NCBI GenBank assembly: GCA_038064855.1 | Contig: JBBTSE010000002.1 | Location: 8,530-72,529 of the forward strand | DNA from: Patescibacteria group bacterium | GTDB taxonomy: Bacteria; Patescibacteriota; Minisyncoccia; Ryanbacterales; GWA2-47-10b | Direction of reading: 5' to 3' | Length of the DNA stretch: 64,000 bases | Shown here: one piece after another, positions 1-64,000 of the stretch | How the letters are laid out: every line of letters starts with the position of its first letter | How positions within the stretch are numbered: the stretch's first letter is position 1 | Made by a program: the position numbers and the translations under genes | Notes under the pieces: model-generated | The model's database searches: none | Seen by the model: only the letters and a program-made list of their open reading frames with translations | What the model was told of the DNA's origin: nothing

Positions 1-1892
1 AGGCCCGGGGCGAGAGTCCCGAGCACCACGAGCGCCGAGCCCACGCCTACGCCGAGGCCAAGGGCTGGCAGGTCCGCGAGGTCTACCACCTCGAAGCGGT
101 GAGCGGGAAGTCGGTCCTCGGGCACCCGGAGGCCGAACGGATGCTCAAAGACGTCCGGGAAGGCCGGATCACCGGGCTCATCTTCTCGAAGCTCGCGCGC
201 AACACCCGAGAACTCCTTGATCTCGCCGATCGCTTCCGCGAGTACGAGGCCGATCTCATCTCGCTCCAGGAGTCGATCGACACCTCGAGCCCCGCGGGCC
301 GGCTCTTCTACACGATGATCGCGGCCATGGCGCAGTGGGAGCGGGAGGAGATCGCAGAACGCGTCGCGGCCTCGGTTCCGATCCGGGCCAAGCTCGGCAA
401 GCCGCTCGGAGGAGCGGCTCCGTTCGGCTACCGCTGGGAGGCCCGAGAACTCGTCCCGGCCCCGAACGAGGCTCCAATCAGGAAGCTCCTCTACGACCTC
501 TTCCTTGAGCATCGGCGGAAGAAGACGGTCGCTCGGCTGTTGAACGACGCCGGCCACCGAACCCGCAACGGATCGAAGTGGACGGACACGACCGTCGACC
601 GTCTGTTGCGTGATCCCACGGCCAAGGGTCTTCGAAAAGCCAACTACACCCGCAGCACCGGCGACAAGAAGCACTGGGTGCTCAAGCCCGAGGCGGACTG
701 GGTCTTCTCCGAGGTGGAGGCGATCGTCTCGGAGGAGATCTGGGAGCGGGCGAACGCCATCCTCGATGCGCGGCGAAAGACCGGAAAGGGACCTGCTCGG
801 CGAACCGTCCACCTCTTCGCGGGTCTCGTCTTCTGCCACTGCGGCGGGAAGATGTCCGTTCCCTCTAACTCCCCCAAGTACATCTGCCCGAAGTGCCGCA
901 ACAAGATCCCAACCGACGACCTCGAAGCCGTCTTCCGGGAGCAGCTCAAGGCGTTCGTCTTCTCGCCCGGCGACATTGCCGAGTACCTCACCCAGGCCGA
1001 TGAGGAGATGAAGAAGAAGGAGGATCTCCTGGGAGTCCTGGAGGGTGAGCGCGGCAAGCTCACCCGAGAGATGGACCGGGTGATGCAGCTCTACCTCTCG
1101 GACCAGATCTCGAAGGATGGCTTCGGCCGGGAATACCGTCCGATGGAGGAGCGCCTTAAGCAACTCGAAGACCAGATCCCGGCTCTCCAGGGCGAGCTCG
1201 ACTTCTTCCGCATCCAGCACCTCTCTCGGGACGAGGTGGTTGTCGAATCCCAAGACCTCGCCTCGCGCTGGTCAGACCTGACGCAGGACGAGAAGCGGGA
1301 GCTGGTCGAGAACATCACCGAACGGATCACGGTCGGCACCAACGAGGTCCAGATCGAGGTGTTCCACCTCCCTTTCGTCGGTAAGACCGTGGCAGAAAGG
1401 CAACGCAGTGCCATGGCAGCGTTGCCTTCTTGCCATTGGCTCCTCAGGGGCTCGAAACCACGAGGAAAAAACTACCCCCAGACTCCCAAATCCCTCGGCG
1501 ACCACCTCAAGCGGTGCCGGCTCGATCTCGGCCTCCGGCAAGAGGATGTTGCCGCCCAGATCAGGGTGACGGCGGAGACGATCTGCCATTGGGAGCTGGG
1601 CCAGCACGAGCCACCTGTCCGCCTCATCCCGGCAATCCACACCTTCCTCGGCTTCTGTCCCATCAATCCCGCCTGGACCCTTGGCGAGCGCCTTCGGGCT
1701 GCTCGGGAGGCCCGGGGGCTTTCTCGAAGACGAGTTGCCGGGCTGGTCGGTCTCGATGAGGGGACGGTCGCGCGGGCGGAGCAGGGCATCCCAAGGATGG
1801 CGCGGCGATCGGTCACGGCCGCCAGCGCCATCTTCACCGTTGGCGGCGTAGTCAAGCTGTCCACCAAAGCGGGGGAGGATCAGAATCACTGA
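1..1892 (+). CDS. Large serine recombinase (5'-partial; resolvase catalytic domain + recombinase domain + zinc ribbon + coiled coil) fused to two C-terminal XRE-type HTH domains
   Basis: The frame is open from nt 3 with no upstream start, so the gene begins before the window. GLIFSKLARN...SLQESIDTSS...MIAAMAQWERE matches the resolvase catalytic core. CHCGG...CPKCRNKI is a zinc ribbon. The tail (LGDHLKRCRLDLGLRQEDVAAQIRVTAETICHWELG and GERLRAAREARGLSRRRVAGLVGLDEGTVARAEQG) looks like two Cro/C1-type HTH modules. Confidence 0.8.
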   Translation, partial: ARGESPEHHERRAHAYAEAKGWQVREVYHLEAVSGKSVLGHPEAERMLKDVREGRITGLIFSKLARNTRELLDLADRFREYEADLISLQESIDTSSPAGRLFYTMIAAMAQWEREEIAERVAASVPIRAKLGKPLGGAAPFGYRWEARELVPAPNEAPIRKLLYDLFLEHRRKKTVARLLNDAGHRTRNGSKWTDTTVDRLLRDPTAKGLRKANYTRSTGDKKHWVLKPEADWVFSEVEAIVSEEIWERANAILDARRKTGKGPARRTVHLFAGLVFCHCGGKMSVPSNSPKYICPKCRNKIPTDDLEAVFREQLKAFVFSPGDIAEYLTQADEEMKKKEDLLGVLEGERGKLTREMDRVMQLYLSDQISKDGFGREYRPMEERLKQLEDQIPALQGELDFFRIQHLSRDEVVVESQDLASRWSDLTQDEKRELVENITERITVGTNEVQIEVFHLPFVGKTVAERQRSAMAALPSCHWLLRGSKPRGKNYPQTPKSLGDHLKRCRLDLGLRQEDVAAQIRVTAETICHWELGQHEPPVRLIPAIHTFLGFCPINPAWTLGERLRAAREARGLSRRRVAGLVGLDEGTVARAEQGIPRMARRSVTAASAIFTVGGVVKLSTKAGEDQNH

Positions 1893-2153
1893 TCGGCATG
1901 GGCCGGATTACGCACTCGAGGGAGGGGTAGCCCCACGGCACCTCCCATGGCCAAAAGGAGGTCCTGGCGCCTCCCAGGCGTTTTCTGCCCACTCGAAAGA
2001 ACCGCGAGGACCCGTCCGTCTATCTGGCGAGTTGGCTGCCGACGGGGCAGCCTCACATGGCCGTGCGTTTGCGATGCCCTCCTGATCGGGATAGTTGCCC
2101 GTGGTCGCACGTGACAGCCTGTGCGTAGGCGGCGACGTCTCTAGGGAGGGGGC

Positions 2154-2830
2154 TCAGTGCAGATTCGTTCGCTGCCAAGCAGCTTCTTCGGTCTCCGACG
2201 GAGTTCCCCCAAAAACCACCCTCCCCTCAGCTCGGCACTCGCAAGAAAGTCTGTTGACTGCCCAAAACCCACCCTGGCACCGTTGGCGTTCACAGACGAC
2301 TGCGCGCCCCCAACCATCATGGTCGCTCACTACCCGCACAAGCCCATGCGACCTCGCGCCGGCCATGGAATCGCCAGCGTCCTCGACGCACAGATTCAGA
2401 CCCGCGAGGGGGCGGGACAGGAGCTCGCGCAGCTTCTCGGCCGAGAGAGCGACGAAGCGCCGGGAGACGGTCGAGTGCGACACCGAACGCTCCGCCTCGC
2501 TCTTGGGCAGGACCTCGAGGGTGTCGGCGTAGCCCCGGGCGGACACGCCGCGCGAGACGGCGGCCAGGGGGTGGCGATCGAGGGGATCGCGCGAGGCGGC
2601 GAAGGCGAAGCTCGGCAGGGCGAGTTCGTGGCCGTCGACGGAGCGAGCCCGGAGCCGGCGCAGTGGGATCCGGCGGCCACCGAGAGTGACCTCGCTCGTC
2701 TTCGTACCGGCGCGGATGGCCGTGCAGCCGGGGTTGGGCAGCCACTTGGGGCCGCACAACTCGGGCGCTCGCCCTCCATCATCGCCGAGATGACCTGGCG
2801 ACCCGTCTTCCCGGACGTCCTCAGTATGTG
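2154..2830 (-). pseudogene. IS256/mutator-family transposase N-terminal fragment (degraded; DDE domain missing)
   Basis: The minus-strand translation ...IPLRRLRARS...GVSARGYADTLEVLPKSEAERSVSHSTVSRRFVALSAEKLRELLSRPLAGL... parallels the mutator-transposase N-region (IPKLRQGSYFPDW...GVSTRR...LSKSQVS...RPLD). Similarity then decays and the ORF stops after about 200 aa. Confidence 0.4.
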
Positions 2831-2962
2831 ATATCCTATGATTGACGGTTCCTTGACTACCCCGCCACCCATGGCGATCCCCATTCGGGGAGCCATGTGC
2901 TTTGCCTTGTACTGTGTCCCTCAAGCGAATCGCCGAAATTGCCGACGAGAAGGAGAGAGGTA

Positions 2963-3493
2963 ATGGGATCTTTGGCACTCCTCGCGCTACTTGCCTTCAT
3001 CCTCGCTGTCTACACGATCATTCGATATTGGGTTCTTGTGTACGCTCCCTCAGTTAAACATCTCGACTATGAGGATGCGTCGGATCATGTAAGGGACTTG
3101 ATCAAGGATATTGACGCCGCAAAATCCTCCATAACGATTCGTTGCCGTCGGTGTGACGTCGGAAACGCCAGCGCTGACCTTCAGGAGGAGTTTGTTAACG
3201 CAGCGCGACGCGCCGCAAAGAAAGGCGTCAAGAAGATCACCGTAGTTTGCGAGCAATTCCCCGAGTCGGAAGACCACATCATCAACCGGCTCGCTGCCGA
3301 AGGGATCGTCAAGCTAGAACAAGGGAACGTTCTAGTCTATGCGCGAGTTGTTGATGAGCGCACCGTAGTGACTGAGACCAATGCCAATTCTACCAACGCG
3401 CAACAGACGAGAGCTCTTGCGCCAGCTGGTTCCTGGGTCCGCGTTCGCCATGCGAGCAAGGCTCTCTTGGCAGACCTCCAGAAGGCCGCATAG
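2963..3493 (+). CDS. Hypothetical membrane-anchored protein
   Basis: ATG preceded by RBS gaaggagagagg. The N-terminal helix is MGSLALLALLAFILAVYTIIRYWVLVY. Local GC is lower (about 50%). Confidence 0.5.
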   Translation: MGSLALLALLAFILAVYTIIRYWVLVYAPSVKHLDYEDASDHVRDLIKDIDAAKSSITIRCRRCDVGNASADLQEEFVNAARRAAKKGVKKITVVCEQFPESEDHIINRLAAEGIVKLEQGNVLVYARVVDERTVVTETNANSTNAQQTRALAPAGSWVRVRHASKALLADLQKAA

Positions 3494-3560
3494 CGCGTCT
3501 CTGACTTTGGAAGTTCCTTCTGGATCCTGCTAGGTTCTCTGAGAAGGAGACCACCGGGAC

Positions 3561-4355
3561 GTGTCCACTGCTTGCGAAACCCATACGCTCTCTTGGGCGT
3601 ACTATTGTGTTTTCCCCGCGAAAGCAGCGACCGCGAGTGACTGTTTGCTTGGCGTAAATCCCCATCCCGGAATCACCTCAGCTGGATTCATCGATATTCG
3701 CACATGTCCCGATATCGAAACACAGTACTTCCTGCTGATAGCTCTTAGCATTGCGGCACTGAGCTATTTTCAGAGCATCATCAACGCACTCCCCGGCACG
3801 GTTGCAGGCATCGAAGAACGCGACGCTCTAACACCTGTATATACGAGTTTCGCGTTCGTAGGTACTGCGCCTCTTGTGCTGTTCGGGCTTGCGGGGATCT
3901 TTGCTGTCGTACCGTGGTGGTGGCATTTCGTCTGGGGGCTGTGGCTAGTGTTACTGCCCCTCTTTTTTTTGCGGGCGCAGGTTTTTGTGCGACGAGCGGT
4001 AGGGTCGCTTCGTGTCAGAGAGAGCTTGAGTCAGCTGAGAGCGCGACGAATTGCAAATCATGGCAACGCCGCAATTTGCCAAGCGATCGCCCGCCGCGCG
4101 GTCGTTGAGTTTACCTATGACGGGGCAACGCGAATCGTCGAACCTCACGCCCACGGCAGAAGTATCGAGGGAAACGAGGTCATGCGAGGTTTTCAGACAT
4201 CTGACCCAAGTCAGTCGGACGGGTCGATCGCTTGGGGACTCTACGAAGTGTCGAAAATCTCCGGCCTACGGGAGACCGGGGCAACATTTTCCAGTAATCG
4301 CTCCAATTACAATCCGAACGAGGAAGGAATGGGTGTCATCCATTGTCACGTCTAA
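3561..4355 (+). CDS. Hypothetical polytopic membrane protein with possible C-terminal WYL-like beta-barrel domain
   Basis: Several hydrophobic helices are present. The C-terminal segment VEFTYDGATRIVEPHAHGRSIEGNEVMRGFQ...WGLYEVSKISGLRET resembles the WYL pattern. The start codon within the ORF is uncertain. Confidence 0.45.
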   Translation: MSTACETHTLSWAYYCVFPAKAATASDCLLGVNPHPGITSAGFIDIRTCPDIETQYFLLIALSIAALSYFQSIINALPGTVAGIEERDALTPVYTSFAFVGTAPLVLFGLAGIFAVVPWWWHFVWGLWLVLLPLFFLRAQVFVRRAVGSLRVRESLSQLRARRIANHGNAAICQAIARRAVVEFTYDGATRIVEPHAHGRSIEGNEVMRGFQTSDPSQSDGSIAWGLYEVSKISGLRETGATFSSNRSNYNPNEEGMGVIHCHV

Positions 4356-4382
4356 CAGCGACCGCAACGGTCTTCTCTCGCG

Positions 4383-4478
4383 AATAGAATAGAGCCAGCT
4401 CCAAGTGGAGCTGGCTCGTGGCATTTCAGAGCTATCCCGATTCCACGAACGAGAAACGAGATGTAGCGGCCGCTGTTG
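4383..4478. repeat. Direct repeat copy A: hairpin GAGCCAGCTCCAAGTGGAGCTGGCTC plus a frameshifted remnant of the radC 3' end
   Basis: About 75% identical to 17990-18080. Both contain gagccagctcc...ggagctggctcgt...tttcaga.c..tcccg.ttccacgaacgaga...tagcgg. Confidence 0.7.
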
Positions 4479-4977
4479 GTGCCAGGCAACGCCTCCACAG
4501 CTACACGGGCTCCACTACCAGTGGACGCGCAAGGTCCAGGGCAAGACCGTCGCGCTCCGCATCACGCCTGTCGATGATCTCCTGAATCCGGAGGATCGAT
4601 GCACCGAGGGACGAAGCAAGCGGCTCCGAGTCGAACCAATCCCGGGGATCCAGGCGAGCCGGTCGTTCGAGGTGTCGCGATACCACCGCACACGCATAGT
4701 GGGATCACGAGTAACAGCTGCTCGGATGTGCGGTGGGTCGATGACAATAGCGGCGGATCAGACCACTACGTGTGCGGTGCGAGCCATACTCATGCGGTTG
4801 CCGTCGGTCCGGCGAGCGTTGGGGCGATCACCGGAGCCACGTCCTCTGCCGACAGCCGCCCGGAATTCGTGACCATCGCGCTCTGCCGAAAGAACTGACG
4901 GAGGAGTAGAGAGCAGGGTCACAACCCTGCTCTCTACTCCTCGCAGCCGCGAATGGAACAACGTCGGTGAGATCCAG

Positions 4978-7900
4978 CTACAGAACGTCCGTGGCCCTGC
5001 GGACACGTCGAGCGCCCTTTGCAAGTATGCGCGACACGGCCTCTACCCTGGCGCGGGAGTCGCTCGCGGTGGGTGCCCGGTAGTTGACGCGCACTTTGTA
5101 GCCGCGAACGGTCGCTGGTGTACCGGCTTCCGCCTCCTCGGTGTCGAGATGCACTATCAGCCCTTCCGGCGAGCAGACGGTGACGCGGGCTAGGCTCTCT
5201 GACGCAAGCGACGACTGGACTGCTCGTGAAAGGTCACGCAGCGCCGACTTCTCTCGCGCGACGGCGATCACTCGGTCGAAGCCGGCGGCAAGGCACTTCT
5301 GGATGTTCGCAAGCTCATGCTCGGGGTTGGTCGAGATTGAGATCTCGCAGGCGATGCGCTTTCCGTCACGCGAGAGCGCTACGTCGACTCGGCCCGCGCC
5401 ATCGAGGACGTCTTTCTCGATGGTCGCCTTCCAGCCGCGGTCCTCGGCAAGTCGCTTGATGAGGTGTTGGAGGTACTTGTGTTCGGCTCCGCCTCTGCCG
5501 GACGCCGGTGCGGCGGGTGACGTCGTCGCTGCAGGCGGACGTCGCGATGGCGGCGGTGTTGCCCTTGGCGGTAGGCAAGAGGTTGCAGGGACGGGGTGCT
5601 CCGCCACTACTGGCTCCATAGCCGCGATCGGGGTGTCGATCGTCGTTGGCCGCGGCTGCTCAACGTCGGTAGCCGCACGTTTGACTCCGAGCCCCGGCTC
5701 GACCGCTTCTCGCGGCCTCGCGTAGCTCTCGCGCGAAAGCCGGACAATCTCGTCCACCCGGGACCGAGCCTCGGAGGGATCGACCGCCTCGATCGGGAAC
5801 GTTCGCAAGTTGAAGTCCTGGTCACTGCGCTCAAGCCGGCAAATCGCCTCGCCCACGGCGAGGGACTGGAGATCGTTGGCATCGAACGAAGAGAATCCGT
5901 GCGCAAGCAGCCGCGCGTCCTGATCGCCGACGCGAAAGCAGATCCGGGTGGCGGGGTTGGTGAGCACAGCACTCGAAAGCCGTCCGTCCTGGTCTTGGAG
6001 TTGCCGCGTGTCTTGGTGCGCGAGCACCAGACCGAGATGGTACTTGCGAGCTTCGGCAAGGAGAGCGGCTACCGACGGGGTGGCAAAGTTCTGGAACTCG
6101 TCGATATAGAGGTGGAAGTCGGGCCGCTCGCTCTCGGCGAGCTGCTGGCGCGAGAGCGCAGCCTGATGGAATTTGGAGACAAGAAGCGCACCCAAGAGGT
6201 GCGCGTTTTCGTGTCCGATGATGCCCTGCGAGAGCTTGGCGAGGAAGATCTTCCGGCTGTCCATGAGTGACCGGAGGTCGAGCGTGCCTCGGCGCTGACC
6301 GACCATGAGCCGGATGAGCTTCGGGCGCAGGAACGCATCGAGTCGCGTCAAGATCGAGGCCGACGGATTGCCTTTGAGGAGCGGGTACTCCTTTTCGAAG
6401 TAGTAGACGACCTCCGCGTCCCGGACGCTCGCAAGGAACTCCTTCCGGAATGCCGGATCGACGAGGAACTTCCGGAGATCGAGGAGCGACCCGCCGGCGT
6501 CACTCTCGAGGAACGCGAGGATCGCGTTCCCCAAGATGGACGTCATCTGGTCCCCCCAGGATGTCGCGAATCTCCGGAAGATCGCGACGAGATCAGAGGA
6601 CAAAAGGTTCTTCTCGACCTCGGAGTGCGCTTCGAGCACGTTGAACCCGACCGGGTACTCCTCATCGGACGGATCGAGGATCGCAACGTCCGAGAACCGT
6701 TTCTCGGGAATCCGAGCAAGCACTTCGTCGATGAGGTCTCCGTGCGGGTCGAGCACCCCGACGCCGTCGCCGTTCTCGATGTCCTGCAGGATCATCCGGA
6801 GGAGCAGCGTGGATTTTCCGGTCCCTGATGCCCCGACCACGTAGGTGTGGCGCATCCGGAGATCAGGATCGATCGTGACCGTCCTGGTCTTCCCGCGATG
6901 CGTGTTCTCGCCAAGGACAACGCCCTTCCGCGAAGCTCCGGCCGCCGCTCTCGTGGTCCGTGCTTCCCGAGCGAGGCTCTCGGAGCGCACGGACACCGAC
7001 GGAAGGTGGACGAGCGAGACGACTTCATCACTCGAAAGGAGCATGCCTGACCGGTGCGTGCGCCGAGCGAGGAGATCTTCCTCGTGAAGGTCGTCCGGAT
7101 AGTCGTCGTTGGAAAGCGGGATCAGCTCATTGCCGCCGGGGTTCGCAAACTGCCCAAGGCTTCCGCCGAGCGTCCTGACCAATGACCATGCGCGTTCACG
7201 ATCGGGGCAGCGTGCGGCGACACGCACCACAGCAGCGAAGAAAGGATGCGCGATTTTCTCGGCTGCCTGCGATAAAATCTCGGGAGCGTCGGCAAAGAAG
7301 CTATCCCCATCACCATCCGTGACCGCGCGAAGAACGCTCGGCGCCCACGGGTTGCGTGTCGCCTGCGAGAGCACCTGTACGAGACCGACCTCATTGTCGC
7401 GAAGGTCCCCGAGTGCTGCCACCACCGAGATCAGAGGATCGACGTCGAAGTCCTTGGCAATCTTGAGCGGGAGCATGAACTCACGCGACAGCCCGAAGTC
7501 GACCACGAGGCCGTGCCCGTCATCCGCGCAGCTCCAGAGATCGCGAAGCGACTCGGTCGCTGGAACGATGCCCGTCTCGGGGAAGTAGGCACCGAGCGCA
7601 CGCCGGATATCCGCGGAGTCGGACGCACGACACGCGAGCGTGACTCGCACCTCGCCCGATCGGCCAGTTAGCTCGAAGGAGACCGGGTGCTCGACCGGCG
7701 AGAGCGCCAACAGAAACCGCTCGGCGCGCTCCTTGGTGACCTTCAGATCGCCGGGCAGCGTGATCGTGTGCTCGACGATCTCATCACCGAGCCGATCTTC
7801 GAGGGGAAGCGGTTCGTCATCGACCTCGCTTTGGAGGTGCCCGGCCTCGTTCGCCCGAGCGCTCGACCCGCGAAGGCGCTCCACCCAGCGGCTCAAGCGC

Positions 7901-8067
7901 GTGTGCTTGCGTCCATCGTCGCGCTGGCCCTGTCGTGGAGGCAGCGTGTGGCCGAAGAACGGCCGGAACGGAGGCTCGACGACGACCGGCGCATCCCACA
8001 CCTGCCAACCCCGACCGCGGATCTCCCAGCGGTAGAACTCCTGGGTGAGATGCTCCTCGACCGTCAC
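4978..8067 (-). CDS. Giant TraD/TrwB/VirD4-like (FtsK-HerA superfamily) P-loop ATPase with long N-terminal extension and a C-terminal restriction-endonuclease-like domain
   Basis: Walker A YVVGASGTGKSTLLL followed by DPHGDL; Walker B HLYIDEFQNFA; LVLAHQ motif. Pro/Ser-rich linker, then a C-terminal region (HKYLQHLIKRL...GRVDVALSRDGKRIACEISIS...FDRVIAV) with a PD-(D/E)xK-like pattern. It is the last gene of a five-gene operon. Confidence 0.8.
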   Translation of the reverse strand: MTVEEHLTQEFYRWEIRGRGWQVWDAPVVVEPPFRPFFGHTLPPRQGQRDDGRKHTRLSRWVERLRGSSARANEAGHLQSEVDDEPLPLEDRLGDEIVEHTITLPGDLKVTKERAERFLLALSPVEHPVSFELTGRSGEVRVTLACRASDSADIRRALGAYFPETGIVPATESLRDLWSCADDGHGLVVDFGLSREFMLPLKIAKDFDVDPLISVVAALGDLRDNEVGLVQVLSQATRNPWAPSVLRAVTDGDGDSFFADAPEILSQAAEKIAHPFFAAVVRVAARCPDRERAWSLVRTLGGSLGQFANPGGNELIPLSNDDYPDDLHEEDLLARRTHRSGMLLSSDEVVSLVHLPSVSVRSESLAREARTTRAAAGASRKGVVLGENTHRGKTRTVTIDPDLRMRHTYVVGASGTGKSTLLLRMILQDIENGDGVGVLDPHGDLIDEVLARIPEKRFSDVAILDPSDEEYPVGFNVLEAHSEVEKNLLSSDLVAIFRRFATSWGDQMTSILGNAILAFLESDAGGSLLDLRKFLVDPAFRKEFLASVRDAEVVYYFEKEYPLLKGNPSASILTRLDAFLRPKLIRLMVGQRRGTLDLRSLMDSRKIFLAKLSQGIIGHENAHLLGALLVSKFHQAALSRQQLAESERPDFHLYIDEFQNFATPSVAALLAEARKYHLGLVLAHQDTRQLQDQDGRLSSAVLTNPATRICFRVGDQDARLLAHGFSSFDANDLQSLAVGEAICRLERSDQDFNLRTFPIEAVDPSEARSRVDEIVRLSRESYARPREAVEPGLGVKRAATDVEQPRPTTIDTPIAAMEPVVAEHPVPATSCLPPRATPPPSRRPPAATTSPAAPASGRGGAEHKYLQHLIKRLAEDRGWKATIEKDVLDGAGRVDVALSRDGKRIACEISISTNPEHELANIQKCLAAGFDRVIAVAREKSALRDLSRAVQSSLASESLARVTVCSPEGLIVHLDTEEAEAGTPATVRGYKVRVNYRAPTASDSRARVEAVSRILAKGARRVRRATDVL

Positions 8068-8106
8068 GGCGAAGTCGATCTCACAGCGTGCTGGTGATCG
8101 GCAAGG

Positions 8107-8763
8107 CTACTTGTAGAACTCCCGCAAGACGGGCTTGCGTTCGAGCTCGGAGAGCGGCCGGAGACCCTTGGCCTGGGTTAAAGCGTCGATCACTTCCAAG
8201 ACGGCGCCATGCACCGCCTCCTGGAACATGAGCGTGGTGTCGATGCGAAAGTAGGTGAGCGGCCGGAAGAGGCGTTCGAACACCCAGCCGACCACCGGGA
8301 TCACGACGATGTAGACTTCCTTGCCGCTCTCGGAGAGCAGAACACCGACGATTCCCAGGCCGATCACGACAGCCAGAACTGAGACGAGCAGTCCCACGCC
8401 CATGCCGAGCTGAGAGCCGATCAGATTCCAGGCCACCATGAAGCCGATGACGGCTGCTGCGGTGGGCAGAACCGGCGACGGCCGCGGTTCCCCCAACCAC
8501 GTCGAGACGAAGAAGCTGTTGCCGAACGGTGCCGCGCAGATGTCAAAGCTGTGCCTGCCACGCGAAACCCGCAGGTACTCGCGCTTCGCGGACAGCAGAC
8601 CACCCTCTTGCCAGTCGATACGCGAAGGCTTTCCGTCGGGAACCTGACGCTTCTCGATCGCCTTCTCGACCGCGGTGTAGAACTCGAGCGACGAGGTCTC
8701 GAGATTCTCAATGAGCCGATGCCAATGGGAGATGATTGCAGCGGTGGGTATGGATCTCGGCAT
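8107..8763 (-). CDS. Hypothetical membrane protein (operon partner of the ATPase)
   Basis: Two central transmembrane helices (AAVIGFMVAWNLIG..., GLLVSVLAVVIGLGIVGVLL). Six-bp gap to the upstream gene and 40 bp to the ATPase gene. Start could be 8790 or 8763 (GGGGTGA RBS). Confidence 0.55.
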   Translation of the reverse strand: MPRSIPTAAIISHWHRLIENLETSSLEFYTAVEKAIEKRQVPDGKPSRIDWQEGGLLSAKREYLRVSRGRHSFDICAAPFGNSFFVSTWLGEPRPSPVLPTAAAVIGFMVAWNLIGSQLGMGVGLLVSVLAVVIGLGIVGVLLSESGKEVYIVVIPVVGWVFERLFRPLTYFRIDTTLMFQEAVHGAVLEVIDALTQAKGLRPLSELERKPVLREFYK

Positions 8764-8795
8764 GGCTTCACCCCTTGCTCCGGGGGTCACTCACA

Positions 8796-9359
8796 TCAAG
8801 GCTCTTGGTCCTTGTGCCGCGCGACACCCTCGTTGTGGTAGGCGAAGCCGGAGTAGGAGCCGTAGGGCGAGGAAAGCGTTCCAGTCCCGTCGGTGGACTC
8901 GGTTCGCGAATGGTCCTCGGTGAGCATACCGGCGAGAGTCCGGTCACGCCGGTGGTAGTTGGTCAGACCACGACGCTCGATGGTGTACTCGTAGACAAAG
9001 CGGTTGGTTGTGAAGCGAATCACCTTGCCGGCGTGGACCACTGCGTCATCCGTAAACTCGCCGCAATCTTTCGTATCTTGACTACACGGACCGCTCGGTG
9101 TGACGCAGGTCGTGATGGTCAAGCAGTAGCCCGCGATGATTGACTCTACGATCTCTGGCTTGCCGCCATCGCGCTCGACGGTTCTCCTCTTCGTTTTCCA
9201 AACCGAGAACGACATCCCCGTGTCCGCGTCGATGAGCTGGAACATGTTCGCGTTGAAGAACACGGTTCTTGAGGAGAAGCTCGAGGCCAGGGCAGGTGAT
9301 GCGATACCCGTAGCGACCGCTCCAATAAGTACAACTGTCGCTGCGGTCTTGTTCACCAT
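8796..9359 (-). CDS. Secreted hypothetical protein (signal peptide)
   Basis: The N-terminus MVNKTAATVVLIGAVATGIASPALA looks like a Sec signal. The gene is tightly packed in the operon. Confidence 0.55.
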   Translation of the reverse strand: MVNKTAATVVLIGAVATGIASPALASSFSSRTVFFNANMFQLIDADTGMSFSVWKTKRRTVERDGGKPEIVESIIAGYCLTITTCVTPSGPCSQDTKDCGEFTDDAVVHAGKVIRFTTNRFVYEYTIERRGLTNYHRRDRTLAGMLTEDHSRTESTDGTGTLSSPYGSYSGFAYHNEGVARHKDQEP

Positions 9360-9378
9360 ACGAGCGTCCAGCCCAGAG

Positions 9379-12300
9379 TTACGGCACGACGGTCAGCGGG
9401 CCGCTGGCGCAGACTGTCCCCGATGCCGTGCGGTAGTTGCAAACGCGGAGGGTGTACGTCCCCGCGGTCACGATCACGGAACCGCCAACGGTCAACTGGC
9501 CGATCGTACCGACGGGGCGTGTGTTCAGATCGGGTCGCGGTATCGGTGTGCCGTTCACATCCCACTGCAGGCTTAAGGCACCCTGGTTGTCCGAGTCTCC
9601 GAATACGAACCCGCTCCCGTTCACGCGGACATCATAGCCATTGAAGAGATTGCATGTCTGGCCGGCACGGCAGGTACCCGTGATCGATGAGATGACGGGC
9701 GATGGTTGATAGACCGCGAACTGGACGGTGTTGCTCCGCTGGCCGTTGGAGAAACTGGGCACGGGGTTATAGAGCTGGACAAAGTAGGTTCCTGGCCTCT
9801 CCGGGAATCCGACGCCGGAGCCCTCACCGAACGAATCGACATGGTAGGTCGCGAGTGTGCTGCTCGCAGGTGTTGCTCGAAGGCTCCCAAGCCCTGGCGG
9901 ATCAGAAGCACCCCACAAGAGATACAGGATCCCGGTACTGAAGTTCTGACCCGTGAATGAAAGATCGACAGCCCCCGTATTGAGCGTCACAGATGAAGGC
10001 GTGAAGTTATTGATTGCTGGCACGGGGAGCGCGGCGGTCGGTGTCGGTGAAGGGGTCGCTGTTGGGCTTGGAGTGATGCAGGCGAATTTCTGGATCCGAT
10101 CGATATCTGCGACATAGACATTGCTGGCAGAGTCAACGGCCACGCCGGTCGGTCCCCTGAACTCACCGCCGCCAGAGCCAGACATCCCCCATTGACCGAT
10201 GAATGTGCCGCTCTGGCTGAACTTCTGGATGCGACGGTTGGTAGTGTCGGCGACGTACACGTTACCACCATCGATCCGTACATCCTCCGGCCCCATGAGT
10301 TCGCCGACACCACTGCCCCCAGGTCCTCCCCACTTCGTGAGAAAAAATCCACCTGAACTAAATTTCTGGATGCGATTGTTCCCCGTATCGGCAACGTACA
10401 GGTTGCCTGTTGCATCCACCGCTACGGCGCGTGGTTGCAACAGCTCGCCGTCGAGACTTCCGACAGTCCCGATCTTCCCCACGAAGCCGCCGTTACCATC
10501 AAATATTTGGATTCTATGATTGTTTCGATCAGCTACATAGACCTTACCGCTAGTATCGAGAGCGACACCCGTGGGCTGATCGAATTGCCCATCGCCGGTA
10601 CCCCGCGTACCCCATACGAGCACGAATGTACCGGCAGTCGTGAACTTGTGAATGCGGTGATTCAGCCTATCGGTGACATACACATGCGTGCCATCAGTAG
10701 CGACGCCCGAAGGCGTGTCGAACTGTCCGTCACCCGCGCCGTAGCTTCCCCAACTACCAAGAAAGACCCCGTCGCTCGTGAATTTCTGTACGCGAAAGTT
10801 CTCCCTCTCGGTGACATACACGTTGTCGGCGGCGTCAACGGCGAGATGGTAGGCGCCGTTGAGCTGCCCATCCCCAGAACCAAGAGTTCCCCACTTGGTC
10901 ACAAATGTGTACTGGCACCCAGCGGTCGCTGTTGGGGTCGGCGTCGGAGAAGGAGGAGGTGTCGTGTAGAAGACCCGTGCCTGCACATAGTCCGCACGGC
11001 AGGTGTTGGTAGGCGTCGTGCCACGAGCCCAGCACCACATCCGTACGCGGAAGTTCAAGTCCGAAATCTCTCCCGGCGACCAGCTTCGTCCCCAGGTGTC
11101 GGTTGACCCACCGATCGTCCAGGTGCCACGACCACCAGAGAGACCACTCCCTCGGCAGTTGGGCGTCCCAGGTGTGGTGCTCACACATTCGCCGCCGCCT
11201 TCCGGATCAGGATTCACCATGTAAGCCGGAATGAACGAGCTACCGCCGTCGTACGACAGATCAGTGAAGATGTCGTCGAAGTAGTTACCTACGCCTACGT
11301 GTCCTTCAATCTGAACCTCGATACCGGTGACGGTTGCATCAGAGGGGAGTGAGAAGCCGAATCCGCCTACTTGGTGAGTTGGCCGCACGCTGCCAACCTT
11401 CATGCCGACTGCATCGAGATCATCGTCGGCGAAGAGGTTCTGGCCGTCGACCCAACCACCCGTCTGACTGCCGCCCAAGAGAAAACCCGTGTCAGTTGAG
11501 ACCGGGCTTGGCGTGTTTGTTGGAACTGGCGTTGGGCTGGGACTGGCGAGAGCGGGAGGTAGGCACACAAGGACGATGGTGTCCGTATCCTTCTGGCCAT
11601 CAATCCCAACCGTGCGGAGCTTGAAGGCCCGCGATGCTTTCTTGGGACCGTTCCGGCTCGACTTCAAGCGTACCCGAAGATCGACATCGCTCGTGTAGAG
11701 TGAGCCGATGAAGGGCAGGGCACCAACACCTGCAAGAGCATCGAGGAGCCCCATCCGGTTCATGGCGTCGTCCGCGTTCTTCTCCGAATCCTTCTCGCTT
11801 GGTTTCAAGAGTTCGTAGGACGCGATGCCCGGAGACACGCATGCGGGTAGCCGTAGGTCCTGGTGGTTGAAGATCAGCCGCGTGTTGAAGGTGCAGGCGC
11901 CATCAGCCGCGCCATCGAGATCGCACGCGGCACCGTCAGTGCAGGGCTGCTTCGACTTTGGCACACACTTGCGTGAGTCGAGTAGTAGCTCACCCGCAAG
12001 AGAAAACTCGCCGAAGCAGTCGGTCTTGGCAGAGCCGCCGCCCATCACGAGTGACTTGTCAGAGGCAGAACCGCACGAAAGGAGTCCTTTCAAGACATCA
12101 ATGTCGCCCTTGTCGATGACGCCGTTGCCGTTCAAGTCTCGCGGATCTTCGGGGTTTGCAGGGCGGCCGAGGGCGTCGCGGATGATTTTCTCATCTTTCG
12201 CATCAATACGGGTATCATCGGTCAAGTCACCACGGAACCGCGGCAGGCCGACTTCCAGCCGAATAATTCGTTGAGTACCACCCGGGAGATATACGAGGAG

Positions 12301-12897
12301 GCTGGCGACCCCGTAATCAATACCTGTAATTACAAACCGGGTCTTGCCTTGGCTTTCCTCACGTCGCACTGTGGCAACGCTCGGGTGAGCGGTCTCGATG
12401 AGGCTTTCCTGTAGGCCAGTTACATCAATGTCGACACCTTCGACGTAGGCATGAAGGGAAAGACTCTCTTCCTCGGCTGGGCGGACCGCCATCAGCTCCG
12501 GCACCTCAATTGCAGACCCATAGTCGAAATCGGGAAGCACTAATATCTCGACGCTATCGCGTAACACCGTCGTGCCAACTCGTCCGGCAATCCTCAGTGT
12601 AACGGGCCCGACGACGTCTGCAGGTAGCGGGAGCTGGATCATTCCGGAACCACCTGAGGCCCGGCCCGCCCCGCCGGGTACCGTCGCGACTAGCCCATCG
12701 AAGGTCACCCCGTGCGTATCTACCAGCACACTCACAATGTCGCCCCGCTGGAATTGCTCGCCAGGTGCGGGGCTAGTGATTTCGAGCATTGGGTCAGCCG
12801 CGGCTCGCCCAATCACGAGGAGCAAGACCGCAACCGTAACCACGACGATCGCAGTCGCTAGTAATGCCAACCGATTCATATACCAGGACATTATCAT
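9379..12897 (-). CDS. Large cell-surface protein with NHL-repeat beta-propeller, dockerin-like motif, Pro/Thr linkers and Ig-like C-terminal domains
   Basis: There is an N-terminal transmembrane/signal segment. Six NHL-type blades are visible (NFRVQKF, NHRIHKF, NHRIQIF, NNRIQKF, NRRIQKF, IDRIQKF). DLNGNGVIDKGDIDVL is dockerin-like. [21 protein letters not shown] are linkers. Confidence 0.75.
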   Translation of the reverse strand: MIMSWYMNRLALLATAIVVVTVAVLLLVIGRAAADPMLEITSPAPGEQFQRGDIVSVLVDTHGVTFDGLVATVPGGAGRASGGSGMIQLPLPADVVGPVTLRIAGRVGTTVLRDSVEILVLPDFDYGSAIEVPELMAVRPAEEESLSLHAYVEGVDIDVTGLQESLIETAHPSVATVRREESQGKTRFVITGIDYGVASLLVYLPGGTQRIIRLEVGLPRFRGDLTDDTRIDAKDEKIIRDALGRPANPEDPRDLNGNGVIDKGDIDVLKGLLSCGSASDKSLVMGGGSAKTDCFGEFSLAGELLLDSRKCVPKSKQPCTDGAACDLDGAADGACTFNTRLIFNHQDLRLPACVSPGIASYELLKPSEKDSEKNADDAMNRMGLLDALAGVGALPFIGSLYTSDVDLRVRLKSSRNGPKKASRAFKLRTVGIDGQKDTDTIVLVCLPPALASPSPTPVPTNTPSPVSTDTGFLLGGSQTGGWVDGQNLFADDDLDAVGMKVGSVRPTHQVGGFGFSLPSDATVTGIEVQIEGHVGVGNYFDDIFTDLSYDGGSSFIPAYMVNPDPEGGGECVSTTPGTPNCRGSGLSGGRGTWTIGGSTDTWGRSWSPGEISDLNFRVRMWCWARGTTPTNTCRADYVQARVFYTTPPPSPTPTPTATAGCQYTFVTKWGTLGSGDGQLNGAYHLAVDAADNVYVTERENFRVQKFTSDGVFLGSWGSYGAGDGQFDTPSGVATDGTHVYVTDRLNHRIHKFTTAGTFVLVWGTRGTGDGQFDQPTGVALDTSGKVYVADRNNHRIQIFDGNGGFVGKIGTVGSLDGELLQPRAVAVDATGNLYVADTGNNRIQKFSSGGFFLTKWGGPGGSGVGELMGPEDVRIDGGNVYVADTTNRRIQKFSQSGTFIGQWGMSGSGGGEFRGPTGVAVDSASNVYVADIDRIQKFACITPSPTATPSPTPTAALPVPAINNFTPSSVTLNTGAVDLSFTGQNFSTGILYLLWGASDPPGLGSLRATPASSTLATYHVDSFGEGSGVGFPERPGTYFVQLYNPVPSFSNGQRSNTVQFAVYQPSPVISSITGTCRAGQTCNLFNGYDVRVNGSGFVFGDSDNQGALSLQWDVNGTPIPRPDLNTRPVGTIGQLTVGGSVIVTAGTYTLRVCNYRTASGTVCASGPLTVVP

Positions 12898-12923
12898 GTT
12901 AATATTCTAGCACGATACTTTGC

Positions 12924-15900
12924 CTAGGGTTGTGGACTACTCGGGGGCACTCTAACAAACTGATCGACTACACCATCGAGCAAGTTAGCGATCTCGGCCG
13001 GAAGTTGCGGTCGCGAAAGGATTGATCGTGATGGAAATGGGGCATCCGGTATCCCGCAGTAGCCGACGGTGCCAGAGTAAACCTCCTGGATATCTCGCTG
13101 GAGTCTAAGATATCTCGCCAAAACAGTCGCGTCTGTGTGCAGATAGGGGCCGACTCCGGTCACCTGAGAGCCGGCTTGTGATAGCGTCTGACTCTGAATC
13201 GGCGACACGAGGTCCGTCAGGACCGCGGGGGAGCCCAAGAGCTGCGCCCCACCACTCGGCGGGCTCCATGCCACCGTACAGAAGGGCGGGGTCACAGGGA
13301 GATCCTGCAAATAGTCGGCGAGATGACAGAGGGCAGCATCCAGGCTGTTGGCATCATCCGCTGACGATGATGCAGAAACAAAATGCGTAGGTATCGAACC
13401 CGGCCGTGAGTTAAGCGTACGGAGGGCATCATTGGATGGGCAATCCGAAACCGGGCAGAGGTTCGCGACAGCTCCGTGGTGAGCCTGCCGAAGGTAGTTA
13501 CGCAGATCGTCATCGTCGTCAGAGAACCGAAGAACCGTGTCAACGATGCCGGCGACATCCGTCGAATACTCGAAGGGACAGGATACTATTGCGGACGCGA
13601 AGTCGAGGCCGACGGTGGCCCAGCGTGTGCCCTCGTGCGGTGTGTCGATGCTGACGAGCCTACGAACATCGCCCGCGAGAAAGTTCGACGGTCGCCTATA
13701 GAGGCCTCCAAGATGTTGATTTAATGCTTCAACACAGTCCTGAAAAAGGCCTGGAACCGGTTGGCAGAGTGGAAGAGTCCGAGTAGCCAGGGCACCCATA
13801 CTGTGTGCGACGACGTCGAGTTGGATCGCGACCGCATCGTTGTCGACTCCGAATCGATTGAGGCAGCCTCGAAGATCGCGAGCGATCTCGCCGGCGACAG
13901 TGGCGAAGGACGCGAATTGACTACCGGTGTAATCAGCTACGCAGTAGTAGTGCTTGTGAGGAGGCCGAATCGCAGGGGGAAAAGTCAGGTGAACGCTCGA
14001 ATCTGGGGGCGAGGCGGAGTTCAGGAATGACCGCCAAGTGTTTCTGCTGCCGCCGAAGCCATGCACGAGAAGAACAGGCGGCCGTAGAAGTCGCACGACT
14101 CGTTCAGGTGAGCTGCAAGGTTGATGAGGTGAAGACGGTGGATCTGGAGTAAACTGAATTGTATAGGGATAGGAACGGTCTCGAGTGGTGTCGTCCCCAA
14201 AATGATCGGGACTCTTGACGATGAAGTAGCCCAGGTGGCGAGTGACCGAGGCAGCGTTCTTTACTTCGGTCGTGCGTACCGATTGGCTGCAGGGATTTTG
14301 TGAAACAGCGCCCGCAAGGGTGTGGATGGATGGATTAAGGGAATTGGCAGGACAGTCGATTGAGAAGGTGATATCGCCCGGTTGCTGGGTCTCAAAAACA
14401 AAAAGGAGACGAGATACTCCGTCGCTGGCAAGCGCAGTTGGGTGCCATGCATAGTACGGAAGTCTAGAGGTAATTGAGGAGATATCTGAATTGACGAGTC
14501 CGGCGGAAGTCGCAAAGGATGAAGCGTCGTAGGTTATTACTTGCACAGAGTTGCAGGTAGATGTGGACGGTGAGCAACGGGGATCTAGGTCGTCGATAAA
14601 GTCGTTGCAGTCGTCGTCAGCGCCATTGGTGCAGGTGGGGTCACCCACGGGACCTTCAATGCCCGGTGGTGCGGGATAGTAACGGCAGGAATCGCCGACG
14701 CAGCGGTCGAGCGTGCATCCGTCCGCATCCTCGCAGTCGCCATTCAGCGCGCAGTCAGCAGAACCACCAATGCAGGCACAGGATGCGTTGCAGGTTTGGC
14801 CGGTTGAGCAATCGGACGGGGAGCCGTCACATTCTTCGTTGCAGCCGGCCTGGATGACATCGTCGCCGCAGTGAGGACCGCCCGCGCACACGCCGGCGGT
14901 GCAGCGGTCGTTGATCGTGCACGGGTCGGGGTCGGTGCAGCTGGTGTTGTTGGGGCGGGACTGTCTTTGGCAAGCGTGTGTAATGAGATTACAGACACCC
15001 GTGTTGCAGTCGTTGGCTAAGCTGGTGCACTGGGTATCGCTGGTGCAGCCGAGTATTTCGCACGCACCGCAGTCGCTTGCGCGGCACGTCTGGCCGCCGG
15101 CACAGCTTGACGGCAATCCGGTGTCACAGGCCTCCGTACCACAGACCCTTCCGTCGCCACACGAGACGGGACGGGGCTGTTGGACACATTGGTCGTTCGA
15201 TTCATTGCAGACACCCGTGTTGCATAGATCAGTCTGAGCGCTGCAATCTCTGGCCGTTCCGCCGACGCAGGTGCCGGCACCGTTGCACGCGTCGTTGATC
15301 GTACAGAACTGTGTATCGTCGCATGAGACGGTGTTGTTCGCTGTGACGCATTGCGCAGTGCTCGGGTTACAGGAGTCATTCGTGCAGGAGTTACCATCGT
15401 TGCAGCTCGTATGGCCGGGATCACTGCACGAACAACCGGCCGAATCGACAACCTGACCAGAGGAAGTCCCCGGACACGAGTCGCTCGCATCCGGAACACT
15501 GTCGCCATCGGCATCCGGAGGTACCCCACCTTGGCAGGTGCATGAAGCGGTGCAGGTCTGGCCGGCCGAGCAGCCGACTGGTGATCCATCACACTGCTCG
15601 CTACCTTCCTTGGTGTTGTTCCCGCAGGTTGTGATTAGCCAGTGTCCGTTGGTGCTCCAACCGGTCCCAGGGGACCCGGAGAGTTGCCACCAGAGGTTCT
15701 GCCCGATGTTCGTTCCCGCGTCGGCGCAGGTCGGTCCGCCGACAACGGTCATCTGTGTACCCGACGGCATCGTCGCCACGAGTGTTCCGGTGACACCTGC
15801 CGGATTGCGCAACCGTAAGTTGTGGCCATCGGCTGTGACGCTTACTGTGATCCCGATCGAGGGAAATGGTGTGAGCCATTCGGCGACCGCACTCCAGCCC

Positions 15901-16205
15901 TCGCGGTTCTGGTCGTCGCGCACCTGCCACCACCGAAAACCATCTGGCGTTACCGTGACGCCGTCACCGATTACCTGGAGGAAGTCGAGTGGTGGGTTTG
16001 TCCCGATCTCTGAGGAGGCAACCCCGGGCCCGTTCCTGAGTTTCAGGCCCGTCCCGCAGGTGTTGACGATCTGGACCTGCTGTCCGACCGAGATGGCAAG
16101 TGCCGGTGTCGCGTGAGCGAGAACCACTGCCGAAAGGAGAATGCTGGCTCCGCGGCACGCTCTCCGTGCCCACAGTCTGGACCAAGTCGCAGGCGTCTCC
16201 GCCAT
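12924..16205 (-). CDS. Secreted multidomain protein: tandem SH3b-like modules, Myxococcus-type cysteine-rich repeats, C-terminal alpha/beta-hydrolase (lipase-like)
   Basis: RBS GGAGGGGAG precedes ATG (MAETPATW...). Signal sequence with RR (WARRACRGASILLSAVVLAHATPALA). Repeats such as CGDGRVCGTEACD...C, and later PVLLVHGFGGSRN plus VVAHSMGALA (GxSxG). The alternative upstream start at 16286 is less likely. Confidence 0.7.
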   Translation of the reverse strand: MAETPATWSRLWARRACRGASILLSAVVLAHATPALAISVGQQVQIVNTCGTGLKLRNGPGVASSEIGTNPPLDFLQVIGDGVTVTPDGFRWWQVRDDQNREGWSAVAEWLTPFPSIGITVSVTADGHNLRLRNPAGVTGTLVATMPSGTQMTVVGGPTCADAGTNIGQNLWWQLSGSPGTGWSTNGHWLITTCGNNTKEGSEQCDGSPVGCSAGQTCTASCTCQGGVPPDADGDSVPDASDSCPGTSSGQVVDSAGCSCSDPGHTSCNDGNSCTNDSCNPSTAQCVTANNTVSCDDTQFCTINDACNGAGTCVGGTARDCSAQTDLCNTGVCNESNDQCVQQPRPVSCGDGRVCGTEACDTGLPSSCAGGQTCRASDCGACEILGCTSDTQCTSLANDCNTGVCNLITHACQRQSRPNNTSCTDPDPCTINDRCTAGVCAGGPHCGDDVIQAGCNEECDGSPSDCSTGQTCNASCACIGGSADCALNGDCEDADGCTLDRCVGDSCRYYPAPPGIEGPVGDPTCTNGADDDCNDFIDDLDPRCSPSTSTCNSVQVITYDASSFATSAGLVNSDISSITSRLPYYAWHPTALASDGVSRLLFVFETQQPGDITFSIDCPANSLNPSIHTLAGAVSQNPCSQSVRTTEVKNAASVTRHLGYFIVKSPDHFGDDTTRDRSYPYTIQFTPDPPSSPHQPCSSPERVVRLLRPPVLLVHGFGGSRNTWRSFLNSASPPDSSVHLTFPPAIRPPHKHYYCVADYTGSQFASFATVAGEIARDLRGCLNRFGVDNDAVAIQLDVVAHSMGALATRTLPLCQPVPGLFQDCVEALNQHLGGLYRRPSNFLAGDVRRLVSIDTPHEGTRWATVGLDFASAIVSCPFEYSTDVAGIVDTVLRFSDDDDDLRNYLRQAHHGAVANLCPVSDCPSNDALRTLNSRPGSIPTHFVSASSSADDANSLDAALCHLADYLQDLPVTPPFCTVAWSPPSGGAQLLGSPAVLTDLVSPIQSQTLSQAGSQVTGVGPYLHTDATVLARYLRLQRDIQEVYSGTVGYCGIPDAPFPSRSILSRPQLPAEIANLLDGVVDQFVRVPPSSPQP

Positions 16206-16314
16206 CTCCCCTCCGTCAGGTTGTCCCCGGTGCCGAGCACCAAGAGCTAGACCGGCCGGAACGCAAAAGTCAACCAGTACCGTCACCTACACCAAATGGT
16301 GTATCTCGCTCGGG

Positions 16315-17538
16315 GTGGCGGAACCGAAAGACGAACGGTCAGCCAGGCGGCGCTCTCATGCGCCGCACCCTCGCGATCTTCACCTGACCGATCTGGTCGG
16401 TCAGATCTACGAGGCCGTGGGAACCAGCGATGGCTGGGGTGTCTTCTTGGGCGGCCTTGCCGGAAGGATGCGCAGCGTAGCCCCGGCCCTCAACCTGACC
16501 GGCAAGGAACGTGACGCCGGTACGCTCTGGATCGCCCCTGGTCAGGACGACGAAGAGACGCGGCGCGTCTACGACACCTACTACCTCGCCCGTGATCCGA
16601 GGCGCCCCAAAATCCAGGAGACACCTGCCGGCGGAACCTTCATCGGCAACAGGGTCTTCCTCGATCGCGAGCTTGTCCGAAGCGAGTTTTTCAACGACTT
16701 CCTCCGGCCCCGAGACTTCTTCCACATCATGGGAGGAGTTCCCATCAAAGAGCCCGAACGGATGGCGGTGATCCGCCTCATTCGGCCGAGGAAGGCGCCA
16801 CCTTTCGGGAATCAAGAGCTTCGGCTCCTCAGAGTCGTCATGCCGCACCTCACCCGAGCCCTCCACCTCCACTGCGAGATTGCTCGCGTCGCGGACGCGC
16901 GAGACAGCGCTCACGAGGTGCTCGACCGGTTTCGGACGGGAGTCATCCTGCTCGATCGTGAGGGCAAGGTCATCACCGCAAACCTCCAGGCCCGTGCGAT
17001 CCTCGATCGCAGCGATGGTCTGTTGGTGAAGGACGCCACTCTCACTGCGGAGAGCACCGCTGCGAGAAGCGAGCTTGCCTCGACGGTCGCAGGGGTGCAG
17101 GCGCCCGACGGCAACGAGTCTGCGTCGCTTCGCATCCCGCGCTCCTCGGGGAAGAGACCGCTCGGGCTCCTCATCGCGCGGCTTCGAGGCAGACTTCTCG
17201 GCGACATCTCGAATCGAGCAGCGGTCGTTGTCTTCGTGAGCGATCCCGACGAGCAACGAGTGGCGCCGATCGACTTCGTCCGGCAGTCGCTCGGTCTCAC
17301 CAAGGCCCAGGCTCGTCTCGTTGTTTCGCTCGCTGCCGGCGGACGCCTGAAGGACATCGCCGAGAAGCTCGGCATCACCTATGCGACTGCACGCAGGGAG
17401 CTCTTCGACGCGTTCAAGAGAACCGGGGTGCACCGGCAGAAAGATCTGATCGGGCTCGTGGTATCGAGCGTCGGCTCGGTCATGCAACATGCGGACCTCG
17501 AGGTCGTCGGTGGTAGCGGCCATCGCCGATCTTCGTGA
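16315..17538 (+). CDS. LuxR-family transcriptional regulator (C-terminal GerE/LuxR HTH)
   Basis: C-terminal LTKAQARLVVSLAAGGRLKDIAEKLGITYATARRELFDAFKRTGVHRQKDLIGLV. The N-terminal DLVGQIYEAVGTSDGWGVFLGGLA is typical of large LuxR regulators. The start (GTG 16315) is uncertain; the gene is divergent from the 16205 operon. Confidence 0.65.
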   Translation: MAEPKDERSARRRSHAPHPRDLHLTDLVGQIYEAVGTSDGWGVFLGGLAGRMRSVAPALNLTGKERDAGTLWIAPGQDDEETRRVYDTYYLARDPRRPKIQETPAGGTFIGNRVFLDRELVRSEFFNDFLRPRDFFHIMGGVPIKEPERMAVIRLIRPRKAPPFGNQELRLLRVVMPHLTRALHLHCEIARVADARDSAHEVLDRFRTGVILLDREGKVITANLQARAILDRSDGLLVKDATLTAESTAARSELASTVAGVQAPDGNESASLRIPRSSGKRPLGLLIARLRGRLLGDISNRAAVVVFVSDPDEQRVAPIDFVRQSLGLTKAQARLVVSLAAGGRLKDIAEKLGITYATARRELFDAFKRTGVHRQKDLIGLVVSSVGSVMQHADLEVVGGSGHRRSS

Positions 17539-17920
17539 TCGCCTTCCCGCGAGACCAGCGCGCGACGGCCATGACCGCGGCTCTCGGATTGCGCGAGAGG
17601 GCAGGGATCCTCTTCTGGATTTCTGCGAGCGTGAACTCGTTCGGCAGTCCCGCGAGCACCTTGTCCCAGTCGATGCCGGAGGGCTGATTCCGCTTGCGGA
17701 CGACCTTCCTCGTTCGGGAGGACCGAGCCGGAGACCGAACGCGCACGCCCTGGGGCTGCCCTCGGCCAATACCGGAGAGTGCCGCGGTCCACTTCAGAGC
17801 TTCTTGTCGGAGACCCGAGAGGTGATTCTCCACGTCGGCGATCTCTCGGCGTATCAGGTCGAGCGTACGGTCGACCTGTCTGCGCAGGTTCCCGAAGATG
17901 TCGCGCTGTCTCGGCATGTC
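17480..17920 (-). CDS. Hypothetical protein
   Basis: ATG preceded by GGAGGGG RBS (MPRQRDIFGN...). Convergent with, and overlapping, the 3' end of the LuxR gene. No recognisable domain. Confidence 0.35.
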   Translation of the reverse strand, partial: DMPRQRDIFGNLRRQVDRTLDLIRREIADVENHLSGLRQEALKWTAALSGIGRGQPQGVRVRSPARSSRTRKVVRKRNQPSGIDWDKVLAGLPNEFTLAEIQKRIPALSRNPRAAVMAVARWSRGKAITKIGDGRYHRRPRGPHVA

Positions 17921-17989
17921 CCCTCCTGTTTGGCAGGCGAGAAGAACTGAAACGGGCGGCAACGTCAACGACAGCGCGGGTTGGATGCC

Positions 17990-18080
17990 GAAAAGAAAAG
18001 AGCCAGCTCCCTTTGGAAGCTGGCTCGTATCGTTTCAGAACCTTCCCGTGTCCACGAACGAGACATAGCGGTCATCGCCG
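17990..18080. repeat. Direct repeat copy B (hairpin GAGCCAGCTCCCTTTGGAAGCTGGCTC + intact radC 3' end)
   Basis: Matches 4383-4478. Here the radC reading frame is intact through the repeat. Confidence 0.7.
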
Positions 18081-18469
18081 ATCACGACATGGTCGAGAAT
18101 GCGGATGCCGAGGAGGTCTCCGGCCTCTTTGAGGCGGCGGGTGAGCGCAACGTCCTCGGCGGACGGCTCGGGATCTCCCGACGGGTGATTGTGAACGAGG
18201 ATGAGGGTGGCAGCATTCGCGATGATCGCCGCCTTGAACACCTCGCGCGGATGGACGAGCGACGCGGTCAGCGACCCGACCGACACCGTGTTGAAGCCCA
18301 TCACGCGACCCTTGCCGTCGAGGAGCACGGCGATGAACTCCTCGCGGTCGAGCTTCAGGAAGCGGTCACGGAAGGTGCGGAAGATCTGCTCGGAGCCGGC
18401 AACCGGCGAGCCGGCCAGACCGTAGCCGCCTCGCCGCTCTCGGACGACCTTGAGCTCCCACATGGTCAA
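18035..18469 (-). CDS. radC: RadC-like JAB/MPN domain protein
   Basis: HNHPSGDPEPSAEDVALTRRL (JAMM HxHPSG...S..D motif) and C-terminal DDRYVSFVDTGRF. Confidence 0.85.
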   Translation of the reverse strand: MTMWELKVVRERRGGYGLAGSPVAGSEQIFRTFRDRFLKLDREEFIAVLLDGKGRVMGFNTVSVGSLTASLVHPREVFKAAIIANAATLILVHNHPSGDPEPSAEDVALTRRLKEAGDLLGIRILDHVVIGDDRYVSFVDTGRF

Positions 18470-18846
18470 TCCTCCCCGGGGAGCATGATCGTGGCGACCG
18501 GTTCGCCTTCATCGCCAGGTCCGACATGGAGGATCATCTCCACAACCTCGGCGTCGATGAGGACCGAGAACGAGACAGAGCTGTCGTCGGGCCGTTTGCG
18601 GGCGGCGAGTGAGGACATCCACAGAACGTCGTGGGCTCTGCCGCGGGTGTCCTCGTGACTGTCCGCGGGCGCTTGGACGAGAGCCCAGACGGCGGCCGTC
18701 ATGGCGACCGGAATCCGGAATCCACCCATCATCTCGCGGGTGCTTGCCCACTCGGTCATGTCGACGAGCACGCCATCCTCGATCGCCTGACCGCGCGTGT
18801 AGCGGTGGACGACATCGGCGTCCGAAAAGAACTTTTCCATGGTCAC
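18466..18846 (-). CDS. Hypothetical protein (translationally coupled upstream of radC)
   Basis: ATGA overlap with the radC start. No recognisable motif. Confidence 0.5.
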   Translation of the reverse strand: MTMEKFFSDADVVHRYTRGQAIEDGVLVDMTEWASTREMMGGFRIPVAMTAAVWALVQAPADSHEDTRGRAHDVLWMSSLAARKRPDDSSVSFSVLIDAEVVEMILHVGPGDEGEPVATIMLPGED

Positions 18847-18998
18847 CCCTCGGGTGACTGTTCAGAGAGAGGAATCTCCCCCCGGGAGGTCTCGTCAAAG
18901 AACTCCCCGGGAGAGGTCTGCGAAAATGCAGACCGGATCGGGTGAAAGGTGATAGCGACAGTCGCGTCTCTTCCATCAACACAGAGGAGGACTCGCCG

Positions 18999-19211
18999 AT
19001 GCGCAGGTTTCTTGTTGGATCGATCGTGACTGTCGTTCTCGGATATTCAGCCTTCCCGCTGCAGGGGAGCACGCAAGCGGAGATCGCACCCGTCGTTCCT
19101 GATATCGTCGAGAGGAGCGGCTGCTGCTCATGGCACGGCGGCGTCTGCGGTTGCGACTCTGGGCGCGCCGTGTGTTGCGACGGTATGCTCAGCCCGTCGT
19201 GCGGCTGCTGA
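18999..19211 (+). CDS. Small secreted cysteine-rich peptide (about 70 aa, at least 9 Cys)
   Basis: RBS GAGGAGG precedes ATG. Signal-like MRRFLVGSIVTVVLGYSAFPLQGSTQA, then SGCCSWHGGVCGCDSGRAVCCDGMLSPSCGC. Confidence 0.45.
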   Translation: MRRFLVGSIVTVVLGYSAFPLQGSTQAEIAPVVPDIVERSGCCSWHGGVCGCDSGRAVCCDGMLSPSCGC

Positions 19212-19238
19212 TGGCGCGGTGACCGGCCATCTCGGAAT

Positions 19239-20456
19239 TCAAGCGATGTCGCGAGGTGCCAGCGTCTCCGCGCTGAATGGGTGCGTCTGGATGCCGAGGG
19301 TCATGAGCTTCAGGTAGATCTCGTGGTTCGGCAGGTAGACGAGATCGCCCTCCGAGATCTCGGGGTAGAACTCGCGCGCGACGATCTCGGCATCGGCCAA
19401 GCCGATCCGAAACGAGATGATCGTGCCGACGTTGCCGATGATCGCGTCGCGGATCTCCGGTGCCAACTGCGAGAGGTACTGGTGCGCGAGCACCAACCCC
19501 ACGCGGTACTTGCGGAGCTCCGAGAGCATGTTCGCGAGCGAGAGGGTCGTGAAGTTCTGGAACTCGTCGAGGTAGACCCAGAAGTGTCGCCGCTCGGTCT
19601 CCGGGATCTCCGCTCGGCCGAAGGCGGCGTTGCCGATCGACGAGACAAGTAGCGATCCCAAGAGGTTCGCGGTGTCCTCGCCGATCTTCCCCTTGGCGAG
19701 GTTGACCAGCAGGATCTTGCCCTCGTCCATGACGCGCCGAAGATCGAGGCCTTCTCCCTTGCCGTTCAAGATCCCGTAGAGGAGGGGGTTGGCAAGGAAC
19801 GCCCCCACCTTGTTTTGGATTGGTGCGATCGCCTCGGCGCGAAACCGATCCGGATACCCCGGAAATTCCCGCAGCCAGAAGGACCGGACCTGCGGGTTCT
19901 CGACTCGTTGTCCGACGCCTCGCCGGTAGTCGTCGTCCGAGAGCAGGCGAAGGACATCCGCGAGCACCGGCTTCTCCTGGTCGAGAAGCGCCAAGAGCGC
20001 ATTCCGCAGGATGTGCTCGAGGCGCGGTCCCCAGGAGTCAGCCCACAGCTTTCGGAACACCTCGAGCATCGCGGAGGCGGCAAGTGACCTCTTCTCGAAG
20101 GGAACCCCGCCGAGCGGGTTGAAGGAGAGGGTCCGCGATCGGTCAGGCACGTCGAAGTAGATGACATCGCCCTTGCGCTCGTCGGGGACCGCGCCGAGCA
20201 CGCGCTCGACCAGATCTCCGTGGGGATCGACCAGGGCGAAGCCGTAGCCTGCACGAAGATCATCCCGCATCAAGGTTTCAAGGAGCGTCGACTTTCCGGT
20301 TCCCGTCTTGCCAAGCATATATATATGGAAGAGCCGATCGGTGGTCCGAATCCCGAAGGGCCTGTGTTCTGTGCGAAAGTTCGTCCGGGCGAAGACGGCA
20401 AGGTGGTTCTGGGTGTGGTGCATCCTCACCCATGATCGAGCCCATCGCTCCAGCAC
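19239..20456 (-). CDS. TraD/TrwB-like P-loop ATPase (short paralog of the 4978-8067 product, ATPase core only)
   Basis: Walker A MLGKTGTGKSTLLETL, DPHGDL, Walker B VYLDEFQNF, LVLAHQ. About 40% identity with the giant ATPase is apparent by eye. Confidence 0.8.
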   Translation of the reverse strand: MLERWARSWVRMHHTQNHLAVFARTNFRTEHRPFGIRTTDRLFHIYMLGKTGTGKSTLLETLMRDDLRAGYGFALVDPHGDLVERVLGAVPDERKGDVIYFDVPDRSRTLSFNPLGGVPFEKRSLAASAMLEVFRKLWADSWGPRLEHILRNALLALLDQEKPVLADVLRLLSDDDYRRGVGQRVENPQVRSFWLREFPGYPDRFRAEAIAPIQNKVGAFLANPLLYGILNGKGEGLDLRRVMDEGKILLVNLAKGKIGEDTANLLGSLLVSSIGNAAFGRAEIPETERRHFWVYLDEFQNFTTLSLANMLSELRKYRVGLVLAHQYLSQLAPEIRDAIIGNVGTIISFRIGLADAEIVAREFYPEISEGDLVYLPNHEIYLKLMTLGIQTHPFSAETLAPRDIA

Positions 20457-20560
20457 ACGAGACGGGAGGACTTGCCGTTCGCGGCAACATGCCCCGTCTA
20501 CTCGGCCCGCTCCATCCTCCTACGCTGAAGGCAGACGCTCTTTGGACAAAGGAGGATACG

Positions 20561-21100
20561 ATGAGCCAGGAGCAGAACGGTCGGACGCGATCGGCCGCAA
20601 GAGGTCCGGTCGCCCAGATGCGGGTGAAGCGAAGCGTGAGCCCCGACGGCAGGATCGACTCGCTCTCGGTCGAGATCACCTCGCCCCTCGAGAGTCTTGC
20701 GCCAGATGAACTCACGCGATGCGCGAAAGAGATCATCGCCAGCGAGGCCGAGGTCGTCGAGGTCTTTCTCGGGAAGCAGCAGGCGGAAACCCTCCCTCGG
20801 TCGAAGTCGCGAGCGAACGGCAACGGAGCCAAGGGAACCCCGGCCCAGATGCTGTCAGTCGGCGGCATGGACACCGAGTGGGGTAGGCGCCTCTTCATCA
20901 CCTTCAAGGTGAATGGGGAGACCGCCCGCGTGTTCGGCTCGACGCGGAAGGTTGCGGGCCTGCTCGCCTCGGCCGGCACGCCCCTCGAGGAGTCGGCGAT
21001 CGAAGAGGGTCTTGATCTGAACATCCCGTGCAGGGTCCTCACGGGCAAGACCAAGGACGGCCGCTACCTCTCGATCGAGAAGGTGCTGCCGGCGACCTAA
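20561..21100 (+). CDS. Hypothetical protein
   Basis: RBS aaggagga precedes ATG (MSQEQNGRT...). Divergent from the ATPase paralog. Confidence 0.45.
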   Translation: MSQEQNGRTRSAARGPVAQMRVKRSVSPDGRIDSLSVEITSPLESLAPDELTRCAKEIIASEAEVVEVFLGKQQAETLPRSKSRANGNGAKGTPAQMLSVGGMDTEWGRRLFITFKVNGETARVFGSTRKVAGLLASAGTPLEESAIEEGLDLNIPCRVLTGKTKDGRYLSIEKVLPAT

Positions 21101-21212
21101 CCCACAAGGCCAGACGTTCCTCGGAGCGTCTGGCCTCTTTTTCAAGCTGGTTCCGGAAGGCAAAGAAAAAGCCGATTGGTTGGTCCAGTCGGCGGGGCGT
21201 ACCCGATTCGGG

Positions 21213-21461
21213 TCAGGAAAGGAGCGAGAGACGCCTGAGGTCGTCCTCCGTCCAGCGGGCTTGGAGTTCGATCATGCTCCGGAGAGTCTTTGGCGGGAAA
21301 GTGTCGCCAGAGTGGTGGAAGGTCACGGTGACGCGGCGCCCGTCAGCATGCGTGTAGTGGCGGTGGCTGCCGCGCTGGCGATCGAGAGTGAACCCGTCGG
21401 CGAGAAGAGCTCGAACGAGTTCGCGGGCTGTGAGGGAGCGGAGTCGGCTGTAGTCGATCAT
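21213..21461 (-). CDS. hicA: HicA-family mRNA interferase toxin
   Basis: RELVRALLADGFTLDRQRGSHRHYTHADGRRVTVTFHHSGDTFPPKTLRSMIEL matches the YcfA/HicA GSH...H motif pattern. Confidence 0.8.
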   Translation of the reverse strand: MIDYSRLRSLTARELVRALLADGFTLDRQRGSHRHYTHADGRRVTVTFHHSGDTFPPKTLRSMIELQARWTEDDLRRLSLLS

Positions 21462-21739
21462 CCGATGGTGACGGCCACCACGGGTTCATCCAGTACCTTG
21501 ACGTCTGCTGGCAAGGCCTCGCCGTCCTCGAGAAGGCTCTCGAGAACCATCTGGGCAACCTCCTCGATATTGCGGAGCGCCTCGTCCTTGGTCTTGCCCC
21601 ACGTGGCGGCACCCCTCGCCTCGAGGGCGGGGACGTAGGCGCGCCAAGCGTCAGCGTCCGGCTCAACGACGACCGGGAAGACATACGACTTCACGATTCC
21701 ACCTCCTTTCTTGAGGATCTGGGTTGATTCCATACCCAA
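21458..21739 (-). CDS. hicB: HicB-family antitoxin
   Basis: YVFPVVVEPDADAWRAYVPALEARGAATWGKTKDEALRNIEEVAQMVLESLLEDGEALP is the UPF0150/HicB fold signature. There is a 4-nt overlap with hicA. Confidence 0.75.
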   Translation of the reverse strand: MGMESTQILKKGGGIVKSYVFPVVVEPDADAWRAYVPALEARGAATWGKTKDEALRNIEEVAQMVLESLLEDGEALPADVKVLDEPVVAVTIG

Positions 21740-21909
21740 GTGTAGGGAGACCGGCCAACAGTGTCAACCTATGTTTAGTAGCTTGTAAAGAACGCCGCGC
21801 TCTTCTCCTGATTGTCCACGTGACGATGAAGCCCTGCATGCTCGTAGTGTTGTTTGTAAGGAGTACGAGGTCGCCGATTTGGCGATTCACTTCCGAGCCG
21901 GAACGTCTC

Positions 21910-22593
21910 CTACTTGTGGCGGGTATCGGTCGATCGGGAGGGTTGGACGAAGCCGACAGGACTCTTCTCGACGCGGGCTGGTGGCAGTTTTGTCGTCCCG
22001 AGATCTTCGCCAACGCGGTCGAGGACTTCCTTGATCCCGGGAATCCATGGGACGCTTTGACGGAGCGGGAGATCGAACCAACGGAAGGACGAGAACTCTC
22101 GGAAATTTAGCTTCACTGCTCCCTTGTTGGCGAGGCAGAGAAAGCGGATGCCGGGGATGACTCGCTGTTCGGTAGGCACGTGGATTGAGTACGCCTCGAG
22201 AATCTGTCTCGGCTCAATGGCGAGTCCGAGTTCTTCGAAGATCTGCCGCTTGATGGCAGCTTCGAAGCTCTCTCCGGGGAGCACCGAACCACCGCCACAT
22301 TCCCAGTGGCCCGGAAAGAGAGATCGTTCCCGTGAGCGTTTCGCCCCGAGTACCTTCCAGCGTCCCGCATCCTGGCGAACGCAGACGCCCGCGACGTGTA
22401 CCTCGATGAGGGGTGGGCCATCCTCGCGGATGGGAAAGTGTGCGTGCTCAAGCTTCACATTCTCATTATACACCGCCCGTGAAGAATCCAAGCGATCCGA
22501 TATCGGGCGGTCATAGCCTCGGAGCGGGAAGCATCGAGACGGCTCTTGTAGATGTCGCGGATCAGCTTCTTCGCGTCGACGAGTCCTTTCCAT
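21910..22593 (-). CDS. NUDIX hydrolase
   Basis: Nudix box GSVLPGESFEAAIKRQIFEELGL (G-x5-E-x7-R[E/Q]UxEExGU). The start is uncertain (ATG 22593 versus GTG 22458). Confidence 0.55.
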   Translation of the reverse strand: MERTRRREEADPRHLQEPSRCFPLRGYDRPISDRLDSSRAVYNENVKLEHAHFPIREDGPPLIEVHVAGVCVRQDAGRWKVLGAKRSRERSLFPGHWECGGGSVLPGESFEAAIKRQIFEELGLAIEPRQILEAYSIHVPTEQRVIPGIRFLCLANKGAVKLNFREFSSFRWFDLPLRQSVPWIPGIKEVLDRVGEDLGTTKLPPARVEKSPVGFVQPSRSTDTRHK

Positions 22594-23115
22594 CCTCCCG
22601 CATGGCGGGGGAGGTTGCCACGAAGGGAACACCACCCCTCTTGGTTCCTGATCGAGCCAGGGTCATACTTGGGCAGCATCACGCGGCGATGCTGCGGCCA
22701 TCGTGTGCTTGAGTGTCGGTGAGTTCTCGTATCTTCGCGAGCGTCGCAAGAGCGGAGGCATCAGCGCTCAGGGCAAGGGTTCGAACGTCCTCTACGTAGG
22801 TCCACATCTCAATAAAGAATCGAACTCCGGACTGCTGGGGGCAGTCCGCGGGCGAGCTGTGGGAGCGAGCAAGATTCTCCCCAGGTCCACCACTTCGCTT
22901 CGGTGTTATGATAATTGTATAGAATCGAAAAAAAATAAAGTTAATCGTCTTGTCTATCGAAGTTAAATTGTGACCATTAAAATAGCTTAGTTTATATGAT
23001 TCCCCTCTTAAATATGGCATTTCACGTGAAATATTGGACATTTCTGTGTATATCTATTGGACATTGTGGATAAAGGACATTAAAATCATGTCTTTTATGT
23101 CCTTTTGCCTTATGT

Positions 23116-23625
23116 ATGCCTCAATATAGCGAAAAGCGTCGTATAGGGAACATTGCCGAAGACGTATCGGTGGTGTTTCTTGTGAAAAGCGGTCATATGG
23201 TTTTAGATAGAAACTATCTAAAGAAGTGGGGCGAACTCGATATTGTATCGGTTGACCGATCCGATACTATCCATTTTATAGAGGTTAAGTCTAAAACTAT
23301 CGGCTTTTCACGTGAAATGAATATAGATAATACTCAAAATTTAGTTTCACGACAAGTTTCACAAAAAAGTTTCACAGCAAATACATTTAAAATAGAGCTT
23401 TCACGTGAAAGCATTGATGAGGAAAGTGATGGATATCGACCAGAAGATAATGTCCATTACTTTAAGCAGAAGCGCATGATGCGGGCGATCGAGTCATATA
23501 TAATGGAAAACGAAAGTAAGATGGGGGATAGAGAGTGGCAGATTGATGTTTTGGCCGTAGCCCTCGATTTTTCACGGGAAACGGCTATAATGAGGCATAT
23601 TGAAAATGTGATTTTTGATATATAG
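23116..23625 (+). CDS. yraN: YraN/UPF0102 family endonuclease-like protein with about 60-aa internal insertion
   Basis: RRIGNIAEDVSVVFLVKSGHMVLDRNYLKKWGELDIVSVD...IHFIEVKSK and C-terminal REWQIDVLAVALD match UPF0102. The insertion is encoded by TTTCAC/GTGAAA repeats. Confidence 0.55.
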   Translation: MPQYSEKRRIGNIAEDVSVVFLVKSGHMVLDRNYLKKWGELDIVSVDRSDTIHFIEVKSKTIGFSREMNIDNTQNLVSRQVSQKSFTANTFKIELSRESIDEESDGYRPEDNVHYFKQKRMMRAIESYIMENESKMGDREWQIDVLAVALDFSRETAIMRHIENVIFDI

Positions 23626-23660
23626 TCGTGTGAGACTATTTTTCACGTGAAAGCATGATT

Positions 23661-23734
23661 CGGAGTGTAGTATACCGGTAGTACGTCTGCTTTGGGAGCA
23701 GATAGACTGGGTTCGATTCCCAGCACTCCGACAA
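23661..23734 (+). tRNA. tRNA-Pro (anticodon TGG)
   Basis: Acceptor CGGAGTG/CACTCCG, anticodon arm TCTGC-TTTGGGA-GCAGA, T-arm CTGGG-TTCGATT-CCCAG, discriminator A. CCA is not encoded. Confidence 0.7.
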
Positions 23735-23988
23735 TTCATAATAAAAGGGAATCGAAGGGAAGTCTGGGAGACTTCCCCAGCTCCGCACTAAGCGAAGCGC
23801 AGAAGGAGGATTCCCAGCCCGCCCAGGGCGAGGCAGGCACTCCGACAGTCTCTATGGGGCTTGCAAATAAGTTGTTTTTGTGATATAGTTTTTTCGACAC
23901 TTTAGGCCCTTGAGAACTGAATAATATAGGATTAACGCATTCAGAGAGAATCTCGGATGCTTACAGAGAAGAGAAAAGGAAGGAGAGA

Positions 23989-25353
23989 ATGGTTATGAAG
24001 CGTTCACTGTTCGGATTTTTGGTGGTTCTCATGTTCGTGCCGCACTTTGCTGGCGCGAGTGAGATGCCCCGTAACCTCGAAGACTACTGTGTCTTCGCGA
24101 ACAAGAAGTTGCTGCTTGGCACCAACGCCGCCATCATCGGTGGTAGTGCTGGCGTCAATCGCGTGATAGAACGAGCGTCGCGGTTTTCGATGGTGATGCA
24201 ATCGCACTCCATCGTCGACCCCAGCTTCCCAGTCGCCGCCTCGTCGATCAAGATGGTCGACTACGCGACGGTAGGGGGTCTGTTTAGGGATTTCCTCACG
24301 AGAGTGGGGATCGTCAACGTCAACTGGGAGTTCGATGGTGATTTCCCTGTCCTTACCTTGCCCGACCTCCCATTCTTCTTGCCGGAGGACATTCACATCA
24401 TCCCGCAAGAAGGGACGACATGGCTCGGACCCGGCCGGTATGGAATCCTCGAAGTAGGACCCGGCGCGACCGTCGTTCTGACGGGCGGCGAGTATCACTT
24501 TCTGCAGACCTGGTTTCGTGCCGGTTCGCAGTTCTACTACGAGAATCCAGTCGAGGTCAGGGTGCAGGGAAAATTCATGGGCGACGAAGGCATCGTCGTC
24601 CGCTCTGCGCCTTGGGCTGATGTACTACCACACGATGCAAACTTCGTGGTAGGTGGTGCGATGGCGACCTTTGGACCCTATGGTTCATACGATGGGATGT
24701 TCTATGCCCCGCGCAGTAGCATTCGAGTCCAGAGGCAGACTACGATCACGGGTCAGGTGGTTGGTAACAAGGTTCGGTTCTCCGATAACGTTCGGTGCAT
24801 TTGGGCGGCGGGAATCGTACCAACACCAACACCGAGCCCAACTCCAACTCCTATGGCGACCCCGACACGGACTCCCACACCCACTCCTACTCTCACGCCG
24901 ACACCAACTCGTACGCCCACACCGACGGCAACACAGGTTCCAACTCCTACTCCGGCGCCTACGGCGACACCCACTCCGACCCCGACTCCCACACGCACGC
25001 CAAGTCCGACTGTAGCGCCTACGGCGACTCCCAGTCCCACGCCAGTACCTACTGCAACCCCGACAGGAACTCCTACGCCGACCGCGGTACCAACACAAAC
25101 GCCGCCAGTATGCATCCCAAGCGCAGAAGTGTGCAACGGGCGTGACGATGACTGCGATACCAAGATCGACGAGGGTAATCCTGGTGGTGGCATCTCGTGT
25201 AGTACCGGGAACCTCGGTGTGTGCGCGGCGGGTGTGACCAAGTGCCACCAAGGCAATGTGATCTGCACACAGAACACGGGCGCCTTCCCCGAGATCTGTA
25301 CCGATCAGCTCGACAACGACTGCGATGGTACGGTCAACGACGGATGCCCGTAA
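23989..25353 (+). CDS. Secreted protein with about 100-aa Pro/Thr-rich linker and C-terminal MopE-like putative metal-binding Cys motif
   Basis: RBS aaggaaggagaga. Signal [21 protein letters not shown]. (TPTP)n linker. C-terminal [15 protein letters not shown]...[18 protein letters not shown]. Confidence 0.7.
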
Positions 25354-25414
25354 CCGCTCTTCGAAACCAGAAACCAAACCATAGAAGGGCAAACCCTTCG
25401 AATCACAGCCCAGT

Positions 25415-25452
25415 GCGCTCCAATGCGTGCTGGGCTTTTTCATTGCTGGGGA
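25415..25452 (+). terminator. Rho-independent terminator
   Basis: cagcccagtgcgctccaatgcgtgctgggctttttc: GC-rich stem followed by a T run. Confidence 0.5.
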
Positions 25453-25596
25453 GTATTGACTTTTTCGTTAAAAAATGTTAAAGTTTCTCCGTTATATCGG
25501 CTCCTTAAAAACTTCATAGCGACGAGCAAGATACTCAATTTCAGCAAATAAACTTATTACTGGATTCGAAAAAAAATAAACTAGAAACAATATCTT

Positions 25597-27861
25597 ATGA
25601 AGAAGGGAATACTTTCCGTATTCTTTTCTCTTGCATTGGTATTTTTCCCAGTACTCGCACACGCAGAAGATATTAGTGAAAATAATCTTCCGCAGTGGTT
25701 TGGGCTCTCATCTACCTCTGTAGGGGTAGGAGATCCAGTGGAGTTCACAATTGGCGTAAATGATTTGGATGGCGATCCTCTCACTGTTACGACCGAACTT
25801 CCTGATGGTGCATCGTACGACTTGCCGACGGGTATCTTTTCATGGACGCCAAGCGCGGCTGGTATTTACACTGCTAACTTTTCAGCGAATGACGGTCATG
25901 GTGTAGGCTCACATCTTGTAACAATCGAAGTTAATGCAGTAAACAACCTTCCTGTTTGGTCAGGTCCTCGTAGTGCAACGACAACCGTCGGCACTCTCAT
26001 CAATTATGTAATTGGCGTGAATGATCTCGATGGTGACGCGTTGACTATTACGACGACATTGCCTGATGGCGCGTCGTACGATCAATCAACGGGCGTCTTT
26101 TCATGGACACCTACTGCAATTGGTATGTACACTGCGCGCTTCTCAGCTTCAGATGGAAAAGGTGTCGGGGAGCATACACTTACTGTTGAGGTGGTTGAAA
26201 GCTTAAATCATCTCCCTGTTTGGTCAGGTCCTCGTAGTGCAACGACAACTGTCGGCACTCTCATCAATTATACATTTGGTGTGAATGATCTTGACGGCGA
26301 TCCACTTACACTCGAAATCATGCGTCCCGCAGGCGCCACCTATGCCACAAGCACGGGGGCGTTTATCTGGACACCGACAACTCAAGGGCTCTTCGTTGCC
26401 ACATTCATCGCTTCTGATGGTGTTGGTAGCGCAACGCATACATTTACTATTGAGGTCAATGAAGTAACGAGTGGCAATCGCCCTCCGTACTTTGTAAATT
26501 TCAATCCCGGTATTTTTGCGACAGCACTTGAGAAATACGAATATGACGCGAATGCCGAAGATCCCGATGGGGATACTTTGAGCTATTTGCTTACAAAGCG
26601 CCATGTTGGTATGGTGATTGCCACATCAACAGGTGTTATCACATGGACTCCAGAAATAGCACAGGTATCGTCAACGCCATATGACGTTATCGTCGCGGTT
26701 ACAGATGGTACCTATACGGTCACTGAAGATTTTAAAATCACAGTTACCCAAAACCATCTTCCTGTTTGGTCAGGTCCTCGTAGTGCAACGACAACCATAG
26801 ATACTCTGGTCATGTTCACCATCGGAGTAAATGATCTCGATGGCGATCCGCTCAAGCTTTCACTTGTGCGGCCCGTAGGATCAGTATATGCCACGAGCAC
26901 AGGCGTCTTTATGTGGACGCCAACCATGATCGGTACCACTGATGTTTTATTCAGTGCGTACGATGGCACGGGTACATCAACACACAAAACTACTATTGAA
27001 GTAGTAAGTGGCAATCACCCGCCCATCTGGTCAGGTCCTCGTAGTGCAACGACAACCGTCGGCACTCTCATCAATTATACATTTGGTGTGAATGATCTTG
27101 ACGGCGATCCACTTACACTCGAAATCATGCGTCCAGCAGGCGCCACCTATGCCACAAGCACAGGGGTGTTCTCATGGACGCCGGGTGCAACTGGCACTTT
27201 TATCGCAAAGTTCACTGCAAGCGATGATAAATTTGCTACCAGCACCCACACATTTACTATCGAAGTGAATCCCAAGCCAGTAGATCCTCCACCACCACCC
27301 CCACCGCCACCCGGCGGAGGGGGAGGCGGAGGCGGTGGAGGAGGCGGAGGCAATGGGCCTCCATGCCTCATCAATAATAGTTGTAACACTCCACCAGCAC
27401 CCGCACTTCCACCCCCACCTGCACCGAGTACTCCCGTAAATAATCCAGTTCCTTCACAACCAAACCCCAGCCCACGACCCGTGCAGCCAACGCCAGCCAT
27501 ACGGCCGGCACCTGCACCAGATCTTGCTCTCGTATCAAACCTGATTGCGACGACGACGCCCGCTGAAGGCCCGTCGCTTGCGTCTGTATTACTTGCGGGA
27601 TTATTCAACTTCTTAGGTTGGCTCCGCTCAAATTGGTGCATCCTTGGTTGGTTGCTCTGGCTTCTCACGCTTCTCGCGTTTATCCTCTATGTGATCTTTA
27701 CGAACACAGACGAAGATGACGAGGAAGTAAAAGAGTCAACGCCACCTAACGGATTGCCAATCATGCCGTTCGATGATGAATCGAATGAGCCGATAAAAGA
27801 AGCTGTATCGGAGAATACGCTCAGCGAATACTGGGAAACAACTCCACAAGAGAATAAGTAA
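25597..27861 (+). CDS. Surface protein with 7 cadherin-like/putative-Ig (He_PIG-type) repeats, poly-Pro/poly-Gly tract and C-terminal membrane anchor
   Basis: Signal MKKGILSVFFSLALVFFPVLAHA. Repeated unit LPVWSGPRSATTTVGTLINY..GVNDLDGDPLT...TG.FSWTP...G.Y.A.F.ASDG. PPPPPPPPPGGGGGGGGGGGGG, then a C-terminal hydrophobic anchor and an acidic tail. Confidence 0.75.
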   Translation: MKKGILSVFFSLALVFFPVLAHAEDISENNLPQWFGLSSTSVGVGDPVEFTIGVNDLDGDPLTVTTELPDGASYDLPTGIFSWTPSAAGIYTANFSANDGHGVGSHLVTIEVNAVNNLPVWSGPRSATTTVGTLINYVIGVNDLDGDALTITTTLPDGASYDQSTGVFSWTPTAIGMYTARFSASDGKGVGEHTLTVEVVESLNHLPVWSGPRSATTTVGTLINYTFGVNDLDGDPLTLEIMRPAGATYATSTGAFIWTPTTQGLFVATFIASDGVGSATHTFTIEVNEVTSGNRPPYFVNFNPGIFATALEKYEYDANAEDPDGDTLSYLLTKRHVGMVIATSTGVITWTPEIAQVSSTPYDVIVAVTDGTYTVTEDFKITVTQNHLPVWSGPRSATTTIDTLVMFTIGVNDLDGDPLKLSLVRPVGSVYATSTGVFMWTPTMIGTTDVLFSAYDGTGTSTHKTTIEVVSGNHPPIWSGPRSATTTVGTLINYTFGVNDLDGDPLTLEIMRPAGATYATSTGVFSWTPGATGTFIAKFTASDDKFATSTHTFTIEVNPKPVDPPPPPPPPPGGGGGGGGGGGGGNGPPCLINNSCNTPPAPALPPPPAPSTPVNNPVPSQPNPSPRPVQPTPAIRPAPAPDLALVSNLIATTTPAEGPSLASVLLAGLFNFLGWLRSNWCILGWLLWLLTLLAFILYVIFTNTDEDDEEVKESTPPNGLPIMPFDDESNEPIKEAVSENTLSEYWETTPQENK

Positions 27862-27871
27862 TACTCTATCA

Positions 27872-27905
27872 AAAACCACCCTCTCGGGTGGTTTTTGGTT
27901 TTTAT
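27872..27905 (+). terminator. Rho-independent terminator
   Basis: aaaaaccaccctctcgggtggtttttggttttt. Confidence 0.6.
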
Positions 27906-27958
27906 GCGTGGTGCTAGAATGTTTATAGAGAGGTTTTATCAGCTTAAATGTAATTTTT

Positions 27959-28276
27959 ATGACAAATTTTGAAGGTGGGCCGAAAGAAGAGTCCGAGAAG
28001 GTTGATCTCGTAGAAGTAATGGAGCGATTAAAAGATCCCGCAGAGATAAAAGCATTTTACGATGAATATGTTGAAAGTGTTCGAGCCCAGGACCCGGGAG
28101 GAGACGCTGAGGGTCTGGTAAAACAAAATATAGGGTTTGTACTTGATCGTCTCGCAGATCAAGAGGTAGCACAGCGCTGGCGAGACGCTTTGCCCGGCAC
28201 AGAATATGCGGGGTATATGGAAGTTAAGAGGTCGGAAATACCTAAGAACTCAGAAATTAAGGGAAAGAAAAAATAA
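27959..28276 (+). CDS. Hypothetical small acidic protein
   Basis: ORF followed by a strong terminator. No recognised domain. Confidence 0.4.
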   Translation: MTNFEGGPKEESEKVDLVEVMERLKDPAEIKAFYDEYVESVRAQDPGGDAEGLVKQNIGFVLDRLADQEVAQRWRDALPGTEYAGYMEVKRSEIPKNSEIKGKKK

Positions 28277-28336
28277 AGAAGCATCAAGGGTGATAGGTTC
28301 CCCAGGTACTCTTGGCTATAAAACTTAAAAAAACAA

Positions 28337-28367
28337 AAAAGCGCCGCAAGGCGCTTTTTTGTTTTAT
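28337..28367 (+). terminator. Rho-independent terminator
   Basis: aaaaaagcgccgcaaggcgcttttttgtttt. Confidence 0.7.
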
Positions 28368-28505
28368 GTGCGGTCGGCGGGAGTCGCTTTGCCTCCACAG
28401 CAAAGCCACGGATTTTTGCTCGAACCAGTGGCGCAAAAATCCGGTTCGACCCCCTTTCATCCAAAACAAATAAAAATAACCCCGCACTACGTGGGGTTAT
28501 TTTTA
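28368..28505. repeat. 135-bp direct repeat copy 1 (begins with a reverse-complemented tRNA 3'-end-like GTGCGGTCGGCGGGAGTCG; contains three hairpins)
   Basis: About 95% identical to 30055-30190. Hairpins: GCTTTGC...GCAAAGC, GGATTTTTGC...GCAAAAATCC, CCCCGC...GTGGGG + T run. Confidence 0.75.
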
Positions 28506-28517
28506 TATGCAAATTTA

Positions 28518-30011
28518 TTAATCCAAATGAGGTGGGAAAAGGGTCGCGCAATCAGGATTTTTACTTGCTTCCGATAAGTATGTACGAATAGTAGACAATC
28601 CATAAGTCGCATCATTCCACAGTTTTGGATAATCATAATTGACTGCCTGACATATGTCGCGCGCACTTTTATTTGATGTTGTCTGCTCAGGGTATTTCAT
28701 AAAAATGAATGCTACTTTGAAGTCCTTAACAAATTCCTTCCCATTGTCGTGAGAGTTTAAAATACGACTTCCATCTCCCGTATAGTAAATCCTATTACTA
28801 AACTGAGGATTATTATAAGGATTATATTGAGGATCTTTCATGCAGGCTGTTAGTTGTTTTAGCATTGTTTTGAAGTTGTCTAAAGTGATATTTTTGCGGA
28901 CGCCGTAAAATGTATCCCCTTCAGAGCCTTTCCTTTCAAGGTCATAGGCAATAAACATATCTTTAGTTGCAAGTTCTTCTTCAGTCATCAAACCCATCGC
29001 GTAGAGGTCAATATAATTAAATCTAGGGGTGGTGTTCGTTATGCCTTCCATGCCAGTAGTGGTGAATGTACCGTCCTTATTGTCTATGATTCTGCTGAGA
29101 CGAGGTTGAAGGTATGTGCCATTTTTAGCTTGCAATGCCCCTCCAACTATTACGCTCAGCGGGCCAGCCTCAAAATTTGATGACCAATGTCCCGATGGAA
29201 AGTCGTACACATATGAGGCCCACGAATCAAAGCATTGAGGTGCCCCCTGAACACCCCAGCCGACCCCCCAGTAATGCCCGAGTTCATGAACAAATACATA
29301 GCCGGAAAGAGTGGTATCATCCCACATTTTAAATTGTTGTATATATCTTAGGCGTGTAGGGTATCCGCTACAGTTCATATTCTCTACCGTAGAGCACTCG
29401 TTAATCTGCCCAATATTCGAAGGTACATAGCGTCTCATAAAACCATTGCTCCACCCATTGTATTTGTTATTTTGTTTGCCAACATCAAATGTTACCAACA
29501 TATCAAATTCATCAGGATATATTTCATAGAATTTTTGAACCACTGCATTCATAGACATGACACCATTTTCGTATCGACTCGGATCATTTTCTGGAACTTC
29601 TAAGATTAAAACATTTGGTATGGGTTTTGTTAGGGTTTGCGGTGGCGGGAGAAGTTTTTTGACGGTAGGAGGTAGAGGTTGAGCGACAGGAGGCATGACC
29701 ACGACCGGTGTCGGTATTGGTTGTTGAGGCGGCGTCGACTTCTGTGGGAGCTGTCTTTGCTCAGGTTTTTTCTCTAAGATTTTTGTATTCGTTGTTTCCT
29801 GTTGGTCTTCTTTTTTAATCACAGAAGAGTTTTCGGTAGTATCTACTACCTTTTGGTTTTCCAGCTCTTCGGATGTTTTGGTTGGTATGGTTGCGCGCTC
29901 CTTGTCTTCAGAAGTTTCTAATTCATAAAAATAAACTCCGCCTCCAACAGCTATGACACTAACAATTACAAGCAAAAAAACCACTGGTGCGAATCCTGTT
30001 CGATGATTCAT
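28518..30011 (-). CDS. Membrane-anchored secreted zinc metalloprotease (HExxH)
   Basis: N-terminal transmembrane segment FAPVVFLLVIVSVIAVGGGVYFY. Pro-rich linker, then a catalytic domain with VFVHELGHYWGVGWG. Confidence 0.7.
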   Translation of the reverse strand: MNHRTGFAPVVFLLVIVSVIAVGGGVYFYELETSEDKERATIPTKTSEELENQKVVDTTENSSVIKKEDQQETTNTKILEKKPEQRQLPQKSTPPQQPIPTPVVVMPPVAQPLPPTVKKLLPPPQTLTKPIPNVLILEVPENDPSRYENGVMSMNAVVQKFYEIYPDEFDMLVTFDVGKQNNKYNGWSNGFMRRYVPSNIGQINECSTVENMNCSGYPTRLRYIQQFKMWDDTTLSGYVFVHELGHYWGVGWGVQGAPQCFDSWASYVYDFPSGHWSSNFEAGPLSVIVGGALQAKNGTYLQPRLSRIIDNKDGTFTTTGMEGITNTTPRFNYIDLYAMGLMTEEELATKDMFIAYDLERKGSEGDTFYGVRKNITLDNFKTMLKQLTACMKDPQYNPYNNPQFSNRIYYTGDGSRILNSHDNGKEFVKDFKVAFIFMKYPEQTTSNKSARDICQAVNYDYPKLWNDATYGLSTIRTYLSEASKNPDCATLFPPHLD

Positions 30012-30054
30012 ACCCTCATACTATCTTTGTTATTAGAGATGTACAATTAGTTCC

Positions 30055-30190
30055 TTGTGCGGTCGGCGGGAGTCCCTTTGCTTCCACAGCAAAGCCACGG
30101 ATTTTTGCTCGAACCAGTGGCGCAAAAATCCGGTTCGACCCCCTTTCATCCAAAACAAATAAAAATAACCCCGCATAGCGCGGAGTCATT
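30055..30190. repeat. 135-bp direct repeat copy 2
   Basis: Matches 28368-28505. A third, truncated copy (30195-30216) continues into a tRNA 3'-half-like sequence. Confidence 0.75.
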
Positions 30191-30296
30191 TTTACTTGTG
30201 CGGTCGGCGGGAGTCGAACCCGCGTCTGCTGCTTGTCCCGCAAAATACAGAGCGCAGCGACAATATTTTGTGAGGATCCCGTGACAAGGGTGATTC

Positions 30297-30370
30297 TGGT
30301 GCGAGCGGCGAGAATCGAACTCGCGCCCTCTGCTTGGAAGGCAGACGTTCTACCATTAAACTACGCTCGC
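30297..30370 (-). tRNA. tRNA-Gly (anticodon TCC)
   Basis: The reverse complement GCGAGCGTAGTTTAATGGTAGAACGTCTGCCTTCCAAGCAGAGGGCGCGAGTTCGATTCTCGCCGCTCGCACCA forms a canonical cloverleaf. CCA is encoded. Confidence 0.85.
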
Positions 30371-30549
30371 GTTTTTATATGGATTGACGCTCTGTATAAC
30401 GGGATCTTCGCAGAACATAGTCGTTTCACTCCTTGTTCTGCGGGAGAAGGCAGCCATAATAGCCGTTATACGACGACCGCTTTTTAAAAATGCCGCTTTC
30501 ATCCCCTTCCGGAGAAGGGTTTACAGCGGCATCGGTATCGTAGCATACG

Positions 30550-30807
30550 CTAGCGAATTTCAAAAGACGAAAATTCACCGCTATACTCACCCCATGCAGT
30601 TTCACAATGATCAACCGTTGAGAACTCGGGGCCTTTGCCGGTCCAGTCTGCGAGTTTTTGGAGTGCCGCGTGATCACCCTCGGCGACAATGTCTACTGAC
30701 TCGTCAGGATTATTTTTCACGAAGCCGCAAAGGTCAAGCTCGTCAGCTTTTTGTTTTGTGTAAAATCGAAACGACACTCCCTGCACGCGGCCGGTTATCT
30801 TGATCAT
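30550..30807 (-). CDS. acyP: Acylphosphatase
   Basis: MIKITGRVQGVSFRFYTKQKADELDLCGFVKNNPDESVDIVAEGD matches the acylphosphatase signature (V.G.VQGV.FR). AAGGA RBS precedes ATG. Confidence 0.75.
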   Translation of the reverse strand: MIKITGRVQGVSFRFYTKQKADELDLCGFVKNNPDESVDIVAEGDHAALQKLADWTGKGPEFSTVDHCETAWGEYSGEFSSFEIR

Positions 30808-30847
30808 GATGCGTCCTTGTGGTTTCATTGGTTTCATTAAAACAAAA

Positions 30848-30878
30848 ATACCTCGCGGGTGCGAGGTATTTTTGTATA
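30848..30878. terminator. Bidirectional rho-independent terminator (perfect palindrome)
   Basis: aaaaatacctcgcgggtgcgaggtatttttg lies between hup and acyP. Confidence 0.7.
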
Positions 30879-30889
30879 GTGGCAGATTC

Positions 30890-31162
30890 TTACTTAACTG
30901 CGTCTTTGAGGCCTTTGCCTGCGCGAAACTTTGGAACTTGCATTGCAGGTACTTGTACTGCAGCGCCCGTGCGCGGGTTGCGTGCGGTGCGAGCTTGGCG
31001 CTTTTTGGTAAGAAAGGTGCCAAAGCCAGATACCGCTACCTCGTCTCCCTTTGAGAGAGTTTTTGTGATTGAATCGAATACGGTGTCAACTGCTTCTTCA
31101 GCACCTTTTTTGGTACCGCCGATTTTGTTGAAGACTGCTTCGATTAAGTCGCCTTTGTTCAT
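30890..31162 (-). CDS. hup: DNA-binding protein HU
   Basis: MNKGDLIEAV...GFGTF...RTGRNP-like arm (RTARNPRTGAAVQVPA). Confidence 0.9.
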   Translation of the reverse strand: MNKGDLIEAVFNKIGGTKKGAEEAVDTVFDSITKTLSKGDEVAVSGFGTFLTKKRQARTARNPRTGAAVQVPAMQVPKFRAGKGLKDAVK

Positions 31163-31281
31163 GTGAGAAAAAAATTATTTTGAGTTACGACCTTTTTCGT
31201 TTTGCATGAAATGCTACAGACATAGTATCACAAATCCTTTGTTTGCAACACATTTTGCACTTTCATTATGCACAGCCCACT

Positions 31282-32811
31282 TTAGCGGGCGTATTCGATG
31301 GACCTGGACTCGCGGATGACATTTACCTTGATCTCGCCCGGATACTTGAGCTCTTGCTCGATACGGTCGGCGATGTCACGAGCAAGCTTCTTGGCCTCCA
31401 AGTCACCAATCTTCTCGGGGGTGACAAATACGCGGATTTCACGGCCTGCCTGAATGGCATATGACTTTTCGATACCTGGGAAAGATCCCGCGATACGCTC
31501 AAGATCTTCTAAGCGTTTGAGATAGTTTTCTACTGAATCACGCCGTGCTCCAGGGCGTGATGCAGATATTGCATCGGCGGTCTGGACGATGATCGATTCG
31601 AGCGTTTCATACGGGTATTCTTCGTGGTGTGACTGCATCGCCTGGATAACGGCAGTATCAACCCCAAATTTTTGTAGAATGCGGCGACCAATCTCGACAT
31701 GCGTTCCCTGTACTTCGTGATCGACTGCTTTGCCGATGTCATGCAAGAGTGCGCCTTTTTTGGCGATAGCAATATCAGCGCCAAGTTCGGATGCAAGCAT
31801 ACCCGAGATGTGCGTCATCTCAACCGAGTGTTGAAGGACATTTTGCCCGTAGCTGGTGCGAAAGCGCAAGCGACCAAGTAGCTGCATAAGGCGGGGGTCA
31901 AGGTCAAAGATGCCGACCTCGTACGCGGCGGCGTCTGCCGCGTCTTTCATTATTTTTTCAATTTGTGATTTTGCTTTATCGACTGATTCTTCAATGCGCG
32001 CGGGCTGGATACGCCCGTCAGAGATCAAGTCTTCGAGTGCCATCTTGGCTATATGCCGACGCACGGGGTCAAAGCCGGAAATGGTGATCATGCCCGGTGT
32101 ATCATCGACGATGATTTCAACGCCAGCCGCGCGCTCAAGGGTGCGAATATTGCGACCTTCGCGTCCAATAATTTTACCTTTGAGTTCTTCGGATGGGATG
32201 ACGACGCTGGTGGTAGTCACCTCAGACGCGGTCGAGGTAGCGACGCGTTGGATGATAGCCGCTAAAATATCGCGTGCTTTTTTGCCAAGGCGTTCTTCGC
32301 CCTGCAGTTCGAGCTTATGGAGACGACCTAAAAAGTCTGACTCGTATTTTTTCTCAATGGCGCCAAAAAGTTGCTCGCGGGCATCTTCTTGTGAGAGTTG
32401 CGCTACGCGCTCGAGAGCTGCGCGCTGTTCTTCTTCTTTGTTTTTAAGCGTTTCTTGTGCTTGGCGGATTCTCTCCACTTTGTCGCGGAGGCCCGTTTTT
32501 TCGTCTTCGAGTTCTTGCGACTTTTTTTCGAGTGTTTCTTCTTTGCGTGTGTTACGGTCTTCCCATTTGTGAATTTCAGCTTCGCGTTCTTTGATTTCCT
32601 TTTGAGCTCCTTCGAGGACGCTTGTTGCTTTTGTTTGTGCCTCGAGGATTAATTGTTGGCCTCCAGTCTTAGCTTCGAGAAGTTTTTTCTGAATCTCGAG
32701 CTCGATCGAGTTTTTTTGTTGTTGAGCAATAAATTTGCGCAAGACATACCCGATGCCAACGCCCGCCAGAAGCACCAAAGCCACAACGCCGAGTTGTGAG
32801 GTGAGGTACAT
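31282..32811 (-). CDS. rny: Ribonuclease Y
   Basis: N-terminal transmembrane segment, coiled coil, KH domain (IGREGRNIRTLERAAGV) and HD domain (LLHDIGKAVDHE). Confidence 0.9.
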   Translation of the reverse strand: MYLTSQLGVVALVLLAGVGIGYVLRKFIAQQQKNSIELEIQKKLLEAKTGGQQLILEAQTKATSVLEGAQKEIKEREAEIHKWEDRNTRKEETLEKKSQELEDEKTGLRDKVERIRQAQETLKNKEEEQRAALERVAQLSQEDAREQLFGAIEKKYESDFLGRLHKLELQGEERLGKKARDILAAIIQRVATSTASEVTTTSVVIPSEELKGKIIGREGRNIRTLERAAGVEIIVDDTPGMITISGFDPVRRHIAKMALEDLISDGRIQPARIEESVDKAKSQIEKIMKDAADAAAYEVGIFDLDPRLMQLLGRLRFRTSYGQNVLQHSVEMTHISGMLASELGADIAIAKKGALLHDIGKAVDHEVQGTHVEIGRRILQKFGVDTAVIQAMQSHHEEYPYETLESIIVQTADAISASRPGARRDSVENYLKRLEDLERIAGSFPGIEKSYAIQAGREIRVFVTPEKIGDLEAKKLARDIADRIEQELKYPGEIKVNVIRESRSIEYAR

Positions 32812-32910
32812 AGAGGTGAATTAATACTTGGTTCATAAATAACGACAATAGTTAAGGTAGCTTTACTATATGATTTTTCAGCGCTTTCGTCAATGTGATA
32901 CACTGGAGAC

Positions 32911-34488
32911 ATGAACTTCAAACCGATAGTGCTCGCGGTGCTCGATGGCTTTGGTATCAACACATTGCCGGGCGAGTCGCCTTTGCAGATGGCAAAAAAA
33001 CCTACCTTCGATGACATTCATCAGTTCTATCCGTTTACTACCTTGCAGGCATCGGGTCTTGCGGTGGGTTTACCGTGGGGCGAGGAAGGAAACTCTGAAG
33101 TAGGCCACCTGACCATCGGTTCAGGGCGCGTACTCTATCATCATTTGCCACGCATCATTGTCTCAATTCAAGATGGTACTTTTTTTGAAAATCCCGCGTT
33201 TGTTGACGCGCTTGCACACGCACGATCAAACAAGGGCACGCTGCATATCGTGGGACTTTGCTCGTCTGGATCCGTGCACGCGTATGTCGATCATCTTTAT
33301 GCGCTGCTCAATTTTGCGCGTCGTGAAAATGCTGAGCGGGTCGCGGTACATATTTTTGGTGATGGGCGAGATGCGGCAGTGCGCGAACTCAAAACTTTTT
33401 TACCGCAGCTCGAAGAGCGTATGCGTACCGAGTGCCCCAATGCGTTTATCGCCTCGATCATCGGGCGACATTTTACGATGGATAGAGAAGAGCAATGGGC
33501 GTTAACCCAACAAGCATATGATTGTCTCATTGGCAAAAAGGGCGCGGCCTTTGAATTTCCAAAAAAATATATTGATGATCAGTATACTGCCGGTATCACT
33601 GATGAATTTTTTACGCCCGCATGGCGTGTCAACGAAAAGGGGGAGCCACAGGGACGCATTCGCGAGGGTGATGCGGTGATCTTTATGAATTTTCGTGAAG
33701 ATAGTGAGCGGCAGATGGCGCACTCGTTTGTCGATCATGATTTTACCAAGTTTGATCGCGCGTTTATCCAAAATTTGTTTTTTGTAACGATGACCGAATA
33801 TGAAAAGGGCTTGCCCGCACATGTGGCATTTCCCCCGCTCAATCTTGAGTGGCCGCTCTCACGCGTGATCTCGTATGCGGGGCGCAAACAATTTCATATC
33901 GCCGAGACCGAAAAGTACGCGCATGTGACCTATTTTTTTAACGGTGGCAAAGAGCAGCCGTTTCCGGCCGAAGATCGTAAGCTCATGCCATCTGCACGCG
34001 TGCCATTTGATCAAAAACCGGAAATGTCCGCACGCGAGATTACTGACTCGGTACTCGAGATTATGCCTCAGTATGATTTTATACTGATCAATTTTGCCAA
34101 TGCTGATATGGTGGGGCACACAGGTAATTTTGACGCAACCGTAAAAGCAATCGAGACGCTCGATGAATGCTTGGGTAAGCTCAAGAAAAAGCTTGATGAG
34201 ATGGGCGGCGCGCTTGTCATCACCGCTGATCATGGCAATGCCGAGGAAAAACGCTACCGGCTAACCGGTGAGCCACGCACGAAGCACTCGGCAAACCCCG
34301 TGCCGTTCTATCTCGTAGCAGGTCAATTTCGTAGAAAAGAAGCTCGATCACAGCAAGAAATCGATGCGCGTCTCAATCAGATCGAGGGTGTACTCTCGGA
34401 TGTAGCACCCACCGTACTCGACCTCATGGGTCTTTCCGTACCCGCTGAGATGACGGGGATTAATCTACTCCCGCGTTTGCTCGTATAA
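32911..34488 (+). CDS. gpmI: 2,3-bisphosphoglycerate-independent phosphoglycerate mutase
   Basis: VLAVLDGFG...NSEVGHLTIGSGRV and C-terminal ADHGNAE metalloenzyme motifs. Confidence 0.9.
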   Translation: MNFKPIVLAVLDGFGINTLPGESPLQMAKKPTFDDIHQFYPFTTLQASGLAVGLPWGEEGNSEVGHLTIGSGRVLYHHLPRIIVSIQDGTFFENPAFVDALAHARSNKGTLHIVGLCSSGSVHAYVDHLYALLNFARRENAERVAVHIFGDGRDAAVRELKTFLPQLEERMRTECPNAFIASIIGRHFTMDREEQWALTQQAYDCLIGKKGAAFEFPKKYIDDQYTAGITDEFFTPAWRVNEKGEPQGRIREGDAVIFMNFREDSERQMAHSFVDHDFTKFDRAFIQNLFFVTMTEYEKGLPAHVAFPPLNLEWPLSRVISYAGRKQFHIAETEKYAHVTYFFNGGKEQPFPAEDRKLMPSARVPFDQKPEMSAREITDSVLEIMPQYDFILINFANADMVGHTGNFDATVKAIETLDECLGKLKKKLDEMGGALVITADHGNAEEKRYRLTGEPRTKHSANPVPFYLVAGQFRRKEARSQQEIDARLNQIEGVLSDVAPTVLDLMGLSVPAEMTGINLLPRLLV

Positions 34489-34738
34489 CCTTTCCTTGCT
34501 ACTCTCAGTGGAGTCTTCCTTTTTTACTCCAGCGAGTAAGCAGTGTGCTTGCTGGGGGCCGTAGGTCGCTCGGTTTGTTCCGCCTCTCACCGTTTGAGTT
34601 GCTACCCCGACCCGAGCAATGAGGTGTCTGAGGAGTTCGGACGCGCTACTGGGGAGTCAGCCAGTCTCTCATCAGTAAACGACCAACTGGCGTTTTTACC
34701 CACTCTCGATATCATCGAGAGTGTTTTTATTTTATAAA

Positions 34739-34770
34739 CAAAAAAGCCCCTGCGGGGGCTTTTTTGTTTT
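34739..34770. terminator. Rho-independent terminator (serves clpP on minus strand; bidirectional)
   Basis: aaaaaagcccctgcgggggcttttttgtttt. Confidence 0.7.
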
Positions 34771-34774
34771 GAGT

Positions 34775-35359
34775 TTATTTTGTTTTAGATTTGATGACCT
34801 CGTCGATGATGCCATATTTTTTAGCTTCTTCTGGATCCATATAGAAGTCGCGATCAGCATCTTTTTCAATTCTATCGAGCGATTGCCCCGTGTGCTTTGC
34901 CAAAATTTTATTGAGGCGATCTTTGACTTTGAGGATGTGGCGCGCGTTGATCTCAATGTCAGATGCTTGACCCTCTGCGGCACCCAATACTTGGTGGATC
35001 ATGATATCAGCGTTGGGGAGTGAATAGCGTTTGCCCTTTTGACCAGCACCGAGCAAGATAGCACCACCCGAGGCTGCCATGCCTACGCAGATGGTAGCGA
35101 CATCAGGCTTGATGTGCTGCATAGTGTCATAGATAGCGAGTGTTGAGGTTACTGATCCGCCCGGCGAGTTGATATAAAATGAAATGTCTTCTTTGGGGCT
35201 TTGGAGCTCCAAGAACAAAAGTTGAGCGATAATCGCGTTTGCTACCTGATCATTGATCTGGCTACCCAAGAAAATAATGCGGTCTTTGAGAAGACGCGAG
35301 TAAATATCATAGGCGCGTTCGCCGTAGCTTGATTTTTCGATAACAGTTGGGATAAGCAT
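34775..35359 (-). CDS. clpP: ATP-dependent Clp protease proteolytic subunit
   Basis: [20 protein letters not shown]...[14 protein letters not shown]...MIHQ catalytic-triad context. Confidence 0.9.
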
Positions 35360-35360
35360 A

Positions 35361-36374
35361 TTATTGGATCTCTAAGAGTTCTATTACTTTTTCGTTTCGT
35401 AAGACGCCTTTAGCGTACTCCTCTACGCGACCTCGGTCAATCTGTGCTCGGTCTTTTTCTTCGTAGGGGCGGAGCATGACTTCTACGCGTTTGGTGACTT
35501 CGTCGGTGGTTGCTTCGGTCGATTCCTTGTGCGCAATTTCGCGAAGGGTGAGCGATACGCATACACGGCGCGCCGCATCTTCTTTAAATCCTGCGCGGAT
35601 TTCAGTCTCAGGTTTTTTTAGATGCGCCAAGTATTCGCTCCAGACAAGACCCATCTCCTCAATGCTGTGACGCAACTCGTCCACCATCTTGGTCTGCTCG
35701 GCGTCGATCATGATCTCTGGGATTTCAACCGTAGCAGCTTTGGCGATTTCTTCGATAAGGCGCATGCGATGCGCGTCGCGTGCTTTACTATTTTTTTCTT
35801 CTAAAATGCCTTGCTTGATATTATCTTGTAACGCTGCAAGTGTTGAAAAGCTCCCGAGTGTTTGTGCATAGGCGTCATCAATTGGTGGGGGAGTCGTGCC
35901 TTCAGGCGTGCGCACGCGCTGGATGTAGGTAAGTGTATCGGTTATTTCTTTTTCAGTTACCTCGAGTGTCGGTGTCTCTTTTTTGCTATTTACTTCGTGT
36001 GCGATACCTCTCCAGTCGGGCAGGGTAATATCAGGCATGACTGCTACGCGCGCCGTCCATTCAAGGGGGTTGCCGCGCGCAATTTTAGTTATGTGAAATT
36101 CGGCAGGACCAATAGCTTCAATTTTTTGCTCCGCCAAAACTTTCGGCCATTCATGTTGCAGGGCGGCTTCTGCCGATTCTTGCAAGATTTTATCTTCGCC
36201 AACTTTGTCGACTACCATTTTTTCGGGCGCTTTACCTTTTCGAAAGCCATCGAGCTCCGCATCGGCTACAACGCGCGTGGTTGTCTTCAATATATATGAG
36301 TCAAAGACATGCGTGTCGATAGCGCCCTTGATCTCAACACGCGAGTTCTCAATTTTTATGATCTCTACACTCAT
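35361..36374 (-). CDS. tig: Trigger factor (short form)
   Basis: N-terminal ribosome-binding domain with GFRKGKAP. Located immediately upstream of clpP. Confidence 0.8.
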
Positions 36375-38348
36375 TTAGTTCAAAAACGGGATGATAAGAA
36401 GTGCTACGATATTGACGACTTTGATCATAGGGTTGATGGCGGGGCCGGCCGTGTCTTTGTATGGGTCGCCAACGGTATCGCCGGTGATGGCTGCTTGATG
36501 GGCAAATGATTTTTTGCCTCCATGGTGGCCGTCCTCAATATATTTTTTCGCGTTGTCCCACGCAGCTCCCCCCGCGGTCATCGAGAGACCGACAAAAAGT
36601 CCTGTGGTGATAACGCCGATGAGAAGGCCGCCCAATGCTTCGGCGCCAAGTGCGAACCCGACGATAAGGGTGACGAGGATTGGTAAGAGAGCTGGTACTA
36701 TCATCTCGCGGAGTGCCGCTTGGGTTACGATATCTACCGTGCGCGCATAGTCAGGTTTTGCGGTACCTTCCGCAATACCCTTGGTGGTGGTCCACTGTCT
36801 GCGTACTTCGTGTACGACAGCGCCCGCCGTGTTACCTACTGCACGCATAGCGATTGAAGCAAAGATGTATGGGAGTGCGCCGCCGATAAAGAGACCGGCG
36901 AGTACCACGGGATCTGCCATATTGAGAAATACTGTTTTTCCGAGATGGGCTGCTTCATCGAGATACGCCGAGAACAAAACGATAGCGGCAAGACCTGCTG
37001 ACGCGATAGCATATCCTTTGGTGACTGCTTTGGTGGTGTTGCCCACCGCGTCGAGAGGGTTGGTGTTCGCGCGCACTGACGCCGGAAGATTCGCCATCTC
37101 GGCGATGCCACCCGCGTTGTCAGTGATAGGACCGAACGCGTCGATGGTGATGATGATGCCAGCGAGTGAGACCATGCTAAACGCCGCGATCGCTATACCA
37201 TAGAGATCTGCAAGCGCGTAGGCGCCGAGCATGCCAGTGACAATAATAAGAATCGGCACAAAAGTTGCCTCAAGTCCCACCGAAAGTCCGATGATGACAT
37301 TGGTGCCGTGTCCCGACTCAGACGCTTTTGCGATTGATTTAACAGGGCGGAATTTTTTTGATGTGTAATATTCAGTAATGAGGACCATTGCGAGCGCTAC
37401 AGCGATACCAATGGCTGCTGACAAAAACATCGCCATAGCGTCGCGCACAAAAAACATGCGCGTGACGGGGATGAAGAATACCGCGGCAAGGATAGAGGTC
37501 GCGACAAGCGACCTGTAGAGTCCTTGCATGATGGTTGCTTCACCTTTTATCTTGGCAAAGAAAAAGCCAATGATCGATGCGATGAGTGCCGCGCCACCCA
37601 ATACAAGCGGGTAGAGCTGTAAAGTTTCTTGGCCTGACGCAAGAAGCAATACGGCGACAAGCGTGACAGCATAGGTCTCAAAAAGATCAGCTGCCATACC
37701 CGCACAATCACCTACATTGTCGCCAACATTGTCAGCGATGACTGCGGGATTTCGTGGATCATCTTCGGGGATGCCGAGCTCGATTTTGCCTACGAGATCT
37801 GCGCCCACATCAGCACCCTTGGTATAAATACCGCCGCCGAGGCGCGCAAATACCGAGATGAGTGATCCACCAAACCCAAGGCCGATCAGCGCGTCTACTA
37901 GATGCGCGGTGCCTGCGTATGCGGCATAAAAGAGTGTAACCGCCAAAAGAGCGAGGCCTGCTACCAAAAATCCAGTAACCGCACCTCCTTTGAATGCGAC
38001 ATCGAATGCTTGTTTGATGCCTGTTCGCGCGGCCTCAGCAGTGCGGACATTTGCCATGACCGCTGTTTGCATGCCGATAAAGCCGGCAAATGCGGAGAAG
38101 ACCGCGCCTATCAAAAATCCGAGAGCTAAATGCATCGAATAAGCGACAGCGAGTACTACAAAGAGTACGGCAGCTACGATACCTACGGTACGGTATTGGC
38201 GCTTGAGGAATGCGTATGAACCTTCGCGGATTGCGGTTGCGATTTCTTGCATGCGCTCGTTGCCTTCGGGGAGTTTGATGATCGCGAGGCGAAGCCAAAA
38301 GGCGAACGCGATAGAGATGAGACTGGTGATAATTGCGAATGTAATCAT
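36375..38348 (-). CDS. hppA: Membrane-bound proton-translocating pyrophosphatase
   Basis: [22 protein letters not shown] and [21 protein letters not shown] signatures. Polytopic membrane protein. Confidence 0.9.
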
Positions 38349-38377
38349 AGGAGTGTGATCAGTAGGCTAATAATCTT

Positions 38378-39589
38378 TTATGATTTCTCTTCAGTTGAGG
38401 TTTCCTCGGTTTTTTCAGATTCGCTCGGTGTTTCTTCAGAATCAGTATCATGAGCTTCTCTACCTTCGCGGGTTACGATATCAATCTTCCAACTGGTGAG
38501 TTTGGCGGCCAAACGAACATTTTGACCATTGCGGCCGATAGCGAGCGAAAGTTGAGAATCGTCAACAAGTACGGTTGCCGTATGGGTATCTTCATCGGTA
38601 GTGACATCGAGTACTTTGGCAGGCGAGAGAGCGTTCGCGATAAACTTGGTAGGGTCGTCTGACCATTCGATGATGTCGATTTTCTCGCCACCAAGCTCGG
38701 CGATGACGGTGCCAACACGCACACCCTTTTGACCGACGAGCGATCCTACCGGATCAATACTTTGGTCGTGTGAAATGACGGCAATCTTTGTGCGAGAGCC
38801 AGCTTCGCGGGCAAGACCCTTGGTCTCCACAATGCCTTGGCCGATTTCCGGTACTTCTATCTCAAAGAGTTTACTGACAAAGCGCGGGTGTGAGCGAGAG
38901 AGATACATGAGTGGGACGCGTGCTTGCCGTTCGCTCATCAGCAAAAGCCCTTTGATGCGCTCACCAATGCGATAGCGTTCGTGTTGTACCTGTTCTTCGG
39001 CGGGCAAGAGGGCGGTGGTGCGTCCGAGATCAAGATACACATTGCGTCCTTCTACGCGCTGGACAATACCGCTGACGACTTCCCCCTGCTTTTCTTTAAA
39101 TTCTTCGTAGATAGCTTCGCGTTCTGCCTCGCGAATACGCTGGATGATGACCTGTTTTGCGGTTTGCGCGGCGATTCGACCATAGTCGGCGTGAGTCTCG
39201 AGTGGGAAGATGAGTTCTTCACTCAATACGGCATCTTTTTTGATTTTATGTGCTTCGTCTACCATTATATGGCGCTCAGGATTGAACCGAACACGCTTTT
39301 GCTCACCCCCCATTTCCTCGTCTCGTTCGGAGTGACCCGAAGAGTCTTCGGCGGCCACTTCTTCTTCTGACTTGAGCATTGACTGGTCGACGACGATTTT
39401 GACCTGCGAAAAGGATATCCCACCTGAATCAAGGTCAAAAGTTGCTCGTATAATCTGTCCACGCTTGCCGTAGTCGCGTTTATAGGCGGCAGCGAGCGCC
39501 ATATCAATGGTCTCGAGGACCTTGTCTTTTGATATTCCCTTTTCTTCGGCGAGCTCTTCGAGCGTTGCTTTGATTATTTTGAGATCCAT
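38378..39589 (-). CDS. nusA: Transcription termination/antitermination factor NusA
   Basis: N-terminal domain, S1 and two KH domains (GRNGQNVRLAAKLTSWKIDI). The start is assigned to MDLKIIKATLEEL. Confidence 0.85.
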   Translation of the reverse strand: MDLKIIKATLEELAEEKGISKDKVLETIDMALAAAYKRDYGKRGQIIRATFDLDSGGISFSQVKIVVDQSMLKSEEEVAAEDSSGHSERDEEMGGEQKRVRFNPERHIMVDEAHKIKKDAVLSEELIFPLETHADYGRIAAQTAKQVIIQRIREAEREAIYEEFKEKQGEVVSGIVQRVEGRNVYLDLGRTTALLPAEEQVQHERYRIGERIKGLLLMSERQARVPLMYLSRSHPRFVSKLFEIEVPEIGQGIVETKGLAREAGSRTKIAVISHDQSIDPVGSLVGQKGVRVGTVIAELGGEKIDIIEWSDDPTKFIANALSPAKVLDVTTDEDTHTATVLVDDSQLSLAIGRNGQNVRLAAKLTSWKIDIVTREGREAHDTDSEETPSESEKTEETSTEEKS

Positions 39590-39743
39590 GAGTGTATAGT
39601 TGTTTTTTGGATAAAAAATGGCCCGTTTCAGACGGACCATCAGAACAATCACAATGACTCTTCTATTATAGCAGTATTCTTTTCACAGTCAAGCACCCTC
39701 CCCGTAGTGGCTTACAGGGTGTATACTAAAGGCATCAGTTCTT

Positions 39744-40697
39744 ATGAATACTTTCCATGTCGTCTCACAATGTCGTAAGTATAATGTTTCGTTATGGACT
39801 TGTCCGCCCTTTCTCTTTATTGTCATGGGCGGAGTCAATGTAGCGGGTATGGTTACGACCGCGATTGCGGCACAGCGTTTTTCTGATGATCCGGCGGTTG
39901 TTATCATCTCGGTGTCGATGATGGCGGCGTTTCTCTTTGTGGTTGGCAATGCCGTTGTCTCATCGTTTCAGCGTTTGGCTGACGCATCGCGCATCAAATC
40001 CGAGTTCGTCAATATTGTCTCGCATCAGCTTCGCTCGCCGCTCTCGGCTATCAAGTGGCAGTTAGAGCTTATGCTTGACCAGATGAAGACGGTGACAGGA
40101 GATGTCGCCGCCACTATGGGCACGATTAGACGACAGAACGAACGCATGATCGCGCTCGTCAATGACCTGCTCGAGGTTAACCGTATTGAGGACGACCGTG
40201 TCATTTTGCGGCCAACAGCGATTACAATCGACAATTTTGTCGAGCAAATCGCCAACGGCTACAAGCCACTCGCGGAGCAGGCAGACGAAAAGCTTGTGTT
40301 TGTGGGTGAGGCAAGGCCTTTGGTGGTATTTGCTGATGAAGTAAAGCTTCGTTGGGTGACAGAAAACCTCATCGACAATGCCGTACGCTACACTAAGAAA
40401 GGCGGCGAGGTGACGGTAAAAGTATTGCGTGCTAAAAATACGGCACGCGTCGAGGTGACTGATTCGGGTATTGGTATTCCGGTAGCCGATCAGGCGATGA
40501 TTTTCCAGAAGTTCTTTCGATCGGAAAATGCCCTGCGGATGCGCGCCGAGGGCACGGGGCTCGGCCTCTATCTGGTGCGGTCACTGGTAGGTGCTATGGG
40601 TGGCAAGGCAGGTTTCGCTTCCATGGAAGGTAAAGGGTCGACATTTTGGTATACGCTCCCGCTCGTTTCGGGCGAGGCGATGGTCCAGAAAAAGTAA
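39744..40697 (+). CDS. Sensor histidine kinase (membrane, HisKA + HATPase_c)
   Basis: IVSHQLRSPLSAIKWQLELM is the H-box. DSGIGIPVADQAMIFQKFFR and GTGLGLYLVRSL are the G-boxes. Confidence 0.8.
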   Translation: MNTFHVVSQCRKYNVSLWTCPPFLFIVMGGVNVAGMVTTAIAAQRFSDDPAVVIISVSMMAAFLFVVGNAVVSSFQRLADASRIKSEFVNIVSHQLRSPLSAIKWQLELMLDQMKTVTGDVAATMGTIRRQNERMIALVNDLLEVNRIEDDRVILRPTAITIDNFVEQIANGYKPLAEQADEKLVFVGEARPLVVFADEVKLRWVTENLIDNAVRYTKKGGEVTVKVLRAKNTARVEVTDSGIGIPVADQAMIFQKFFRSENALRMRAEGTGLGLYLVRSLVGAMGGKAGFASMEGKGSTFWYTLPLVSGEAMVQKK

Positions 40698-40728
40698 TTA
40701 CAAAAATTAAAAATATATAGTATAGAGT

Positions 40729-41094
40729 ATGAAAAAACTTCTTATTATCGAAGACGAAGCGGCACTCCAAGACGCACTTCAAAAAGCGTTTGCCGCCGAT
40801 GGATATGAGATATTCCAAGCGTTTGATGGCGAAGAGGGTATCAAGCTCGCGAAAGAAAAGAAGCCAGATATGATTTTGCTCGATCTCATTTTACCGAAAA
40901 AACACGGATTTGAGGTTTTACAGGAAATCAAACAGGACGAGACAATCAAGGAGGTACCCGTGTTGGTGCTGACCAATCTTGAAGAAAGTACCGAGGTGAT
41001 GAAGGCGATTGAGCTTGGCGCGCGCGGATATTTGGTCAAGGCAAACTACGCACTCAAGGAAGTTCTTGCAAAGGTAAAAGATATTCTCGGATAA
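40729..41094 (+). CDS. Single-domain response regulator (CheY-like receiver)
   Basis: LLIIEDE...DMILLDLILP...VPVLVLTNL...GARGYLVKA. Confidence 0.85.
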   Translation: MKKLLIIEDEAALQDALQKAFAADGYEIFQAFDGEEGIKLAKEKKPDMILLDLILPKKHGFEVLQEIKQDETIKEVPVLVLTNLEESTEVMKAIELGARGYLVKANYALKEVLAKVKDILG

Positions 41095-41108
41095 AGTACT
41101 ATCCTCGG

Positions 41109-42863
41109 ATGAGAATCGATTCAGGGCAACTCAAAGCGTTTCTTCTTGATTCGGGGCTTGTCTCCGAAAAAGATATTGACGCCGCAGTTAAAAAGGCCAA
41201 AGAGCAGGATTTGCGTCCTGGAGATATTCTCGTCGCCCAAGGGAAAATAACCCAAAAAGATATTGAGCGCGTGTATGGGTACATCCTCGGGATTCCATTT
41301 GTAAATCTTGAAGGTGAAAAGATTGACCCCGAAGTGCTTCATGCGGTGCCCGAACCTATTGCGCGAGCGCACAATATCATCGCTTATAAAAAGATGGGTA
41401 AGGATTTGGAGGTAGCGATGCTCGATCCGGAGGATCTCGAGACTATTGAGTTCATCCACAAAAAATCGGGGCTTACTATCAAGCCACGCATGACTAACGA
41501 AAAATCGATGAAGTATCTCCTTTCTCTCTATCAGAAGAGTCTGGAGGCGGAGTTCGGTGAGATTATCAAGGGCGAGTCGGACGGGCTTGTTATGAGTGCC
41601 GCGTCAGTTGGTGAGGCGGGTGAGAGTGGCGAGGATCTCGAGAAGGTGGCGCAAGAGTTGCCCATCATCAAGATCGTCGATACTCTTATCCGCCACGCGA
41701 TTTTGCAAAAAGCATCTGACATTCATATCGAGCCCCTCGAAAACGAGCTTTTGGTACGGTACCGCATCGATGGTATATTGCGTGATGCGATGGTGTTGCC
41801 CAAGAAAATCGCATCAGCTGTTATCGCGCGCGTCAAAGTGCTCTCGAGCTTAAAGCTTGATGAAAAACGATTGCCACAAGACGGTCGTTTCAAGATCGAA
41901 TCGCCCGAATATAAGTTTTCAACTCGTGTCTCGGTATTGCCAGTGTATGACGGTGAAAAGATCGTCATGCGTTTGTTGCCGGAGAATGCGCGTGGCTTCA
42001 CGCTCGAATCACTCGGGTTTCATGGTGAAGGACTTGAACTGTTACATCAAAATATTAAAAAATCTGTCGGTATGATTTTAGCCACTGGTCCTACCGGATC
42101 AGGTAAGACGACGACGCTCTATACGATGATGGATTTGGTGAATACTCCCGATGTCAATATTTCTACCATTGAAGATCCGATTGAATACCGTATGCCTCGC
42201 ATTAATCAGACACAGGTGCGTCCCGATATCGGGTTTACCTTTGCCAACGGTTTGCGCAGTCTGTTGCGTCAAGATCCTGATATCTTGATGGTAGGTGAGG
42301 TTCGTGACTCGGAGACCGCTGGTCTCGCTATCAATGCCGCGCTCACTGGTCACTTGGTACTGACGACATTGCATACCAACTCTGCGGCAGGCGCGTTGCC
42401 GCGTCTCATTGATCTTGGCGTCGAGCCCTTTTTGATCGCGTCAACGGTCAATGTGATTATCGCTCAACGATTGGTGCGCACACTCTACAAATCAAGAGAG
42501 GAGTATCGTTTGACAAAAGATCAAATCGCCCAGCTCGCAAAGATTGTTGATATCGATCGTATACTTGGGTTTTTACGCGCGGAAAAAATTATCGCGCCAA
42601 AAGCAAAGATCGAAGATGTGCCATTTTATAAACCGGTACCCGCATCTGATGTGCCCGATGGCTACCAAGGGCGTATCGGTGTGCATGAGGTTATGACGGT
42701 GACGCCCGCGATGCGTGAGATGGTAATGAAAAACACGAATCCATCGGAGATTGATGCGATCGCGCGTAAGTCAGGCATGATGAGTATGCTCGAAGACGGT
42801 ATTTTTAAAGCGGCGCAGGGGATTACTACGGTCGAAGAAGTATTGCGCGTGACACAAGAATAA
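41109..42863 (+). CDS. pilB: Type IV pilus assembly ATPase PilB (GspE family)
   Basis: N-terminal GSPII_N domains, then Walker A LATGPTGSGKTTTLY and the His box. Confidence 0.9.
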   Translation: MRIDSGQLKAFLLDSGLVSEKDIDAAVKKAKEQDLRPGDILVAQGKITQKDIERVYGYILGIPFVNLEGEKIDPEVLHAVPEPIARAHNIIAYKKMGKDLEVAMLDPEDLETIEFIHKKSGLTIKPRMTNEKSMKYLLSLYQKSLEAEFGEIIKGESDGLVMSAASVGEAGESGEDLEKVAQELPIIKIVDTLIRHAILQKASDIHIEPLENELLVRYRIDGILRDAMVLPKKIASAVIARVKVLSSLKLDEKRLPQDGRFKIESPEYKFSTRVSVLPVYDGEKIVMRLLPENARGFTLESLGFHGEGLELLHQNIKKSVGMILATGPTGSGKTTTLYTMMDLVNTPDVNISTIEDPIEYRMPRINQTQVRPDIGFTFANGLRSLLRQDPDILMVGEVRDSETAGLAINAALTGHLVLTTLHTNSAAGALPRLIDLGVEPFLIASTVNVIIAQRLVRTLYKSREEYRLTKDQIAQLAKIVDIDRILGFLRAEKIIAPKAKIEDVPFYKPVPASDVPDGYQGRIGVHEVMTVTPAMREMVMKNTNPSEIDAIARKSGMMSMLEDGIFKAAQGITTVEEVLRVTQE

Positions 42864-42866
42864 TCT

Positions 42867-44111
42867 ATGGCGCGTTTTCAATTTCGGGCGCGTGACCGGC
42901 AGAGTGTTGAGCAGTCGGGTCTTCGTGATGCAGGTGATCGTTTTGAGCTCGCGCGCTTTTTGCGTACCGAGGGCCTCCTGTTGCTTGAAGCGCACGAGAT
43001 CAGCGCCTTACCCGGTGTGAATATGCCTGGCGGGCTCAAAAAAAATGTTTCCATCGATCTTAGTACCTATTTACGGCGCGTCACGCTTTCTGACAAAATC
43101 GTATTTTCAAAAAACTTGGGAGTGATGATTGGCGCAGGTCTCCCACTCACGCGCGCACTCGACGCGCTTTCCAGGGAGTCACATAACCCAAAGTTTAAAG
43201 TTACGATCTTAGCTATCGAAGATCAGATTCGGCAGGGTAAGACATTTGCTGAATCGCTCGGCAAGCATCCAAAAATTTTCCCTTCCCTCTATATTGCTAT
43301 GGTTGATGCAGGCGAGAAGTCAGGTAAGCTCAAAGAATCGCTCACACTTCTAGCTTCCCAGATGCAGGCGGATTACGATCTCGTGCGCAAGGTGAGGGGA
43401 GCGATGATGTACCCATCGATTATTTTAGCGGCGATGGTGCTCATCGGTGCGCTCATGATTGTGTATGTAGTACCAACACTCTCCGCGGTGTTTAAAGAGC
43501 TCGATGTCGAGCTACCAGCTTCCACACAATTCATCATCGACTTCTCCGACTTTTTTACTAACCACTTTATGCTGGTCATCCTCGGTTTTTTTGGGTTTAT
43601 TTTTAGTGTCATCGCATTTTTTCGTACAACCTTCGGCAAGCATTTGGCGGACAATGTTGTTATTCGTCTACCAGTGATCGGCCCGCTCGCCAAAAAGTTC
43701 AACGCCGCACGCGCTTCGCGCACGCTCTCGTCACTCTTATCGGCAGGAGTGCAGGTGATGGAAGCGCTCGAGATTACCGCGCGTGTGGTGCAGAATCATT
43801 TGTATTCACAGACGCTCTCGGACGCAAAAAAATCGATCCAAAAAGGCGATACGATTTCAAAAGTATTTTTAGCAAACGAACATCTCTATCCATCACTGGT
43901 AGGCGAGATGCTCTCGGTAGGTGAAGAGACGGGCGAGAGCTCAAAGATGCTCGGCGAGGTCGCGTCGTTTTATGAACAGCAAGTTGCCGATGCTACCAAA
44001 GATCTCTCGACCATTATCGAGCCGGTGCTCATGCTTATCATTGGTGCGGTCGTAGGTTTTTTTGCTGTCTCGATGATCACACCGATGTATTCATTGGTAG
44101 GTGCCATTTAA
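42867..44111 (+). CDS. pilC: Type IV pilus platform protein PilC (GspF family)
   Basis: Two GspF repeats and polytopic membrane helices. Confidence 0.9.
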   Translation: MARFQFRARDRQSVEQSGLRDAGDRFELARFLRTEGLLLLEAHEISALPGVNMPGGLKKNVSIDLSTYLRRVTLSDKIVFSKNLGVMIGAGLPLTRALDALSRESHNPKFKVTILAIEDQIRQGKTFAESLGKHPKIFPSLYIAMVDAGEKSGKLKESLTLLASQMQADYDLVRKVRGAMMYPSIILAAMVLIGALMIVYVVPTLSAVFKELDVELPASTQFIIDFSDFFTNHFMLVILGFFGFIFSVIAFFRTTFGKHLADNVVIRLPVIGPLAKKFNAARASRTLSSLLSAGVQVMEALEITARVVQNHLYSQTLSDAKKSIQKGDTISKVFLANEHLYPSLVGEMLSVGEETGESSKMLGEVASFYEQQVADATKDLSTIIEPVLMLIIGAVVGFFAVSMITPMYSLVGAI

Positions 44112-44112
44112 T

Positions 44113-44706
44113 ATGCGCAGAGCATTTACCATGATTGAGCTCATTATCGTGATAGGCGTCATTGGTCTTTTGGCAGCACTCATCATACCGAGCTTTGGTA
44201 CATGGCGTGAGCGGACAGTGGTCAGGTCCGCGGCGCGTGATGTTGAGAGTATTTTGAAACTTGCGCGGTCAAAGTCTCTCGCGTCAGAAGATGGAGCCAA
44301 GTACGGCGTGCTTTTTTATGATGGGGCGACAACTTTTTCTCTTTGTAAAAATCCAGATGCTATACGATTGGGCGATAGTGGCTACTATATATATACCTGT
44401 CCCACGCTTGTAAATAGCTACTCTTTGCCAAACTCGCTTTCTTTTTGTACTCCGTATACTTCGAGTATCGAACTTCAAAGTATCAGTCCAGGGTGGACTA
44501 TCATACCCGGCGTTATATTCTCAAAACTGACTGGTGAATATGAAGATATTACGCCATCCGCTACCGAAGGAGTGATATACTTTTATAATAAGAATAAGAT
44601 CGCGAGTCCCTGTGGTAGTGGTGAGGCGGCACTGACAATTTGTCGTAACAACAAAACTTGCGGTGGAGTCGTGATCACAAAATCTGGTGTGATTTATGAA
44701 AAATAA
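44113..44706 (+). CDS. Prepilin-type N-terminal cleavage/methylation domain protein (type IV pilin)
   Basis: MRRAFTMIELIIVIGVIGLLAALIIP is a class III signal. Confidence 0.75.
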   Translation: MRRAFTMIELIIVIGVIGLLAALIIPSFGTWRERTVVRSAARDVESILKLARSKSLASEDGAKYGVLFYDGATTFSLCKNPDAIRLGDSGYYIYTCPTLVNSYSLPNSLSFCTPYTSSIELQSISPGWTIIPGVIFSKLTGEYEDITPSATEGVIYFYNKNKIASPCGSGEAALTICRNNKTCGGVVITKSGVIYEK

Positions 44707-45187
44707 TAAAAAAGCCTTTTTACTCCTCGAGCTTCTTGTAGCGATAGCGCTTATCTCTACGGTGTTTGTCACACTTTTTTTCTTGCAGTCAAAACTTTTA
44801 CAGATCAAACAAGACGGCATCATGAAAGTACGCGCAACCTATTATGCACAAGAGGCGTTTGAGGCGCTACGGTATTTGCGCGCGACTGGCGGGTGGTCAA
44901 CGATCTCGTCACCAACTACTGGTGCTACAGATTATTATGCGACATTTGCCAGTAACACATGGTCGCTGAGTACTACGCCTCCCGCAGCGCTCGATGGTAT
45001 TTTCACGCGCAGTATTCGGTTTTCCCCCGTTTATCGTCAGGGCGACCAGCAGGGGGTTATTATTACAGGCCCCTCTGGATATGATGACCCCGGCACACGC
45101 AAAGTGACGGTGATGGTGAGCTGGGATAATGGATCGAAAAACATAGTACTCGATACGTATCTTACTGATTGGACTTCAAATCTATGA
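44696..45187 (+). CDS. Pseudopilin/minor pilin (prepilin-type N-terminus)
   Basis: KKAFLLLELLVAIALIS. Confidence 0.65.
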   Translation: MKNNKKAFLLLELLVAIALISTVFVTLFFLQSKLLQIKQDGIMKVRATYYAQEAFEALRYLRATGGWSTISSPTTGATDYYATFASNTWSLSTTPPAALDGIFTRSIRFSPVYRQGDQQGVIITGPSGYDDPGTRKVTVMVSWDNGSKNIVLDTYLTDWTSNL

Positions 45188-45702
45188 GACGGCGCGCCTT
45201 TACTCTTATTGAACTCTTGGTGTATGTGGGTGTGCTGGTAATAGTACTCGGCGCCATTTTCTTTTTTATGGTCAATATTATTACCAATGAACGCTCAATC
45301 GGCGACCGTGTGCGCATGATGGACGAAGCAGACTTCGCGATGCGCCAAGTACTGGACCATGCGCGTGGTGCAAAAAATTTAGAATCGACAGATTTTGCTT
45401 TTAGTAATGATGGCGAACTTACACTCACAAAGACAGATGCCGTAGTCACTATTAAGGTTGATAAATCTGATCCTACCAAGCCAAAGCTTATTATGACGAA
45501 AAATGACGGCATCAATCCTGTTTCCACGCGCATACTTACATCACCGCGTGTGGCAGTTGATATTTTTACTCTCGAGTGTGCGGGTACTATAAGCCCGTGT
45601 AGTAGTAATGCCAAAGGTGTGCGTATTAAGCTCGGTCTTCGTGATCTGGTGACGTATCAAACTATTACTATTACCACGGGCGCTACCCCGCGTGGTTATT
45701 GA
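45184..45702 (+). CDS. Pseudopilin/minor pilin (prepilin-type N-terminus)
   Basis: MRRRAFTLIELLVYVGVLVIVLGAIFFF. Confidence 0.65.
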   Translation: MRRRAFTLIELLVYVGVLVIVLGAIFFFMVNIITNERSIGDRVRMMDEADFAMRQVLDHARGAKNLESTDFAFSNDGELTLTKTDAVVTIKVDKSDPTKPKLIMTKNDGINPVSTRILTSPRVAVDIFTLECAGTISPCSSNAKGVRIKLGLRDLVTYQTITITTGATPRGY

Positions 45703-48589
45703 TATGAAATACGCAGGATACAACAGGGGGCTCGCAGCACTCACGACGATGATTATCGTACTTGTGATACTTGTGATACTGATCGCGAGCTATGGGCTTA
45801 TCACTGCGAGCTCTGCGCGGCAATTTTCCAATGTGTACCAGTCGGCGCGCGCATACTATGTGTCCGAAGCGGGTACAGAAGATGGTATCGCGCGGTATTT
45901 GCGCTCAGGGGGTGTAGTTACTGGCAGTTGGACGGTCGCCGGCCTCGTATCTGGTACGACCGATGTTGTCGCCCCTACACCAACTAACAACAATTTGATC
46001 AGTACGAGTAATGTTGGTGGGCGTAAGCGCGCTTTAAAGATAACGCTACAACTCAATCCTATCTATACCTACGCGGGTTTTATCGGCGACGGCGGTCTCT
46101 GGATGTCTGATAGTACGGATATCAAATGTGTGAGCGGTACTGGCTGTAAGGGCGAAGATGAAGCTGGTGATGCAGGTACAGTCTGGGTCAATGGTCCTGT
46201 ATGGGCAAATGGATCTGATGGTGGCGGAAAGCTTGGCAAAAGTGCGACTGATGCACGCGTGGTAGGGCATGTATATACAACCGGCAAAGTTGATATCAGG
46301 CCATCAGAGAGAAAAGAACCCGATCCCGTTAGCTCAAATCATAAGTTTGTGTGTCTGACGGACAATCCTGTCGCATTAACTGAACTGGTGTCTCCCGAAT
46401 GCAATGAAGTAGGAGCTATCAAGGCGACAGCAATCGCGCAAAGAGTGCGGATTCATGAAGGAGGTAAAAACTCAAAACGCTACGCATTTCGTGTTGCATA
46501 TCACGGAAGCGCTGATAAGTTGCCCACCGTGAAGTCATATCCCGTGCGTGAAGTGGGTAGTACGGGAGTTTGGGATACACCACAAAGAATTTTGCTCGAA
46601 AAAGATATTGGTATCGGTGCGAATGACGAACGGCTTTTTGCAAAATATAAAATTGACACTGATCATGATGGTTTAACAAATAGTCCGGGTGAAGTACTCA
46701 CTGCGGATACGCCCGAGTGGGTGTATTTCAATATTCCTGGTTCGAGCGGCCTTCAATCTGTCGATGACGATGACGGCGTTTATATCGTACTGCAGGCGGA
46801 AGGCTCTGGCGGCGATGTAAATAGTTATTACAAGGTTTATTATGATGAGAGTGCGACGCCGTGTAAGAACGATGTTTGTGGTCTTGTTCACACGGGCGGG
46901 TACGGGCAATATATTACCTCGAACCTTTTTTGCTCGAAGGACGCGAGTACGCCTTTTACCTGCAATGCAAATCTCACCAATGGCACCGCACCTCTTCTCC
47001 CGGCGGACGCTTTTAATAAACCGCGTACCGATTTTCATTTTCGTGTGTATTCACAAGGTACCGAAGATGATAACTATGAAAACTCGCTACAAGTATTCGG
47101 CGAGCTTCACGCCGATGAAGCCATTGGCGCGAGCGTCATAGGTGAAGGGTCATCCGCCAACAAAGATATTGCGTTTGTGGGCAGACGCTTTGCCTCGGCG
47201 TTTTGGAAAGATCGCCAAGCGCATGCGCGACTCTGGGGGTATAGTTTCGTTCAGCAGCTTGATAATTGCGATCTTGGAGGTTCGGGTACGGAGACGGTAG
47301 GTGATGATATTGAATCGCGCCGAGGGTGGCGGCCATTTTGTGATTCACAGGTACGCGACGTGCGAAAAACAACAAATGGGACTAATTTTAGCAGGGTAAA
47401 TTATGGCGTTTCTGAGCGCAGATATTCAGTAAATTCCACACTCTATCCGGTCAATACGGATGTTGCCACGCGCTTTTACTGCAATCCTTATAAAAACGCA
47501 GGCAATGTGACGCACGGTGGTACTGCGGCATCATGTACACAGGATTCACCGTTCAATACTTACACTCCGTATGAGTTTAATACCATGTCACAATCGAGCG
47601 GGCGCGGATGTTACTTTGGTTGTGGATCGGGCGAGAACACTAGCTGCGGCTCGGATGTATATAAGACGCACTATATTTATCCCGCGCCTGATATAAGCGC
47701 ATACGGACAGTATCCATATAATTTCTGTAAATACGCAGGCGGTGCGGAAGATATAGCATATGTCGACGAGGCAGCACTTAAAACTATACTTACTGCTCCA
47801 GCGCCCACCGGTTATGGTATTGATTCGGCAGTGCAAGATCTCTATCTACCCAAAGCACCACCAGAAAAAGGTCCATGGCCTATTTCTGAATCAAAAATCA
47901 ATGGGTGGGTAAGTTCGATTTTTACAAGTACGTGCCTTCCTGGCCCGCACATTATCACTGCATCACAGTCATGGCCTCCACTAGGACAGGCAGGCGCACC
48001 AACCTGCATAAACGGTGACCTTGTCGTACGCAACGGGGCAAAACTTACTCTCAACAGTGGTGCACATATGCACGTTAAAGGCAATTTACATCTTGTAAAA
48101 GACCCAGGCAAGCAAGGCGGCAAGATTGAGATGAACAATAGTAGCGGTGCGTTAGGATGGCCTGCTAACACTGCAGGGATTGTGATCGTCGATGGGTTTG
48201 TAGACACCGAAAATGATACTCAACTTTTAGGTGGCAACAAAGCGCAGGATGAATATATGCTTGTTATTTCACGCTCGTACAATCAAGGCGATTATGATCC
48301 CTTTAACTACCAGAATCCAACTGATCTGACTTCGGAAAACGACAAAGCGGCGATTTATAGTTTGAGCCGTCAAGACGGAGGGGCAACGGTATCGTTTTAT
48401 GCTCCCAATGGTTCCGTAGTGCTCGGGCGAGATCCTTCCAATCCCAACGCTATGCAGGTGGCGGCATATAAGTTGGTAATGCGCCGCAATACCCAAGTAA
48501 GCTATGATTATGGTGTGCTCGATATGATCTTCCCAGGTGGGCCCGCAAGCGCGTCTGGGGTCAGTGACTATGATGAAATTGCACCATAA
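45692..48589 (+). CDS. Giant pilus-associated protein with PilX-like N-terminal domain (965 aa)
   Basis: N-terminus GLAALTTMIIVLVILVILIASYGLITASSARQFSNVYQSARAYYVSEAGTEDGI matches the PilX_N pattern. A large Cys-containing extracellular region follows. Confidence 0.6.
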   Translation: MVIDMKYAGYNRGLAALTTMIIVLVILVILIASYGLITASSARQFSNVYQSARAYYVSEAGTEDGIARYLRSGGVVTGSWTVAGLVSGTTDVVAPTPTNNNLISTSNVGGRKRALKITLQLNPIYTYAGFIGDGGLWMSDSTDIKCVSGTGCKGEDEAGDAGTVWVNGPVWANGSDGGGKLGKSATDARVVGHVYTTGKVDIRPSERKEPDPVSSNHKFVCLTDNPVALTELVSPECNEVGAIKATAIAQRVRIHEGGKNSKRYAFRVAYHGSADKLPTVKSYPVREVGSTGVWDTPQRILLEKDIGIGANDERLFAKYKIDTDHDGLTNSPGEVLTADTPEWVYFNIPGSSGLQSVDDDDGVYIVLQAEGSGGDVNSYYKVYYDESATPCKNDVCGLVHTGGYGQYITSNLFCSKDASTPFTCNANLTNGTAPLLPADAFNKPRTDFHFRVYSQGTEDDNYENSLQVFGELHADEAIGASVIGEGSSANKDIAFVGRRFASAFWKDRQAHARLWGYSFVQQLDNCDLGGSGTETVGDDIESRRGWRPFCDSQVRDVRKTTNGTNFSRVNYGVSERRYSVNSTLYPVNTDVATRFYCNPYKNAGNVTHGGTAASCTQDSPFNTYTPYEFNTMSQSSGRGCYFGCGSGENTSCGSDVYKTHYIYPAPDISAYGQYPYNFCKYAGGAEDIAYVDEAALKTILTAPAPTGYGIDSAVQDLYLPKAPPEKGPWPISESKINGWVSSIFTSTCLPGPHIITASQSWPPLGQAGAPTCINGDLVVRNGAKLTLNSGAHMHVKGNLHLVKDPGKQGGKIEMNNSSGALGWPANTAGIVIVDGFVDTENDTQLLGGNKAQDEYMLVISRSYNQGDYDPFNYQNPTDLTSENDKAAIYSLSRQDGGATVSFYAPNGSVVLGRDPSNPNAMQVAAYKLVMRRNTQVSYDYGVLDMIFPGGPASASGVSDYDEIAP

Positions 48590-49106
48590 CAAAGGCATGA
48601 GTATTCTCGAGCTTCTCATCGTTATCGGCGTGATGGGTATGCTCGCGGCGATGTCATTTGTGGCCTTTCGATCATTTTTTAACAACCAAGAACTCAACGC
48701 GGCTACCGAGCAGGTAGTAGCAATATTGCGTAGCGCCCGAACCTATACTCTGTCTTCACGCAATGATAGTGCTGGGGCTACGACCAGCACATGTTATGGG
48801 GTAGCTGTTACTCCAAGTAACATAACGCTTATGTTTGACGATAGTTGTAACTGCTCACTTGATAGCGTGGTGAGCACCACGCAGTCATTGCCGGGGGGCA
48901 CATATATATCCATTGAGACATTTCCCACATATGGAGGATATGACGGCCTCTCTTTTCAACGAATAACCGGAAATGCGCAGGATATTGGCTCAAGTTGCGC
49001 GTCACTACCGGCTGGGGGCCGTATCCTTATCCTCACCTCCCGCCGCAACATCAGCATGGCGAAAGTTATAAAGATAACACCTTTGGGCAATATTGAGGTA
49101 CAATGA
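48570..49106 (+). CDS. Pseudopilin (prepilin-type N-terminus)
   Basis: MMKLHHNKGMSILELLIVIGVMGMLAAMS. Confidence 0.7.
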   Translation: MMKLHHNKGMSILELLIVIGVMGMLAAMSFVAFRSFFNNQELNAATEQVVAILRSARTYTLSSRNDSAGATTSTCYGVAVTPSNITLMFDDSCNCSLDSVVSTTQSLPGGTYISIETFPTYGGYDGLSFQRITGNAQDIGSSCASLPAGGRILILTSRRNISMAKVIKITPLGNIEVQ

Positions 49107-49621
49107 ATATAATGCATAAAGGTTTTACGCTCGTAGAGGCGCTCGTAGCCCTTGCGGTGATAGTTACTGCAGCTCTTACGGTGTATGGCGGCGTGGCGCT
49201 CTCGCACCGTGCCACAGTGCGGGGTGGCGAGCGCGCGCAGGCCGCCTTTTTGCTCGAAGAAGGGTACGAGGCGCTTTTGTATCTGCGGGATGTACACTTT
49301 GCTGATCGGTTGGGCGGCCTTACCGCTAATGGCAGCCAAATATACTGTCTAAATGATATATCTGCTGGCGGATCAATCGGGCTCATGGCTGTCCCTACAG
49401 TTGATTTGTGTACTCCGTTCGACGGTTTTACACGATCGGTGACATTTAAAAATGCTTGTCGTGATAATACTAGTCATAATATTATGGGGCAAACTACTAC
49501 CGTCTCTTGTCCTGTCGGACAAAATTTGGATACTGATACCAAGTACGCACTCATAAAAGTCACTTGGGGTACCAAAAGCGAGCAGGTCGAGGCCTATATT
49601 GCAAACCTCTTTTTGAGATGA
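49103..49621 (+). CDS. Pseudopilin (prepilin-type N-terminus)
   Basis: MHKGFTLVEALVALAVIVTAALT. Confidence 0.7.
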   Translation: MNIMHKGFTLVEALVALAVIVTAALTVYGGVALSHRATVRGGERAQAAFLLEEGYEALLYLRDVHFADRLGGLTANGSQIYCLNDISAGGSIGLMAVPTVDLCTPFDGFTRSVTFKNACRDNTSHNIMGQTTTVSCPVGQNLDTDTKYALIKVTWGTKSEQVEAYIANLFLR

Positions 49622-50169
49622 TGGCCAAGCCAATGTACAAACGGGGTGTGGGTTTAGCCGAGCTTGTAATTTATGTCGCGGTGTTCTCTATTATTGTTAC
49701 GGTTGTAGTCTCCGGCATGATTCAAGAGGCCAAACTTTTACGCCGGGCGCGCGCCGAGCGCGCAGTGGCCACCGCGGCCGAGACTATTTTGGAGCGCATC
49801 GTGCGGGAGCTCAGGCTCGCCTGCAGTACCCCGACCCCACTGACAACGCCGAGCAATACTATTTCGCTTGCCACTTTTGCGGATCTTTCTTCGCCGAGTG
49901 CCGCGGATTGTACTACAGCTTTATCAACGCGCACAATTAGTCTTTCTGGGCAGGATGTTTTATTGGGTAGCGCGCAGTTAGATCCTTCCGGTATTACAGT
50001 TAGCGGCCTTACATTTATAAAGGTGACGACTCCGGTTTCAACGGTTTCGGACGCAATTGCCGTCAAACTGACACTCTCATCTGGAGCCGCAGGCAGCTAT
50101 CAAGTTACGCGCACATATCACACGACTGCTATAATGAGGGGAAGCTATGATGCCAAAAATCCTAACTAA
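49618..50169 (+). CDS. Pseudopilin-like protein
   Basis: MMAKPMYKRGVGLAELVIYVAVFSIIVTVVVSGM. Confidence 0.6.
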   Translation: MMAKPMYKRGVGLAELVIYVAVFSIIVTVVVSGMIQEAKLLRRARAERAVATAAETILERIVRELRLACSTPTPLTTPSNTISLATFADLSSPSAADCTTALSTRTISLSGQDVLLGSAQLDPSGITVSGLTFIKVTTPVSTVSDAIAVKLTLSSGAAGSYQVTRTYHTTAIMRGSYDAKNPN

Positions 50170-52258
50170 CCGAAAAGGCTTTGCCGCGCTGGCGGTATCC
50201 ATATATATAGTGGTCATTACAGTAGTGGTGGCGGGCACATTCGGGGCGCTGGCAGTCTCCCAATTGCGTGCGGCCCGCGAGCTTATGCTTGGCAAAAAAA
50301 GTTTTGTGACTGCCCAATCGGGGCTCGAAGATATCATCCGCCGCATAAATACGGGAAAAAATTATACTACCGGTCTTGCGTTTCCCACTACCAATGGTGG
50401 TAGCGCTAGTTTTGATATACAAAATGCCACAACGCTTACCCCAAGTATCACAGCTAAGGCCAATATTTCCAATCACTTTCGCTCGGTGAAGGTAGTTTTT
50501 ACCAAAGTGGTTAGCGAGGGCGTCTCTTTTAAGTCAGGCGTACAGGCGGGGTTTCTGGGGGTGTTGATAGAAGATACTAATTTTATTGGTCATACCAGTC
50601 CAAGCAAGAGCGGAGGGGATATTTTTTCAAACGGTTCTGTCAGAGATAAAATGGCATATGGCCCCAACGATTTTGTTACGGGTAGCACTACAGTGGCCAG
50701 GACTATTGCTCATGACGCCTCCGAACCCCCGCTCTATAGAAGTGAAAATAAGCTTCCCAGTGATTTACCAAACTGCCCAAATATAATACTAAATAACTCC
50801 AGTGCGCATCAAGACGCTGCACAAAGTTTTGTAGTGCCTAAAAATGTTACTGCCTATCCGCTTAGCGTAAAGCTTGCTGTAAGGAAGTTCGGCAGTCCCC
50901 CTGGAGATATGACCATCAGAGTGGTGCCAAACAACGACAATGGGACCCCCGATCCTGCAGACGATCGACCCAGAGACACGCCAGTTTTTGGGTCCAAGAG
51001 TTTTTCGAAAGAACTTTTTGGTACCACTTTTACGCCGCAGGAGTATGTTTTGAGCCCCGCGGCCTTTCCGGTCTACGAGGGAGAAAAGTATTGGATTATA
51101 TTTGATAATAGTAACTTTTCGGCTTCTGCTTATTACGAACTATGCAAGGGGACCAATATAAATGGTACTGATTCGCAGTTCAAGTATGTTACAAATTATA
51201 CCGTTGGTTCGGACTGGAGTGCAGATGCCACTAGTGACGCCGCCTTCACTGTATATTTTGGAGATAACGATACCGATGTCTTTGGCAATTTCACCACGAT
51301 GATCGAAGGTGTGCATGCGGGCGGTAATCTTACGGCCATGACTATTATAAACTCCAAAGCTACCACAACTCTCATAGGGCCGCCTCCGAGCAATTTGCCA
51401 CAAACACCAAGCAAAATATTTTACGAGAATCTAACCGCGCCCGTGACATCCAGAGGGACGGCCTGCGCCGATGATGTCATTCCCCCCGGCCATGAATGTG
51501 TAGATTACTATCCTACAATCCCATCCTTTCCGTATGCCCCCGCGCCAGAGCCCGCGGCCCTTATCACTATTAGCAACTGCGAGTGGCAGGAGTGTGTTAA
51601 TATATGGAAGGAAACCGCAGCGGATCCAGTAAAATATGCGGGATTACCAATAGCGGACGACTATAATGTTAGCGGAGTCGACGCACTCGAGGGCCCACAG
51701 GTGATTAACGGAGCTTTAAATATAAATGGTTCCAATGGATGTGTTTTGACCCTGACTGCAGATGCGGGTTCTTCTCGCATATACCACATTAAAGGTATGA
51801 ACGGCCTAGGCTTTGGGGGTAATTTTGGCAACAACTGCAAAGTTGTGGTTGACGGTGCAAATGCGGATGGTTCTGGGGCCAGCGCGTTTTTGATATTTGA
51901 CCATAAAGTATCAGTGGAAAATCGATTCACCTTAGAGGCTACATGTACAGTTGGATGTGACGTCACTAAACCCAAAGGACATATTTATATAATCAGTCTT
52001 GAAAAAAAACCCGCGGATAGTTCGGAGCCCCTAGATACTATTAGAATCCAAGACCACGCGACTGGCGGTGTATATTTTGCCCCGTATGGCCAAATTACGA
52101 TCCAGAATCAGGCCACAGGTGTCGCGGTGAGTGCGGCAGAGGTGCGGCTGCTCGACGGAGCTGAAGTGCACTATGATGATTCGGTGGCGATCGGGGCCTC
52201 GCCGGGGACGAGCTATGAGTATATCCCGCAATTTTCCTCATTTTACGAATCGCCGTAA
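50147..52258 (+). CDS. Giant pilus-associated protein with PilX-like N-terminal domain (703 aa)
   Basis: KGFAALAVSIYIVVITVVVAGTFGALAVSQLRAARELMLGKKSFVTAQSGLEDII, then a large extracellular region. Confidence 0.6.
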   Translation: MMPKILTNRKGFAALAVSIYIVVITVVVAGTFGALAVSQLRAARELMLGKKSFVTAQSGLEDIIRRINTGKNYTTGLAFPTTNGGSASFDIQNATTLTPSITAKANISNHFRSVKVVFTKVVSEGVSFKSGVQAGFLGVLIEDTNFIGHTSPSKSGGDIFSNGSVRDKMAYGPNDFVTGSTTVARTIAHDASEPPLYRSENKLPSDLPNCPNIILNNSSAHQDAAQSFVVPKNVTAYPLSVKLAVRKFGSPPGDMTIRVVPNNDNGTPDPADDRPRDTPVFGSKSFSKELFGTTFTPQEYVLSPAAFPVYEGEKYWIIFDNSNFSASAYYELCKGTNINGTDSQFKYVTNYTVGSDWSADATSDAAFTVYFGDNDTDVFGNFTTMIEGVHAGGNLTAMTIINSKATTTLIGPPPSNLPQTPSKIFYENLTAPVTSRGTACADDVIPPGHECVDYYPTIPSFPYAPAPEPAALITISNCEWQECVNIWKETAADPVKYAGLPIADDYNVSGVDALEGPQVINGALNINGSNGCVLTLTADAGSSRIYHIKGMNGLGFGGNFGNNCKVVVDGANADGSGASAFLIFDHKVSVENRFTLEATCTVGCDVTKPKGHIYIISLEKKPADSSEPLDTIRIQDHATGGVYFAPYGQITIQNQATGVAVSAAEVRLLDGAEVHYDDSVAIGASPGTSYEYIPQFSSFYESP

Positions 52259-52275
52259 AATTTCTCATCCTTCCA

Positions 52276-52391
52276 GTACAAAGGCAGCTTTTGTACTTGG
52301 GGTGGTTGTGGTAGAATAGAGTCATGGAAAGAAAAATCGTGTTTTCTGTCGGCGAGTACTATCATGTGTATAATCGTGGCGTTGATATCTT
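52276..52391. repeat. REP hairpin (GTACAAAGGCAGCTTTTGTAC) plus truncated duplicate of the RAYT promoter/5' end (first 20 codons)
   Basis: Nearly identical to 52878-52993. The truncated ORF MERKIVFSVGEYYHVYNRGV stops shortly after. Confidence 0.75.
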
Positions 52392-52925
52392 TGAGTTATT
52401 GTTGTAATATAAATCCATGGTTAATGTTTCAGTAAAAATAAAAAAACGCTCTGGCGAAGTAGCGTTGAAAGAAGTCTTAGAAGAAGTCCAGAAACTTCGT
52501 CGGGAGGTTTCCCTCTTTTTTCCGCAAGAGGATATCGGAGGATATGCCAACCAAAAACGCATTCGAGAATCTTTTCTGCGCGCGCAACATAAGTATCCTG
52601 TGCGATCTCGCCAATAAATGTTATTGAGACGCAAGATTTCGCAGTGTCTCTTGGCAAATTGCCGCCTAGCATAAGGCGGCTTTTTGCTAGGCAGAAAACA
52701 CTTTTTCTGGATGATCCTCGCGATCAGCGGCTTCATGTAAAGCTTGTCAAAGGACTTTCATCAGTTTTTTCTTTTCGGGTGACGAGGCGGTATCGTACAC
52801 TTTTTTATTTTCATGGCGTTCACACAGCAGTCTTTTTCGAAATTGATCACCGTAAGGATATCTATCGATAAATCATAGTACAAAGGCTGCCTTTGTACTT
52901 GGGGTGGTTGTGGTAGAATAGAGTC

Positions 52926-53582
52926 ATGGAAAGAAAAATCGTGTTTTCTGTCGGCGAGTACTATCATGTGTATAATCGTGGCGTGGAAAAACGAAGAATT
53001 TTTCTCGACAGAAATGACAAAGAACGCTTTCTTCGCCTGCTCTATATAGCAAACAGCGATATACCCGTTGTCTTTCGCCTTAGCCAAAAGAAACCGCTTG
53101 CCGATATTCCTGTCGGCAAAAAAGCAGTAGCAATCGGTGCTTATACGCTGATGCCCAATCATATACATTTACTTATCAAAGAGGTTGTAGACGGTGGATT
53201 GTCTTTGTTTATGGAAAAACTGATGACAGCGTATGCCAAGTATTTCAACAAGAAATATGATCGCGTCGGATCTCTGTTCCAAAGTAGATTTAAGGCCGAG
53301 CATATTGATCGGGATGAATATCTAAAGTATATATATGCCTATATACATCTGAATCCCATAAAACTCATTGAGCCAACCTGGAAGGAAAAGGGTATTGGTG
53401 ATATGAAGCGTGCAAAAAAATTTCTGGATACATATCGATATTCAAGCTATCAAGACTACGCTGGTCTACATCGGCCGGAGAAGATTATCCTTGCGCCAAA
53501 GGGATTTCCCGCGTATTTCGAAGACAGATATGCCTTTGCCGACGCGCATCAAGATTGGTTAGATTTCAAACCAACCACCTAA
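52926..53582 (+). CDS. REP-associated tyrosine transposase (IS200/IS605-like Y1 HUH transposase, RAYT)
   Basis: HUH motif PNHIHLLI and catalytic Tyr region YIYAYIHLNP. REP-like hairpins at 52880-52902 and 53578-53600 flank the gene. Confidence 0.75.
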   Translation: MERKIVFSVGEYYHVYNRGVEKRRIFLDRNDKERFLRLLYIANSDIPVVFRLSQKKPLADIPVGKKAVAIGAYTLMPNHIHLLIKEVVDGGLSLFMEKLMTAYAKYFNKKYDRVGSLFQSRFKAEHIDRDEYLKYIYAYIHLNPIKLIEPTWKEKGIGDMKRAKKFLDTYRYSSYQDYAGLHRPEKIILAPKGFPAYFEDRYAFADAHQDWLDFKPTT

Positions 53583-53594
53583 GGCTGCCTTTGT

Positions 53595-53623
53595 ACTACT
53601 TATCTACTTCGAAGGACAGTAAG
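53595..53623 (+). promoter_or_regulatory. Putative sigma70-like promoter for pilM (TTCGAA-17-TATACT)
   Basis: ttcgaaggacagtaagagtggtgtatact. The same GGTGTATACTAAA element occurs upstream of the histidine kinase gene at 39717-39729. Confidence 0.3.
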
Positions 53624-53643
53624 AGTGGTGTATACTAAAAGCA

Positions 53644-54708
53644 ATGAAGCCGTTTTCCTTCCCGGCCATTGGCGTTGATATATCTGACGAATCGTTTAAA
53701 TACATGCGATTTGGTATGGAGCAAGGTCGCCGTACGATCGCATTTTTTGGCGATCACGATTTGCCGAGCGGTTTGATTGAAGCAGGAGAGATTCAAGATG
53801 TGGCGGGTGTGGCCAAGGTGATTAAAGAGGTTTTGCATCCATATCATCACCACACACCGTACCTTACCTGCTCGTTACCAGAGGAAAAAGGGTTTTTGCG
53901 TCTTGTGCGTATGCAAAAATTGCCCGCATCCGAGGTGCGTCAAGCGCTCGAGTTTCAGCTCGAAGAGCATGTCCCGTATCCACCGGGGGATCTCTATTTT
54001 GATTACCAGGTTTTGCCGCAGGGGAGCATACCCAAAGCCGATATGCAGGTGGTGGTGACCGCGTATCCCAAGGCACTCATTGAGTCATACATCCAAGTAT
54101 TTGAGCAGGCCGGATTTATCCCTGTAGTCTTTGAGCTCGAATCGCAGGCAGTCGCGCGCGCAGTATCGCCTCGCGGGAGCGCGGAGGCGATACTGGTGGG
54201 TGATATTGGCCGTACGCGCACGACTTTTTCCATCGTCTACCATGGCAATGTCCTTTTTACCTCTACCGTAAAGATGGGCGGACGCGATCTTGACGCGACA
54301 CTTCGTGATTCGCTCCATGTCACCGAAGCGCAGGCGCGCGAGATCAAAATCGGCCGCGGTATCGATTTTTCTTCCGAAGAAATAATCAAATCAATGTCAC
54401 CCGCGTTAGCAGTTCTCAAGGCGGAGGCAGAGCGACAGATTCATTTTTGGGAGCGAAGGCGTGAGGAGGGGGAGCCCGCGATCACGACTGCGTATTTGTG
54501 CGGAGGCGACGCGCATCTCAAGGGGTTGCCTGAGTTTCTTTCGCGCGATCTTGGTGTGGCAGTCACGCGCGCAAAGATTTGGGAAAATCTTTTTGATCTC
54601 ACTCACTATGTGCCACCTATGCGCGCGCACGCTACCATGCGGTACGCAACCGCGTTTGGGCTTGCGATGCGCGGTGACGACGATTTATTTTCCGATATAC
54701 ATATATAG
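53644..54708 (+). CDS. pilM: Type IV pilus assembly protein PilM (actin-like ATPase fold)
   Basis: AIGVDISDESFKYMRF and later ASKHA-fold motifs (LVGDIGRTRTTF). Confidence 0.8.
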   Translation: MKPFSFPAIGVDISDESFKYMRFGMEQGRRTIAFFGDHDLPSGLIEAGEIQDVAGVAKVIKEVLHPYHHHTPYLTCSLPEEKGFLRLVRMQKLPASEVRQALEFQLEEHVPYPPGDLYFDYQVLPQGSIPKADMQVVVTAYPKALIESYIQVFEQAGFIPVVFELESQAVARAVSPRGSAEAILVGDIGRTRTTFSIVYHGNVLFTSTVKMGGRDLDATLRDSLHVTEAQAREIKIGRGIDFSSEEIIKSMSPALAVLKAEAERQIHFWERRREEGEPAITTAYLCGGDAHLKGLPEFLSRDLGVAVTRAKIWENLFDLTHYVPPMRAHATMRYATAFGLAMRGDDDLFSDIHI

Positions 54709-54710
54709 AT

Positions 54711-55259
54711 ATGAATTTATTGCCCCCGCATTATAAAGCAGGATTGAGGCTTGAGGCGTGGAGGCGATTTTTGGTATTTTTCGGCATCTATATGTCAGTT
54801 ATCGGTGTGGCTGCAGTAGCCTTATTGCTACCCTCGTATTTCTTTTTACAGTTTCAGATAGATGAGCTCAAATCATTCGAAGAGACTACCAAGGGTTCTC
54901 CCGACTATAGAAACACAGAAGATGGCAAAAAAACTGTGAGCAGAGTCGGGCAGCTTCTTACCACTACCAACCAATTTTTTCAAAGTGACGCAAAAGCCAC
55001 CCCGCTTATCGAAGATATTGTCTCACGCATGCCCATATCGGTATCATTATCAGACTTTTCGTATGCGCGCACAGAAGGAGAGCTCGGGACACTCAAACTC
55101 TCTGGTATCGCGGGGCATCGCGATGACTTAACACGATTTGCCGAGATACTTCAGAAAAGTCCCTATGTAAAGGAAAAAATATCAGTACCCGAATCGAGCT
55201 ATCTACGCGAGCTCAATACTTCGTTTACTCTGTCCTTGGTTATTGGCCCTGCAAACTAA
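54711..55259 (+). CDS. pilN: PilN-like bitopic membrane protein
   Basis: Short cytoplasmic N-terminus, single transmembrane helix (FLVFFGIYMSVIGVAAVALLL), periplasmic domain. Sits directly after pilM. Confidence 0.65.
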   Translation: MNLLPPHYKAGLRLEAWRRFLVFFGIYMSVIGVAAVALLLPSYFFLQFQIDELKSFEETTKGSPDYRNTEDGKKTVSRVGQLLTTTNQFFQSDAKATPLIEDIVSRMPISVSLSDFSYARTEGELGTLKLSGIAGHRDDLTRFAEILQKSPYVKEKISVPESSYLRELNTSFTLSLVIGPAN

Positions 55260-55783
55260 TGAGTGGTTTTCGTAAAAACTTTTTTATAACAGTGGGAACG
55301 ATTATCGTAGCATTCGGTGTGTTGTTTGGCGCATTTTTATACCTTTTCGCAGGTATCATCTCGCCGCTTTCATCTGAGTTTCGTTTGGTGCAGGAAAATA
55401 TTAAAATCGCGGAAGAACGCATTGCGGATTTCAAGGGCCGCGTCGCGCCCTCACTCGAGCGTGAAGAGGCTGATATGATAAAGATTGAAAAATCATTTTT
55501 TGTCTACTCCCCCGATACCGCCAAGGAGTTCATCGTGTTTCTTGAAACCGCCGCCCGCCGCAATAATTTGATAGGTGAGATAGGCAGTCTCCCCCAGGCG
55601 ATTTCTCCTACCGCATCTATGAATATTACTGGTAGCTTTGACGATATTATTGTTTTTCTACGCGAGATTGAAAATGGGCCGCTTTTACTGGCCATTGATA
55701 GCGTAGCACTCCGTGGTACGGGTAAGTCGATCTCGCTTGCCATACAAATGCGTTTACCCGTGCCGCCTCAAAGCTCGCAATAA
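55259..55783 (+). CDS. pilO: PilO-like bitopic membrane protein
   Basis: Transmembrane helix FFITVGTIIVAFGVLFGAFLYLF, then a coiled-coil segment. Translationally coupled to pilN. Confidence 0.55.
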   Translation: MSGFRKNFFITVGTIIVAFGVLFGAFLYLFAGIISPLSSEFRLVQENIKIAEERIADFKGRVAPSLEREEADMIKIEKSFFVYSPDTAKEFIVFLETAARRNNLIGEIGSLPQAISPTASMNITGSFDDIIVFLREIENGPLLLAIDSVALRGTGKSISLAIQMRLPVPPQSSQ

Positions 55784-55790
55784 TATTTTT

Positions 55791-56135
55791 ATGGCAATCA
55801 ACTGGAATATGAATATAGAATCGCTCGGGGCTCTCTTCAAAAAAAGGAAGACATCTTCTCGTGTTTCGGGCGCATTGATACCGGCCACAAAAAAAGTATG
55901 GCGTTTTTCTATCATGTTTCTCGCTATTTTCGCAGTACTTGTTGTAGCTTGTGATGCTTATATTTTTTGGGAATATGTTATCAACCAACAGGATGTAGAC
56001 ATTGGCGAGCGAGGTACCGTTGTAGGGATCAACCGCGCGCTTTTTGATAATGTTTCAAACTTAATTGATGAGCGCGCGACGCGTTTTGGACAAGCGAAAA
56101 CAGTAGAACCGATCAGGAATCCATTTGATAAATAG
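55791..56135 (+). CDS. Hypothetical membrane protein (possible PilP-like accessory)
   Basis: Transmembrane helix VWRFSIMFLAIFAVLVVA. Last gene of the pilMNO block. Confidence 0.4.
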   Translation: MAINWNMNIESLGALFKKRKTSSRVSGALIPATKKVWRFSIMFLAIFAVLVVACDAYIFWEYVINQQDVDIGERGTVVGINRALFDNVSNLIDERATRFGQAKTVEPIRNPFDK

Positions 56136-56139
56136 TTTG

Positions 56140-56213
56140 TGCCCCGGGAGGGAATCGAACCCCCATCAACGGCTTAGAAGTCCGCTGCACTATCCATTGT
56201 GCTACCGGGGCTT
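56140..56213 (-). tRNA. tRNA-Arg (anticodon TCT)
   Basis: Reverse complement GCCCCGGTAGCACAATGGATAGTGCAGCGGACTTCTAAGCCGTTGATGGGGGTTCGATTCCCTCCCGGGGCA. One A-G mismatch at 31-39. Confidence 0.65.
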
Positions 56214-56227
56214 ACCTCTAGTCTATC

Positions 56228-56752
56228 CTAGAGTGCTCTCAATTTTTTGTATACCTCGTACGCGGTACGCGCTCCGTTGATGGCGCGGTGTGGCATTGGT
56301 TCTTTTTCAATGGCAAGTCGTTTGCATATAGCGGTGAGCTTGATTGAAAAGTCCGGCTCGAGGCGCAATTTTTCATATGCGACGCTGGCGACATCAAGAC
56401 TGTGATAATCGAGAGGGTTTTTGATACCGTTTTGACGATAGGCCTCCACCAGAAATGTCCAATCATATGGCGTATTCCATGCGGCGAAGAGTGCGCCGCG
56501 CGCGAGCGCGCTGTACTCTTCGAGTGCCTCGCGTATCGATATAGCGTCTTTCCATAGTTCGTCACGATATCCCAAAAATACGAGCGACTCGGGGTCGGCA
56601 CTCTCGGGCCTTTCCATCCGTACTTTTTTATCCATCTCGCCTATAATCTCGAGGGTATCAGCATCAGCGACAACCACACCAAACTCAACGATCTCATGAC
56701 GCAACGAATCAAGGCCTGACATTTCAAAATCTGTAAATGCTATGTTGCTCAT
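56228..56752 (-). CDS. DEDD-family 3'-5' exonuclease (DnaQ-like)
   Basis: Exo I motif FTDFEMSGLD...EIVEFG and Exo III motif YHSLDVASVAYE. Confidence 0.7.
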   Translation of the reverse strand: MSNIAFTDFEMSGLDSLRHEIVEFGVVVADADTLEIIGEMDKKVRMERPESADPESLVFLGYRDELWKDAISIREALEEYSALARGALFAAWNTPYDWTFLVEAYRQNGIKNPLDYHSLDVASVAYEKLRLEPDFSIKLTAICKRLAIEKEPMPHRAINGARTAYEVYKKLRAL

Positions 56753-57360
56753 ATGCCGATGATTAGTCTGATGATATATTCGCTCACGGTGCTCACGACG
56801 GGAGATAAAAAGAAGATAAAGACCAAAAGAAGCACGAAGCCATATTGTTCAAGCAACGCCTCATACCGATGCCAATAGTAGGGAAAGAAGCTAAAGAGTA
56901 CCTTGGAACCATCGAGCGGGGGGATCGGTACCATGTTGAATACCGCGAGGATCACATTGACCATCGTGATCATAAGGCAAATTTGTAAAAATGCCGACGG
57001 TAGCAGGTCGCCACCAAACCGAAAGATGAGCCCAAACGAAAGAGCGAGCAATATGTTTGAGAGTGGGCCCGCGACTCCTACGATAGCCGAGCCCCACTTT
57101 TGGTTGCGTAGGTTATACGGGTTATATGGTACGGGTTTGGCCCAGCCGATCATAAAAGGACTCCCCGTCACTACTAATAGAAGGGGAAGTGCGATAGAGC
57201 CGATAGGATCGAGGTGCGGCAGGGGGTTAAGTGTGAGGCGGCCGGCATATTGTGCCGTCTTGTCACCCTGCGCGTAGGCAGCAATCCCGTGAGAAACCTC
57301 GTGGATGACTACCGACATCACGAGAATGGCTATTTGAAAGAGAATATCTATTGCGTCCAT
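56749..57360 (-). CDS. Site-2 protease family (peptidase M50) membrane metalloprotease
   Basis: HEVSHG (HExxH) in a transmembrane helix and downstream NMVPIPPLDGSKV motif. Confidence 0.7.
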   Translation of the reverse strand: MDAIDILFQIAILVMSVVIHEVSHGIAAYAQGDKTAQYAGRLTLNPLPHLDPIGSIALPLLLVVTGSPFMIGWAKPVPYNPYNLRNQKWGSAIVGVAGPLSNILLALSFGLIFRFGGDLLPSAFLQICLMITMVNVILAVFNMVPIPPLDGSKVLFSFFPYYWHRYEALLEQYGFVLLLVFIFFLSPVVSTVSEYIIRLIIGI

Positions 57361-57400
57361 AAGGAGAATATGATATACATAATATGTTTTCCGATGACTT

Positions 57401-57589
57401 ATGGCAACTAAAACTTGTACAATCTGTGGCAAAGGATCAGTGATGGGCGGCAAGCGCAAGCTTCTTCGCGGTCACTACAATCCTGTAAAATGGGAGCGCA
57501 AACACCCAAATCTCCAATGGCTTCGCGTAGGTAAGACTCCGCGCGTTTTGGCGTGTACGACCTGCATTCGCAAACGCAAGAGCGCGTAA
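57401..57589 (+). CDS. rpmB: 50S ribosomal protein L28
   Basis: MATKTCTICGKGSVMGGKRKLLRGHYNPVKWERKHPNLQWLRV fits the L28 pattern. Confidence 0.8.
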   Translation: MATKTCTICGKGSVMGGKRKLLRGHYNPVKWERKHPNLQWLRVGKTPRVLACTTCIRKRKSA

Positions 57590-57598
57590 CACGCTTTC

Positions 57599-57672
57599 CG
57601 GAGTGTAGTATACCGGCAGTACGCATGCATGGGGTGCATGTAGACCGGGTTCAATTCCCGGCACTCCGACCA
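57599..57672 (+). tRNA. tRNA-Pro (anticodon GGG)
   Basis: Acceptor, D- and T-arms are identical to tRNA-Pro(TGG) at 23661. Anticodon arm CATGC-ATGGGGT-GCATG. CCA is encoded. Confidence 0.75.
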
Positions 57673-58040
57673 TGAAAAAGAAACTTTGGTTTCGGGCAAA
57701 AGACTATGGGTGGGGTTGGCAGCCGTCTTCGTGGGAGGGTTGGCTGGTTATCGTTGCATATATCGCTGGCATGTTTTTTATTTTTTCTCGCGTAGATGCG
57801 GATTCACATTCAGCGAGTGATACGCTCATCAATTTTATACCGCAGTCGATTATTTTGACTGCAATTCTCATTTGGATTGCCTCGGCATTTGGTGAGCGTC
57901 CCGAATGGCGTTGGGCAGGCAAGCGTATACCCGCACGCATAGTGCTTTTTAAATCTGTGATCTTGGTAGTAGTTTTTACCGTTCTCATAGTAGGCGTCAT
58001 GCTGACGCTCAACTCACTGGGATTGGTAGTTTCAAAATAA
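57672..58040 (+). CDS. Hypothetical membrane protein
   Basis: Three predicted transmembrane helices. Starts at the last base of the tRNA CCA. Confidence 0.45.
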   Translation: MKKKLWFRAKDYGWGWQPSSWEGWLVIVAYIAGMFFIFSRVDADSHSASDTLINFIPQSIILTAILIWIASAFGERPEWRWAGKRIPARIVLFKSVILVVVFTVLIVGVMLTLNSLGLVVSK

Positions 58041-58107
58041 TATTTATCGAGCTAATTGCATAAAGATACGAGGTAGGGCATAGTATTTATGGAAAAGGAG
58101 GAAGGTC

Positions 58108-58536
58108 ATGAGTACCATACCAAAGCCCTTTGAACTCAAGCCAGAGGACATCAGCTATGCGACGACGCCTGATGGTAAGCGCGTACGCGCGACACTCACG
58201 CTCATCCGTGATGGGTGTGCGGCTCAAGCATCGGCCGAGCAAGATGATTTAGTGTCTGCTGTGATTGCCGCCGTCAATCGTGCCCTCGAACGCTGGTTTG
58301 ATGCGGGGCGCGTGAATGCCGCGCCAAATGGCAGTATACTCTCAACACCCGATGGTTGGCTGTGCTGCGCTTTCGCGTATTGCATGGGAGGCCGCCTCGA
58401 GAGGGGCGAAGCTACGCATGTGGATGTCGCCAAGGCCGCAGCATTGGCCTATGTCACGGCCGTCAATAAGCTCGTCGCCGTTCTCGGCATCGAGGCGCTT
58501 TTCACCTCAGACCCAAAAGCCACCCAATCCGCCTAG
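58108..58536 (+). CDS. Hypothetical protein (locally GC-rich gene)
   Basis: RBS aaaaggaggaagg. Followed by terminator gcctagagcaaccctctaggcgatttt. Confidence 0.45.
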   Translation: MSTIPKPFELKPEDISYATTPDGKRVRATLTLIRDGCAAQASAEQDDLVSAVIAAVNRALERWFDAGRVNAAPNGSILSTPDGWLCCAFAYCMGGRLERGEATHVDVAKAAALAYVTAVNKLVAVLGIEALFTSDPKATQSA

Positions 58537-58560
58537 AGCAACCCTCTAGGCGATTTTCTT
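58528..58560 (+). terminator. Rho-independent terminator (GCCTAGAG-caaccc-TCTAGGCG + T run)
   Basis: An identical hairpin recurs at 61404-61440. Confidence 0.6.
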
Positions 58561-58593
58561 TTTCATTTATCAGTAATATGTTTTAATAGAGGT

Positions 58594-58884
58594 ATGGATA
58601 AGATCTTTTTAAGACGGCAAATTATCTCGCTCGGTTTTCTGGTGTTTCCGTGGTTGGTGGTTTTATTTTTGTTTGGTATAAAACCAGGATTTCTCGCCGG
58701 CATGTTTTTTATCTCATTTAGTTTTTTTCTTAGTTTGGTTGCATTATTTCGTATTGCGAAAGATTGTTATGCACGACCAAGGCCGCTTTCTTTTGTGTTG
58801 CTTATTTTAGCTATCGGTAATGCCAGTTTATTTAGTCTTTGGATATTTGGTTTTTTTGCTTTTTTCGGGCTCAACCCTGCTTAG
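58594..58884 (+). CDS. Hypothetical small membrane protein
   Basis: Three hydrophobic helices. AT-rich codon usage consistent with its neighbours. Confidence 0.35.
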   Translation: MDKIFLRRQIISLGFLVFPWLVVLFLFGIKPGFLAGMFFISFSFFLSLVALFRIAKDCYARPRPLSFVLLILAIGNASLFSLWIFGFFAFFGLNPA

Positions 58885-58964
58885 TTGACTAATTTATAAT
58901 AACGGGTTATTCTTTCTTCGGAAGTTCGTTTCAATCTTTCACCAACCGAAGAAGGAGATGAAAA

Positions 58965-61397
58965 ATGCACTCGAAGAAAAGTGGCCTCATCACCGTGGCG
59001 ACGATTTTCGTCACCGTTCTACTTTCTGCAACAGCTGATGCGTATCAGACTATCGCGCACCGCTACATCACCTGCAAGGCGCTCGAGGGCTTGCGTGACC
59101 CTTTGCCCGAAGCTCATACGGAGTTTCGTCAGTACGCCCATTGCGACGACTGCACTATCTTCAAAGGGGACTACTGCATTGGTCTTTCTCTTTTACCCCC
59201 TGCCCCTTCTCAGTCGCTAATTCACGCCATTCGAACGCCAGAGTGGCAGGAGGTAGAGTTTTGCGGCGGTCTGAATGGACCAACCTATCAACCTCCTGGG
59301 CATATTACTATCGCAGAACTAGAGGTTCTATACGACGGCGATGATCTAGTTACGGGGTCGTCAGTTGAAGATGCTTTGAATGCAGTTGATCCACGAAGTA
59401 ATCTTTTTACGCCAGCCTTCGCCAGTCACTTTTGGGATCCTGATATCTATCACTCTTCATTTGTAGGTGACTTTGATGGAGGGCTAGCTGTCGCCGTTCG
59501 ACCAATAACCCGTTTTCTCTTCTGCGATTCTGGTATCTCAAATAAGTGTCGTGTTCGTCAGTCTTCGTATCATCGAGCTCAGGCACTTTGGGCGACTGCC
59601 GTCTCGCTTTATCGCGAAGGCAAGACCCGAGAGTCGTACTATGCTCTAGGTCGCGTCGCTCATCTACTTGAAGATCTCACGAGTCCTGCGCACGTGCATG
59701 GTGATAACCATAATGGGGATAAGAGATCTAGACCATTCTTGCATACTTGCTGTGGAGGCGGTCGTCACCCCGACTCTCGTCCAGACACCCTCGAAACCTA
59801 CACGGCGAGCAAAGAGGTACTCCAGCGAATGAATCGCAAGAAGATCCGTCCATACAAAGACGAGCAACTTTTGAGTGATGACATTTGGGATTCGCTCGAT
59901 GCTGACCAAAAAGGGCGTCTCTTCAAACTCTTTTGGTTTACCGCTCAGAAGACACAATACTGGGCGAGCAATGGTGATCAAAATCCAAACGGGCCGCTTC
60001 CCGGTGATCAGCAATGTAGCGAGGATATCCCTGATACTTCAACCATCTGCGACGAGTATGCGTTTGGTACGCTCGGCGAGCCGAACATTTACTTCGATAA
60101 AGATGGCAATACAGGATTTCTCCCGCTCGATCTCTGGTCAGCAAGCAACTCGCCGCTCACACTTCCGTGCAGAATCAATACTTCACTGCCGGGAGAGCAG
60201 AAGCGAATGGCGAAAGCTCTCTTGGGGCACAGCCTTTCCGCCGTCTCCGGTCTGTACCGCCTATTCTGGGATCAGACGCACGATCAAGACGGCGATGGAT
60301 ACGGCGTAGTCACTGACTGCGACGATGCCAATCAGTCGCGCTTTCCCGGCAACGCCGAGATCTGCACTGACCAGTTCGACAACAACTGCGACGGCACGGT
60401 CAACGAAAACTGCCCGTCGTTCACCATCACGCACAACCCGTGGAATGGTGACGGGCACCCGCACAACCTTGCCGATATTCAAGTTATTCGATCGGGACTC
60501 CTCTCTTCGTTGACAAGGCTTACTATAAATCCGGTGGGTGGATTCAATGAAGATGTGGAATTGCGTCTTGTGGGTGTTGCTCCCGACGAAGAACCGACAG
60601 GTCTTCCTGACGGTCTCGATGATGACTCTCTCCCTGATATTGGTGACGGCATACCTGATAGTGCGTATTCTCTCACCAGTCCTCCATGCTTGCCTCAATG
60701 TATAGGCGCGCGGTTCGGTGTCGGCGCAGGCATTCCCATCGACACAGTGAGCGCGAGCAACTACTCTATAGACTTCAGGGTAAAGACTCTCCCAGCGTTG
60801 CCGGTAGGGCGCTATATGGTCAAAGTTGAGGGCACAGCGGCTACCCCAGATGGCCCCGTGACTGGCTTTACTGAACTCGTGCTTGTGGTCGGTGACAGTA
60901 CATCAGTACCCTCCTTTACCATCACGCACAATCCCCGACCCGATTCTCACCCGCACCATCTGGCAGACATGACGATGGGTAGCTCTCAGCTCTCCTCCGA
61001 AGTCATCATTGGTGTGCAAGGCGTCGACGGGTTCGATGGTATGGTGACATTGACCGTCGTCGGTATGTCTCTCGACTATGAGCCCGTCAGAGTGCCCGAT
61101 GGCCCCGATAGTAATTCTTTGCCAGACGATCAGGGTGACGGTATTCCCGACGATTCAACCTATAGTACCGCAGTAGCTCAAAAGCTTACGCCCGTATTAG
61201 ATGGCGTCAACCGCTACTCAATCAATGTTTTGGCGGGGAGTAGTGTCGCGTTCAAGATTAGGAGAGTCAATCTCCCTCCTAATCGATACATGATCAAAAT
61301 CGTGGGTACCGCGACCGTCGGCAGTGATATCATCACAAATTCCAGTGAGATCTTGGTGGCAGTCGGCGAAGGTACATCCGGCTACATCGAGCAGTAG
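58965..61397 (+). CDS. Secreted multidomain protein: zinc-dependent phospholipase C/P1-nuclease-like N-domain, MopE-like Cys motif, two Ig-like repeats
   Basis: Signal peptide. ALGRVAHLLEDLTSPAHVHGDNHNG resembles the PLC/S1-P1 zinc-site motif. CTDQFDNNCDGTVNENCP is present. Two repeats SFTITHNP...H.LAD. Confidence 0.6.
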   Translation: MHSKKSGLITVATIFVTVLLSATADAYQTIAHRYITCKALEGLRDPLPEAHTEFRQYAHCDDCTIFKGDYCIGLSLLPPAPSQSLIHAIRTPEWQEVEFCGGLNGPTYQPPGHITIAELEVLYDGDDLVTGSSVEDALNAVDPRSNLFTPAFASHFWDPDIYHSSFVGDFDGGLAVAVRPITRFLFCDSGISNKCRVRQSSYHRAQALWATAVSLYREGKTRESYYALGRVAHLLEDLTSPAHVHGDNHNGDKRSRPFLHTCCGGGRHPDSRPDTLETYTASKEVLQRMNRKKIRPYKDEQLLSDDIWDSLDADQKGRLFKLFWFTAQKTQYWASNGDQNPNGPLPGDQQCSEDIPDTSTICDEYAFGTLGEPNIYFDKDGNTGFLPLDLWSASNSPLTLPCRINTSLPGEQKRMAKALLGHSLSAVSGLYRLFWDQTHDQDGDGYGVVTDCDDANQSRFPGNAEICTDQFDNNCDGTVNENCPSFTITHNPWNGDGHPHNLADIQVIRSGLLSSLTRLTINPVGGFNEDVELRLVGVAPDEEPTGLPDGLDDDSLPDIGDGIPDSAYSLTSPPCLPQCIGARFGVGAGIPIDTVSASNYSIDFRVKTLPALPVGRYMVKVEGTAATPDGPVTGFTELVLVVGDSTSVPSFTITHNPRPDSHPHHLADMTMGSSQLSSEVIIGVQGVDGFDGMVTLTVVGMSLDYEPVRVPDGPDSNSLPDDQGDGIPDDSTYSTAVAQKLTPVLDGVNRYSINVLAGSSVAFKIRRVNLPPNRYMIKIVGTATVGSDIITNSSEILVAVGEGTSGYIEQ

Positions 61398-61403
61398 CTC
61401 AAC

Positions 61404-61440
61404 CCGCCTAGAGCAACCCTCTAGGCGATTTTTTTTTGGT
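61404..61440 (+). terminator. Rho-independent terminator (same hairpin as 58528)
   Basis: aacccgcctagagcaaccctctaggcgattttttttt. Confidence 0.65.
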
Positions 61441-61463
61441 GTGGTAACAGCTACACTATATAC

Positions 61464-62096
61464 ATGAAATTAAATCTTTCTCGCGGTTCTTCGCCTCTCA
61501 TTATTGTCGCTCTCACTATTGTCGTAATCATCGTCATCGGTGGGGGGTACTATTATTTTACTCAGTCTCCAAAAGGTGAGATGGCCTGCTCTGCCGAGGC
61601 AAAGCTTTGCCCTGACGGTAGTGCCGTGGGCCGCACGGGTCCCAACTGCGAATTTGCCCCGTGTCCCAATGCGGATATGCCAAAAGATGCGTTGCCGCCT
61701 CCGGCGAAAGAAACACAACCCATCACTTTCACTGGCACGGTGCTAGCAGGATCAAAGTCACCGCTCATTGATTACAACAAAGCTGATTATGACAAGGCGC
61801 TTGCGTCAGACAAATTGGTAGTGTTGTATTTCTATGCAAATTGGTGCCCTATTTGCCGTGTAGAATTCCCTGAAGCACAAAAAGCATTCAATGAACTTAA
61901 CGATGATCGCGTGGTGGGCTTCCGTATCAACTACGAAGATAGTGATGTCACGCCTGATGAAAAAGTACTCGCGCGCGAGTTCAATATTACCTACCAGCAC
62001 ACCAAGGTGTTGATCAAAAATGGCAAGCGTATTCTTAAAGCGCCCGAGACTTGGAATAAAGATCGTTATCTTTCAAAGATTAAAGAGAATCTCTAA
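61464..62096 (+). CDS. Membrane-anchored thioredoxin-fold thiol-disulfide oxidoreductase (TlpA/ResA-like)
   Basis: N-terminal transmembrane segment. LVVLYFYANWCPICR carries the CxxC motif. Confidence 0.75.
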   Translation: MKLNLSRGSSPLIIVALTIVVIIVIGGGYYYFTQSPKGEMACSAEAKLCPDGSAVGRTGPNCEFAPCPNADMPKDALPPPAKETQPITFTGTVLAGSKSPLIDYNKADYDKALASDKLVVLYFYANWCPICRVEFPEAQKAFNELNDDRVVGFRINYEDSDVTPDEKVLAREFNITYQHTKVLIKNGKRILKAPETWNKDRYLSKIKENL

Positions 62097-62099
62097 GGT

Positions 62100-62864
62100 A
62101 TGAAACCAAAGCGCGATTGGAATATATTTTTCTCGGCAGTATTCTTTGTCCTTGGGTTTTCTCTCGTTTTCTCATTGTTGGGTGTGCTCTTGCAAACAGT
62201 TCTCTCAAATCTTGCATATGACGCGCAGATATGGGCACAGCGGATTGGCGGTGCCGTTGTCATTCTTTTCGGTCTGTATCTGACGGGTCTGGTCCGCATT
62301 CCGTTTCTTGAACGCGAATACAAAGTAAAAGTGCGCGGGCATTTTCGCTCGCACTTTATTACTTCGTTTTTGTTTGGCGCCGCGTTTGCTGCTGGCTGGA
62401 CGCCGTGCGTGTCAGCGGCGCTCGGTGCTATCTTGGCGCTTGCGAGTACCAACCCATCGTCAGCATTTGTGTTGCTCTTTGCCTACACGCTCGGCATTGG
62501 CATTCCGTTTTTACTCGTCGGGCTTTTTACCACACAAGCGCAAGAGCTTATCGGTCGCGCAGGAAAAAAACTTTTGTATTTCCAATATTTTTTCGGCGCC
62601 ATACTCATCGCCATCGGCGTTTTGATGTTTGTGGGCGATTTGAGCCGAGTCGCTAACCTCGAGATTTTGACGACCATTCTTCTCAAGTTTGGAGTTGGCA
62701 CAAGCGCGGGCGATGGCATCATGGCGCTCAGCCCCATCACCTTTGGCATCGCGCTCTTTGCTGGGTTTGCGTCATTTCTGAGTCCGTGCATATTACCTAT
62801 CGTGCCCGGATTTTTGACATATCTTGCGTCAACCGCAGCAAAAGAAAACGAAACTCATGGATAA
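62100..62864 (+). CDS. ccdA: Cytochrome c-type biogenesis/thiol-disulfide transporter CcdA (DsbD beta-domain family)
   Basis: Conserved Cys in transmembrane helices: AGWTPCVSAALG and SFLSPCILPIVPGFL. Confidence 0.85.
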   Translation: MKPKRDWNIFFSAVFFVLGFSLVFSLLGVLLQTVLSNLAYDAQIWAQRIGGAVVILFGLYLTGLVRIPFLEREYKVKVRGHFRSHFITSFLFGAAFAAGWTPCVSAALGAILALASTNPSSAFVLLFAYTLGIGIPFLLVGLFTTQAQELIGRAGKKLLYFQYFFGAILIAIGVLMFVGDLSRVANLEILTTILLKFGVGTSAGDGIMALSPITFGIALFAGFASFLSPCILPIVPGFLTYLASTAAKENETHG

Positions 62865-64000
62865 TACTTTACGCACGAGTATCCTTGTCGTTGTACTCGC
62901 ACTCATCGGCGGCAGTATTTATTATTTTGAATCGCAAAAAGTAAAACCAAATATTTCGATGCCGGAAAGTACTCAGGCAGATATCGCCCCGCGCGTCGTT
63001 GATGCCGATATGTTGCCGCCAGCACCTGGTGAAGGAAAGCCAGCCACTGCACCTGCTGGCATAAAAAAATCGGAGATGTATGGGCTCGCCAAAGAAATCG
63101 CCTCACCGTCAGGGTTCGTCAACACCAAACCATTTCGCATTCAGGATTTGATTGGCAAAAAAGTTATCTTAGTAGATTTTTGGACATATTCGTGTATCAA
63201 CTGTCAGCGTACTCAACCGTATCTCAACGCGTGGTATGACAAATATCACGACCAAGGTCTTGAGATTGTAGGTGTGCATACGCCCGAGTTTGGCTTCGAG
63301 AAAATATTGGCAAATGTGGAAAAGGCATCGCGCGATGCGAACATAAAGTATCCGGTAGTGCTCGATAATGATTATGCGACATGGAACGCGTACAAAAATC
63401 GTTTTTGGCCGCGCAAATATTTAATCGATATCGATGGCTATATCATCTACGATCATATCGGTGAGGGCGGGTACGCCGAGACCGAAAAGAAGATTCAAAC
63501 GGCACTCAGCGAGCGCATGGTAGTTTTAAATGAACGAGGGAGTGTTGCTGGCGGTACGGTGACACCTAGCGCTGATACGCCGAGTTTCAATCAGCAAATG
63601 TCGCGAGAGACTTATTTTGGCGCGTGGCGCAATACCAACTTTGGCAATGGTACACCGAGCACAGAAGGTGAGAAAACATTTGCGGTACCCGATGCAAAAA
63701 ATATTGATGCAGAAAAGTTTTATCTTGATGGTGCGTGGCAGATAGCGCGCGAGTATGCGAAAAACACTGAGAAGGGCGCGCGGCTCGTATTTCGATTTCG
63801 AGCCAAAGATGTCCATATGGTAGCGGGAGCGCCCAATGGCGCCAAAATCCGTATACTGCAAGATGGTAAGCCAGTCTCGGGAGGGGATGTCAAAAATGGC
63901 GAGCTCCAGATCCATGACTCAAAGCGCTACCATCTCATAGAAAATAGCTCATTTGGCGAGCATGTACTCGAGATATATATAGAAGACGCAGGACTTGAGG
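62857..64000 (+). CDS. Redoxin/TlpA-like thioredoxin-domain protein with C-terminal extension (3'-partial)
   Basis: Transmembrane anchor, then ILVDFWTYSCINCQRTQPYLNAWYDKY (CxxC). The ORF runs off the window end. Confidence 0.7.
   Translation, partial: MDNTLRTSILVVVLALIGGSIYYFESQKVKPNISMPESTQADIAPRVVDADMLPPAPGEGKPATAPAGIKKSEMYGLAKEIASPSGFVNTKPFRIQDLIGKKVILVDFWTYSCINCQRTQPYLNAWYDKYHDQGLEIVGVHTPEFGFEKILANVEKASRDANIKYPVVLDNDYATWNAYKNRFWPRKYLIDIDGYIIYDHIGEGGYAETEKKIQTALSERMVVLNERGSVAGGTVTPSADTPSFNQQMSRETYFGAWRNTNFGNGTPSTEGEKTFAVPDAKNIDAEKFYLDGAWQIAREYAKNTEKGARLVFRFRAKDVHMVAGAPNGAKIRILQDGKPVSGGDVKNGELQIHDSKRYHLIENSSFGEHVLEIYIEDAGLE

Follow-up and report, generated by a model that had tools for sequence, protein, structure and literature searches.

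Gene content and boundaries of the island

The window, which is the whole 64-kb stretch of DNA analysed here, contains a radC-like gene located in a foreign island of 58-66% GC, compared with about 48% GC for the Patescibacteria contig. The right edge of the island is marked by a sharp fall in GC, and the same junction was present in two independent assemblies (L002 and L003). Two direct repeats enclose part of the island. The features discussed below are as follows.

1-1892, plus strand: large serine recombinase fused to a double XRE-HTH domain, outside the bracketed block
1390-1435: quasi-palindrome in the recombinase gene with 17-nt arms and a 12-nt spacer, a putative attP (comparative breakpoints)
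2157-4355, plus strand: variable cargo 2, the co-oriented orphans g2157, g2897 and g3561, converging on the relic terminator (predicted)
4381-4476, minus strand: left copy of the repeat, an apparent relic of a second radC allele of about 15 codons (GRYIS..FVESG*) with its own hairpin (alignment, six-frame translation, fold)
4381-4391 and 4392-4417, minus strand: T-rich tail and hairpin of the left copy
4448-4461: exact 7-nt tandem duplication, AACGAGA|AACGAGA, which frameshifts the relic (direct reading of the sequence)
4495-4572, plus strand: DUF6788-like fragment, 5'-truncated and head-to-head with the truncated radC, a probable junction scar (PF20586, E 2.8e-7)
4901-4942, minus strand: hairpin with a perfect 19-bp stem, immediately past the end of the 1029-aa ATPase gene (-43.4 kcal/mol, z -8.1)
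4978-8790, minus strand: backbone block B, comprising g8107 (8107-8790) and the 1029-aa protein (profile searches, synteny)
8796-17988: variable cargo 1, comprising g8796, a 1172-aa NHL-repeat protein, a 1120-aa SH3/hydrolase protein, a LuxR-type HTH protein and g17480
16141-17538, plus strand: the LuxR-type HTH protein (weak match)
17989-18077, minus strand: right copy of the repeat, made up of the last ~14 codons of the functional radC, a spacer and a predicted terminator (alignment, fold)
17990-17999, 18000-18026 and 18035-18037, minus strand: T-tract, hairpin and TGA stop of the right copy
18035-18463, minus strand: short RadC-like JAB-domain gene, 142 aa (PF04002, E 9e-44)
18466-21100: rest of backbone block A, comprising DUF6573, the 405-aa ATPase and g20432
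18466-18846, minus strand: DUF6573
19239-20456, minus strand: 405-aa T4CP-like ATPase, 36% identical to the ATPase core of the 1029-aa protein
20432-21100, plus strand: g20432, divergent
22895-22910: right edge of the island, where the GC fraction falls from 0.59 to 0.29, followed by the host UPF0102 gene and tRNA-Pro(TGG) at 23661-23732

All comparisons were made with metagenome assemblies. L091, L087 and L007 retain both block A (radC, DUF6573 and the 405-aa ATPase) and block B, with order and orientation unchanged. The order of block A, cargo and block B is common to these loci and the window, with different cargo between the blocks. DNA identity across block B is 75-82% in L087, L090 and L091, and g8107 and the 1029-aa ATPase gene are conserved together in 60 of the 64 genome loci. 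The 1029-aa protein displays a faint DUF8128 match, an ATPase domain of the T4CP/HerA type (TrwB/TraG-like) and a nuclease-like C-terminus. On the side of block B, homology of the backbone to the relatives ends at 4999-5075. L091 is colinear with the window past block B and into the HTH part of the recombinase, positions 1410-1810 of the window matching 20004-20404 of that locus.

The contents that the sequence-only reading had listed for the bracketed block, namely giant proteins, an ATPase and a LuxR regulator, were recovered, the last as a weak LuxR-type HTH match. Cargo 1 has no counterpart in L087, L091, L007 or L088, and L084 contains the LuxR-type gene alone. Regarding cargo 2, no family matches were obtained in Pfam, NCBIfam, PADLOC or PHROGs, and g3561 had no homologue but itself among 5.8 billion clusters. 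In the same four collections, none of the ORFs of 4479-17988 matched a recombinase domain. The large serine recombinase is the only recombinase of the island.

The repeat pair and the radC-like gene

Two imperfect direct repeats of about 90 bp, each with a hairpin, had been described from the letters alone, and precise alignment of the two copies confirmed both to within a few bases. Positions 4381-4476 and 17989-18077 are homologous, in direct orientation and 13.6 kb apart. The best local alignment (4381-4454 against 17989-18063) contains 61 matches in 74 ungapped columns, an identity of 82% with a score of 78; 2835 random 140-nt segments of the island gave 16 +/- 2.6, with a maximum of 28. 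Beyond a 7-nt gap the homology resumes for a further ~15 nt, to about 4476 and 18077, respectively. No exact match between the copies exceeds 13 nt. A search of the 64 kb for the hairpin pattern GAGCCAGCT-N(3-12)-AGCTGGCTC gave exactly two matches, at 4392-4417 and 18000-18026, against an expectation of 0 from 100 shuffles.

Such a GC-rich palindrome with a T-run is a possible form of REP element, and a generic repeated terminator or REP-like element following many unrelated genes had been raised beforehand as the case against a specific origin. However, the window holds two copies only, the hairpin in the 87 fetched loci is located solely directly after radC or a radC relic, and the similarity runs about 45 nt into the radC coding sequence. 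A generic element is therefore extremely improbable.

The right copy had been assigned to the true C-terminus of radC, correctly, since ...HVVIGDDRYVSFVDTGRF* ends the PF04002 RadC-like gene at 18035-18463 on the minus strand. Its product scores 148.8 bits against PF04002, with a cut-off (Pfam gathering score) of 22.1, and is a member of the JAB-domain family. At 142 aa it falls below the cut-offs for canonical RadC (143.8 against 180 for NCBIfam NF000642, and 133.7 against 133.85 for TIGR00608). Only positions ~91-216 of the NCBIfam RadC profiles are matched, indicating a JAB-only protein; homologues of 141-142 aa number in the thousands in the homologue search. DNA homology of the right copy to L088, L087, L091 and L084 ends at 17989-17997. 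The radC of this locus is a backbone gene of a mobile element rather than a chromosomal gene, and the right copy is no more than the functional end of that gene together with its predicted Rho-independent terminator.

Both hairpins are predicted as intrinsic terminators on the minus strand, each being a GC-rich stem-loop and then a T-run after the stop. The right hairpin folds with -28.9 kcal/mol (z -5.5), and the left with -24.6 kcal/mol (z -4.4) and a perfect 11-bp stem. The hairpin and T-tract together form a conserved radC terminator (predicted) in the clade, found in L084, L087, L088, L006 and L004. Across nine sequences 98% of the pair cells in the stem were paired, with two compensatory changes, both in L007.

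The description of the left copy as a frameshifted radC remnant agrees well with its anatomy, in which about 15 codons are kept, with a frameshift and an early stop. The inserted stretch had been given as 5 nt, which is the wrong size; it is the 7-nt tandem duplication listed above, and it corresponds to a 7-column gap in pairwise alignments and in the mafft panel. A premature TAG at 4433-4435 lies two codons ahead of the ancestral TGA at 4427-4429. The coding differences between the copies are conservative (V>I, D>E, T>S). These data support the left copy as a displaced, inactivated radC 3' end, and the divergence of roughly 18% indicates that it stems from another allele than the intact gene. 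The conservative codon changes and the intact hairpin imply that the copies diverged while both were functional and met later. The adjacent DUF6788-like fragment matches only positions 27-69 of the 103 in the PF20586 profile, and DUF6788 was found in none of the relative loci searched.

The serine recombinase and its target comM

The full recombinase has 655 aa, of which the first ~25 codons lie outside the window. Relatives integrated in comM break at the equivalent of 1390-1435. In L101, L112, L113, L120 and L157 the N-part of the recombinase is joined to comM-N', and in L104, L129, L142 and L117 the HTH C-part is joined to comM-C. All comM junctions lie at 'AMNP|CPCG' of comM and at residue ~494 of the recombinase. 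The gene in the window is unsplit, and tblastn with the comM halves against loci including L001, L154 and L155 (window -6,439 to 14,355) found no comM there. Judged from these comparative breakpoints, the target of the recombinase is probably comM, and its att site maps inside its own coding sequence, to a quasi-palindrome unrelated in sequence to the radC repeat. That this element family targets comM, with integration splitting its own recombinase gene, is a more interesting by-product of the analysis.

An att site inside the integrase gene is also a property of the 'suicidal' SSV-type archaeal tyrosine integrases, which according to a review are known from archaea only (FEMS Microbiol Rev 2021, PMC8371274). 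As in the relatives of the island, integration splits the recombinase gene itself. In contrast, the enzyme here is a bacterial large serine recombinase with comM as target, and only the C-terminal double-HTH domain becomes detached, leaving the catalytic part whole. This parallel bears on the recombinase and not on the radC repeat.

Origin and persistence of the left copy

Relics of radC are also present in relatives, with differing breakpoints; one such relative belongs to Binatia, and its relic breaks elsewhere and is accompanied by other cargo. The relic begins about 45 nt before the stop in the window, about 170 nt before it in L091 and 46 aa before it in L117; the relic of L115 is an internal piece of radC. 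Over the last ~120 alignment columns, the L091 relic is 85-93% identical to the L084 and L087 alleles and 80-83% identical to its own neighbour.

The left copy is probably a dead relic of a second radC end and its terminator, stranded by recombination between related radC-bearing elements, that is, a product of ordinary mosaic decay. Scars in mosaic elements form by tandem accretion, by co-integration then deletion, or by homology-facilitated illegitimate recombination. Gene-fragment scars in mosaic integrative elements and islands likewise display a truncated backbone gene of a second allele beside variable cargo, a junction of two truncated genes, breakpoints that vary with lineage, and no dedicated recombinase. 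They differ from the present case in that here the parental elements were not observed and the type of recombination is judged from anatomy alone.

The events may be pictured as follows. Two related radC-bearing elements would recombine, bringing in the allele diverged by ~18%. Either the incoming relative would anchor in the conserved backbone, with its far end joined illegitimately, or a co-integrate would form and later be trimmed by deletion. At the join, a truncated DUF6788 gene would meet radC at about codon -15, and the last ~15 codons of the other allele would be left with their terminator some 500 bp past the 1029-aa ATPase gene, with no dedicated att recombination acting on the repeats. 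Since the longest exact match is so short, a homologous crossover inside the repeat is unlikely, and a backbone anchor with an illegitimate joint must be assumed. A parental element with the left allele beside g3561 was not found, because g3561 is an orphan.

The repeats had originally been likened to the attL and attR of an element that entered the radC 3' end and brought a replacement 3' end. In full, this would be a 13.6-kb integrative element with site-specific insertion, which also supplied the terminator. The topology fits such a pair and resembles classical 3'-end integration into tRNA or protein genes, where attP carries the replacement: direct repeats cover the end of a gene, the intact end faces the block, and the inactivated, displaced end lies on the far side. 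The two ends are different alleles, and L091 displays the same topology around a 4.2-kb block. Different from the classical case, no integrase, transposase or excisionase was found in the block of the window or in that of L091. In all close relatives g8107 and the 1029-aa ATPase gene keep their synteny with radC, so that the supposed insert is in part ancestral backbone and not foreign to its surroundings. The 'target' gene is itself element-borne, and an attP would need the clade-specific radC terminator, which would make the donor a radC-bearing relative. Moreover, the variable breakpoints define no common crossover position, the inner left end of the block is a truncated gene, and the att site of the resident serine recombinase maps elsewhere. 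A search for an empty-site allele and for a circular excised form had been suggested as a check; contigs of this population queried with g3561 (5), radC (5) and g4599 (6) all had the same arrangement, with neither an empty site nor a circle junction. The nearest relative, L088, also has no empty site, its homology stopping at 17989 and giving way to unrelated DNA. Of this interpretation, the displaced and inactivated radC 3' end from another allele stands; the discrete integrative element in a host radC is not supported, and an att pair is considered quite improbable.

Support for an att pair could also be drawn from staphylococci, where Tn554-family elements insert at att554 in the radC 3' region (bioRxiv 10.1101/2020.09.30.320143). 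As here, the radC 3' region is interrupted and 3' remnants of radC lie beside mobile DNA, but the target there is the full-length chromosomal Staphylococcus radC, whereas the radC here is element-borne. Tn554 brings its own TnpA/B/C genes for transposition and is not known to duplicate the end of its target gene. A Tn554-family transposon was rejected, as no TnpA/TnpB tyrosine-recombinase-like genes or TnpC were found in the block and radC is element-borne.

A segmental duplication of the radC end in situ, inside a single element and with the additional copy then decaying neutrally, would also produce direct repeats of one orientation in one island. The element does hold old duplications, as implied by its paralogous ATPase genes with DNA patches of 74-83% identity (6014-6143 and 19480-19609). 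However, these paralogues are 36% identical as proteins and both occur in distant phyla, indicating an ancient duplication unrelated to the radC repeat. A neutral copy diverged by 18% should have lost the 11-bp stem, which is perfect, and its codon changes are conservative. The L091 relic is also nearer to alleles of other elements than to its own neighbour. Duplication in place is accordingly very unlikely.

The exact history of the mosaic scar is not reconstructable. The window and L091, two independent lineages, both have new cargo lying between an intact radC and a radC 3' relic, which could hint at a more specific process. On a speculative reading with a small chance of being correct, the radC end and terminator would be a preferred cargo capture point in widespread, undescribed comM-targeting serine-recombinase elements. 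Each capture would bring a fresh radC end and push the old one outward, and the relics of the window and of the Binatia relative would mark successive gains by a semi-specific process instead of random decay.

A separate matter, compatible with the mosaic scar as origin, is why the relic persists. Its hairpin may be retained because it still works as a terminator or insulator separating two convergent gene sets, the recombinase-cargo operon on the plus strand and the ATPase side on the minus strand. The hairpin is intact, is predicted as a minus-strand intrinsic terminator, lies 28 nt past the g3561 stop between the convergent gene sets, and is identical across all assemblies of the population. 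On the plus strand, however, the GTGGCATTTCAG after the stem makes a poor U-tract, and minus-strand transcription from the ATPase side first meets the much stronger hairpin at 4901-4942, which is probably the own terminator of the 1029-aa ATPase gene. Retention for this function is regarded as unlikely, although the relic may still stop transcription on the radC strand.

The duplicated radC end and its terminator

The repeats that bracket the 13.6-kb block had been read from the sequence alone as attL and attR of an element inserted into the radC 3' end. The features concerned are:

4381-4476, minus strand: left copy of the repeat, a radC relic
4978-8790: g8107 and the gene for a 1029-aa ATPase
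8796-17988: genes for NHL and SH3 giant proteins, a LuxR-type regulator and two small ORFs
17989-18077, minus strand: right copy of the repeat
18035-18463, minus strand: radC

Local alignment of 4381-4454 with 17989-18063 gave 61 of 74 ungapped positions alike (82%) and a score of 78, compared with 16 ± 2.6 (maximum 28) for 2835 random 140-nt segments from the same island, the high-GC left part of the window, which confirms that the two copies are homologous. Past a 7-nt gap the likeness extends to about 4476 / 18077, and no further radC similarity was found upstream of about 4476 in the left copy. The 64-kb window contains exactly two instances of the hairpin pattern GAGCCAGCT..AGCTGGCTC, against 0 expected from shuffles. 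As had been claimed, the right copy is the true C-terminus of radC: it ends the ORF (...HVVIGDDRYVSFVDTGRF*) that carries a RadC-like JAB domain (PF04002, E 9e-44). The left copy, read on the radC strand, encodes GRYIS-FVESG*, with a TAG located 2 codons ahead of the ancestral TGA. The insertion noticed earlier is present in this copy, but as an exact 7-nt tandem duplication (AACGAGA followed by AACGAGA, 4448-4461) and not as 5 nt.

Read along the radC strand, the repeat unit runs from the last ~15 codons through the stop and a short spacer into a GC-rich stem of 11-12 bp, with a T-rich run behind it. Terminator prediction called both copies intrinsic-terminator-like on the minus strand, with hairpin folds of -24.6 (left) and -28.9 kcal/mol (right) and z values of -4.4 and -5.5 against shuffles. 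This hairpin also lies 3' of radC in five of the fetched homologous loci (L084, L087, L088, L006, and L004), and in a sixth, L007, the terminator is a covarying version, GAGCCAACC..GGTTGGCTC. In a 9-sequence alignment of the hairpin, 98% of stem cells pair and compensatory changes are found in 2 pairs. Because the radC of relatives carries this covarying, pairing stem, the unit is, as judged by sequence comparison, conserved in this clade as the radC terminator, and a generic REP element following many unrelated genes, the condition under which the sequence-only reading would have fallen, is rejected. The relic hairpin may also terminate transcription. The radC protein itself is a 142-aa JAB-only protein that falls under the NCBIfam cut-offs for canonical RadC and has thousands of similar homologues of 141-142 aa; radC here belongs to the element and is no chromosomal target.

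A conserved backbone and its cargo

Loci were fetched around homologues of radC and of the 1029-aa ATPase, and a backbone of three parts can be observed. Block A comprises g20432 (divergent), a 405-aa T4CP-like ATPase, DUF6573, radC, and the terminator. Block B comprises g8107 and the 1029-aa protein, which has a faint DUF8128 match, a T4CP/HerA ATPase domain, and a nuclease-like C-terminus, while the third part is a large serine recombinase. In the nearest relatives, L091 (on the same contig as L004/L085, from a Binatia MAG), L087 and L007, the order is A, variable cargo, B on a single strand. DNA homology covers 21140-17994 and 8748-4999 of the window, with none between, and ends a few bases from the terminator T-tract in every relative (17989-17997). 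Of 64 genome loci, 60 contain g8107 paired with the gene for the 1029-aa protein; these loci are distributed among Binatia, Verrucomicrobiota, Acidobacteriota, Bacteroidota, Planctomycetota, Sumerlaeota, Proteobacteria, and others. The set of g8107, the 1029-aa ATPase, the paralogous 405-aa ATPase, DUF6573 and the RadC-like JAB protein (4978-8790 and 18035-21100; L090-L153) is usually linked to a serine recombinase. A defence-library search with the backbone genes matched mad8 only (E 2e-23), and the plasmid collection yielded no full-length homologue; all it contained were distant matches to the ATPase domain of the 1029-aa protein. The literature search found no paper mentioning DUF6573 and none describing this element family. 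The backbone is apparently an unnamed, undescribed gene set in at least 10 bacterial phyla.

The left third of the 13.6-kb block is thus ancestral backbone, and 8796-17988 is its sole lineage-specific cargo. The contents assigned earlier to the block, giant-protein and ATPase genes with a LuxR regulator, are as described; since its left third is kept in relatives, however, the block is not one foreign unit. In L091, an OLD-family ATPase/TOPRIM protein lies beside a UvrD-type helicase between the 1029-aa ATPase and the HTH end (L091 16659-19992), a pair that resembles Gabija and suggests, by analogy, that the variable slots of these elements may carry defence genes.

Recombinase site, radC relics and the origin of the repeat pair

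In the island recombinase, 655 aa long in full (6365-8332 in L001, another assembly of the source population), a large serine recombinase is joined to a double XRE-type HTH domain; the first ~25 codons are missing from window 1-1892. The closest relatives of the enzyme, P0123 (90%) and P0124 (87%), diverge directly past ...HLPFVGKTVAERQR at residue ~494. DNA homology to L157 (10001-12837) ends past GGCAACGC at window 1406, followed by an antisense truncated comM, and in L091 (19904-20416) a stand-alone 162-aa double-HTH ORF begins its homology to the window at the same point. This break point lies within a 46-bp quasi-palindrome with 17-nt arms at window 1390-1435. Where relatives are integrated in comM, that gene and the recombinase-HTH gene are each in two parts, at opposite ends of the element: the recombinase N-part adjoins comM ...AMNP in L101, L112, L113, L120, and L157, and the HTH part adjoins comM from CPCG... 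in L104, L129, L142, and L117. We infer from this arrangement that the att site lies inside the recombinase gene, at 1390-1435, and the comparative evidence indicates that integration into comM would detach the double-HTH domain. A 2021 review (FEMS Microbiol Rev, PMC8371274) gives archaeal tyrosine integrases as the sole known case of an att site within the integrase's own gene; the position is alike here, whereas the enzyme is a serine recombinase targeting comM.

It should be noted that no similarity to the radC repeat is seen at the mapped site, so that no candidate enzyme is left for reading the repeats as att sites, and that four HMM libraries detected no recombinase in the block. The topology does mimic that of integrases which bring a new 3' end for the gene they target, but four of the five defining features tested are absent here. 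Next to the relic lies a 5'-truncated DUF6788-like fragment (plus strand, profile positions 27-69 of 103), which adjoins the 5'-truncated radC head-to-head; the inner left end of the block is therefore a scar of two truncated genes, which also speaks against an att site. DUF6788 was not found in the relatives' loci, and inverted repeats at the block ends gave chance-level matches only. Furthermore, relics in relatives break at other positions than that of the window. L091 has about 170 nt of radC coding sequence with a 1-nt frameshift and a terminator, 4.2 kb downstream of its intact radC, and the stretch between encodes nothing but a 423-aa unknown protein and a protein with a methyltransferase domain; the last ~120 alignment columns of this relic are 85-93% identical to the L084/L087 radC alleles, versus 80-83% to its own neighbour. 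In L117 the C-terminal 46 aa are kept with their own terminator, and in L115 the radC copy is internally deleted.

The empty site expected in related genomes was not found among the contigs compared. In the source population, three exact-protein look-ups (5, 5, and 6 contigs, overlapping) gave a single arrangement with no empty site or circle, and the loci retrieved are identical to the window save for 5 mismatches in L002. In the nearest radC relatives, L088 and L089 (82%), homology stops exactly past the T-tract and unrelated genes follow. Moreover, because both terminators are the clade-specific radC terminator, any attP would itself have to carry a radC end, and its donor would therefore be a related radC-bearing element. 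What survives of the att reading is the displaced allelic radC end; a discrete element does not, given the missing recombinase and empty site, the backbone inside the block and the differing breakpoints. True att sites are accordingly considered very improbable.

The two copies are better regarded, from their sequences, as probable functional alleles that diverged in separate elements and were joined later, because the left stem is perfect and the left-copy codon changes are conservative (V>I, D>E, T>S) despite a difference of 18%. The same features rule out duplication in place followed by neutral decay. In one route, an incoming relative would have recombined with the resident element, the conserved backbone serving as homologous anchor, with an illegitimate joint at the far end. 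In the other, a co-integrate of two relatives would have formed, followed by a deletion from the DUF6788 gene into radC. Either route would leave intact radC with its terminator, cargo, B, a junk joint, and the other allele's last ~15 codons with terminator, beyond which the genes downstream of that allele (g3561, g2897, g2157, and the recombinase) would lie; the 7-nt duplication would be later slippage. Among 5.8 billion clusters g3561 matched only itself, g2157 and g2897 had no homologue in any fetched locus, and of the L001 left-flank genes the recombinase alone matched other loci. Sliding identity detected no mosaic breakpoint within intact radC genes, and comparing identities block by block among the window, L091 and L087 brought out no clear sign of recombination. 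No shared cargo was found beside the L091 relic, its 232-aa neighbour being unrelated to the L087/L084 genes downstream of radC. A recombination scar between related radC-bearing elements is held to be a reasonably likely class of explanation, and both routes fit.

Among known systems, the Tn554 family inserts in the staphylococcal radC 3' region, and 3' radC remnants have been reported (bioRxiv 10.1101/2020.09.30.320143). The interruption of the radC 3' end recalls that family, but its target is staphylococcal radC, whereas radC here is not chromosomal; no Tn554-family transposition genes are present. The best fit for the repeat pair is a recombination scar of an ordinary class, gene-fragment scars in mosaic integrative elements. 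The analysis shows that at least two related elements are combined in the island as a mosaic, in which the relic dates and orients the cargo-gain event. The repeat itself matters little, and cautions against reading every gene-end duplication as an att site; the more useful outcomes are the widespread A/B backbone and the comM-targeting serine recombinase with a putative att site in its own gene.

The high-GC island and its host contig

A further by-product is the high-GC copy of this element in a Patescibacteria genome. The 143.5-kb contig, with the NCBI name 'Patescibacteria group bacterium', derives from a Hainich groundwater metagenome (0.1-um fraction). Positions 1 to about 22,905 have 58-66% GC and the remainder ~48%, the latter with housekeeping genes (RNase Y, iPGM, H+-PPase, NusA, PilB, and 4 tRNAs). 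The GC step at the island's right edge is sharp and is present in the independent assemblies L002 and L003. The closest matches to island proteins come from Binatia MAGs, at 88% for the 405-aa and 75-78% for the 1029-aa ATPase. Within the window the recombinase gene is not split, the island's left end lies outside it, and no comM was found in the island part covered by two comM searches (window -6,439 to 14,355).

By the right edge, a HicA/HicB toxin-antitoxin pair and a NUDIX hydrolase are located at 21343-21739 and 21910-22635. Two tRNA-Pro genes, 23661-23732 (TGG) and 57599-57672 (GGG), are 81% alike, and the source contigs of L001 and L003, which are independent assemblies, end at or just before the first of them (about 23,696-23,725), with the island edge lying ~750 bp more to the left. 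Several families of 160-170-nt direct repeats, spaced by ~261-264 nt or multiples, occupy 25749-27425 together with proline/glycine-rich codon runs, downstream of a 454-aa ORF (23989-25353) with a MopE-type metal-binding motif, a relative of which appears again at 60355-60417. Near-identical A/T-flanked hairpin pairs were also observed in the host part, at 28331-28365 / 34736-34770 and 58525-58562 / 61400-61437 (AAACAAAAAAGCGCC..GGCGCTTTTTTGTTTT and CAATCCGCCTAGAG..CTCTAGGCGATTTT), and these look like reused bidirectional terminators.

Follow-up and report, generated by a model that had tools for sequence, protein, structure and literature searches.

Five closely spaced genes of a Patescibacteria group bacterium, located on the minus strand of a contig stretch of 64,000 nucleotides (the window), encode giant surface or secreted proteins next to a TraD/TrwB-like ATPase. 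Do these genes form one system? The original prediction coupled the giant exported proteins to the ATPase, and offered a minimal DNA-transfer module, an export system or a defence module as its function. A comparison with related loci shows the five-gene "operon" to be a composite, and we consider, with a probability of about 55%, that its swappable cargo sits beside the DNA-transfer/processing core of an integrative element of mobilizable or conjugative type. Of the three functions offered, the minimal DNA-transfer module fits best; the ATPase and a small membrane protein are a backbone pair of an integrative element that also has a serine recombinase, RadC and a second T4CP-like ATPase.

A check of the open reading frames found all five minus-strand genes and a divergent regulator gene. 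From the SH3b gene to the ATPase gene, the called genes are separated by gaps of 26, 19, 32 and 39 nt, within the predicted range of 6-40, and the intergenic gaps contain no terminator-like site. The genes are real, since exact copies are found in independent assemblies of replicate samples. Three of them encode cargo. The SH3b gene (12924-16205, minus strand) encodes a secreted protein of 1093 aa composed of SH3b, Cys-rich-repeat and α/β-hydrolase parts. Its SH3b assignment holds (SH3_3, 5e-8), while the lipase-like assignment is weak, consisting of a sub-threshold match to Abhydrolase_6 (E 0.0057) and the directly readable motifs LLVHGFGGS and VVAHSMGAL; a GxSxG-type motif can be read in the sequence. 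The second gene (9379-12897, minus strand) encodes a membrane-anchored β-propeller surface protein of 1172 aa, with five NHL repeats (Pfam NHL, 2.6e-43) and an N-terminal TM anchor; the proposed dockerin likeness has no HMM support, and the only readable motif is DLNGNGVIDKGDID. The small secreted protein (8796-9359, minus strand; 187 aa) has an N-terminal hydrophobic signal-like segment, and our searches assigned it to no family. A T4CP-like exporter is not required for the three cargo proteins, since each has a Sec-type signal or anchor.

The regulator gene (16315-17538, plus strand) is separated from the SH3b gene by a 109-nt intergenic region and encodes a protein of 407 aa with a C-terminal HTH that is LuxR/GerE-like. 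Its divergent transcription is as predicted; its LuxR type is weakly marked in the window's own protein, which has weak matches to HTH_23, Sigma70_r4_2 and NCBIfam BagY/FevT (4e-4). The regulator at the same position in locus L095 is 49% identical over 428 aligned residues and has a weak GerE match. The gene probably encodes the regulator of the cargo cassette.

The long ATPase (4978-8067, minus strand; 1029 aa) can be described as composed of a conserved, poorly modelled N-terminus (residues 1-95), an N-domain, a motor and a C-terminal domain. The structure model of the N-domain has a mean pLDDT of 66.9, reaching 70-90 across residues 97-355 (nt 7003-7779), and at this moderate confidence the segment is predicted to be a VirB4-NTD-like domain (DUF8128). 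Residues 383-790 (nt 5698-6921) form a P-loop motor that is T4CP-like by sequence, in agreement with the predicted TraD/TrwB likeness. It matches Pfam TrwB_AAD_bind over residues 396-719 (1.8e-10), the TrwB structure 1e9r at 5.5e-6 and the profiles T4SS-DNA_transf and TraG-D_C, while the NCBIfam TraD and VirD4 models all fall far under cut-off. The Walker A motif, GASGTGKST (412-420), and the Walker B residues, D656 and E657, are invariant. A Pro-rich linker joins the motor to the C-terminal domain (residues 848-1029; nt 4981-5526), which confidently has the predicted PD-(D/E)xK nuclease-like fold. Residues E884, D895, E908 and K924 of this domain are invariant; the canonical K two residues past E908 is absent, and the sequence reads E-I-S. 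To our knowledge, a C-terminal PD-(D/E)xK domain is not a feature of VirB4 proteins. There are more than 3000 full-length homologues of the long ATPase, none of them among 72,556 plasmids or 50,697 phages. With its nuclease tail, it is an unusual, widespread DNA-motor ATPase that has apparently not been described so far.

Our synteny survey covered 80 related genome loci, 48 of them usable for the position of the membrane gene, and nine extra loci. Within the cluster, the only conserved pair is the membrane protein and the long ATPase, whose genes often overlap translationally. The membrane protein (8107-8763, minus strand; 218 aa) has a TM hairpin of two adjacent helices, residues 98-116 and 125-143, and matches no Pfam family, VirB3 included. 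By tblastn, it was recovered from 52 of the 80 loci and from every one of the nine extra loci. Its gene is the immediate same-strand upstream neighbour of the ATPase gene in 40 of the 48 usable loci, at a median distance of -5 nt, and it is placed relative to the long ATPase as virB3 is to virB4. The other cluster genes behave differently: homologues of the NHL, SH3b/lipase and small secreted proteins and of the regulator were found in none of the 80 ATPase loci, and the NHL protein has no homologue in any related locus, the extra ones included. The small secreted protein has one match in the extra loci, of 46 aa (E 1.3e-5), about 5 kb upstream of the membrane gene of L094; the match of the SH3b protein to L095 is confined to a 53-aa Cys-rich stretch. 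Of the cluster's genes, only that of the membrane protein accompanies the ATPase in relatives, and the claim of one coupled system is not supported.

The cluster lies in an island of at least 31 kb with a GC content of 0.62, compared with 0.48 in the Patescibacteria contig. The right boundary is at 22880-22930, where, near 22,905, GC falls sharply from about 0.6 to 0.35, and this junction was recovered in contigs of two replicate samples. A tRNA-Pro(TGG) (23661-23732) lies on the host side, beyond a UPF0102 gene. Convergent with the ATPase is the integrase of the element, a large serine recombinase with C-terminal HTH domains (1-1892, plus strand; Pfam Resolvase 1.6e-18, Recombinase 2.9e-19, HTH_31, HTH_3). 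The start of its gene lies outside the window, about 75 nt to the left, and the complete protein has 655 aa; the whole gene is present in L001 and L084. A second serine recombinase is found 7-8.5 kb left of the window. The interval between recombinase and ATPase (2157-4898), which is a second variable slot, has four small plus-strand ORFs (224, 176-198, 264 and 99 aa), opposite in strand to the ATPase, with no Pfam or PADLOC family and no homologue in the 80 loci. To the right of the regulator, all on the minus strand, are RadC (18035-18463; Pfam RadC 8.8e-44), DUF6573 (18466-18840; 9e-30) and a short TrwB-like ATPase of 394 aa (19239-20423; TrwB_AAD_bind 9e-10). RadC and DUF6573 are typical of establishment regions of conjugative elements. 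The short ATPase and the motor of the long ATPase are paralogues (36% identity, BLASTP 6e-66), and neither ATPase has a TM segment. HicA (21213-21461) and HicB (21458-21694) toxin-antitoxin components and a NUDIX hydrolase (21910-22458; 7.6e-12), also on the minus strand, are accessory genes at the right end.

The island is a member of a widespread integrative-element family with a recurrent backbone, which runs from the short ATPase, DUF6573 and RadC through a cargo slot to the membrane protein, followed by the long ATPase and a large serine recombinase. This backbone is found across many phyla, mostly in uncultured Acidobacteriota, Verrucomicrobiota, Binatia, Planctomycetota, CPR and others. 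Some lineages extend it with a MOBC relaxase, a DnaG-type primase and ArdC, and some with a second variable slot; in Verrucomicrobia and other loci, the short ATPase, Replic_Relax (MOBC), primase, RadC and ArdC are all part of the backbone, and MOBC adjoins the short ATPase. In the 10 kb examined, backbone genes beyond the pair were found in only 6-10 of 38 loci. A serine recombinase lies downstream of the ATPase in 25 of 46 loci, within 600 nt on the same strand in 19; recombinase homologues follow the ATPase in 38 loci by tblastn, and about half of the loci have none within 10 kb. The closest relatives, at 73-80% identity, keep the backbone without the window's cargo, L094 and L096 having RadC and DUF6573 in the same order. 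In the window, the cargo slot is filled by the three secreted/surface genes together with the LuxR-like regulator. In relatives its content is different: a type I R-M system in L091, small genes without known function in L094 and L096, and in L095 a different giant surface protein with a homologous LuxR-type regulator divergent from it. The second slot holds patatin and E2/E1/JAB in L094 and SIR2_2 in L095. A truncated comM adjoins the element in many relatives (L005, L007, L017, L020, L026, L095, L096). The predicted lack of a relaxase or VirB4 needs correction, as the N-domain of the long ATPase is itself predicted to be VirB4-like and relatives have MOBC beside the short ATPase; in the window's own island, relaxase, primase and ArdC were not detectable, and VirB6, VirB8 and other channel genes were not found.

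From homology and context, we infer the following function for the pair. The long ATPase would unite a T4CP-like hexameric DNA motor with a VirB4-like N-domain on one side and a PD-(D/E)xK nuclease on the other, and, because it has no TM segment of its own, would be tethered to the membrane by its 2-TM partner, as VirB4 is by VirB3. After excision of the element by the serine recombinase, it may process and pump the element DNA, its nuclease domain supplying nicking or cleavage, while the short paralogue may play the coupling-protein role, together with MOBC where present. As no envelope-spanning channel is encoded, transfer would rely on a T4SS already resident in the cell (mobilization) or on some unknown route. 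The cargo cassette would be a Sec-exported, LuxR-regulated surface/hydrolase module that benefits host or element and is mechanistically unconnected to the ATPase; because it is inserted tightly and on the same strand, transcription probably reads through into the backbone pair. As a counterpoint to transfer, ATPase-nuclease combinations of HerA/FtsK type occur in defence systems too.

In a genuine single system under LuxR control, the giant surface proteins would depend on the ATPase for their export, assembly or use; they could serve a contact-dependent apparatus for transfer or attack, either as adhesins or as enzymes that breach the envelope. The same-strand arrangement with 19-39 nt between genes and no terminator-like site agrees with this, and the predicted link keeps some merit in L095, which repeats the layout of regulator, giant surface protein, membrane protein and ATPase. 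Large envelope proteins are also enriched as upstream neighbours of the pair (in 18 of 44 loci, the background being 12%, although these 18 are non-independent, reduce to about 10 protein families and include several R-M enzymes). L037 has a 987-aa PGAP1-lipase, Ig and FG-GAP protein upstream of the pair, and Verrucomicrobial relatives have an 800-aa polytopic protein 2-16 nt upstream of it. Nevertheless, a single system is very unlikely: the three giant or secreted proteins have no homologues beside the pair in the 80 loci and the nearest relatives, the cargo slot of relatives at 73-80% identity holds only small unrelated genes, and the giant proteins bear their own Sec-type signals or anchors.

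Two further explanations retain the pair as a unit. It may be a defence or exclusion module carried by mobile elements for protection, in which a membrane-tethered ATPase-nuclease would recognise incoming foreign DNA of phages or of competing plasmids or ICEs and degrade it. The strongest PADLOC profile match of the long ATPase is mad8, the HerA/DptH-like ATPase of MADS (2.2e-23), followed by weak matches to HerA_antiphage, DndH and DptH. However, the short paralogue, which is MOBC-adjacent in relatives, matches mad8 too (1.2e-17), so that the match is generic to the motor, and the remaining seven MADS genes are all missing. Motor-nuclease fusions are typical of defence, and the two slots of relatives hold many defence genes (type I/IIG R-M, SIR2, patatin with E2/E1/JAB), but these vary around a pair that is invariant backbone, whose ATPase has a fixed position, often co-oriented 10-93 nt from the integrase, and an N-domain that is VirB4-like, unlike the HAS-barrel of HerA. 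We regard defence as unlikely, and are similarly doubtful of a partnership with the recombinase, in which an FtsK-like translocase-nuclease co-transcribed with the large serine recombinase would, by analogy with FtsK activating XerCD, steer excision/integration directionality, multimer resolution or circle segregation without exporting DNA. Membrane protein, ATPase and recombinase are the most conserved unit, ATPase and recombinase being tightly co-oriented in those 19 of 46 loci (10 nt apart in L091), whereas transfer genes are patchy and channel genes absent. Yet the ATPase is intact in the window and its closest relatives, where the recombinase is inverted and 3 kb off, or degraded, and roughly half of the loci lack a recombinase in the 10 kb examined. 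The directionality factors known for serine integrases are small proteins. That the long ATPase has a relaxase-linked, T4CP-like paralogue points to transfer.

Among the closest known systems are IMEs such as streptococcal IME_Class_8; PF13814 is the MOBC relaxase family, and IMEs that combine a VirD4-type coupling protein, MOBC and a serine integrase have been described as a class (PMC5357655). Shared features are a chromosomal island, a large serine recombinase, a T4CP-like ATPase, a Replic_Relax/MOBC gene straight after the short ATPase (in the window's relatives), cargo that varies, tandem accretion with further elements and the absence of mating-pore genes. The present family differs in adding the long ATPase, with its VirB4-like N-domain and nuclease tail, and the 2-TM partner, in lacking the N-terminal TM domain in both ATPases, and in having no detectable relaxase in the window's copy. 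VirB3-VirB4 (R388 TrwM-TrwK; PDB 7o42, 8rtb) likewise has a small membrane gene upstream of, or overlapping, the gene of a large two-part ATPase, and a homologous motor. However, the long ATPase motor is closer to TrwB and DotL by sequence, VirB4 and VirB3 profiles match neither protein here, and VirB6, VirB8 and VirB10 genes are absent nearby. The T4CPs TrwB, TraD and VirD4 share the profile-matched P-loop motor and the mobile-element context, but the long ATPase has an extra N-domain of ~380 aa and a nuclease domain of ~180 aa, and no N-terminal transmembrane domain. HerA/DptH-type defence ATPases (MADS Mad8, DptFGH, HerA-nuclease pairs) share a HerA/FtsK-superfamily motor and nuclease function, while their partner genes are absent here, the N-domain is different, and the long ATPase is conserved integrative-element backbone, not a variable island gene. 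CPR genomes have about two T4CP homologues each, mostly far from virB4 and of unknown role (PMC12102498). These orphan VirD4-like proteins of Patescibacteria are chromosomal, about 785-840 aa long and about 30% identical to the long ATPase, of which they span the N-domain and motor (residues about 96-790). They differ in having no nuclease tail, in having the 2-TM partner in 1 of 25 loci, and in sitting among housekeeping genes rather than in islands.

The first 22.9 kb of the window have a GC content of about 0.62, against about 0.48 in the other 41 kb. GC drops abruptly at about 22,905, and beyond this point come a UPF0102 gene and tRNA-Pro(TGG) at 23661-23732. On the low-GC side, genes encode RNase Y, iPGM, H+-PPase, a PilB-type ATPase and Ig-domain surface proteins, and the NCBI record labels its source a Patescibacteria MAG. 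A one-off assembly chimera is unlikely, because the junction between island and host is contained in contigs of two replicate samples. High GC continues to the left of the window on the same contig, and the length of the island, at least 31 kb, is a lower bound. A large serine recombinase of 655 amino acids is encoded at <1..1892, in a gene that extends past the left edge of the window. Beyond it lie CBM96, RHH and M78-peptidase genes and, about 7-8.5 kb left of the window, a gene for a second large serine recombinase (501 amino acids; in the overlapping contig L084, 1-9736 corresponds to about -7843 to 1892). Serine recombinases, as an integrase at the element end, together with the GC break at 22.9 kb, are features of integrative elements, and the region belongs to a genomic island of a recurrent family of such elements. 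The second recombinase is accompanied by the M78-peptidase/RHH pair, the CBM96 protein and genes of no assigned function, and this points to a second element, lying either in tandem with the ATPase-bearing one or nested inside it. Two assemblies end near the island ends, which is only suggestive of excision or transfer; both ENA contigs start in or near the second recombinase gene.

The right part of the island carries DUF6573 and RadC genes (18035-18846), a short TrwB-like ATPase of 394 amino acids (19239-20423, minus strand), a HicA/HicB toxin-antitoxin pair at the right end (21213-21694, minus strand) and, adjoining it, a NUDIX hydrolase (21910-22458, minus strand) that matches PADLOC PDC-S07 at 6e-13. 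No relaxase or MPF family was found in the island of at least 31 kb, and neither Pfam nor tblastn with the proteins of relatives detected MOBC, a primase or ArdC in it. The island boundary in the window has no comM remnants or partial tRNA, and T-loop-like strings near 22,760-22,830 obtained no Rfam score.

Within the island, five minus-strand genes and a divergent regulator (16315-17538, plus strand) lie where the original prediction placed them. The five genes encode an SH3b/Cys-rich/hydrolase protein of 1093 amino acids (16205 to 12924), an NHL protein of 1172 (12897 to 9379), a small secreted protein of 187 (9359 to 8796), a membrane protein of 218 (8763 to 8107) and a long ATPase of 1029 (8067 to 4978), with intergenic spacings of 26, 19, 32 and 39 nt. 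The same gene calls were made independently on identical contigs of the Hainich groundwater metagenome (ENA ERZ1292627, ERZ1292643 and Logan runs). A promoter and terminator scan gave counts equal to the shuffled expectation and is thus uninformative on co-transcription. Pfam recovered the proposed SH3b domain (SH3_3, 5e-8) and the NHL propeller (2.6e-43, five repeats). The lipase-like hydrolase is weaker: Abhydrolase_6 has an E-value of 0.0057 and HG and AHSMG motifs are readable, while comparison with PDB sequences gave no meaningful match. The dockerin-like character proposed for the NHL protein found no HMM support. The regulator, proposed to be of LuxR type, has only weak helix-turn-helix matches (HTH_23 and Sigma70_r4_2) and none to PF00196. 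The NHL, SH3b and small secreted proteins each have a signal or anchor segment by simple hydropathy.

The genes around the ATPase were compared across 80 genome loci from many phyla by tblastn and all-against-all clustering of ORFs called with a simple longest-ORF heuristic. The membrane protein is encoded directly upstream of the ATPase, on the same strand, in 40 of the 48 loci with a full-length ATPase, and the median distance between the two genes is -5 nt, an overlap. A large serine recombinase lies anywhere downstream in 25/46 loci, and in 19/46 it is co-oriented with the ATPase and at most 600 nt away. The conserved unit is the membrane protein with the long ATPase (hereafter the pair), usually with a serine recombinase. 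Homologues of the NHL, SH3b and small secreted proteins and of the regulator were found in none of the 80 loci, and the claim that the five genes form one system was not borne out. The three exported proteins and the regulator constitute variable cargo, and cargo in an island is an ordinary explanation for their position. For annotation, the lesson is that close same-strand spacing does not prove a single system.

In further relatives, Pfam annotation of the neighbourhoods bore out that the stretch from RadC to the membrane gene is a variable slot. This slot holds a type I R-M operon in locus L091 and small genes of no assigned function in L094 and L096 (80% and 73% identity). In L095 (4871-8973), the nearest relative by its ATPase (80%), it holds a LuxR/GerE-type regulator and a divergent, unrelated 964-aa TIG/TSP3/propeller surface protein. 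The L095 regulator is 49% identical to that of the window and has a weak GerE match; here the regulator is conserved, and its presumed target, the surface protein, has been exchanged. Downstream of the ATPase is a second slot, occupied by patatin and E2/E1/JAB genes in L094 and by SIR2_2 in L095. In the window, four co-oriented plus-strand ORFs without assigned function (2157-4898) fill it, between the recombinase and the ATPase. PADLOC gave these four ORFs only a marginal AbiEii match, for a 264-aa protein, and they are a candidate novel defence cassette. L091 also has a defence-like 620-aa AAA_15/AAA_21/AAA_23 (OLD/SMC-like) ATPase after the recombinase, at the edge of the element (15251-17113). 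Truncated comM (Mg-chelatase) genes abut the element in many relatives, where comM is likely the integration target.

The long ATPase has more than 3000 full-length homologues (about 1030 amino acids, at least 50% identity) and more than 3000 clusters at 90% identity. Its motor comprises residues ~383-790, with an invariant Walker A (GASGTGKST) and an invariant Walker B (D656 E657). The predicted TrwB/TraD-like assignment of this motor was upheld by Pfam (TrwB_AAD_bind, PF10412, 1.8e-10; T4SS-DNA_transf, PF02534, 1.8e-7; TraG-D_C, PF12696, 4e-5), and TrwB in the PDB was matched at 5.5e-6 by sequence and 4e-6 by profile. Coupling proteins are the nearest solved structures by sequence, namely TrwB (4e-6) and DotL (0.025), with DptH and HerA marginal. 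The short ATPase of the island is a paralogue, 36% identical to the long motor. The N-terminus (residues 1-382) corresponds to Pfam DUF8128 in precomputed annotations, and no mention of DUF8128 was found in the literature searched. The model of this region has moderate confidence (mean pLDDT 66.9; residues 97-355 mostly 70-90), and its best 13 Foldseek matches are all TrwK chains. The ATPase is thus predicted to have a VirB4-characteristic domain before the motor. Residues 1-56 rank with the best-conserved parts of the ATPase (invariant W14, E15, R19, G20, W21, E31, P32, F34, P36, F37 and D50-D51), yet they are modelled as disordered, with pLDDT below 50; this extreme N-terminus is likely a peptide that docks onto a partner, for instance the two-helix membrane protein.

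The C-terminal domain has the PD-(D/E)xK fold that had been suggested for it, with an alpha-beta-beta-beta-alpha-beta core at residues 848-1029 in the AF2 model (pLDDT 88.6). Residues E884, D895 (on β2), E908 (on β3) and K924 are invariant. The canonical lysine at E908 +2 is a serine, and K924 and N921, both invariant and both on the next helix, might substitute for it. A profile of this domain found 2700 representatives at 50% identity among 1.84 billion proteins, and in all but two of the 150 matches listed the domain ends a few residues from the C-terminus of the protein. No Pfam or PDB sequence match was obtained, even at E ≤ 10. A fused MOBC relaxase was considered for this domain and rejected (hhalign probability 1.2% against the MOBC alignment of relatives; no PF13814 match).

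Comparison with known systems shows that the long ATPase shares motor homology with the T4CPs (VirD4/TrwB/TraD). However, T4CPs have an N-terminal TM anchor in the same polypeptide, and hydropathy shows no TM or hydrophobic segment in either ATPase; the linkage of T4CPs to a relaxase and a T4SS was not found for the long ATPase in the island of at least 31 kb. The N-terminal domain before the motor is shared with VirB4 in the model, but VirB4 sequence models do not recognise it (TIGR00929 VirB4_CagE, 16.8 bits against a cut-off of 643; no PF03135 match). The membrane protein forms a two-helix hairpin by simple hydropathy (residues 98-116 and 125-143) and occupies the virB3 position in the same 40 of 48 loci, although it matches no VirB3 profile. 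Neither VirB6 nor VirB8 was found in the window. MADS is an 8-gene operon that includes a methyltransferase, a specificity subunit, a kinase and a DptG-like protein, and only mad8 has a match here. The long ATPase was not assigned to T4CP, VirB4 or MADS, since for each of them at least one defining feature was tested and not found. Among 72,556 plasmid and 50,697 phage records there was no full-length homologue; the motor alone matches, at 23-36% identity, and a match on an annotated Sulfitobacter plasmid, where a short ATPase has a recombinase and IS elements close by, is uninformative. Distant CPR chromosomal relatives (~30% identity) have the N-domain and motor without the nuclease and without the two-helix partner, and they plausibly correspond to the orphan VirD4-like T4CP homologues that have been described in Patescibacteria (PMC12102498).

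In several Verrucomicrobia and others, the element backbone runs from the short ATPase through Replic_Relax (PF13814), a CHC2/Toprim primase, a 95-aa protein and RadC to ArdC, a large membrane protein, the membrane protein, the long ATPase and the recombinase. The comparison covered 10 kb to either side of the ATPase and so underestimates how often distant backbone genes occur. PF13814 is the family of MOBC relaxases, and elements that combine a VirD4-type coupling protein with MOBC and a serine integrase have been described as a class of integrative mobilizable element (PMC5357655). MOBC in the relatives adjoins the short paralogue, not the long ATPase. The element and its ATPase represent an apparently undescribed variant among integrative mobilizable or conjugative-type elements and VirB4/VirD4-superfamily ATPases; no description of the ATPase architecture, or of the element family around it, was found in the literature searched. 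In Verrucomicrobia (L029, L032, L040, L047, L054), a protein of ~800 amino acids is encoded 2-16 nt upstream of the pair. It has 5-6 N-terminal TM helices, a large soluble domain and no Pfam family, and could possibly be a VirB6-like channel component of the element family.

Our preferred reading, to which we give a probability of about 0.55, is that the pair acts in DNA processing or transfer of an integrative element, with the cargo beside it; functional statements here rest on homology, predicted structures and gene context. The pair would process or translocate the DNA of the element, with a TM-less VirB4-like/T4CP-like motor tethered by its two-helix partner, as in the classical virB3-virB4 arrangement. 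Nicking or cleavage would be the task of the fused nuclease, and the short paralogue would be the coupling protein, beside MOBC where that is present. As no channel is encoded, mobilization through a resident T4SS would be the simplest route, and a chromosomal T4SS is present in nearly all CPR bacteria (PMC12102498). A bolder and rather unlikely version holds that the membrane protein, the long ATPase (VirB4-like N-domain, T4CP-like motor and nuclease) and the serine recombinase are the core of an undescribed, self-sufficient minimal DNA-transfer system. One polypeptide would then be both VirB4-type energiser and relaxase-like nickase, mobilising a very large element family in at least 10 phyla, including a recent transfer from a high-GC (Binatia-like) donor to Patescibacteria.

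An ATPase fused to a nuclease could instead serve defence or exclusion. The mad8 match would point that way, but it is generic and shared by the short ATPase, Mad8 being HerA/DptH-like, and we consider this role quite improbable. We give no more credit to a recombinase-associated translocase for excision control or segregation. The single system of the original prediction, an ATPase coupled to giant exported proteins, is very unlikely even though several layouts resemble it: L095 is a parallel, the neighbour in L037 is a 987-aa PGAP1-lipase, Ig and FG-GAP protein, and the 800-aa polytopic protein is tightly coupled to the pair in Verrucomicrobia. Large upstream neighbours are also in excess (18/44 loci against a background of 12%), but these loci are not independent and several of the large neighbours are R-M enzymes.

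The ATPase family spans Acidobacteriota, Verrucomicrobiota, Planctomycetota, Binatia, Gemmatimonadota, Bacteroidota and CPR, and is annotated merely as 'T4SS DNA-binding domain protein' or hypothetical. If the pair drives transfer, it would provide a compact conjugation or mobilization module for phyla with almost no characterised conjugative systems, and would explain the inter-phylum movement of R-M, SIR2 and patatin defence genes and of giant surface proteins. The closest homologues of the long ATPase (75-80% identity) include Binatia MAGs, and the island of GC 0.62 in a Patescibacteria contig of GC 0.48 has the look of DNA that a CPR bacterium recently acquired from another phylum, which bears on gene flow into episymbiotic CPR. 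A Saccharibacteria MAG (L031, GC 0.33) has a GC-adapted member of the family.

On the host side, the Cys-rich MopE 'putative metal-binding' motif is also found in proteins encoded at 23989-25353 and 58965-61397 (both plus strand). The first of these ORFs has a local GC of 0.61-0.64, with a strongly negative GC skew at 24.7-25.15 kb, and is followed by a 754-aa He_PIG, Big_9, cadherin-like surface protein at 25597-27861. Given these MopE-motif and He_PIG/Big_9 proteins, the host too has native giant surface proteins of the Cys-rich or Ig type. Furthermore, the 10-nt palindrome TTCACGTGAA (inside TTTCACGTGAAA) occurs in four copies within 630 bp (23021-23651), where 0.1 copies are expected, and is absent from the rest of the 64 kb. 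The copies fall within the host UPF0102 gene or close to it, on the stretch from the island boundary to tRNA-Pro, and an apparent insertion in the UPF0102 ORF contains two of them. They may form a binding array for a regulator or a recombinase, or represent a miniature repeat.

What the first reader, a model, noticed from the sequence alone, without database searches (positions are those of the whole stretch)
4978..8067. Unusual architecture of the 1029-aa ATPase and presence of a 405-aa core-only paralog 11 kb away
The ATPase core (Walker A GASGTGKST, DPHGDL, Walker B YIDEFQNFA) is flanked by two extensions. One is an approximately 430-aa N-terminal region with no recognisable motif. The other is a Pro/Ser/Thr-rich linker leading to an approximately 150-aa domain with D...E.S patterning reminiscent of restriction-endonuclease-like folds.

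The paralog at 19239-20456 has only the core. Fusion of a DNA-translocase-type ATPase to a nuclease-like domain is a hallmark of several defence and DNA-processing machines.
Basis: inference. Interest (0 to 1): 0.6.

Follow-up and report, generated by a model that had tools for sequence, protein, structure and literature searches.

The report
Membrane-partnered DNA-pump–nuclease fusion on a mobile island
The 1029-aa gene is real. It encodes an uncharacterised but widespread DNA-pumping ATPase fused to a restriction-enzyme-like nuclease, always paired with a small membrane protein and carried next to the integrase of a mobile genetic island, where it probably cuts foreign or transferred DNA.

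Summary
ORF 4978-8067(-) encodes a 1029-aa protein with no transmembrane segment, in four parts:
- an N-terminal DUF8128 region (aa 1-385), whose best structural matches are Bacillus-phage ATPase N-termini and, weakly, the VirB4/TrwK N-terminal domain;
- a TrwB/VirD4-class ATPase core (aa 385-770) with intact Walker A and B motifs;
- a poorly conserved P/A/T/S linker (aa 795-856);
- a C-terminal domain whose pLDDT-89 model has the alpha-beta-beta-beta-alpha-beta restriction-endonuclease fold, with invariant E884, D895, E908 and K924.

The 405-aa protein at 19239-20456(-) matches only the core (36% identity). It belongs to a separate, better conserved family of roughly 392 aa.

The full architecture recurs in many phyla but in none of 72,556 plasmids. 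It is nearly always preceded by a co-evolving membrane protein of about 220 aa (window 8107-8790). It usually lies next to a large serine recombinase, which in many relatives is integrated in comM. In relatives the core-only paralog sits beside a MOB_C relaxase, a primase and ArdC.

In sibling elements that lack the cassette, the same integrase-proximal slot holds restriction-modification, NACHT, RHS or helicase genes. My best reading is an accessory, membrane-tethered translocase-nuclease conflict module. A role in the element's own DNA transfer is not excluded. It is not a conventional coupling protein.

The parts
4978..8067 (-). Whole gene: 1029-aa DUF8128 / TrwB-like ATPase / restriction-endonuclease-fold fusion protein, no transmembrane segment
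   Evidence: A 100% identical protein is present in an NCBI MAG (P0001).
7933..8067 (-). Conserved N-terminal peptide (aa 1-45): helix, strand and an EPPFxPF motif, followed by a disordered stretch (aa 48-80)
   Evidence: Invariant T8, F11, W14, E15, R19, G20, W21, E31, P32, F37. Model secondary structure.
7003..7785 (-). N-terminal alpha/beta domain (aa ~95-355; DUF8128). Best fold matches are Bacillus-phage ATPase N-termini and VirB4/TrwK.
   Evidence: AF2 model pLDDT 81. Foldseek PDB: TrwK E 2e-5 to 1e-3, TMq 0.30-0.43. BFVD: phage Slash 1e-16, phage G gp156 2e-15 with TMq 0.54. phrog_5156 E 3e-58 over aa 267-790.
5758..6915 (-). TrwB/VirD4-class P-loop ATPase core (aa 385-770). Walker A at nt 6808-6834, DPHGDL at 6733-6750, Walker B at 6082-6108.
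   Evidence: Pfam TrwB_AAD_bind 40.8 bits against a cut-off of 20.5. PDB profile search: TrwB 1e-6. PADLOC mad8 2e-23. Motif coordinates.
5500..5685 (-). P/A/T/S-rich variable linker (aa 795-856)
   Evidence: 63% P/A/T/S. Unconserved and gapped in the alignment.
5113..5499 (-). Restriction-endonuclease-fold (PD-(D/E)xK-like) domain (aa 857-985). Invariant GxGG, H863, Q867, E884, D895, E908, E918, N921, K924, C925.
   Evidence: AF2 pLDDT 89. Foldseek PDB hits. Conservation.
4981..5112 (-). C-terminal beta-hairpin plus long helix (aa 986-1029). In some homologs it is replaced or extended by an AlpA-type HTH_17 domain.
8107..8790 (-). Partner gene: membrane protein of about 220 aa (probable start M10 at nt 8763). 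It has 2 predicted transmembrane segments and lies 39 nt upstream of the ATPase.
   Evidence: Present immediately upstream on the same strand in 74 of 84 loci. Transmembrane prediction. Co-evolution with the ATPase: Spearman 0.79. No Pfam, PADLOC or NCBIfam match.
19239..20456 (-). Core-only TrwB/VirD4-like ATPase paralog (probable start M12 at nt 20423, about 394 aa), no transmembrane segment
   Evidence: In relatives it sits next to a MOB_C (Replic_Relax) relaxase, a primase and ArdC.
3..1892 (+). Large serine recombinase with C-terminal XRE-type HTH domains. Its 5' end is cut by the window edge. It is the integrase of the island.
   Evidence: Pfam Resolvase, Recombinase, HTH_31 and HTH_3. 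In relatives it lies directly downstream of the ATPase and abuts a truncated comM.
8796..16286 (-). Tightly packed upstream genes on the same strand: secreted 187-aa protein, 1172-aa NHL-repeat protein and 1120-aa SH3-domain protein, all with an N-terminal signal or transmembrane segment. This is lineage-specific cargo.
   Evidence: Intergenic gaps of 5, 19 and 26 nt. Not conserved in other loci.
18035..18846 (-). RadC (JAB) and DUF6573 genes, typical accessory genes of transferable islands
   Evidence: RadC recurs in 12 related loci.
22700..22900 (.). Right-hand compositional boundary of the island. GC is about 0.60 to the left and 0.37-0.48 to the right.

Best explanation
**What it is (shown).** The gene encodes a soluble protein in which three parts are joined by a flexible linker:
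- a VirB4-N-terminal-like / phage-ATPase-like alpha/beta domain (DUF8128);
- a TrwB/VirD4-class ring-ATPase core;
- a PD-(D/E)xK (restriction-endonuclease-fold) domain.

It forms a tight, co-evolving two-gene cassette with the membrane protein of about 220 aa (2 predicted transmembrane segments) encoded 39 nt upstream.

**Where it sits (shown).** The cassette is an accessory module in the integrase-proximal slot of a widespread family of integrative, probably mobilizable, elements. These elements carry a large serine recombinase that often targets comM. Their mobilization module contains the core-only paralog next to a MOB_C relaxase, a primase and ArdC.

**How it likely works (inferred).** The membrane partner holds the ATPase at the inner face of the membrane through the N-terminal region. 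The ATPase ring binds and reels in DNA using ATP. The tethered nuclease cuts the DNA being translocated.

**Most probable role (inferred).** A conflict function: defence or exclusion against incoming or competing DNA. This rests on two points. The slot it occupies is filled by restriction-modification, NLR-like, RHS and helicase cassettes in sibling elements. ATPase-nuclease pairings of this superfamily are known from defence.
For: **Architecture.**

**Catalytic-type residues.** Walker A and B, E884, D895, E908 and K924 are invariant across 26 homologs and nearly so across 120.

**Partner gene.** Found in 74 of 84 loci directly upstream. 62 of 77 family members have 1-2 predicted transmembrane segments. 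Pairwise-identity rank correlation with the ATPase is 0.79, against 0.43 for the recombinase.

**Accessory status.** Among comM-junction loci found through the recombinase alone, about 6-7 of 21 carry the cassette and one carries a truncated remnant. In the others the same slot holds:
- type I restriction-modification (L137);
- type III restriction-modification, with an SMC-like ATPase in L144 (L144, L146);
- a NACHT/metallophosphatase protein, PADLOC PDC-S60 (L145);
- an RHS-repeat protein (L112);
- helicases (L156, L158).

**Neighbouring cargo in cassette-bearing loci.** Type I restriction-modification, AAA_15, TIR-NACHT, SLATT, PIN/HNH and kinases.

**Other points.** The best PADLOC match is the HerA-like Mad8. 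The full architecture is absent from 72,556 plasmids, which is not expected for a general conjugation component.
Against: - No experiment exists, and no PADLOC model covers the whole protein or its partner.
- The cassette is unusually fixed in position, always the last or second-to-last unit before the integrase. It is well conserved (45-55% identity across phyla), which looks more like a backbone gene than typical fast-turnover defence cargo.
- A VirB3-like/VirB4-like gene order, together with a co-resident T4CP-like paralog, MOB_C relaxase, primase and ArdC, fits a transfer role equally well.
- The canonical Lys of (D/E)xK is Ser910.
- The defence content of the large upstream neighbours is only modest.
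- PLSDB is biased towards cultured taxa, whereas this family lives in uncultured soil and groundwater phyla.
Confidence: 0.45

Rival explanations
1. **Transfer-machinery reading.** The cassette is the element's own VirB3/VirB4-like motor. It would be a docking and energising ATPase, anchored by the membrane partner. It would work with the core-only T4CP-like paralog and the MOB_C relaxase to export the excised element, or to plug into and remodel a helper's type IV secretion system. The nuclease would process the DNA, by linearising or trimming it, at the pore.
For: - The N-terminal fold is nearest to TrwK/VirB4 and to a 'component of type IV transporter system' protein.
- A small membrane protein lies directly upstream, as virB3 does for virB4.
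- Relatives carry the paralog, a MOB_C relaxase, a primase, ArdC and RadC in the same element.
- Polytopic or large surface proteins lie directly upstream in several lineages.
- The cassette has a fixed position and orientation next to the integrase.
Against: - No other mating-pair-formation genes were recognised.
- Sibling elements with the same recombinase and paralog lack the cassette.
- No plasmid carries the architecture.
- VirB4 profiles score far below their cut-offs (16.8 against 643 bits).
- No known VirB4 or T4CP carries a nuclease domain (my own knowledge).
- The TrwK structural match is weak (TMq 0.30-0.43) and only about 20-fold better in E-value than unrelated FAD oxidases.
Confidence: 0.3
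2. **Integration/excision or maintenance accessory.** The protein would assist the recombinase as a directionality or regulatory factor, or resolve and segregate the excised circle in an FtsK-like manner. The endonuclease-fold domain would act mainly in DNA binding.
For: - Immediate adjacency and co-orientation with the integrase in about 35 loci.
- Some homologs end in an AlpA/excisionase-type HTH_17 domain.
- Moderate co-variation with the recombinase (0.43).
Against: - The integrase type can be swapped for a tyrosine integrase (L045, L054).
- About two thirds of closely related comM-targeting recombinases work without the cassette.
- Invariant acidic residues and lysine argue for catalysis rather than binding alone.
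- A membrane partner is not expected for a recombination cofactor.
Confidence: 0.1
3. **Conventional coupling protein.** The gene would be a conventional type IV coupling protein (VirD4/TraD/TrwB) with decorative extensions.
For: Pfam TrwB_AAD_bind, T4SS-DNA_transf and TraG-D_C hits lie above the gathering scores. The NCBI name is 'type IV secretion system DNA-binding domain-containing protein'.
Against: - No N-terminal transmembrane anchor.
- Curated TraD/VirD4 family models score 20-41 bits against cut-offs of 250-650.
- The N- and C-terminal extensions, 385 aa and 235 aa, are as conserved as the core.
- No adjacent relaxase or type IV secretion system. In relatives the relaxase sits beside the other paralog.
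Confidence: 0.03

Closest known systems
Type IV coupling proteins (TrwB of R388, VirD4, TraD)
   Same: Same class of ring-ATPase core, with the all-alpha insertion. Pfam TrwB_AAD_bind is above threshold, and TrwB is the nearest solved sequence.
   Different: No transmembrane anchor. It has a 385-aa structured N-terminal region and a C-terminal nuclease-fold domain. Curated T4CP family models are far below cut-off. No adjacent relaxase or type IV secretion system.
VirB4/TrwK with its small membrane partner VirB3/TrwM
   Same: Overall layout: N-terminal alpha/beta domain plus C-terminal ATPase, no transmembrane segment of its own, and a small membrane protein encoded directly upstream. TrwK is the top PDB fold match for the N-terminal region.
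   Different: The match is weak (TMq 0.30-0.43). VirB4 sequence models do not hit. The core is closer in sequence to T4CPs. The partner is twice the size of VirB3 and unrelated in sequence. The nuclease domain is extra, and no other channel genes were found.
phrog_5156 and Bacillus-phage proteins (phage G gp156, Slash, JL)
   Same: They share the distal N-terminal domain and the ATPase core (phrog_5156 E 3e-58 over aa 267-790). They are the best fold matches for the N-terminus (E 1e-16 to 3e-13, TMq 0.54-0.57).
   Different: They are about 550-910 aa, with no match to the C-terminal nuclease domain. They are phage-borne and of unknown function.
HerA-type ATPase plus nuclease pairs (HerA-NurA repair; HerA-DUF4297 and HerA-SIR2 defence; Mad8 of MADS; DptH of Dnd restriction)
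   Same: A FtsK/HerA-superfamily ring translocase coupled to a nuclease or effector. The PADLOC mad8 model is the best defence-library hit (2e-23), with weak HerA and DndH hits. Mad8 is described as HerA-like.
   Different: Here the nuclease is fused rather than encoded separately. There is no HAS-barrel N-terminus and no Mad2-7 or DptF/G partners. There is a dedicated membrane partner instead.
CloDF13-type mobilization pair (own coupling protein plus MOB_C relaxase), compared with the 405-aa paralog
   Same: In relatives the core-only paralog is encoded next to a Replic_Relax (PF13814) protein. That family is classed as the MOB_C relaxase family and is itself PD-(D/E)xK.
   Different: The paralog has no transmembrane segment, and the window's own island lacks the relaxase. 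The C-terminal nuclease domain of the 1029-aa protein is not detectably related to the co-resident MOB_C proteins (hhalign probability 0.5%). The CloDF13 comparison itself rests on my own knowledge.

Membership tests
Type IV coupling protein (VirD4/TraD/TrwB) | N-terminal transmembrane anchor | tested here: not met
   Maximum Kyte-Doolittle 19-residue window score is 1.2. There are no segments at or above 1.6 in this protein, and none in 59 of 71 family members.
Type IV coupling protein (VirD4/TraD/TrwB) | TrwB-type nucleotide-binding domain with all-alpha domain and Walker A/B motifs | tested here: met
   PF10412 scores 40.8 bits against a cut-off of 20.5, over aa 396-719. Walker A and B are invariant.
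Type IV coupling protein (VirD4/TraD/TrwB) | Reaches the curated family thresholds (NCBIfam TraD/VirD4 models) | tested here: not met
   Best score is 40.8 bits against a cut-off of 366 (SXT_TraD). The CD1115 VirD4-like model scores 34.1 against 250.
Type IV coupling protein (VirD4/TraD/TrwB) | Genetic linkage to a relaxase and a type IV secretion system | tested here: not met
   There is no relaxase or VirB-type gene among the ORFs scanned in the island. In relatives the MOB_C relaxase lies beside the other paralog, several kb away.
VirB4/TraC/TrbE | Sequence membership (CagE_TrbE_VirB / VirB4 models) | tested here: not met
   No PF03135 hit at E<=0.1 on the whole protein, nor at E<=10 on the N-terminal alignment. 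TIGR00929 scores 16.8 bits against 643.
VirB4/TraC/TrbE | N-terminal domain fold like the VirB4 N-terminal domain | tested here: inconclusive
VirB4/TraC/TrbE | Embedded in a set of mating-pair-formation genes (VirB3, VirB6, VirB8 and others) | tested here: not met
   Only a small membrane protein of unknown family lies upstream. De novo clustering of 84 loci found no other recurrent channel gene.
PD-(D/E)xK (restriction-endonuclease-fold) nucleases | alpha-beta-beta-beta-alpha-beta core fold | tested here: met
   The model (pLDDT 89) has, in model numbering, H10-25, E29-36, E41-49, E52-59, H64-76 and E81-86. Foldseek hits AF1548 (5.7e-5), R2 RLE, Can2 (TMq 0.43-0.46, rmsd 4.4-4.8 A), Bax1, EcoT38I, PaqCI and Cas4.
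PD-(D/E)xK (restriction-endonuclease-fold) nucleases | Conserved D ... (D/E)xK catalytic residues on strands 2 and 3 | tested here: inconclusive
   D895 (strand 2) and E908 (strand 3) are invariant. The +2 position is Ser910, not Lys. An invariant K924 lies on the following helix and an invariant E884 on strand 1. Active-site geometry was not inspected.
PD-(D/E)xK (restriction-endonuclease-fold) nucleases | Metal-dependent phosphodiesterase activity | not testable with these tools
   Needs a biochemical assay.
MADS defence system (Mad8) | Mad8-type ATPase | tested here: met
   The PADLOC mad8 model scores 2.2e-23 over aa 382-742, and 1.2e-17 for the paralog.
MADS defence system (Mad8) | Co-occurrence with the mandatory Mad6 kinase and Mad7 DptG-like protein, and with the methylase and specificity genes | tested here: not met
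   No PADLOC hit to mad2-7 among the island proteins scanned.
Pfam DUF8128 (PF26449) | Match to the family model on the N-terminal region | tested here: inconclusive
   Precomputed hits are 'faint' for this protein and unmarked or weak in relatives. The local Pfam copy lacks the model.

The most novel reading that the evidence does not exclude
The upstream membrane protein and the 1029-aa protein form a previously undescribed, widespread two-gene system. It would be a membrane-anchored, VirB4/T4CP-derived DNA translocase with a built-in restriction-fold nuclease, which intercepts and destroys DNA at the cell envelope. It would then be a new class of defence or exclusion system evolved from conjugation ATPases and spread by comM-targeting mobilizable islands. 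Alternatively, it is the core of a minimal DNA export device not seen before.
Probability: 0.35. Interest if true: 0.75.

Novelty: new variant of a known kind. Interest (0 to 1): 0.55.

Why it matters
**If it is a defence or exclusion cassette.** It would add a membrane-tethered translocase-nuclease derived from type IV secretion ATPases to the list of immune mechanisms. It would also show conjugation machinery parts being turned against incoming DNA.

**If it is a transfer motor.** It would point to a very reduced DNA-export apparatus in poorly studied phyla such as Acidobacteriota, Verrucomicrobiota, Bacteroidota and Patescibacteria.

**In either case.**
- It defines the conserved end of a large family of islands, many targeting comM, that ferry restriction-modification, NLR-like and other conflict genes across phyla.
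- It gives a function-level hypothesis for DUF8128.
- It gives a hypothesis for thousands of proteins now labelled only 'type IV secretion system DNA-binding domain-containing protein'.

Tried and rejected
**Searches that found nothing**
- Pfam at E<=10 on the N-terminal (A2) and C-terminal (A1) alignments gave no consistent family.
- A PDB sequence-profile search with the C-terminal domain gave nothing meaningful.
- hhalign of the C-terminal domain against the co-resident MOB_C/Replic_Relax proteins gave probability 0.5%, so a relaxase-fusion idea was dropped.
- A representative-library search with the C-terminal profile found 2839 proteins. The 150 listed all carry the domain at their C-terminus and look like the same architecture or fragments of it, so no new context emerged.
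- Literature searches for DUF8128, for Replic_Relax with coupling protein and serine recombinase, for comM islands, and for FtsK-HerA nuclease fusions found no description of this family. Iyer et al. 2004 is not held.
- No comM fragment was found in the window or in the 5 kb to its left.

**Readings rejected**
- A MADS system: only the Mad8-like core matches.
- A conventional T4CP: no transmembrane segment and sub-threshold scores.
- A viral origin: only 3 full-length hits among 2.9 million viral contigs.
- Plasmid-borne machinery: 0 of 72,556 plasmids carry the full architecture.


Full report
**1. The observation**

ORF 4978-8067 on the minus strand is open for 1029 codons. The quoted motifs are present at these positions:
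- GASGTGKST at aa 412-420 (nt 6808-6834);
- DPHGDL at aa 440-445;
- YIDEFQNFA at aa 654-662 (nt 6082-6108).

The second ORF, 19239-20456(-), aligns with aa 365-761 only, at 36% identity and E 6e-66.

The long ORF is not a GC-rich chance frame. A database search returned more than 3000 relatives. The best 120 match 95-100% of the length at 50-100% identity, and one is an identical protein from an NCBI MAG labelled 'Patescibacteria group bacterium'. Conservation is spread over the whole protein, except for a disordered stretch at aa 48-95 and the P/A/T/S-rich linker at aa 795-856 (63% P/A/T/S).

**2. Anatomy of the 1029-aa protein**

*The protein has no membrane anchor.* The highest 19-residue Kyte-Doolittle mean is 1.2, so no transmembrane segment is predicted.

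*ATPase core (aa 385-770).*
- It hits Pfam TrwB_AAD_bind, T4SS-DNA_transf and TraG-D_C just above their gathering scores.
- By profile, TrwB is the nearest solved sequence, followed by DotL, DptH and HerA.
- Curated TraD, VirD4 and VirB4 models score 17-41 bits against cut-offs of 250-650.
- In the defence library the best match is the HerA-like Mad8 model (2e-23). No other MADS component is present.

*C-terminal domain (aa 852-1029).*
- Modelled with a 32-sequence alignment, it gives pLDDT 89.3 and an alpha-beta-beta-beta-alpha-beta core.
- Foldseek against the PDB returns almost only restriction-endonuclease-fold proteins among its better matches. These are AF1548, the R2 restriction-like endonuclease, Can2 (TMq about 0.45, rmsd 4.4-4.8 A), Bax1, EcoT38I, PaqCI and Cas4.
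- Invariant residues fall where that fold places its active site: E884 on strand 1, D895 on strand 2, E908 on strand 3, and E918/N921/K924 on the following helix.
- The canonical lysine two residues after E908 is Ser910. Whether K924 substitutes for it in space was not checked.
- No Pfam or PDB sequence model recognises this domain.

*N-terminal region (aa 1-385).*
- The model has pLDDT 81. It shows a conserved N-terminal peptide, a disordered spacer, and an alpha/beta domain at aa ~95-355.
- In the PDB its top hits are copies of TrwK/VirB4 from R388 (E 2e-5 to 1e-3, TMq 0.30-0.43). Unrelated FAD oxidases follow closely.
- VirB4 C-terminal-domain-only entries and TrwB do not appear in the top 50. 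I therefore infer that the match is to the VirB4 N-terminal domain.
- Against viral models the matches are stronger: Bacillus phage Slash (1e-16), phage G gp156 (2e-15, TMq 0.54, rmsd 5.3 A), phage JL, and a 'component of type IV transporter system' protein (1.8e-3).
- PHROG family 5156, of unknown function, matches aa 267-790 at 3e-58.
- Newer Pfam labels this region DUF8128.

The N-terminus is therefore a known domain of unknown function with a VirB4-like or phage-ATPase-like fold. It is not a T4CP membrane anchor.

**3. Genomic context**

*The island in the window.*
- Window positions 1 to about 22,800 have 58-65% GC, and the rest has 37-54%.
- The high-GC stretch continues at least 5 kb to the left of the window.
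- The ATPase is the last gene of a tightly packed minus-strand run, with gaps of 26, 19, 5 and 39 nt. In order, the run is:
  1. a 1120-aa SH3 protein;
  2. a 1172-aa NHL-repeat protein;
  3. a secreted 187-aa protein;
  4. a 227-aa protein with two predicted transmembrane segments;
  5. the ATPase.
- A large serine recombinase with C-terminal HTH domains lies 3 kb away and is cut by the window edge.
- RadC, DUF6573, the 405-aa paralog, HicAB and a Nudix gene lie towards the right boundary.

*What is conserved around the ATPase elsewhere.* A scan of one genome per species gave 80 loci from many phyla, including Acidobacteriota, Verrucomicrobiota, Bacteroidota, Planctomycetota, Gemmatimonadota, Binatia and Patescibacteria.
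- The membrane-protein gene is found in 74 of 84 loci, almost always 30-90 nt upstream on the same strand.
- The serine recombinase is found in 53 of 84 loci. In about 35 of these it lies 200-500 nt downstream on the same strand.
- Two loci have a tyrosine integrase in that position instead.
- Beyond the recombinase lies a comM gene cut at a fixed point, '...MNP|CPCG'. This marks the integration site.
- At least 17 loci have a core-only paralog within the 10-kb flank, usually upstream of the cassette.
- In the clearest cases the order is: paralog, ArdC, Replic_Relax, DnaG-like primase, variable genes, membrane protein, ATPase, recombinase, comM'.
- Replic_Relax (PF13814) is the MOB_C relaxase family, and is itself a PD-(D/E)xK enzyme.
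- The paralog family is about 392 aa, has no transmembrane segment, and is better conserved (65-90% identity) than the large ATPase. It is found on the same contigs as the closest relatives of the large ATPase.

*Where the architecture is absent.*
- No plasmid among 72,556 carries the full architecture. Only core-only relatives occur there.
- Only three viral contigs carry it.

**4. Backbone or cargo?**

I searched metagenomes with the recombinase alone.
- About 21 loci show the recombinase-comM junction with enough upstream DNA. Of these, about 6-7 have the membrane-protein/ATPase cassette directly upstream and one has a truncated remnant.
- The rest lack the cassette, although several still have the core-only paralog 6-8 kb upstream.
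- In those, the slot next to the recombinase holds other genes:
  - type I restriction-modification (L137);
  - type III restriction-modification, with an SMC-like ATPase in L144 (L144, L146);
  - a NACHT/metallophosphatase protein matching PADLOC PDC-S60 (L145);
  - an RHS-repeat protein (L112);
  - helicases, including a Schlafen-like one (L156, L158).
- In cassette-bearing loci the genes just upstream also include type I restriction-modification, AAA_15, TIR-NACHT, SLATT, PIN, HNH and kinase genes.
- A bulk scan of 89 large upstream neighbours showed only a modest share of recognised defence families.
- Pairwise-identity rank correlation is 0.79 between the ATPase and the membrane protein, but 0.43 between the ATPase and the recombinase.

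The two genes therefore form one unit. That unit is an optional module of these islands.

**5. Mechanism**

*Shown.*
- The domain composition.
- Intact ATPase motifs.
- Invariant acidic and basic residues on a nuclease fold.
- An obligate membrane-protein neighbour.
- Accessory status in a conflict-gene slot of a mobilizable island.

*Inferred.* The membrane protein tethers a ring ATPase that pulls DNA and hands it to its own flexibly linked nuclease.

*Role.* I favour a defence or exclusion role (0.45). The main rival is a VirB3/VirB4-like motor for the island's own transfer, or for hijacking a helper's secretion system (0.30). That rival is favoured by the fold of the N-terminus, the gene order, and the co-resident relaxase, paralog, primase and ArdC set. 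A recombination or maintenance accessory role (0.10) and a conventional coupling protein (0.03) are less likely.

**6. Comparison with known families and verdict**

The protein works like the ATPase-plus-nuclease machines of the FtsK/HerA superfamily. Its parts are borrowed from type IV secretion ATPases.
- It fails the membership tests for T4CP: no membrane anchor, sub-threshold curated scores, and no relaxase or type IV secretion system linkage.
- It fails the tests for VirB4: no sequence match and no channel genes.
- It is not a MADS system.
- It belongs to an unstudied family (DUF8128-containing).

I rate it a new variant of a known kind.
- the domain limits differ from those given;
- the N-terminus is a named DUF with a recognisable fold;
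- the paralog is an old, separate family tied to the island's mobilization module.

One caveat applies to the setting. A 60-64% GC island sits in a contig labelled Patescibacteria that otherwise has 37-54% GC. This could be a recent transfer or an assembly or binning chimera. It does not affect the protein-level conclusions.

Noticed in passing
window 22700-23000 (and 1-22800 against 22900-64000): There is a sharp GC break. The left 22.8 kb has 58-65% GC and the rest has 37-54%. The high-GC stretch continues at least 5 kb beyond the left window edge (L001). The contig is labelled Patescibacteria, so this is either a large recently acquired island or a chimeric assembly.
   Followed up: partly
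related loci, e.g. L093, L112, L116, L137, L152, L158, L173, L175: The serine recombinase family integrates at one fixed point inside comM. The truncated comM always ends at '...MNP' before 'CPCG', and the recombinase gene abuts or overlaps it by a few bases. The window itself shows no comM fragment.
   Followed up: yes
window 21213-21739 (-): A HicA toxin / HicB antitoxin pair lies near the right end of the island. A similar pair occurs in L174.
   Followed up: no
window 21910-22635 (-); L173 8249-8722; L175 8363-8878: A Nudix hydrolase gene recurs in these islands: near the island end in the window, and one or two genes upstream of the membrane-protein gene in L173 and L175. Its role is unknown.
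   Followed up: no
window 8796-16286 (-): Three secreted or membrane-anchored proteins (187 aa; 1172 aa with NHL beta-propeller repeats; 1120 aa with an SH3 domain) are packed directly upstream of the cassette. Other lineages have different large membrane or beta-propeller or PEGA proteins in the same place (clusters c34 and c44). These may be adhesin-like cargo.
   Followed up: partly
homologs P0025, P0031, P0032, P0053, P0102, P0103, P0105, P0107, P0108: A subset of full-length homologs carry an AlpA/excisionase-type HTH_17 domain (PF12728). In the sequences examined (P0025, P0031, P0032, P0102, P0105, P0108) it replaces the last 40 residues or so.
   Followed up: no
window 3-1892 (+); L005 13146-15095: The large serine recombinase carries two C-terminal XRE-type HTH domains and a weak DHH_CID match. 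This is an unusual extension for an integrase. In the window it is inverted relative to the usual same-strand arrangement, and four unmatched small ORFs (2157-4898, +) separate it from the ATPase.
   Followed up: partly
window 23116-23732 (+): Just outside the island lie a 169-aa ORF with a D...E.K-type pattern (YraN/UPF0102-like by eye, not scanned) and a tRNA-Pro(TGG) at 23661-23732.
   Followed up: no
window 23989-25353 (+): A 454-aa secreted protein has a long Pro/Thr repeat ([11 protein letters not shown]...) followed by a Cys-rich C-terminus.
   Followed up: no
L125 9074-9733: A remnant holding only the C-terminal 210 residues or so of the ATPase lies directly upstream of the recombinase. 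This is evidence that the cassette decays or is deleted in some islands.
   Followed up: no
BFVD hits G3MBM1 / G3MBM2 (Bacillus phage G gp155 and gp156): Two adjacent phage G proteins both match the N-terminal domain model. This suggests a paired arrangement of related ATPases in a giant phage too.
   Followed up: no
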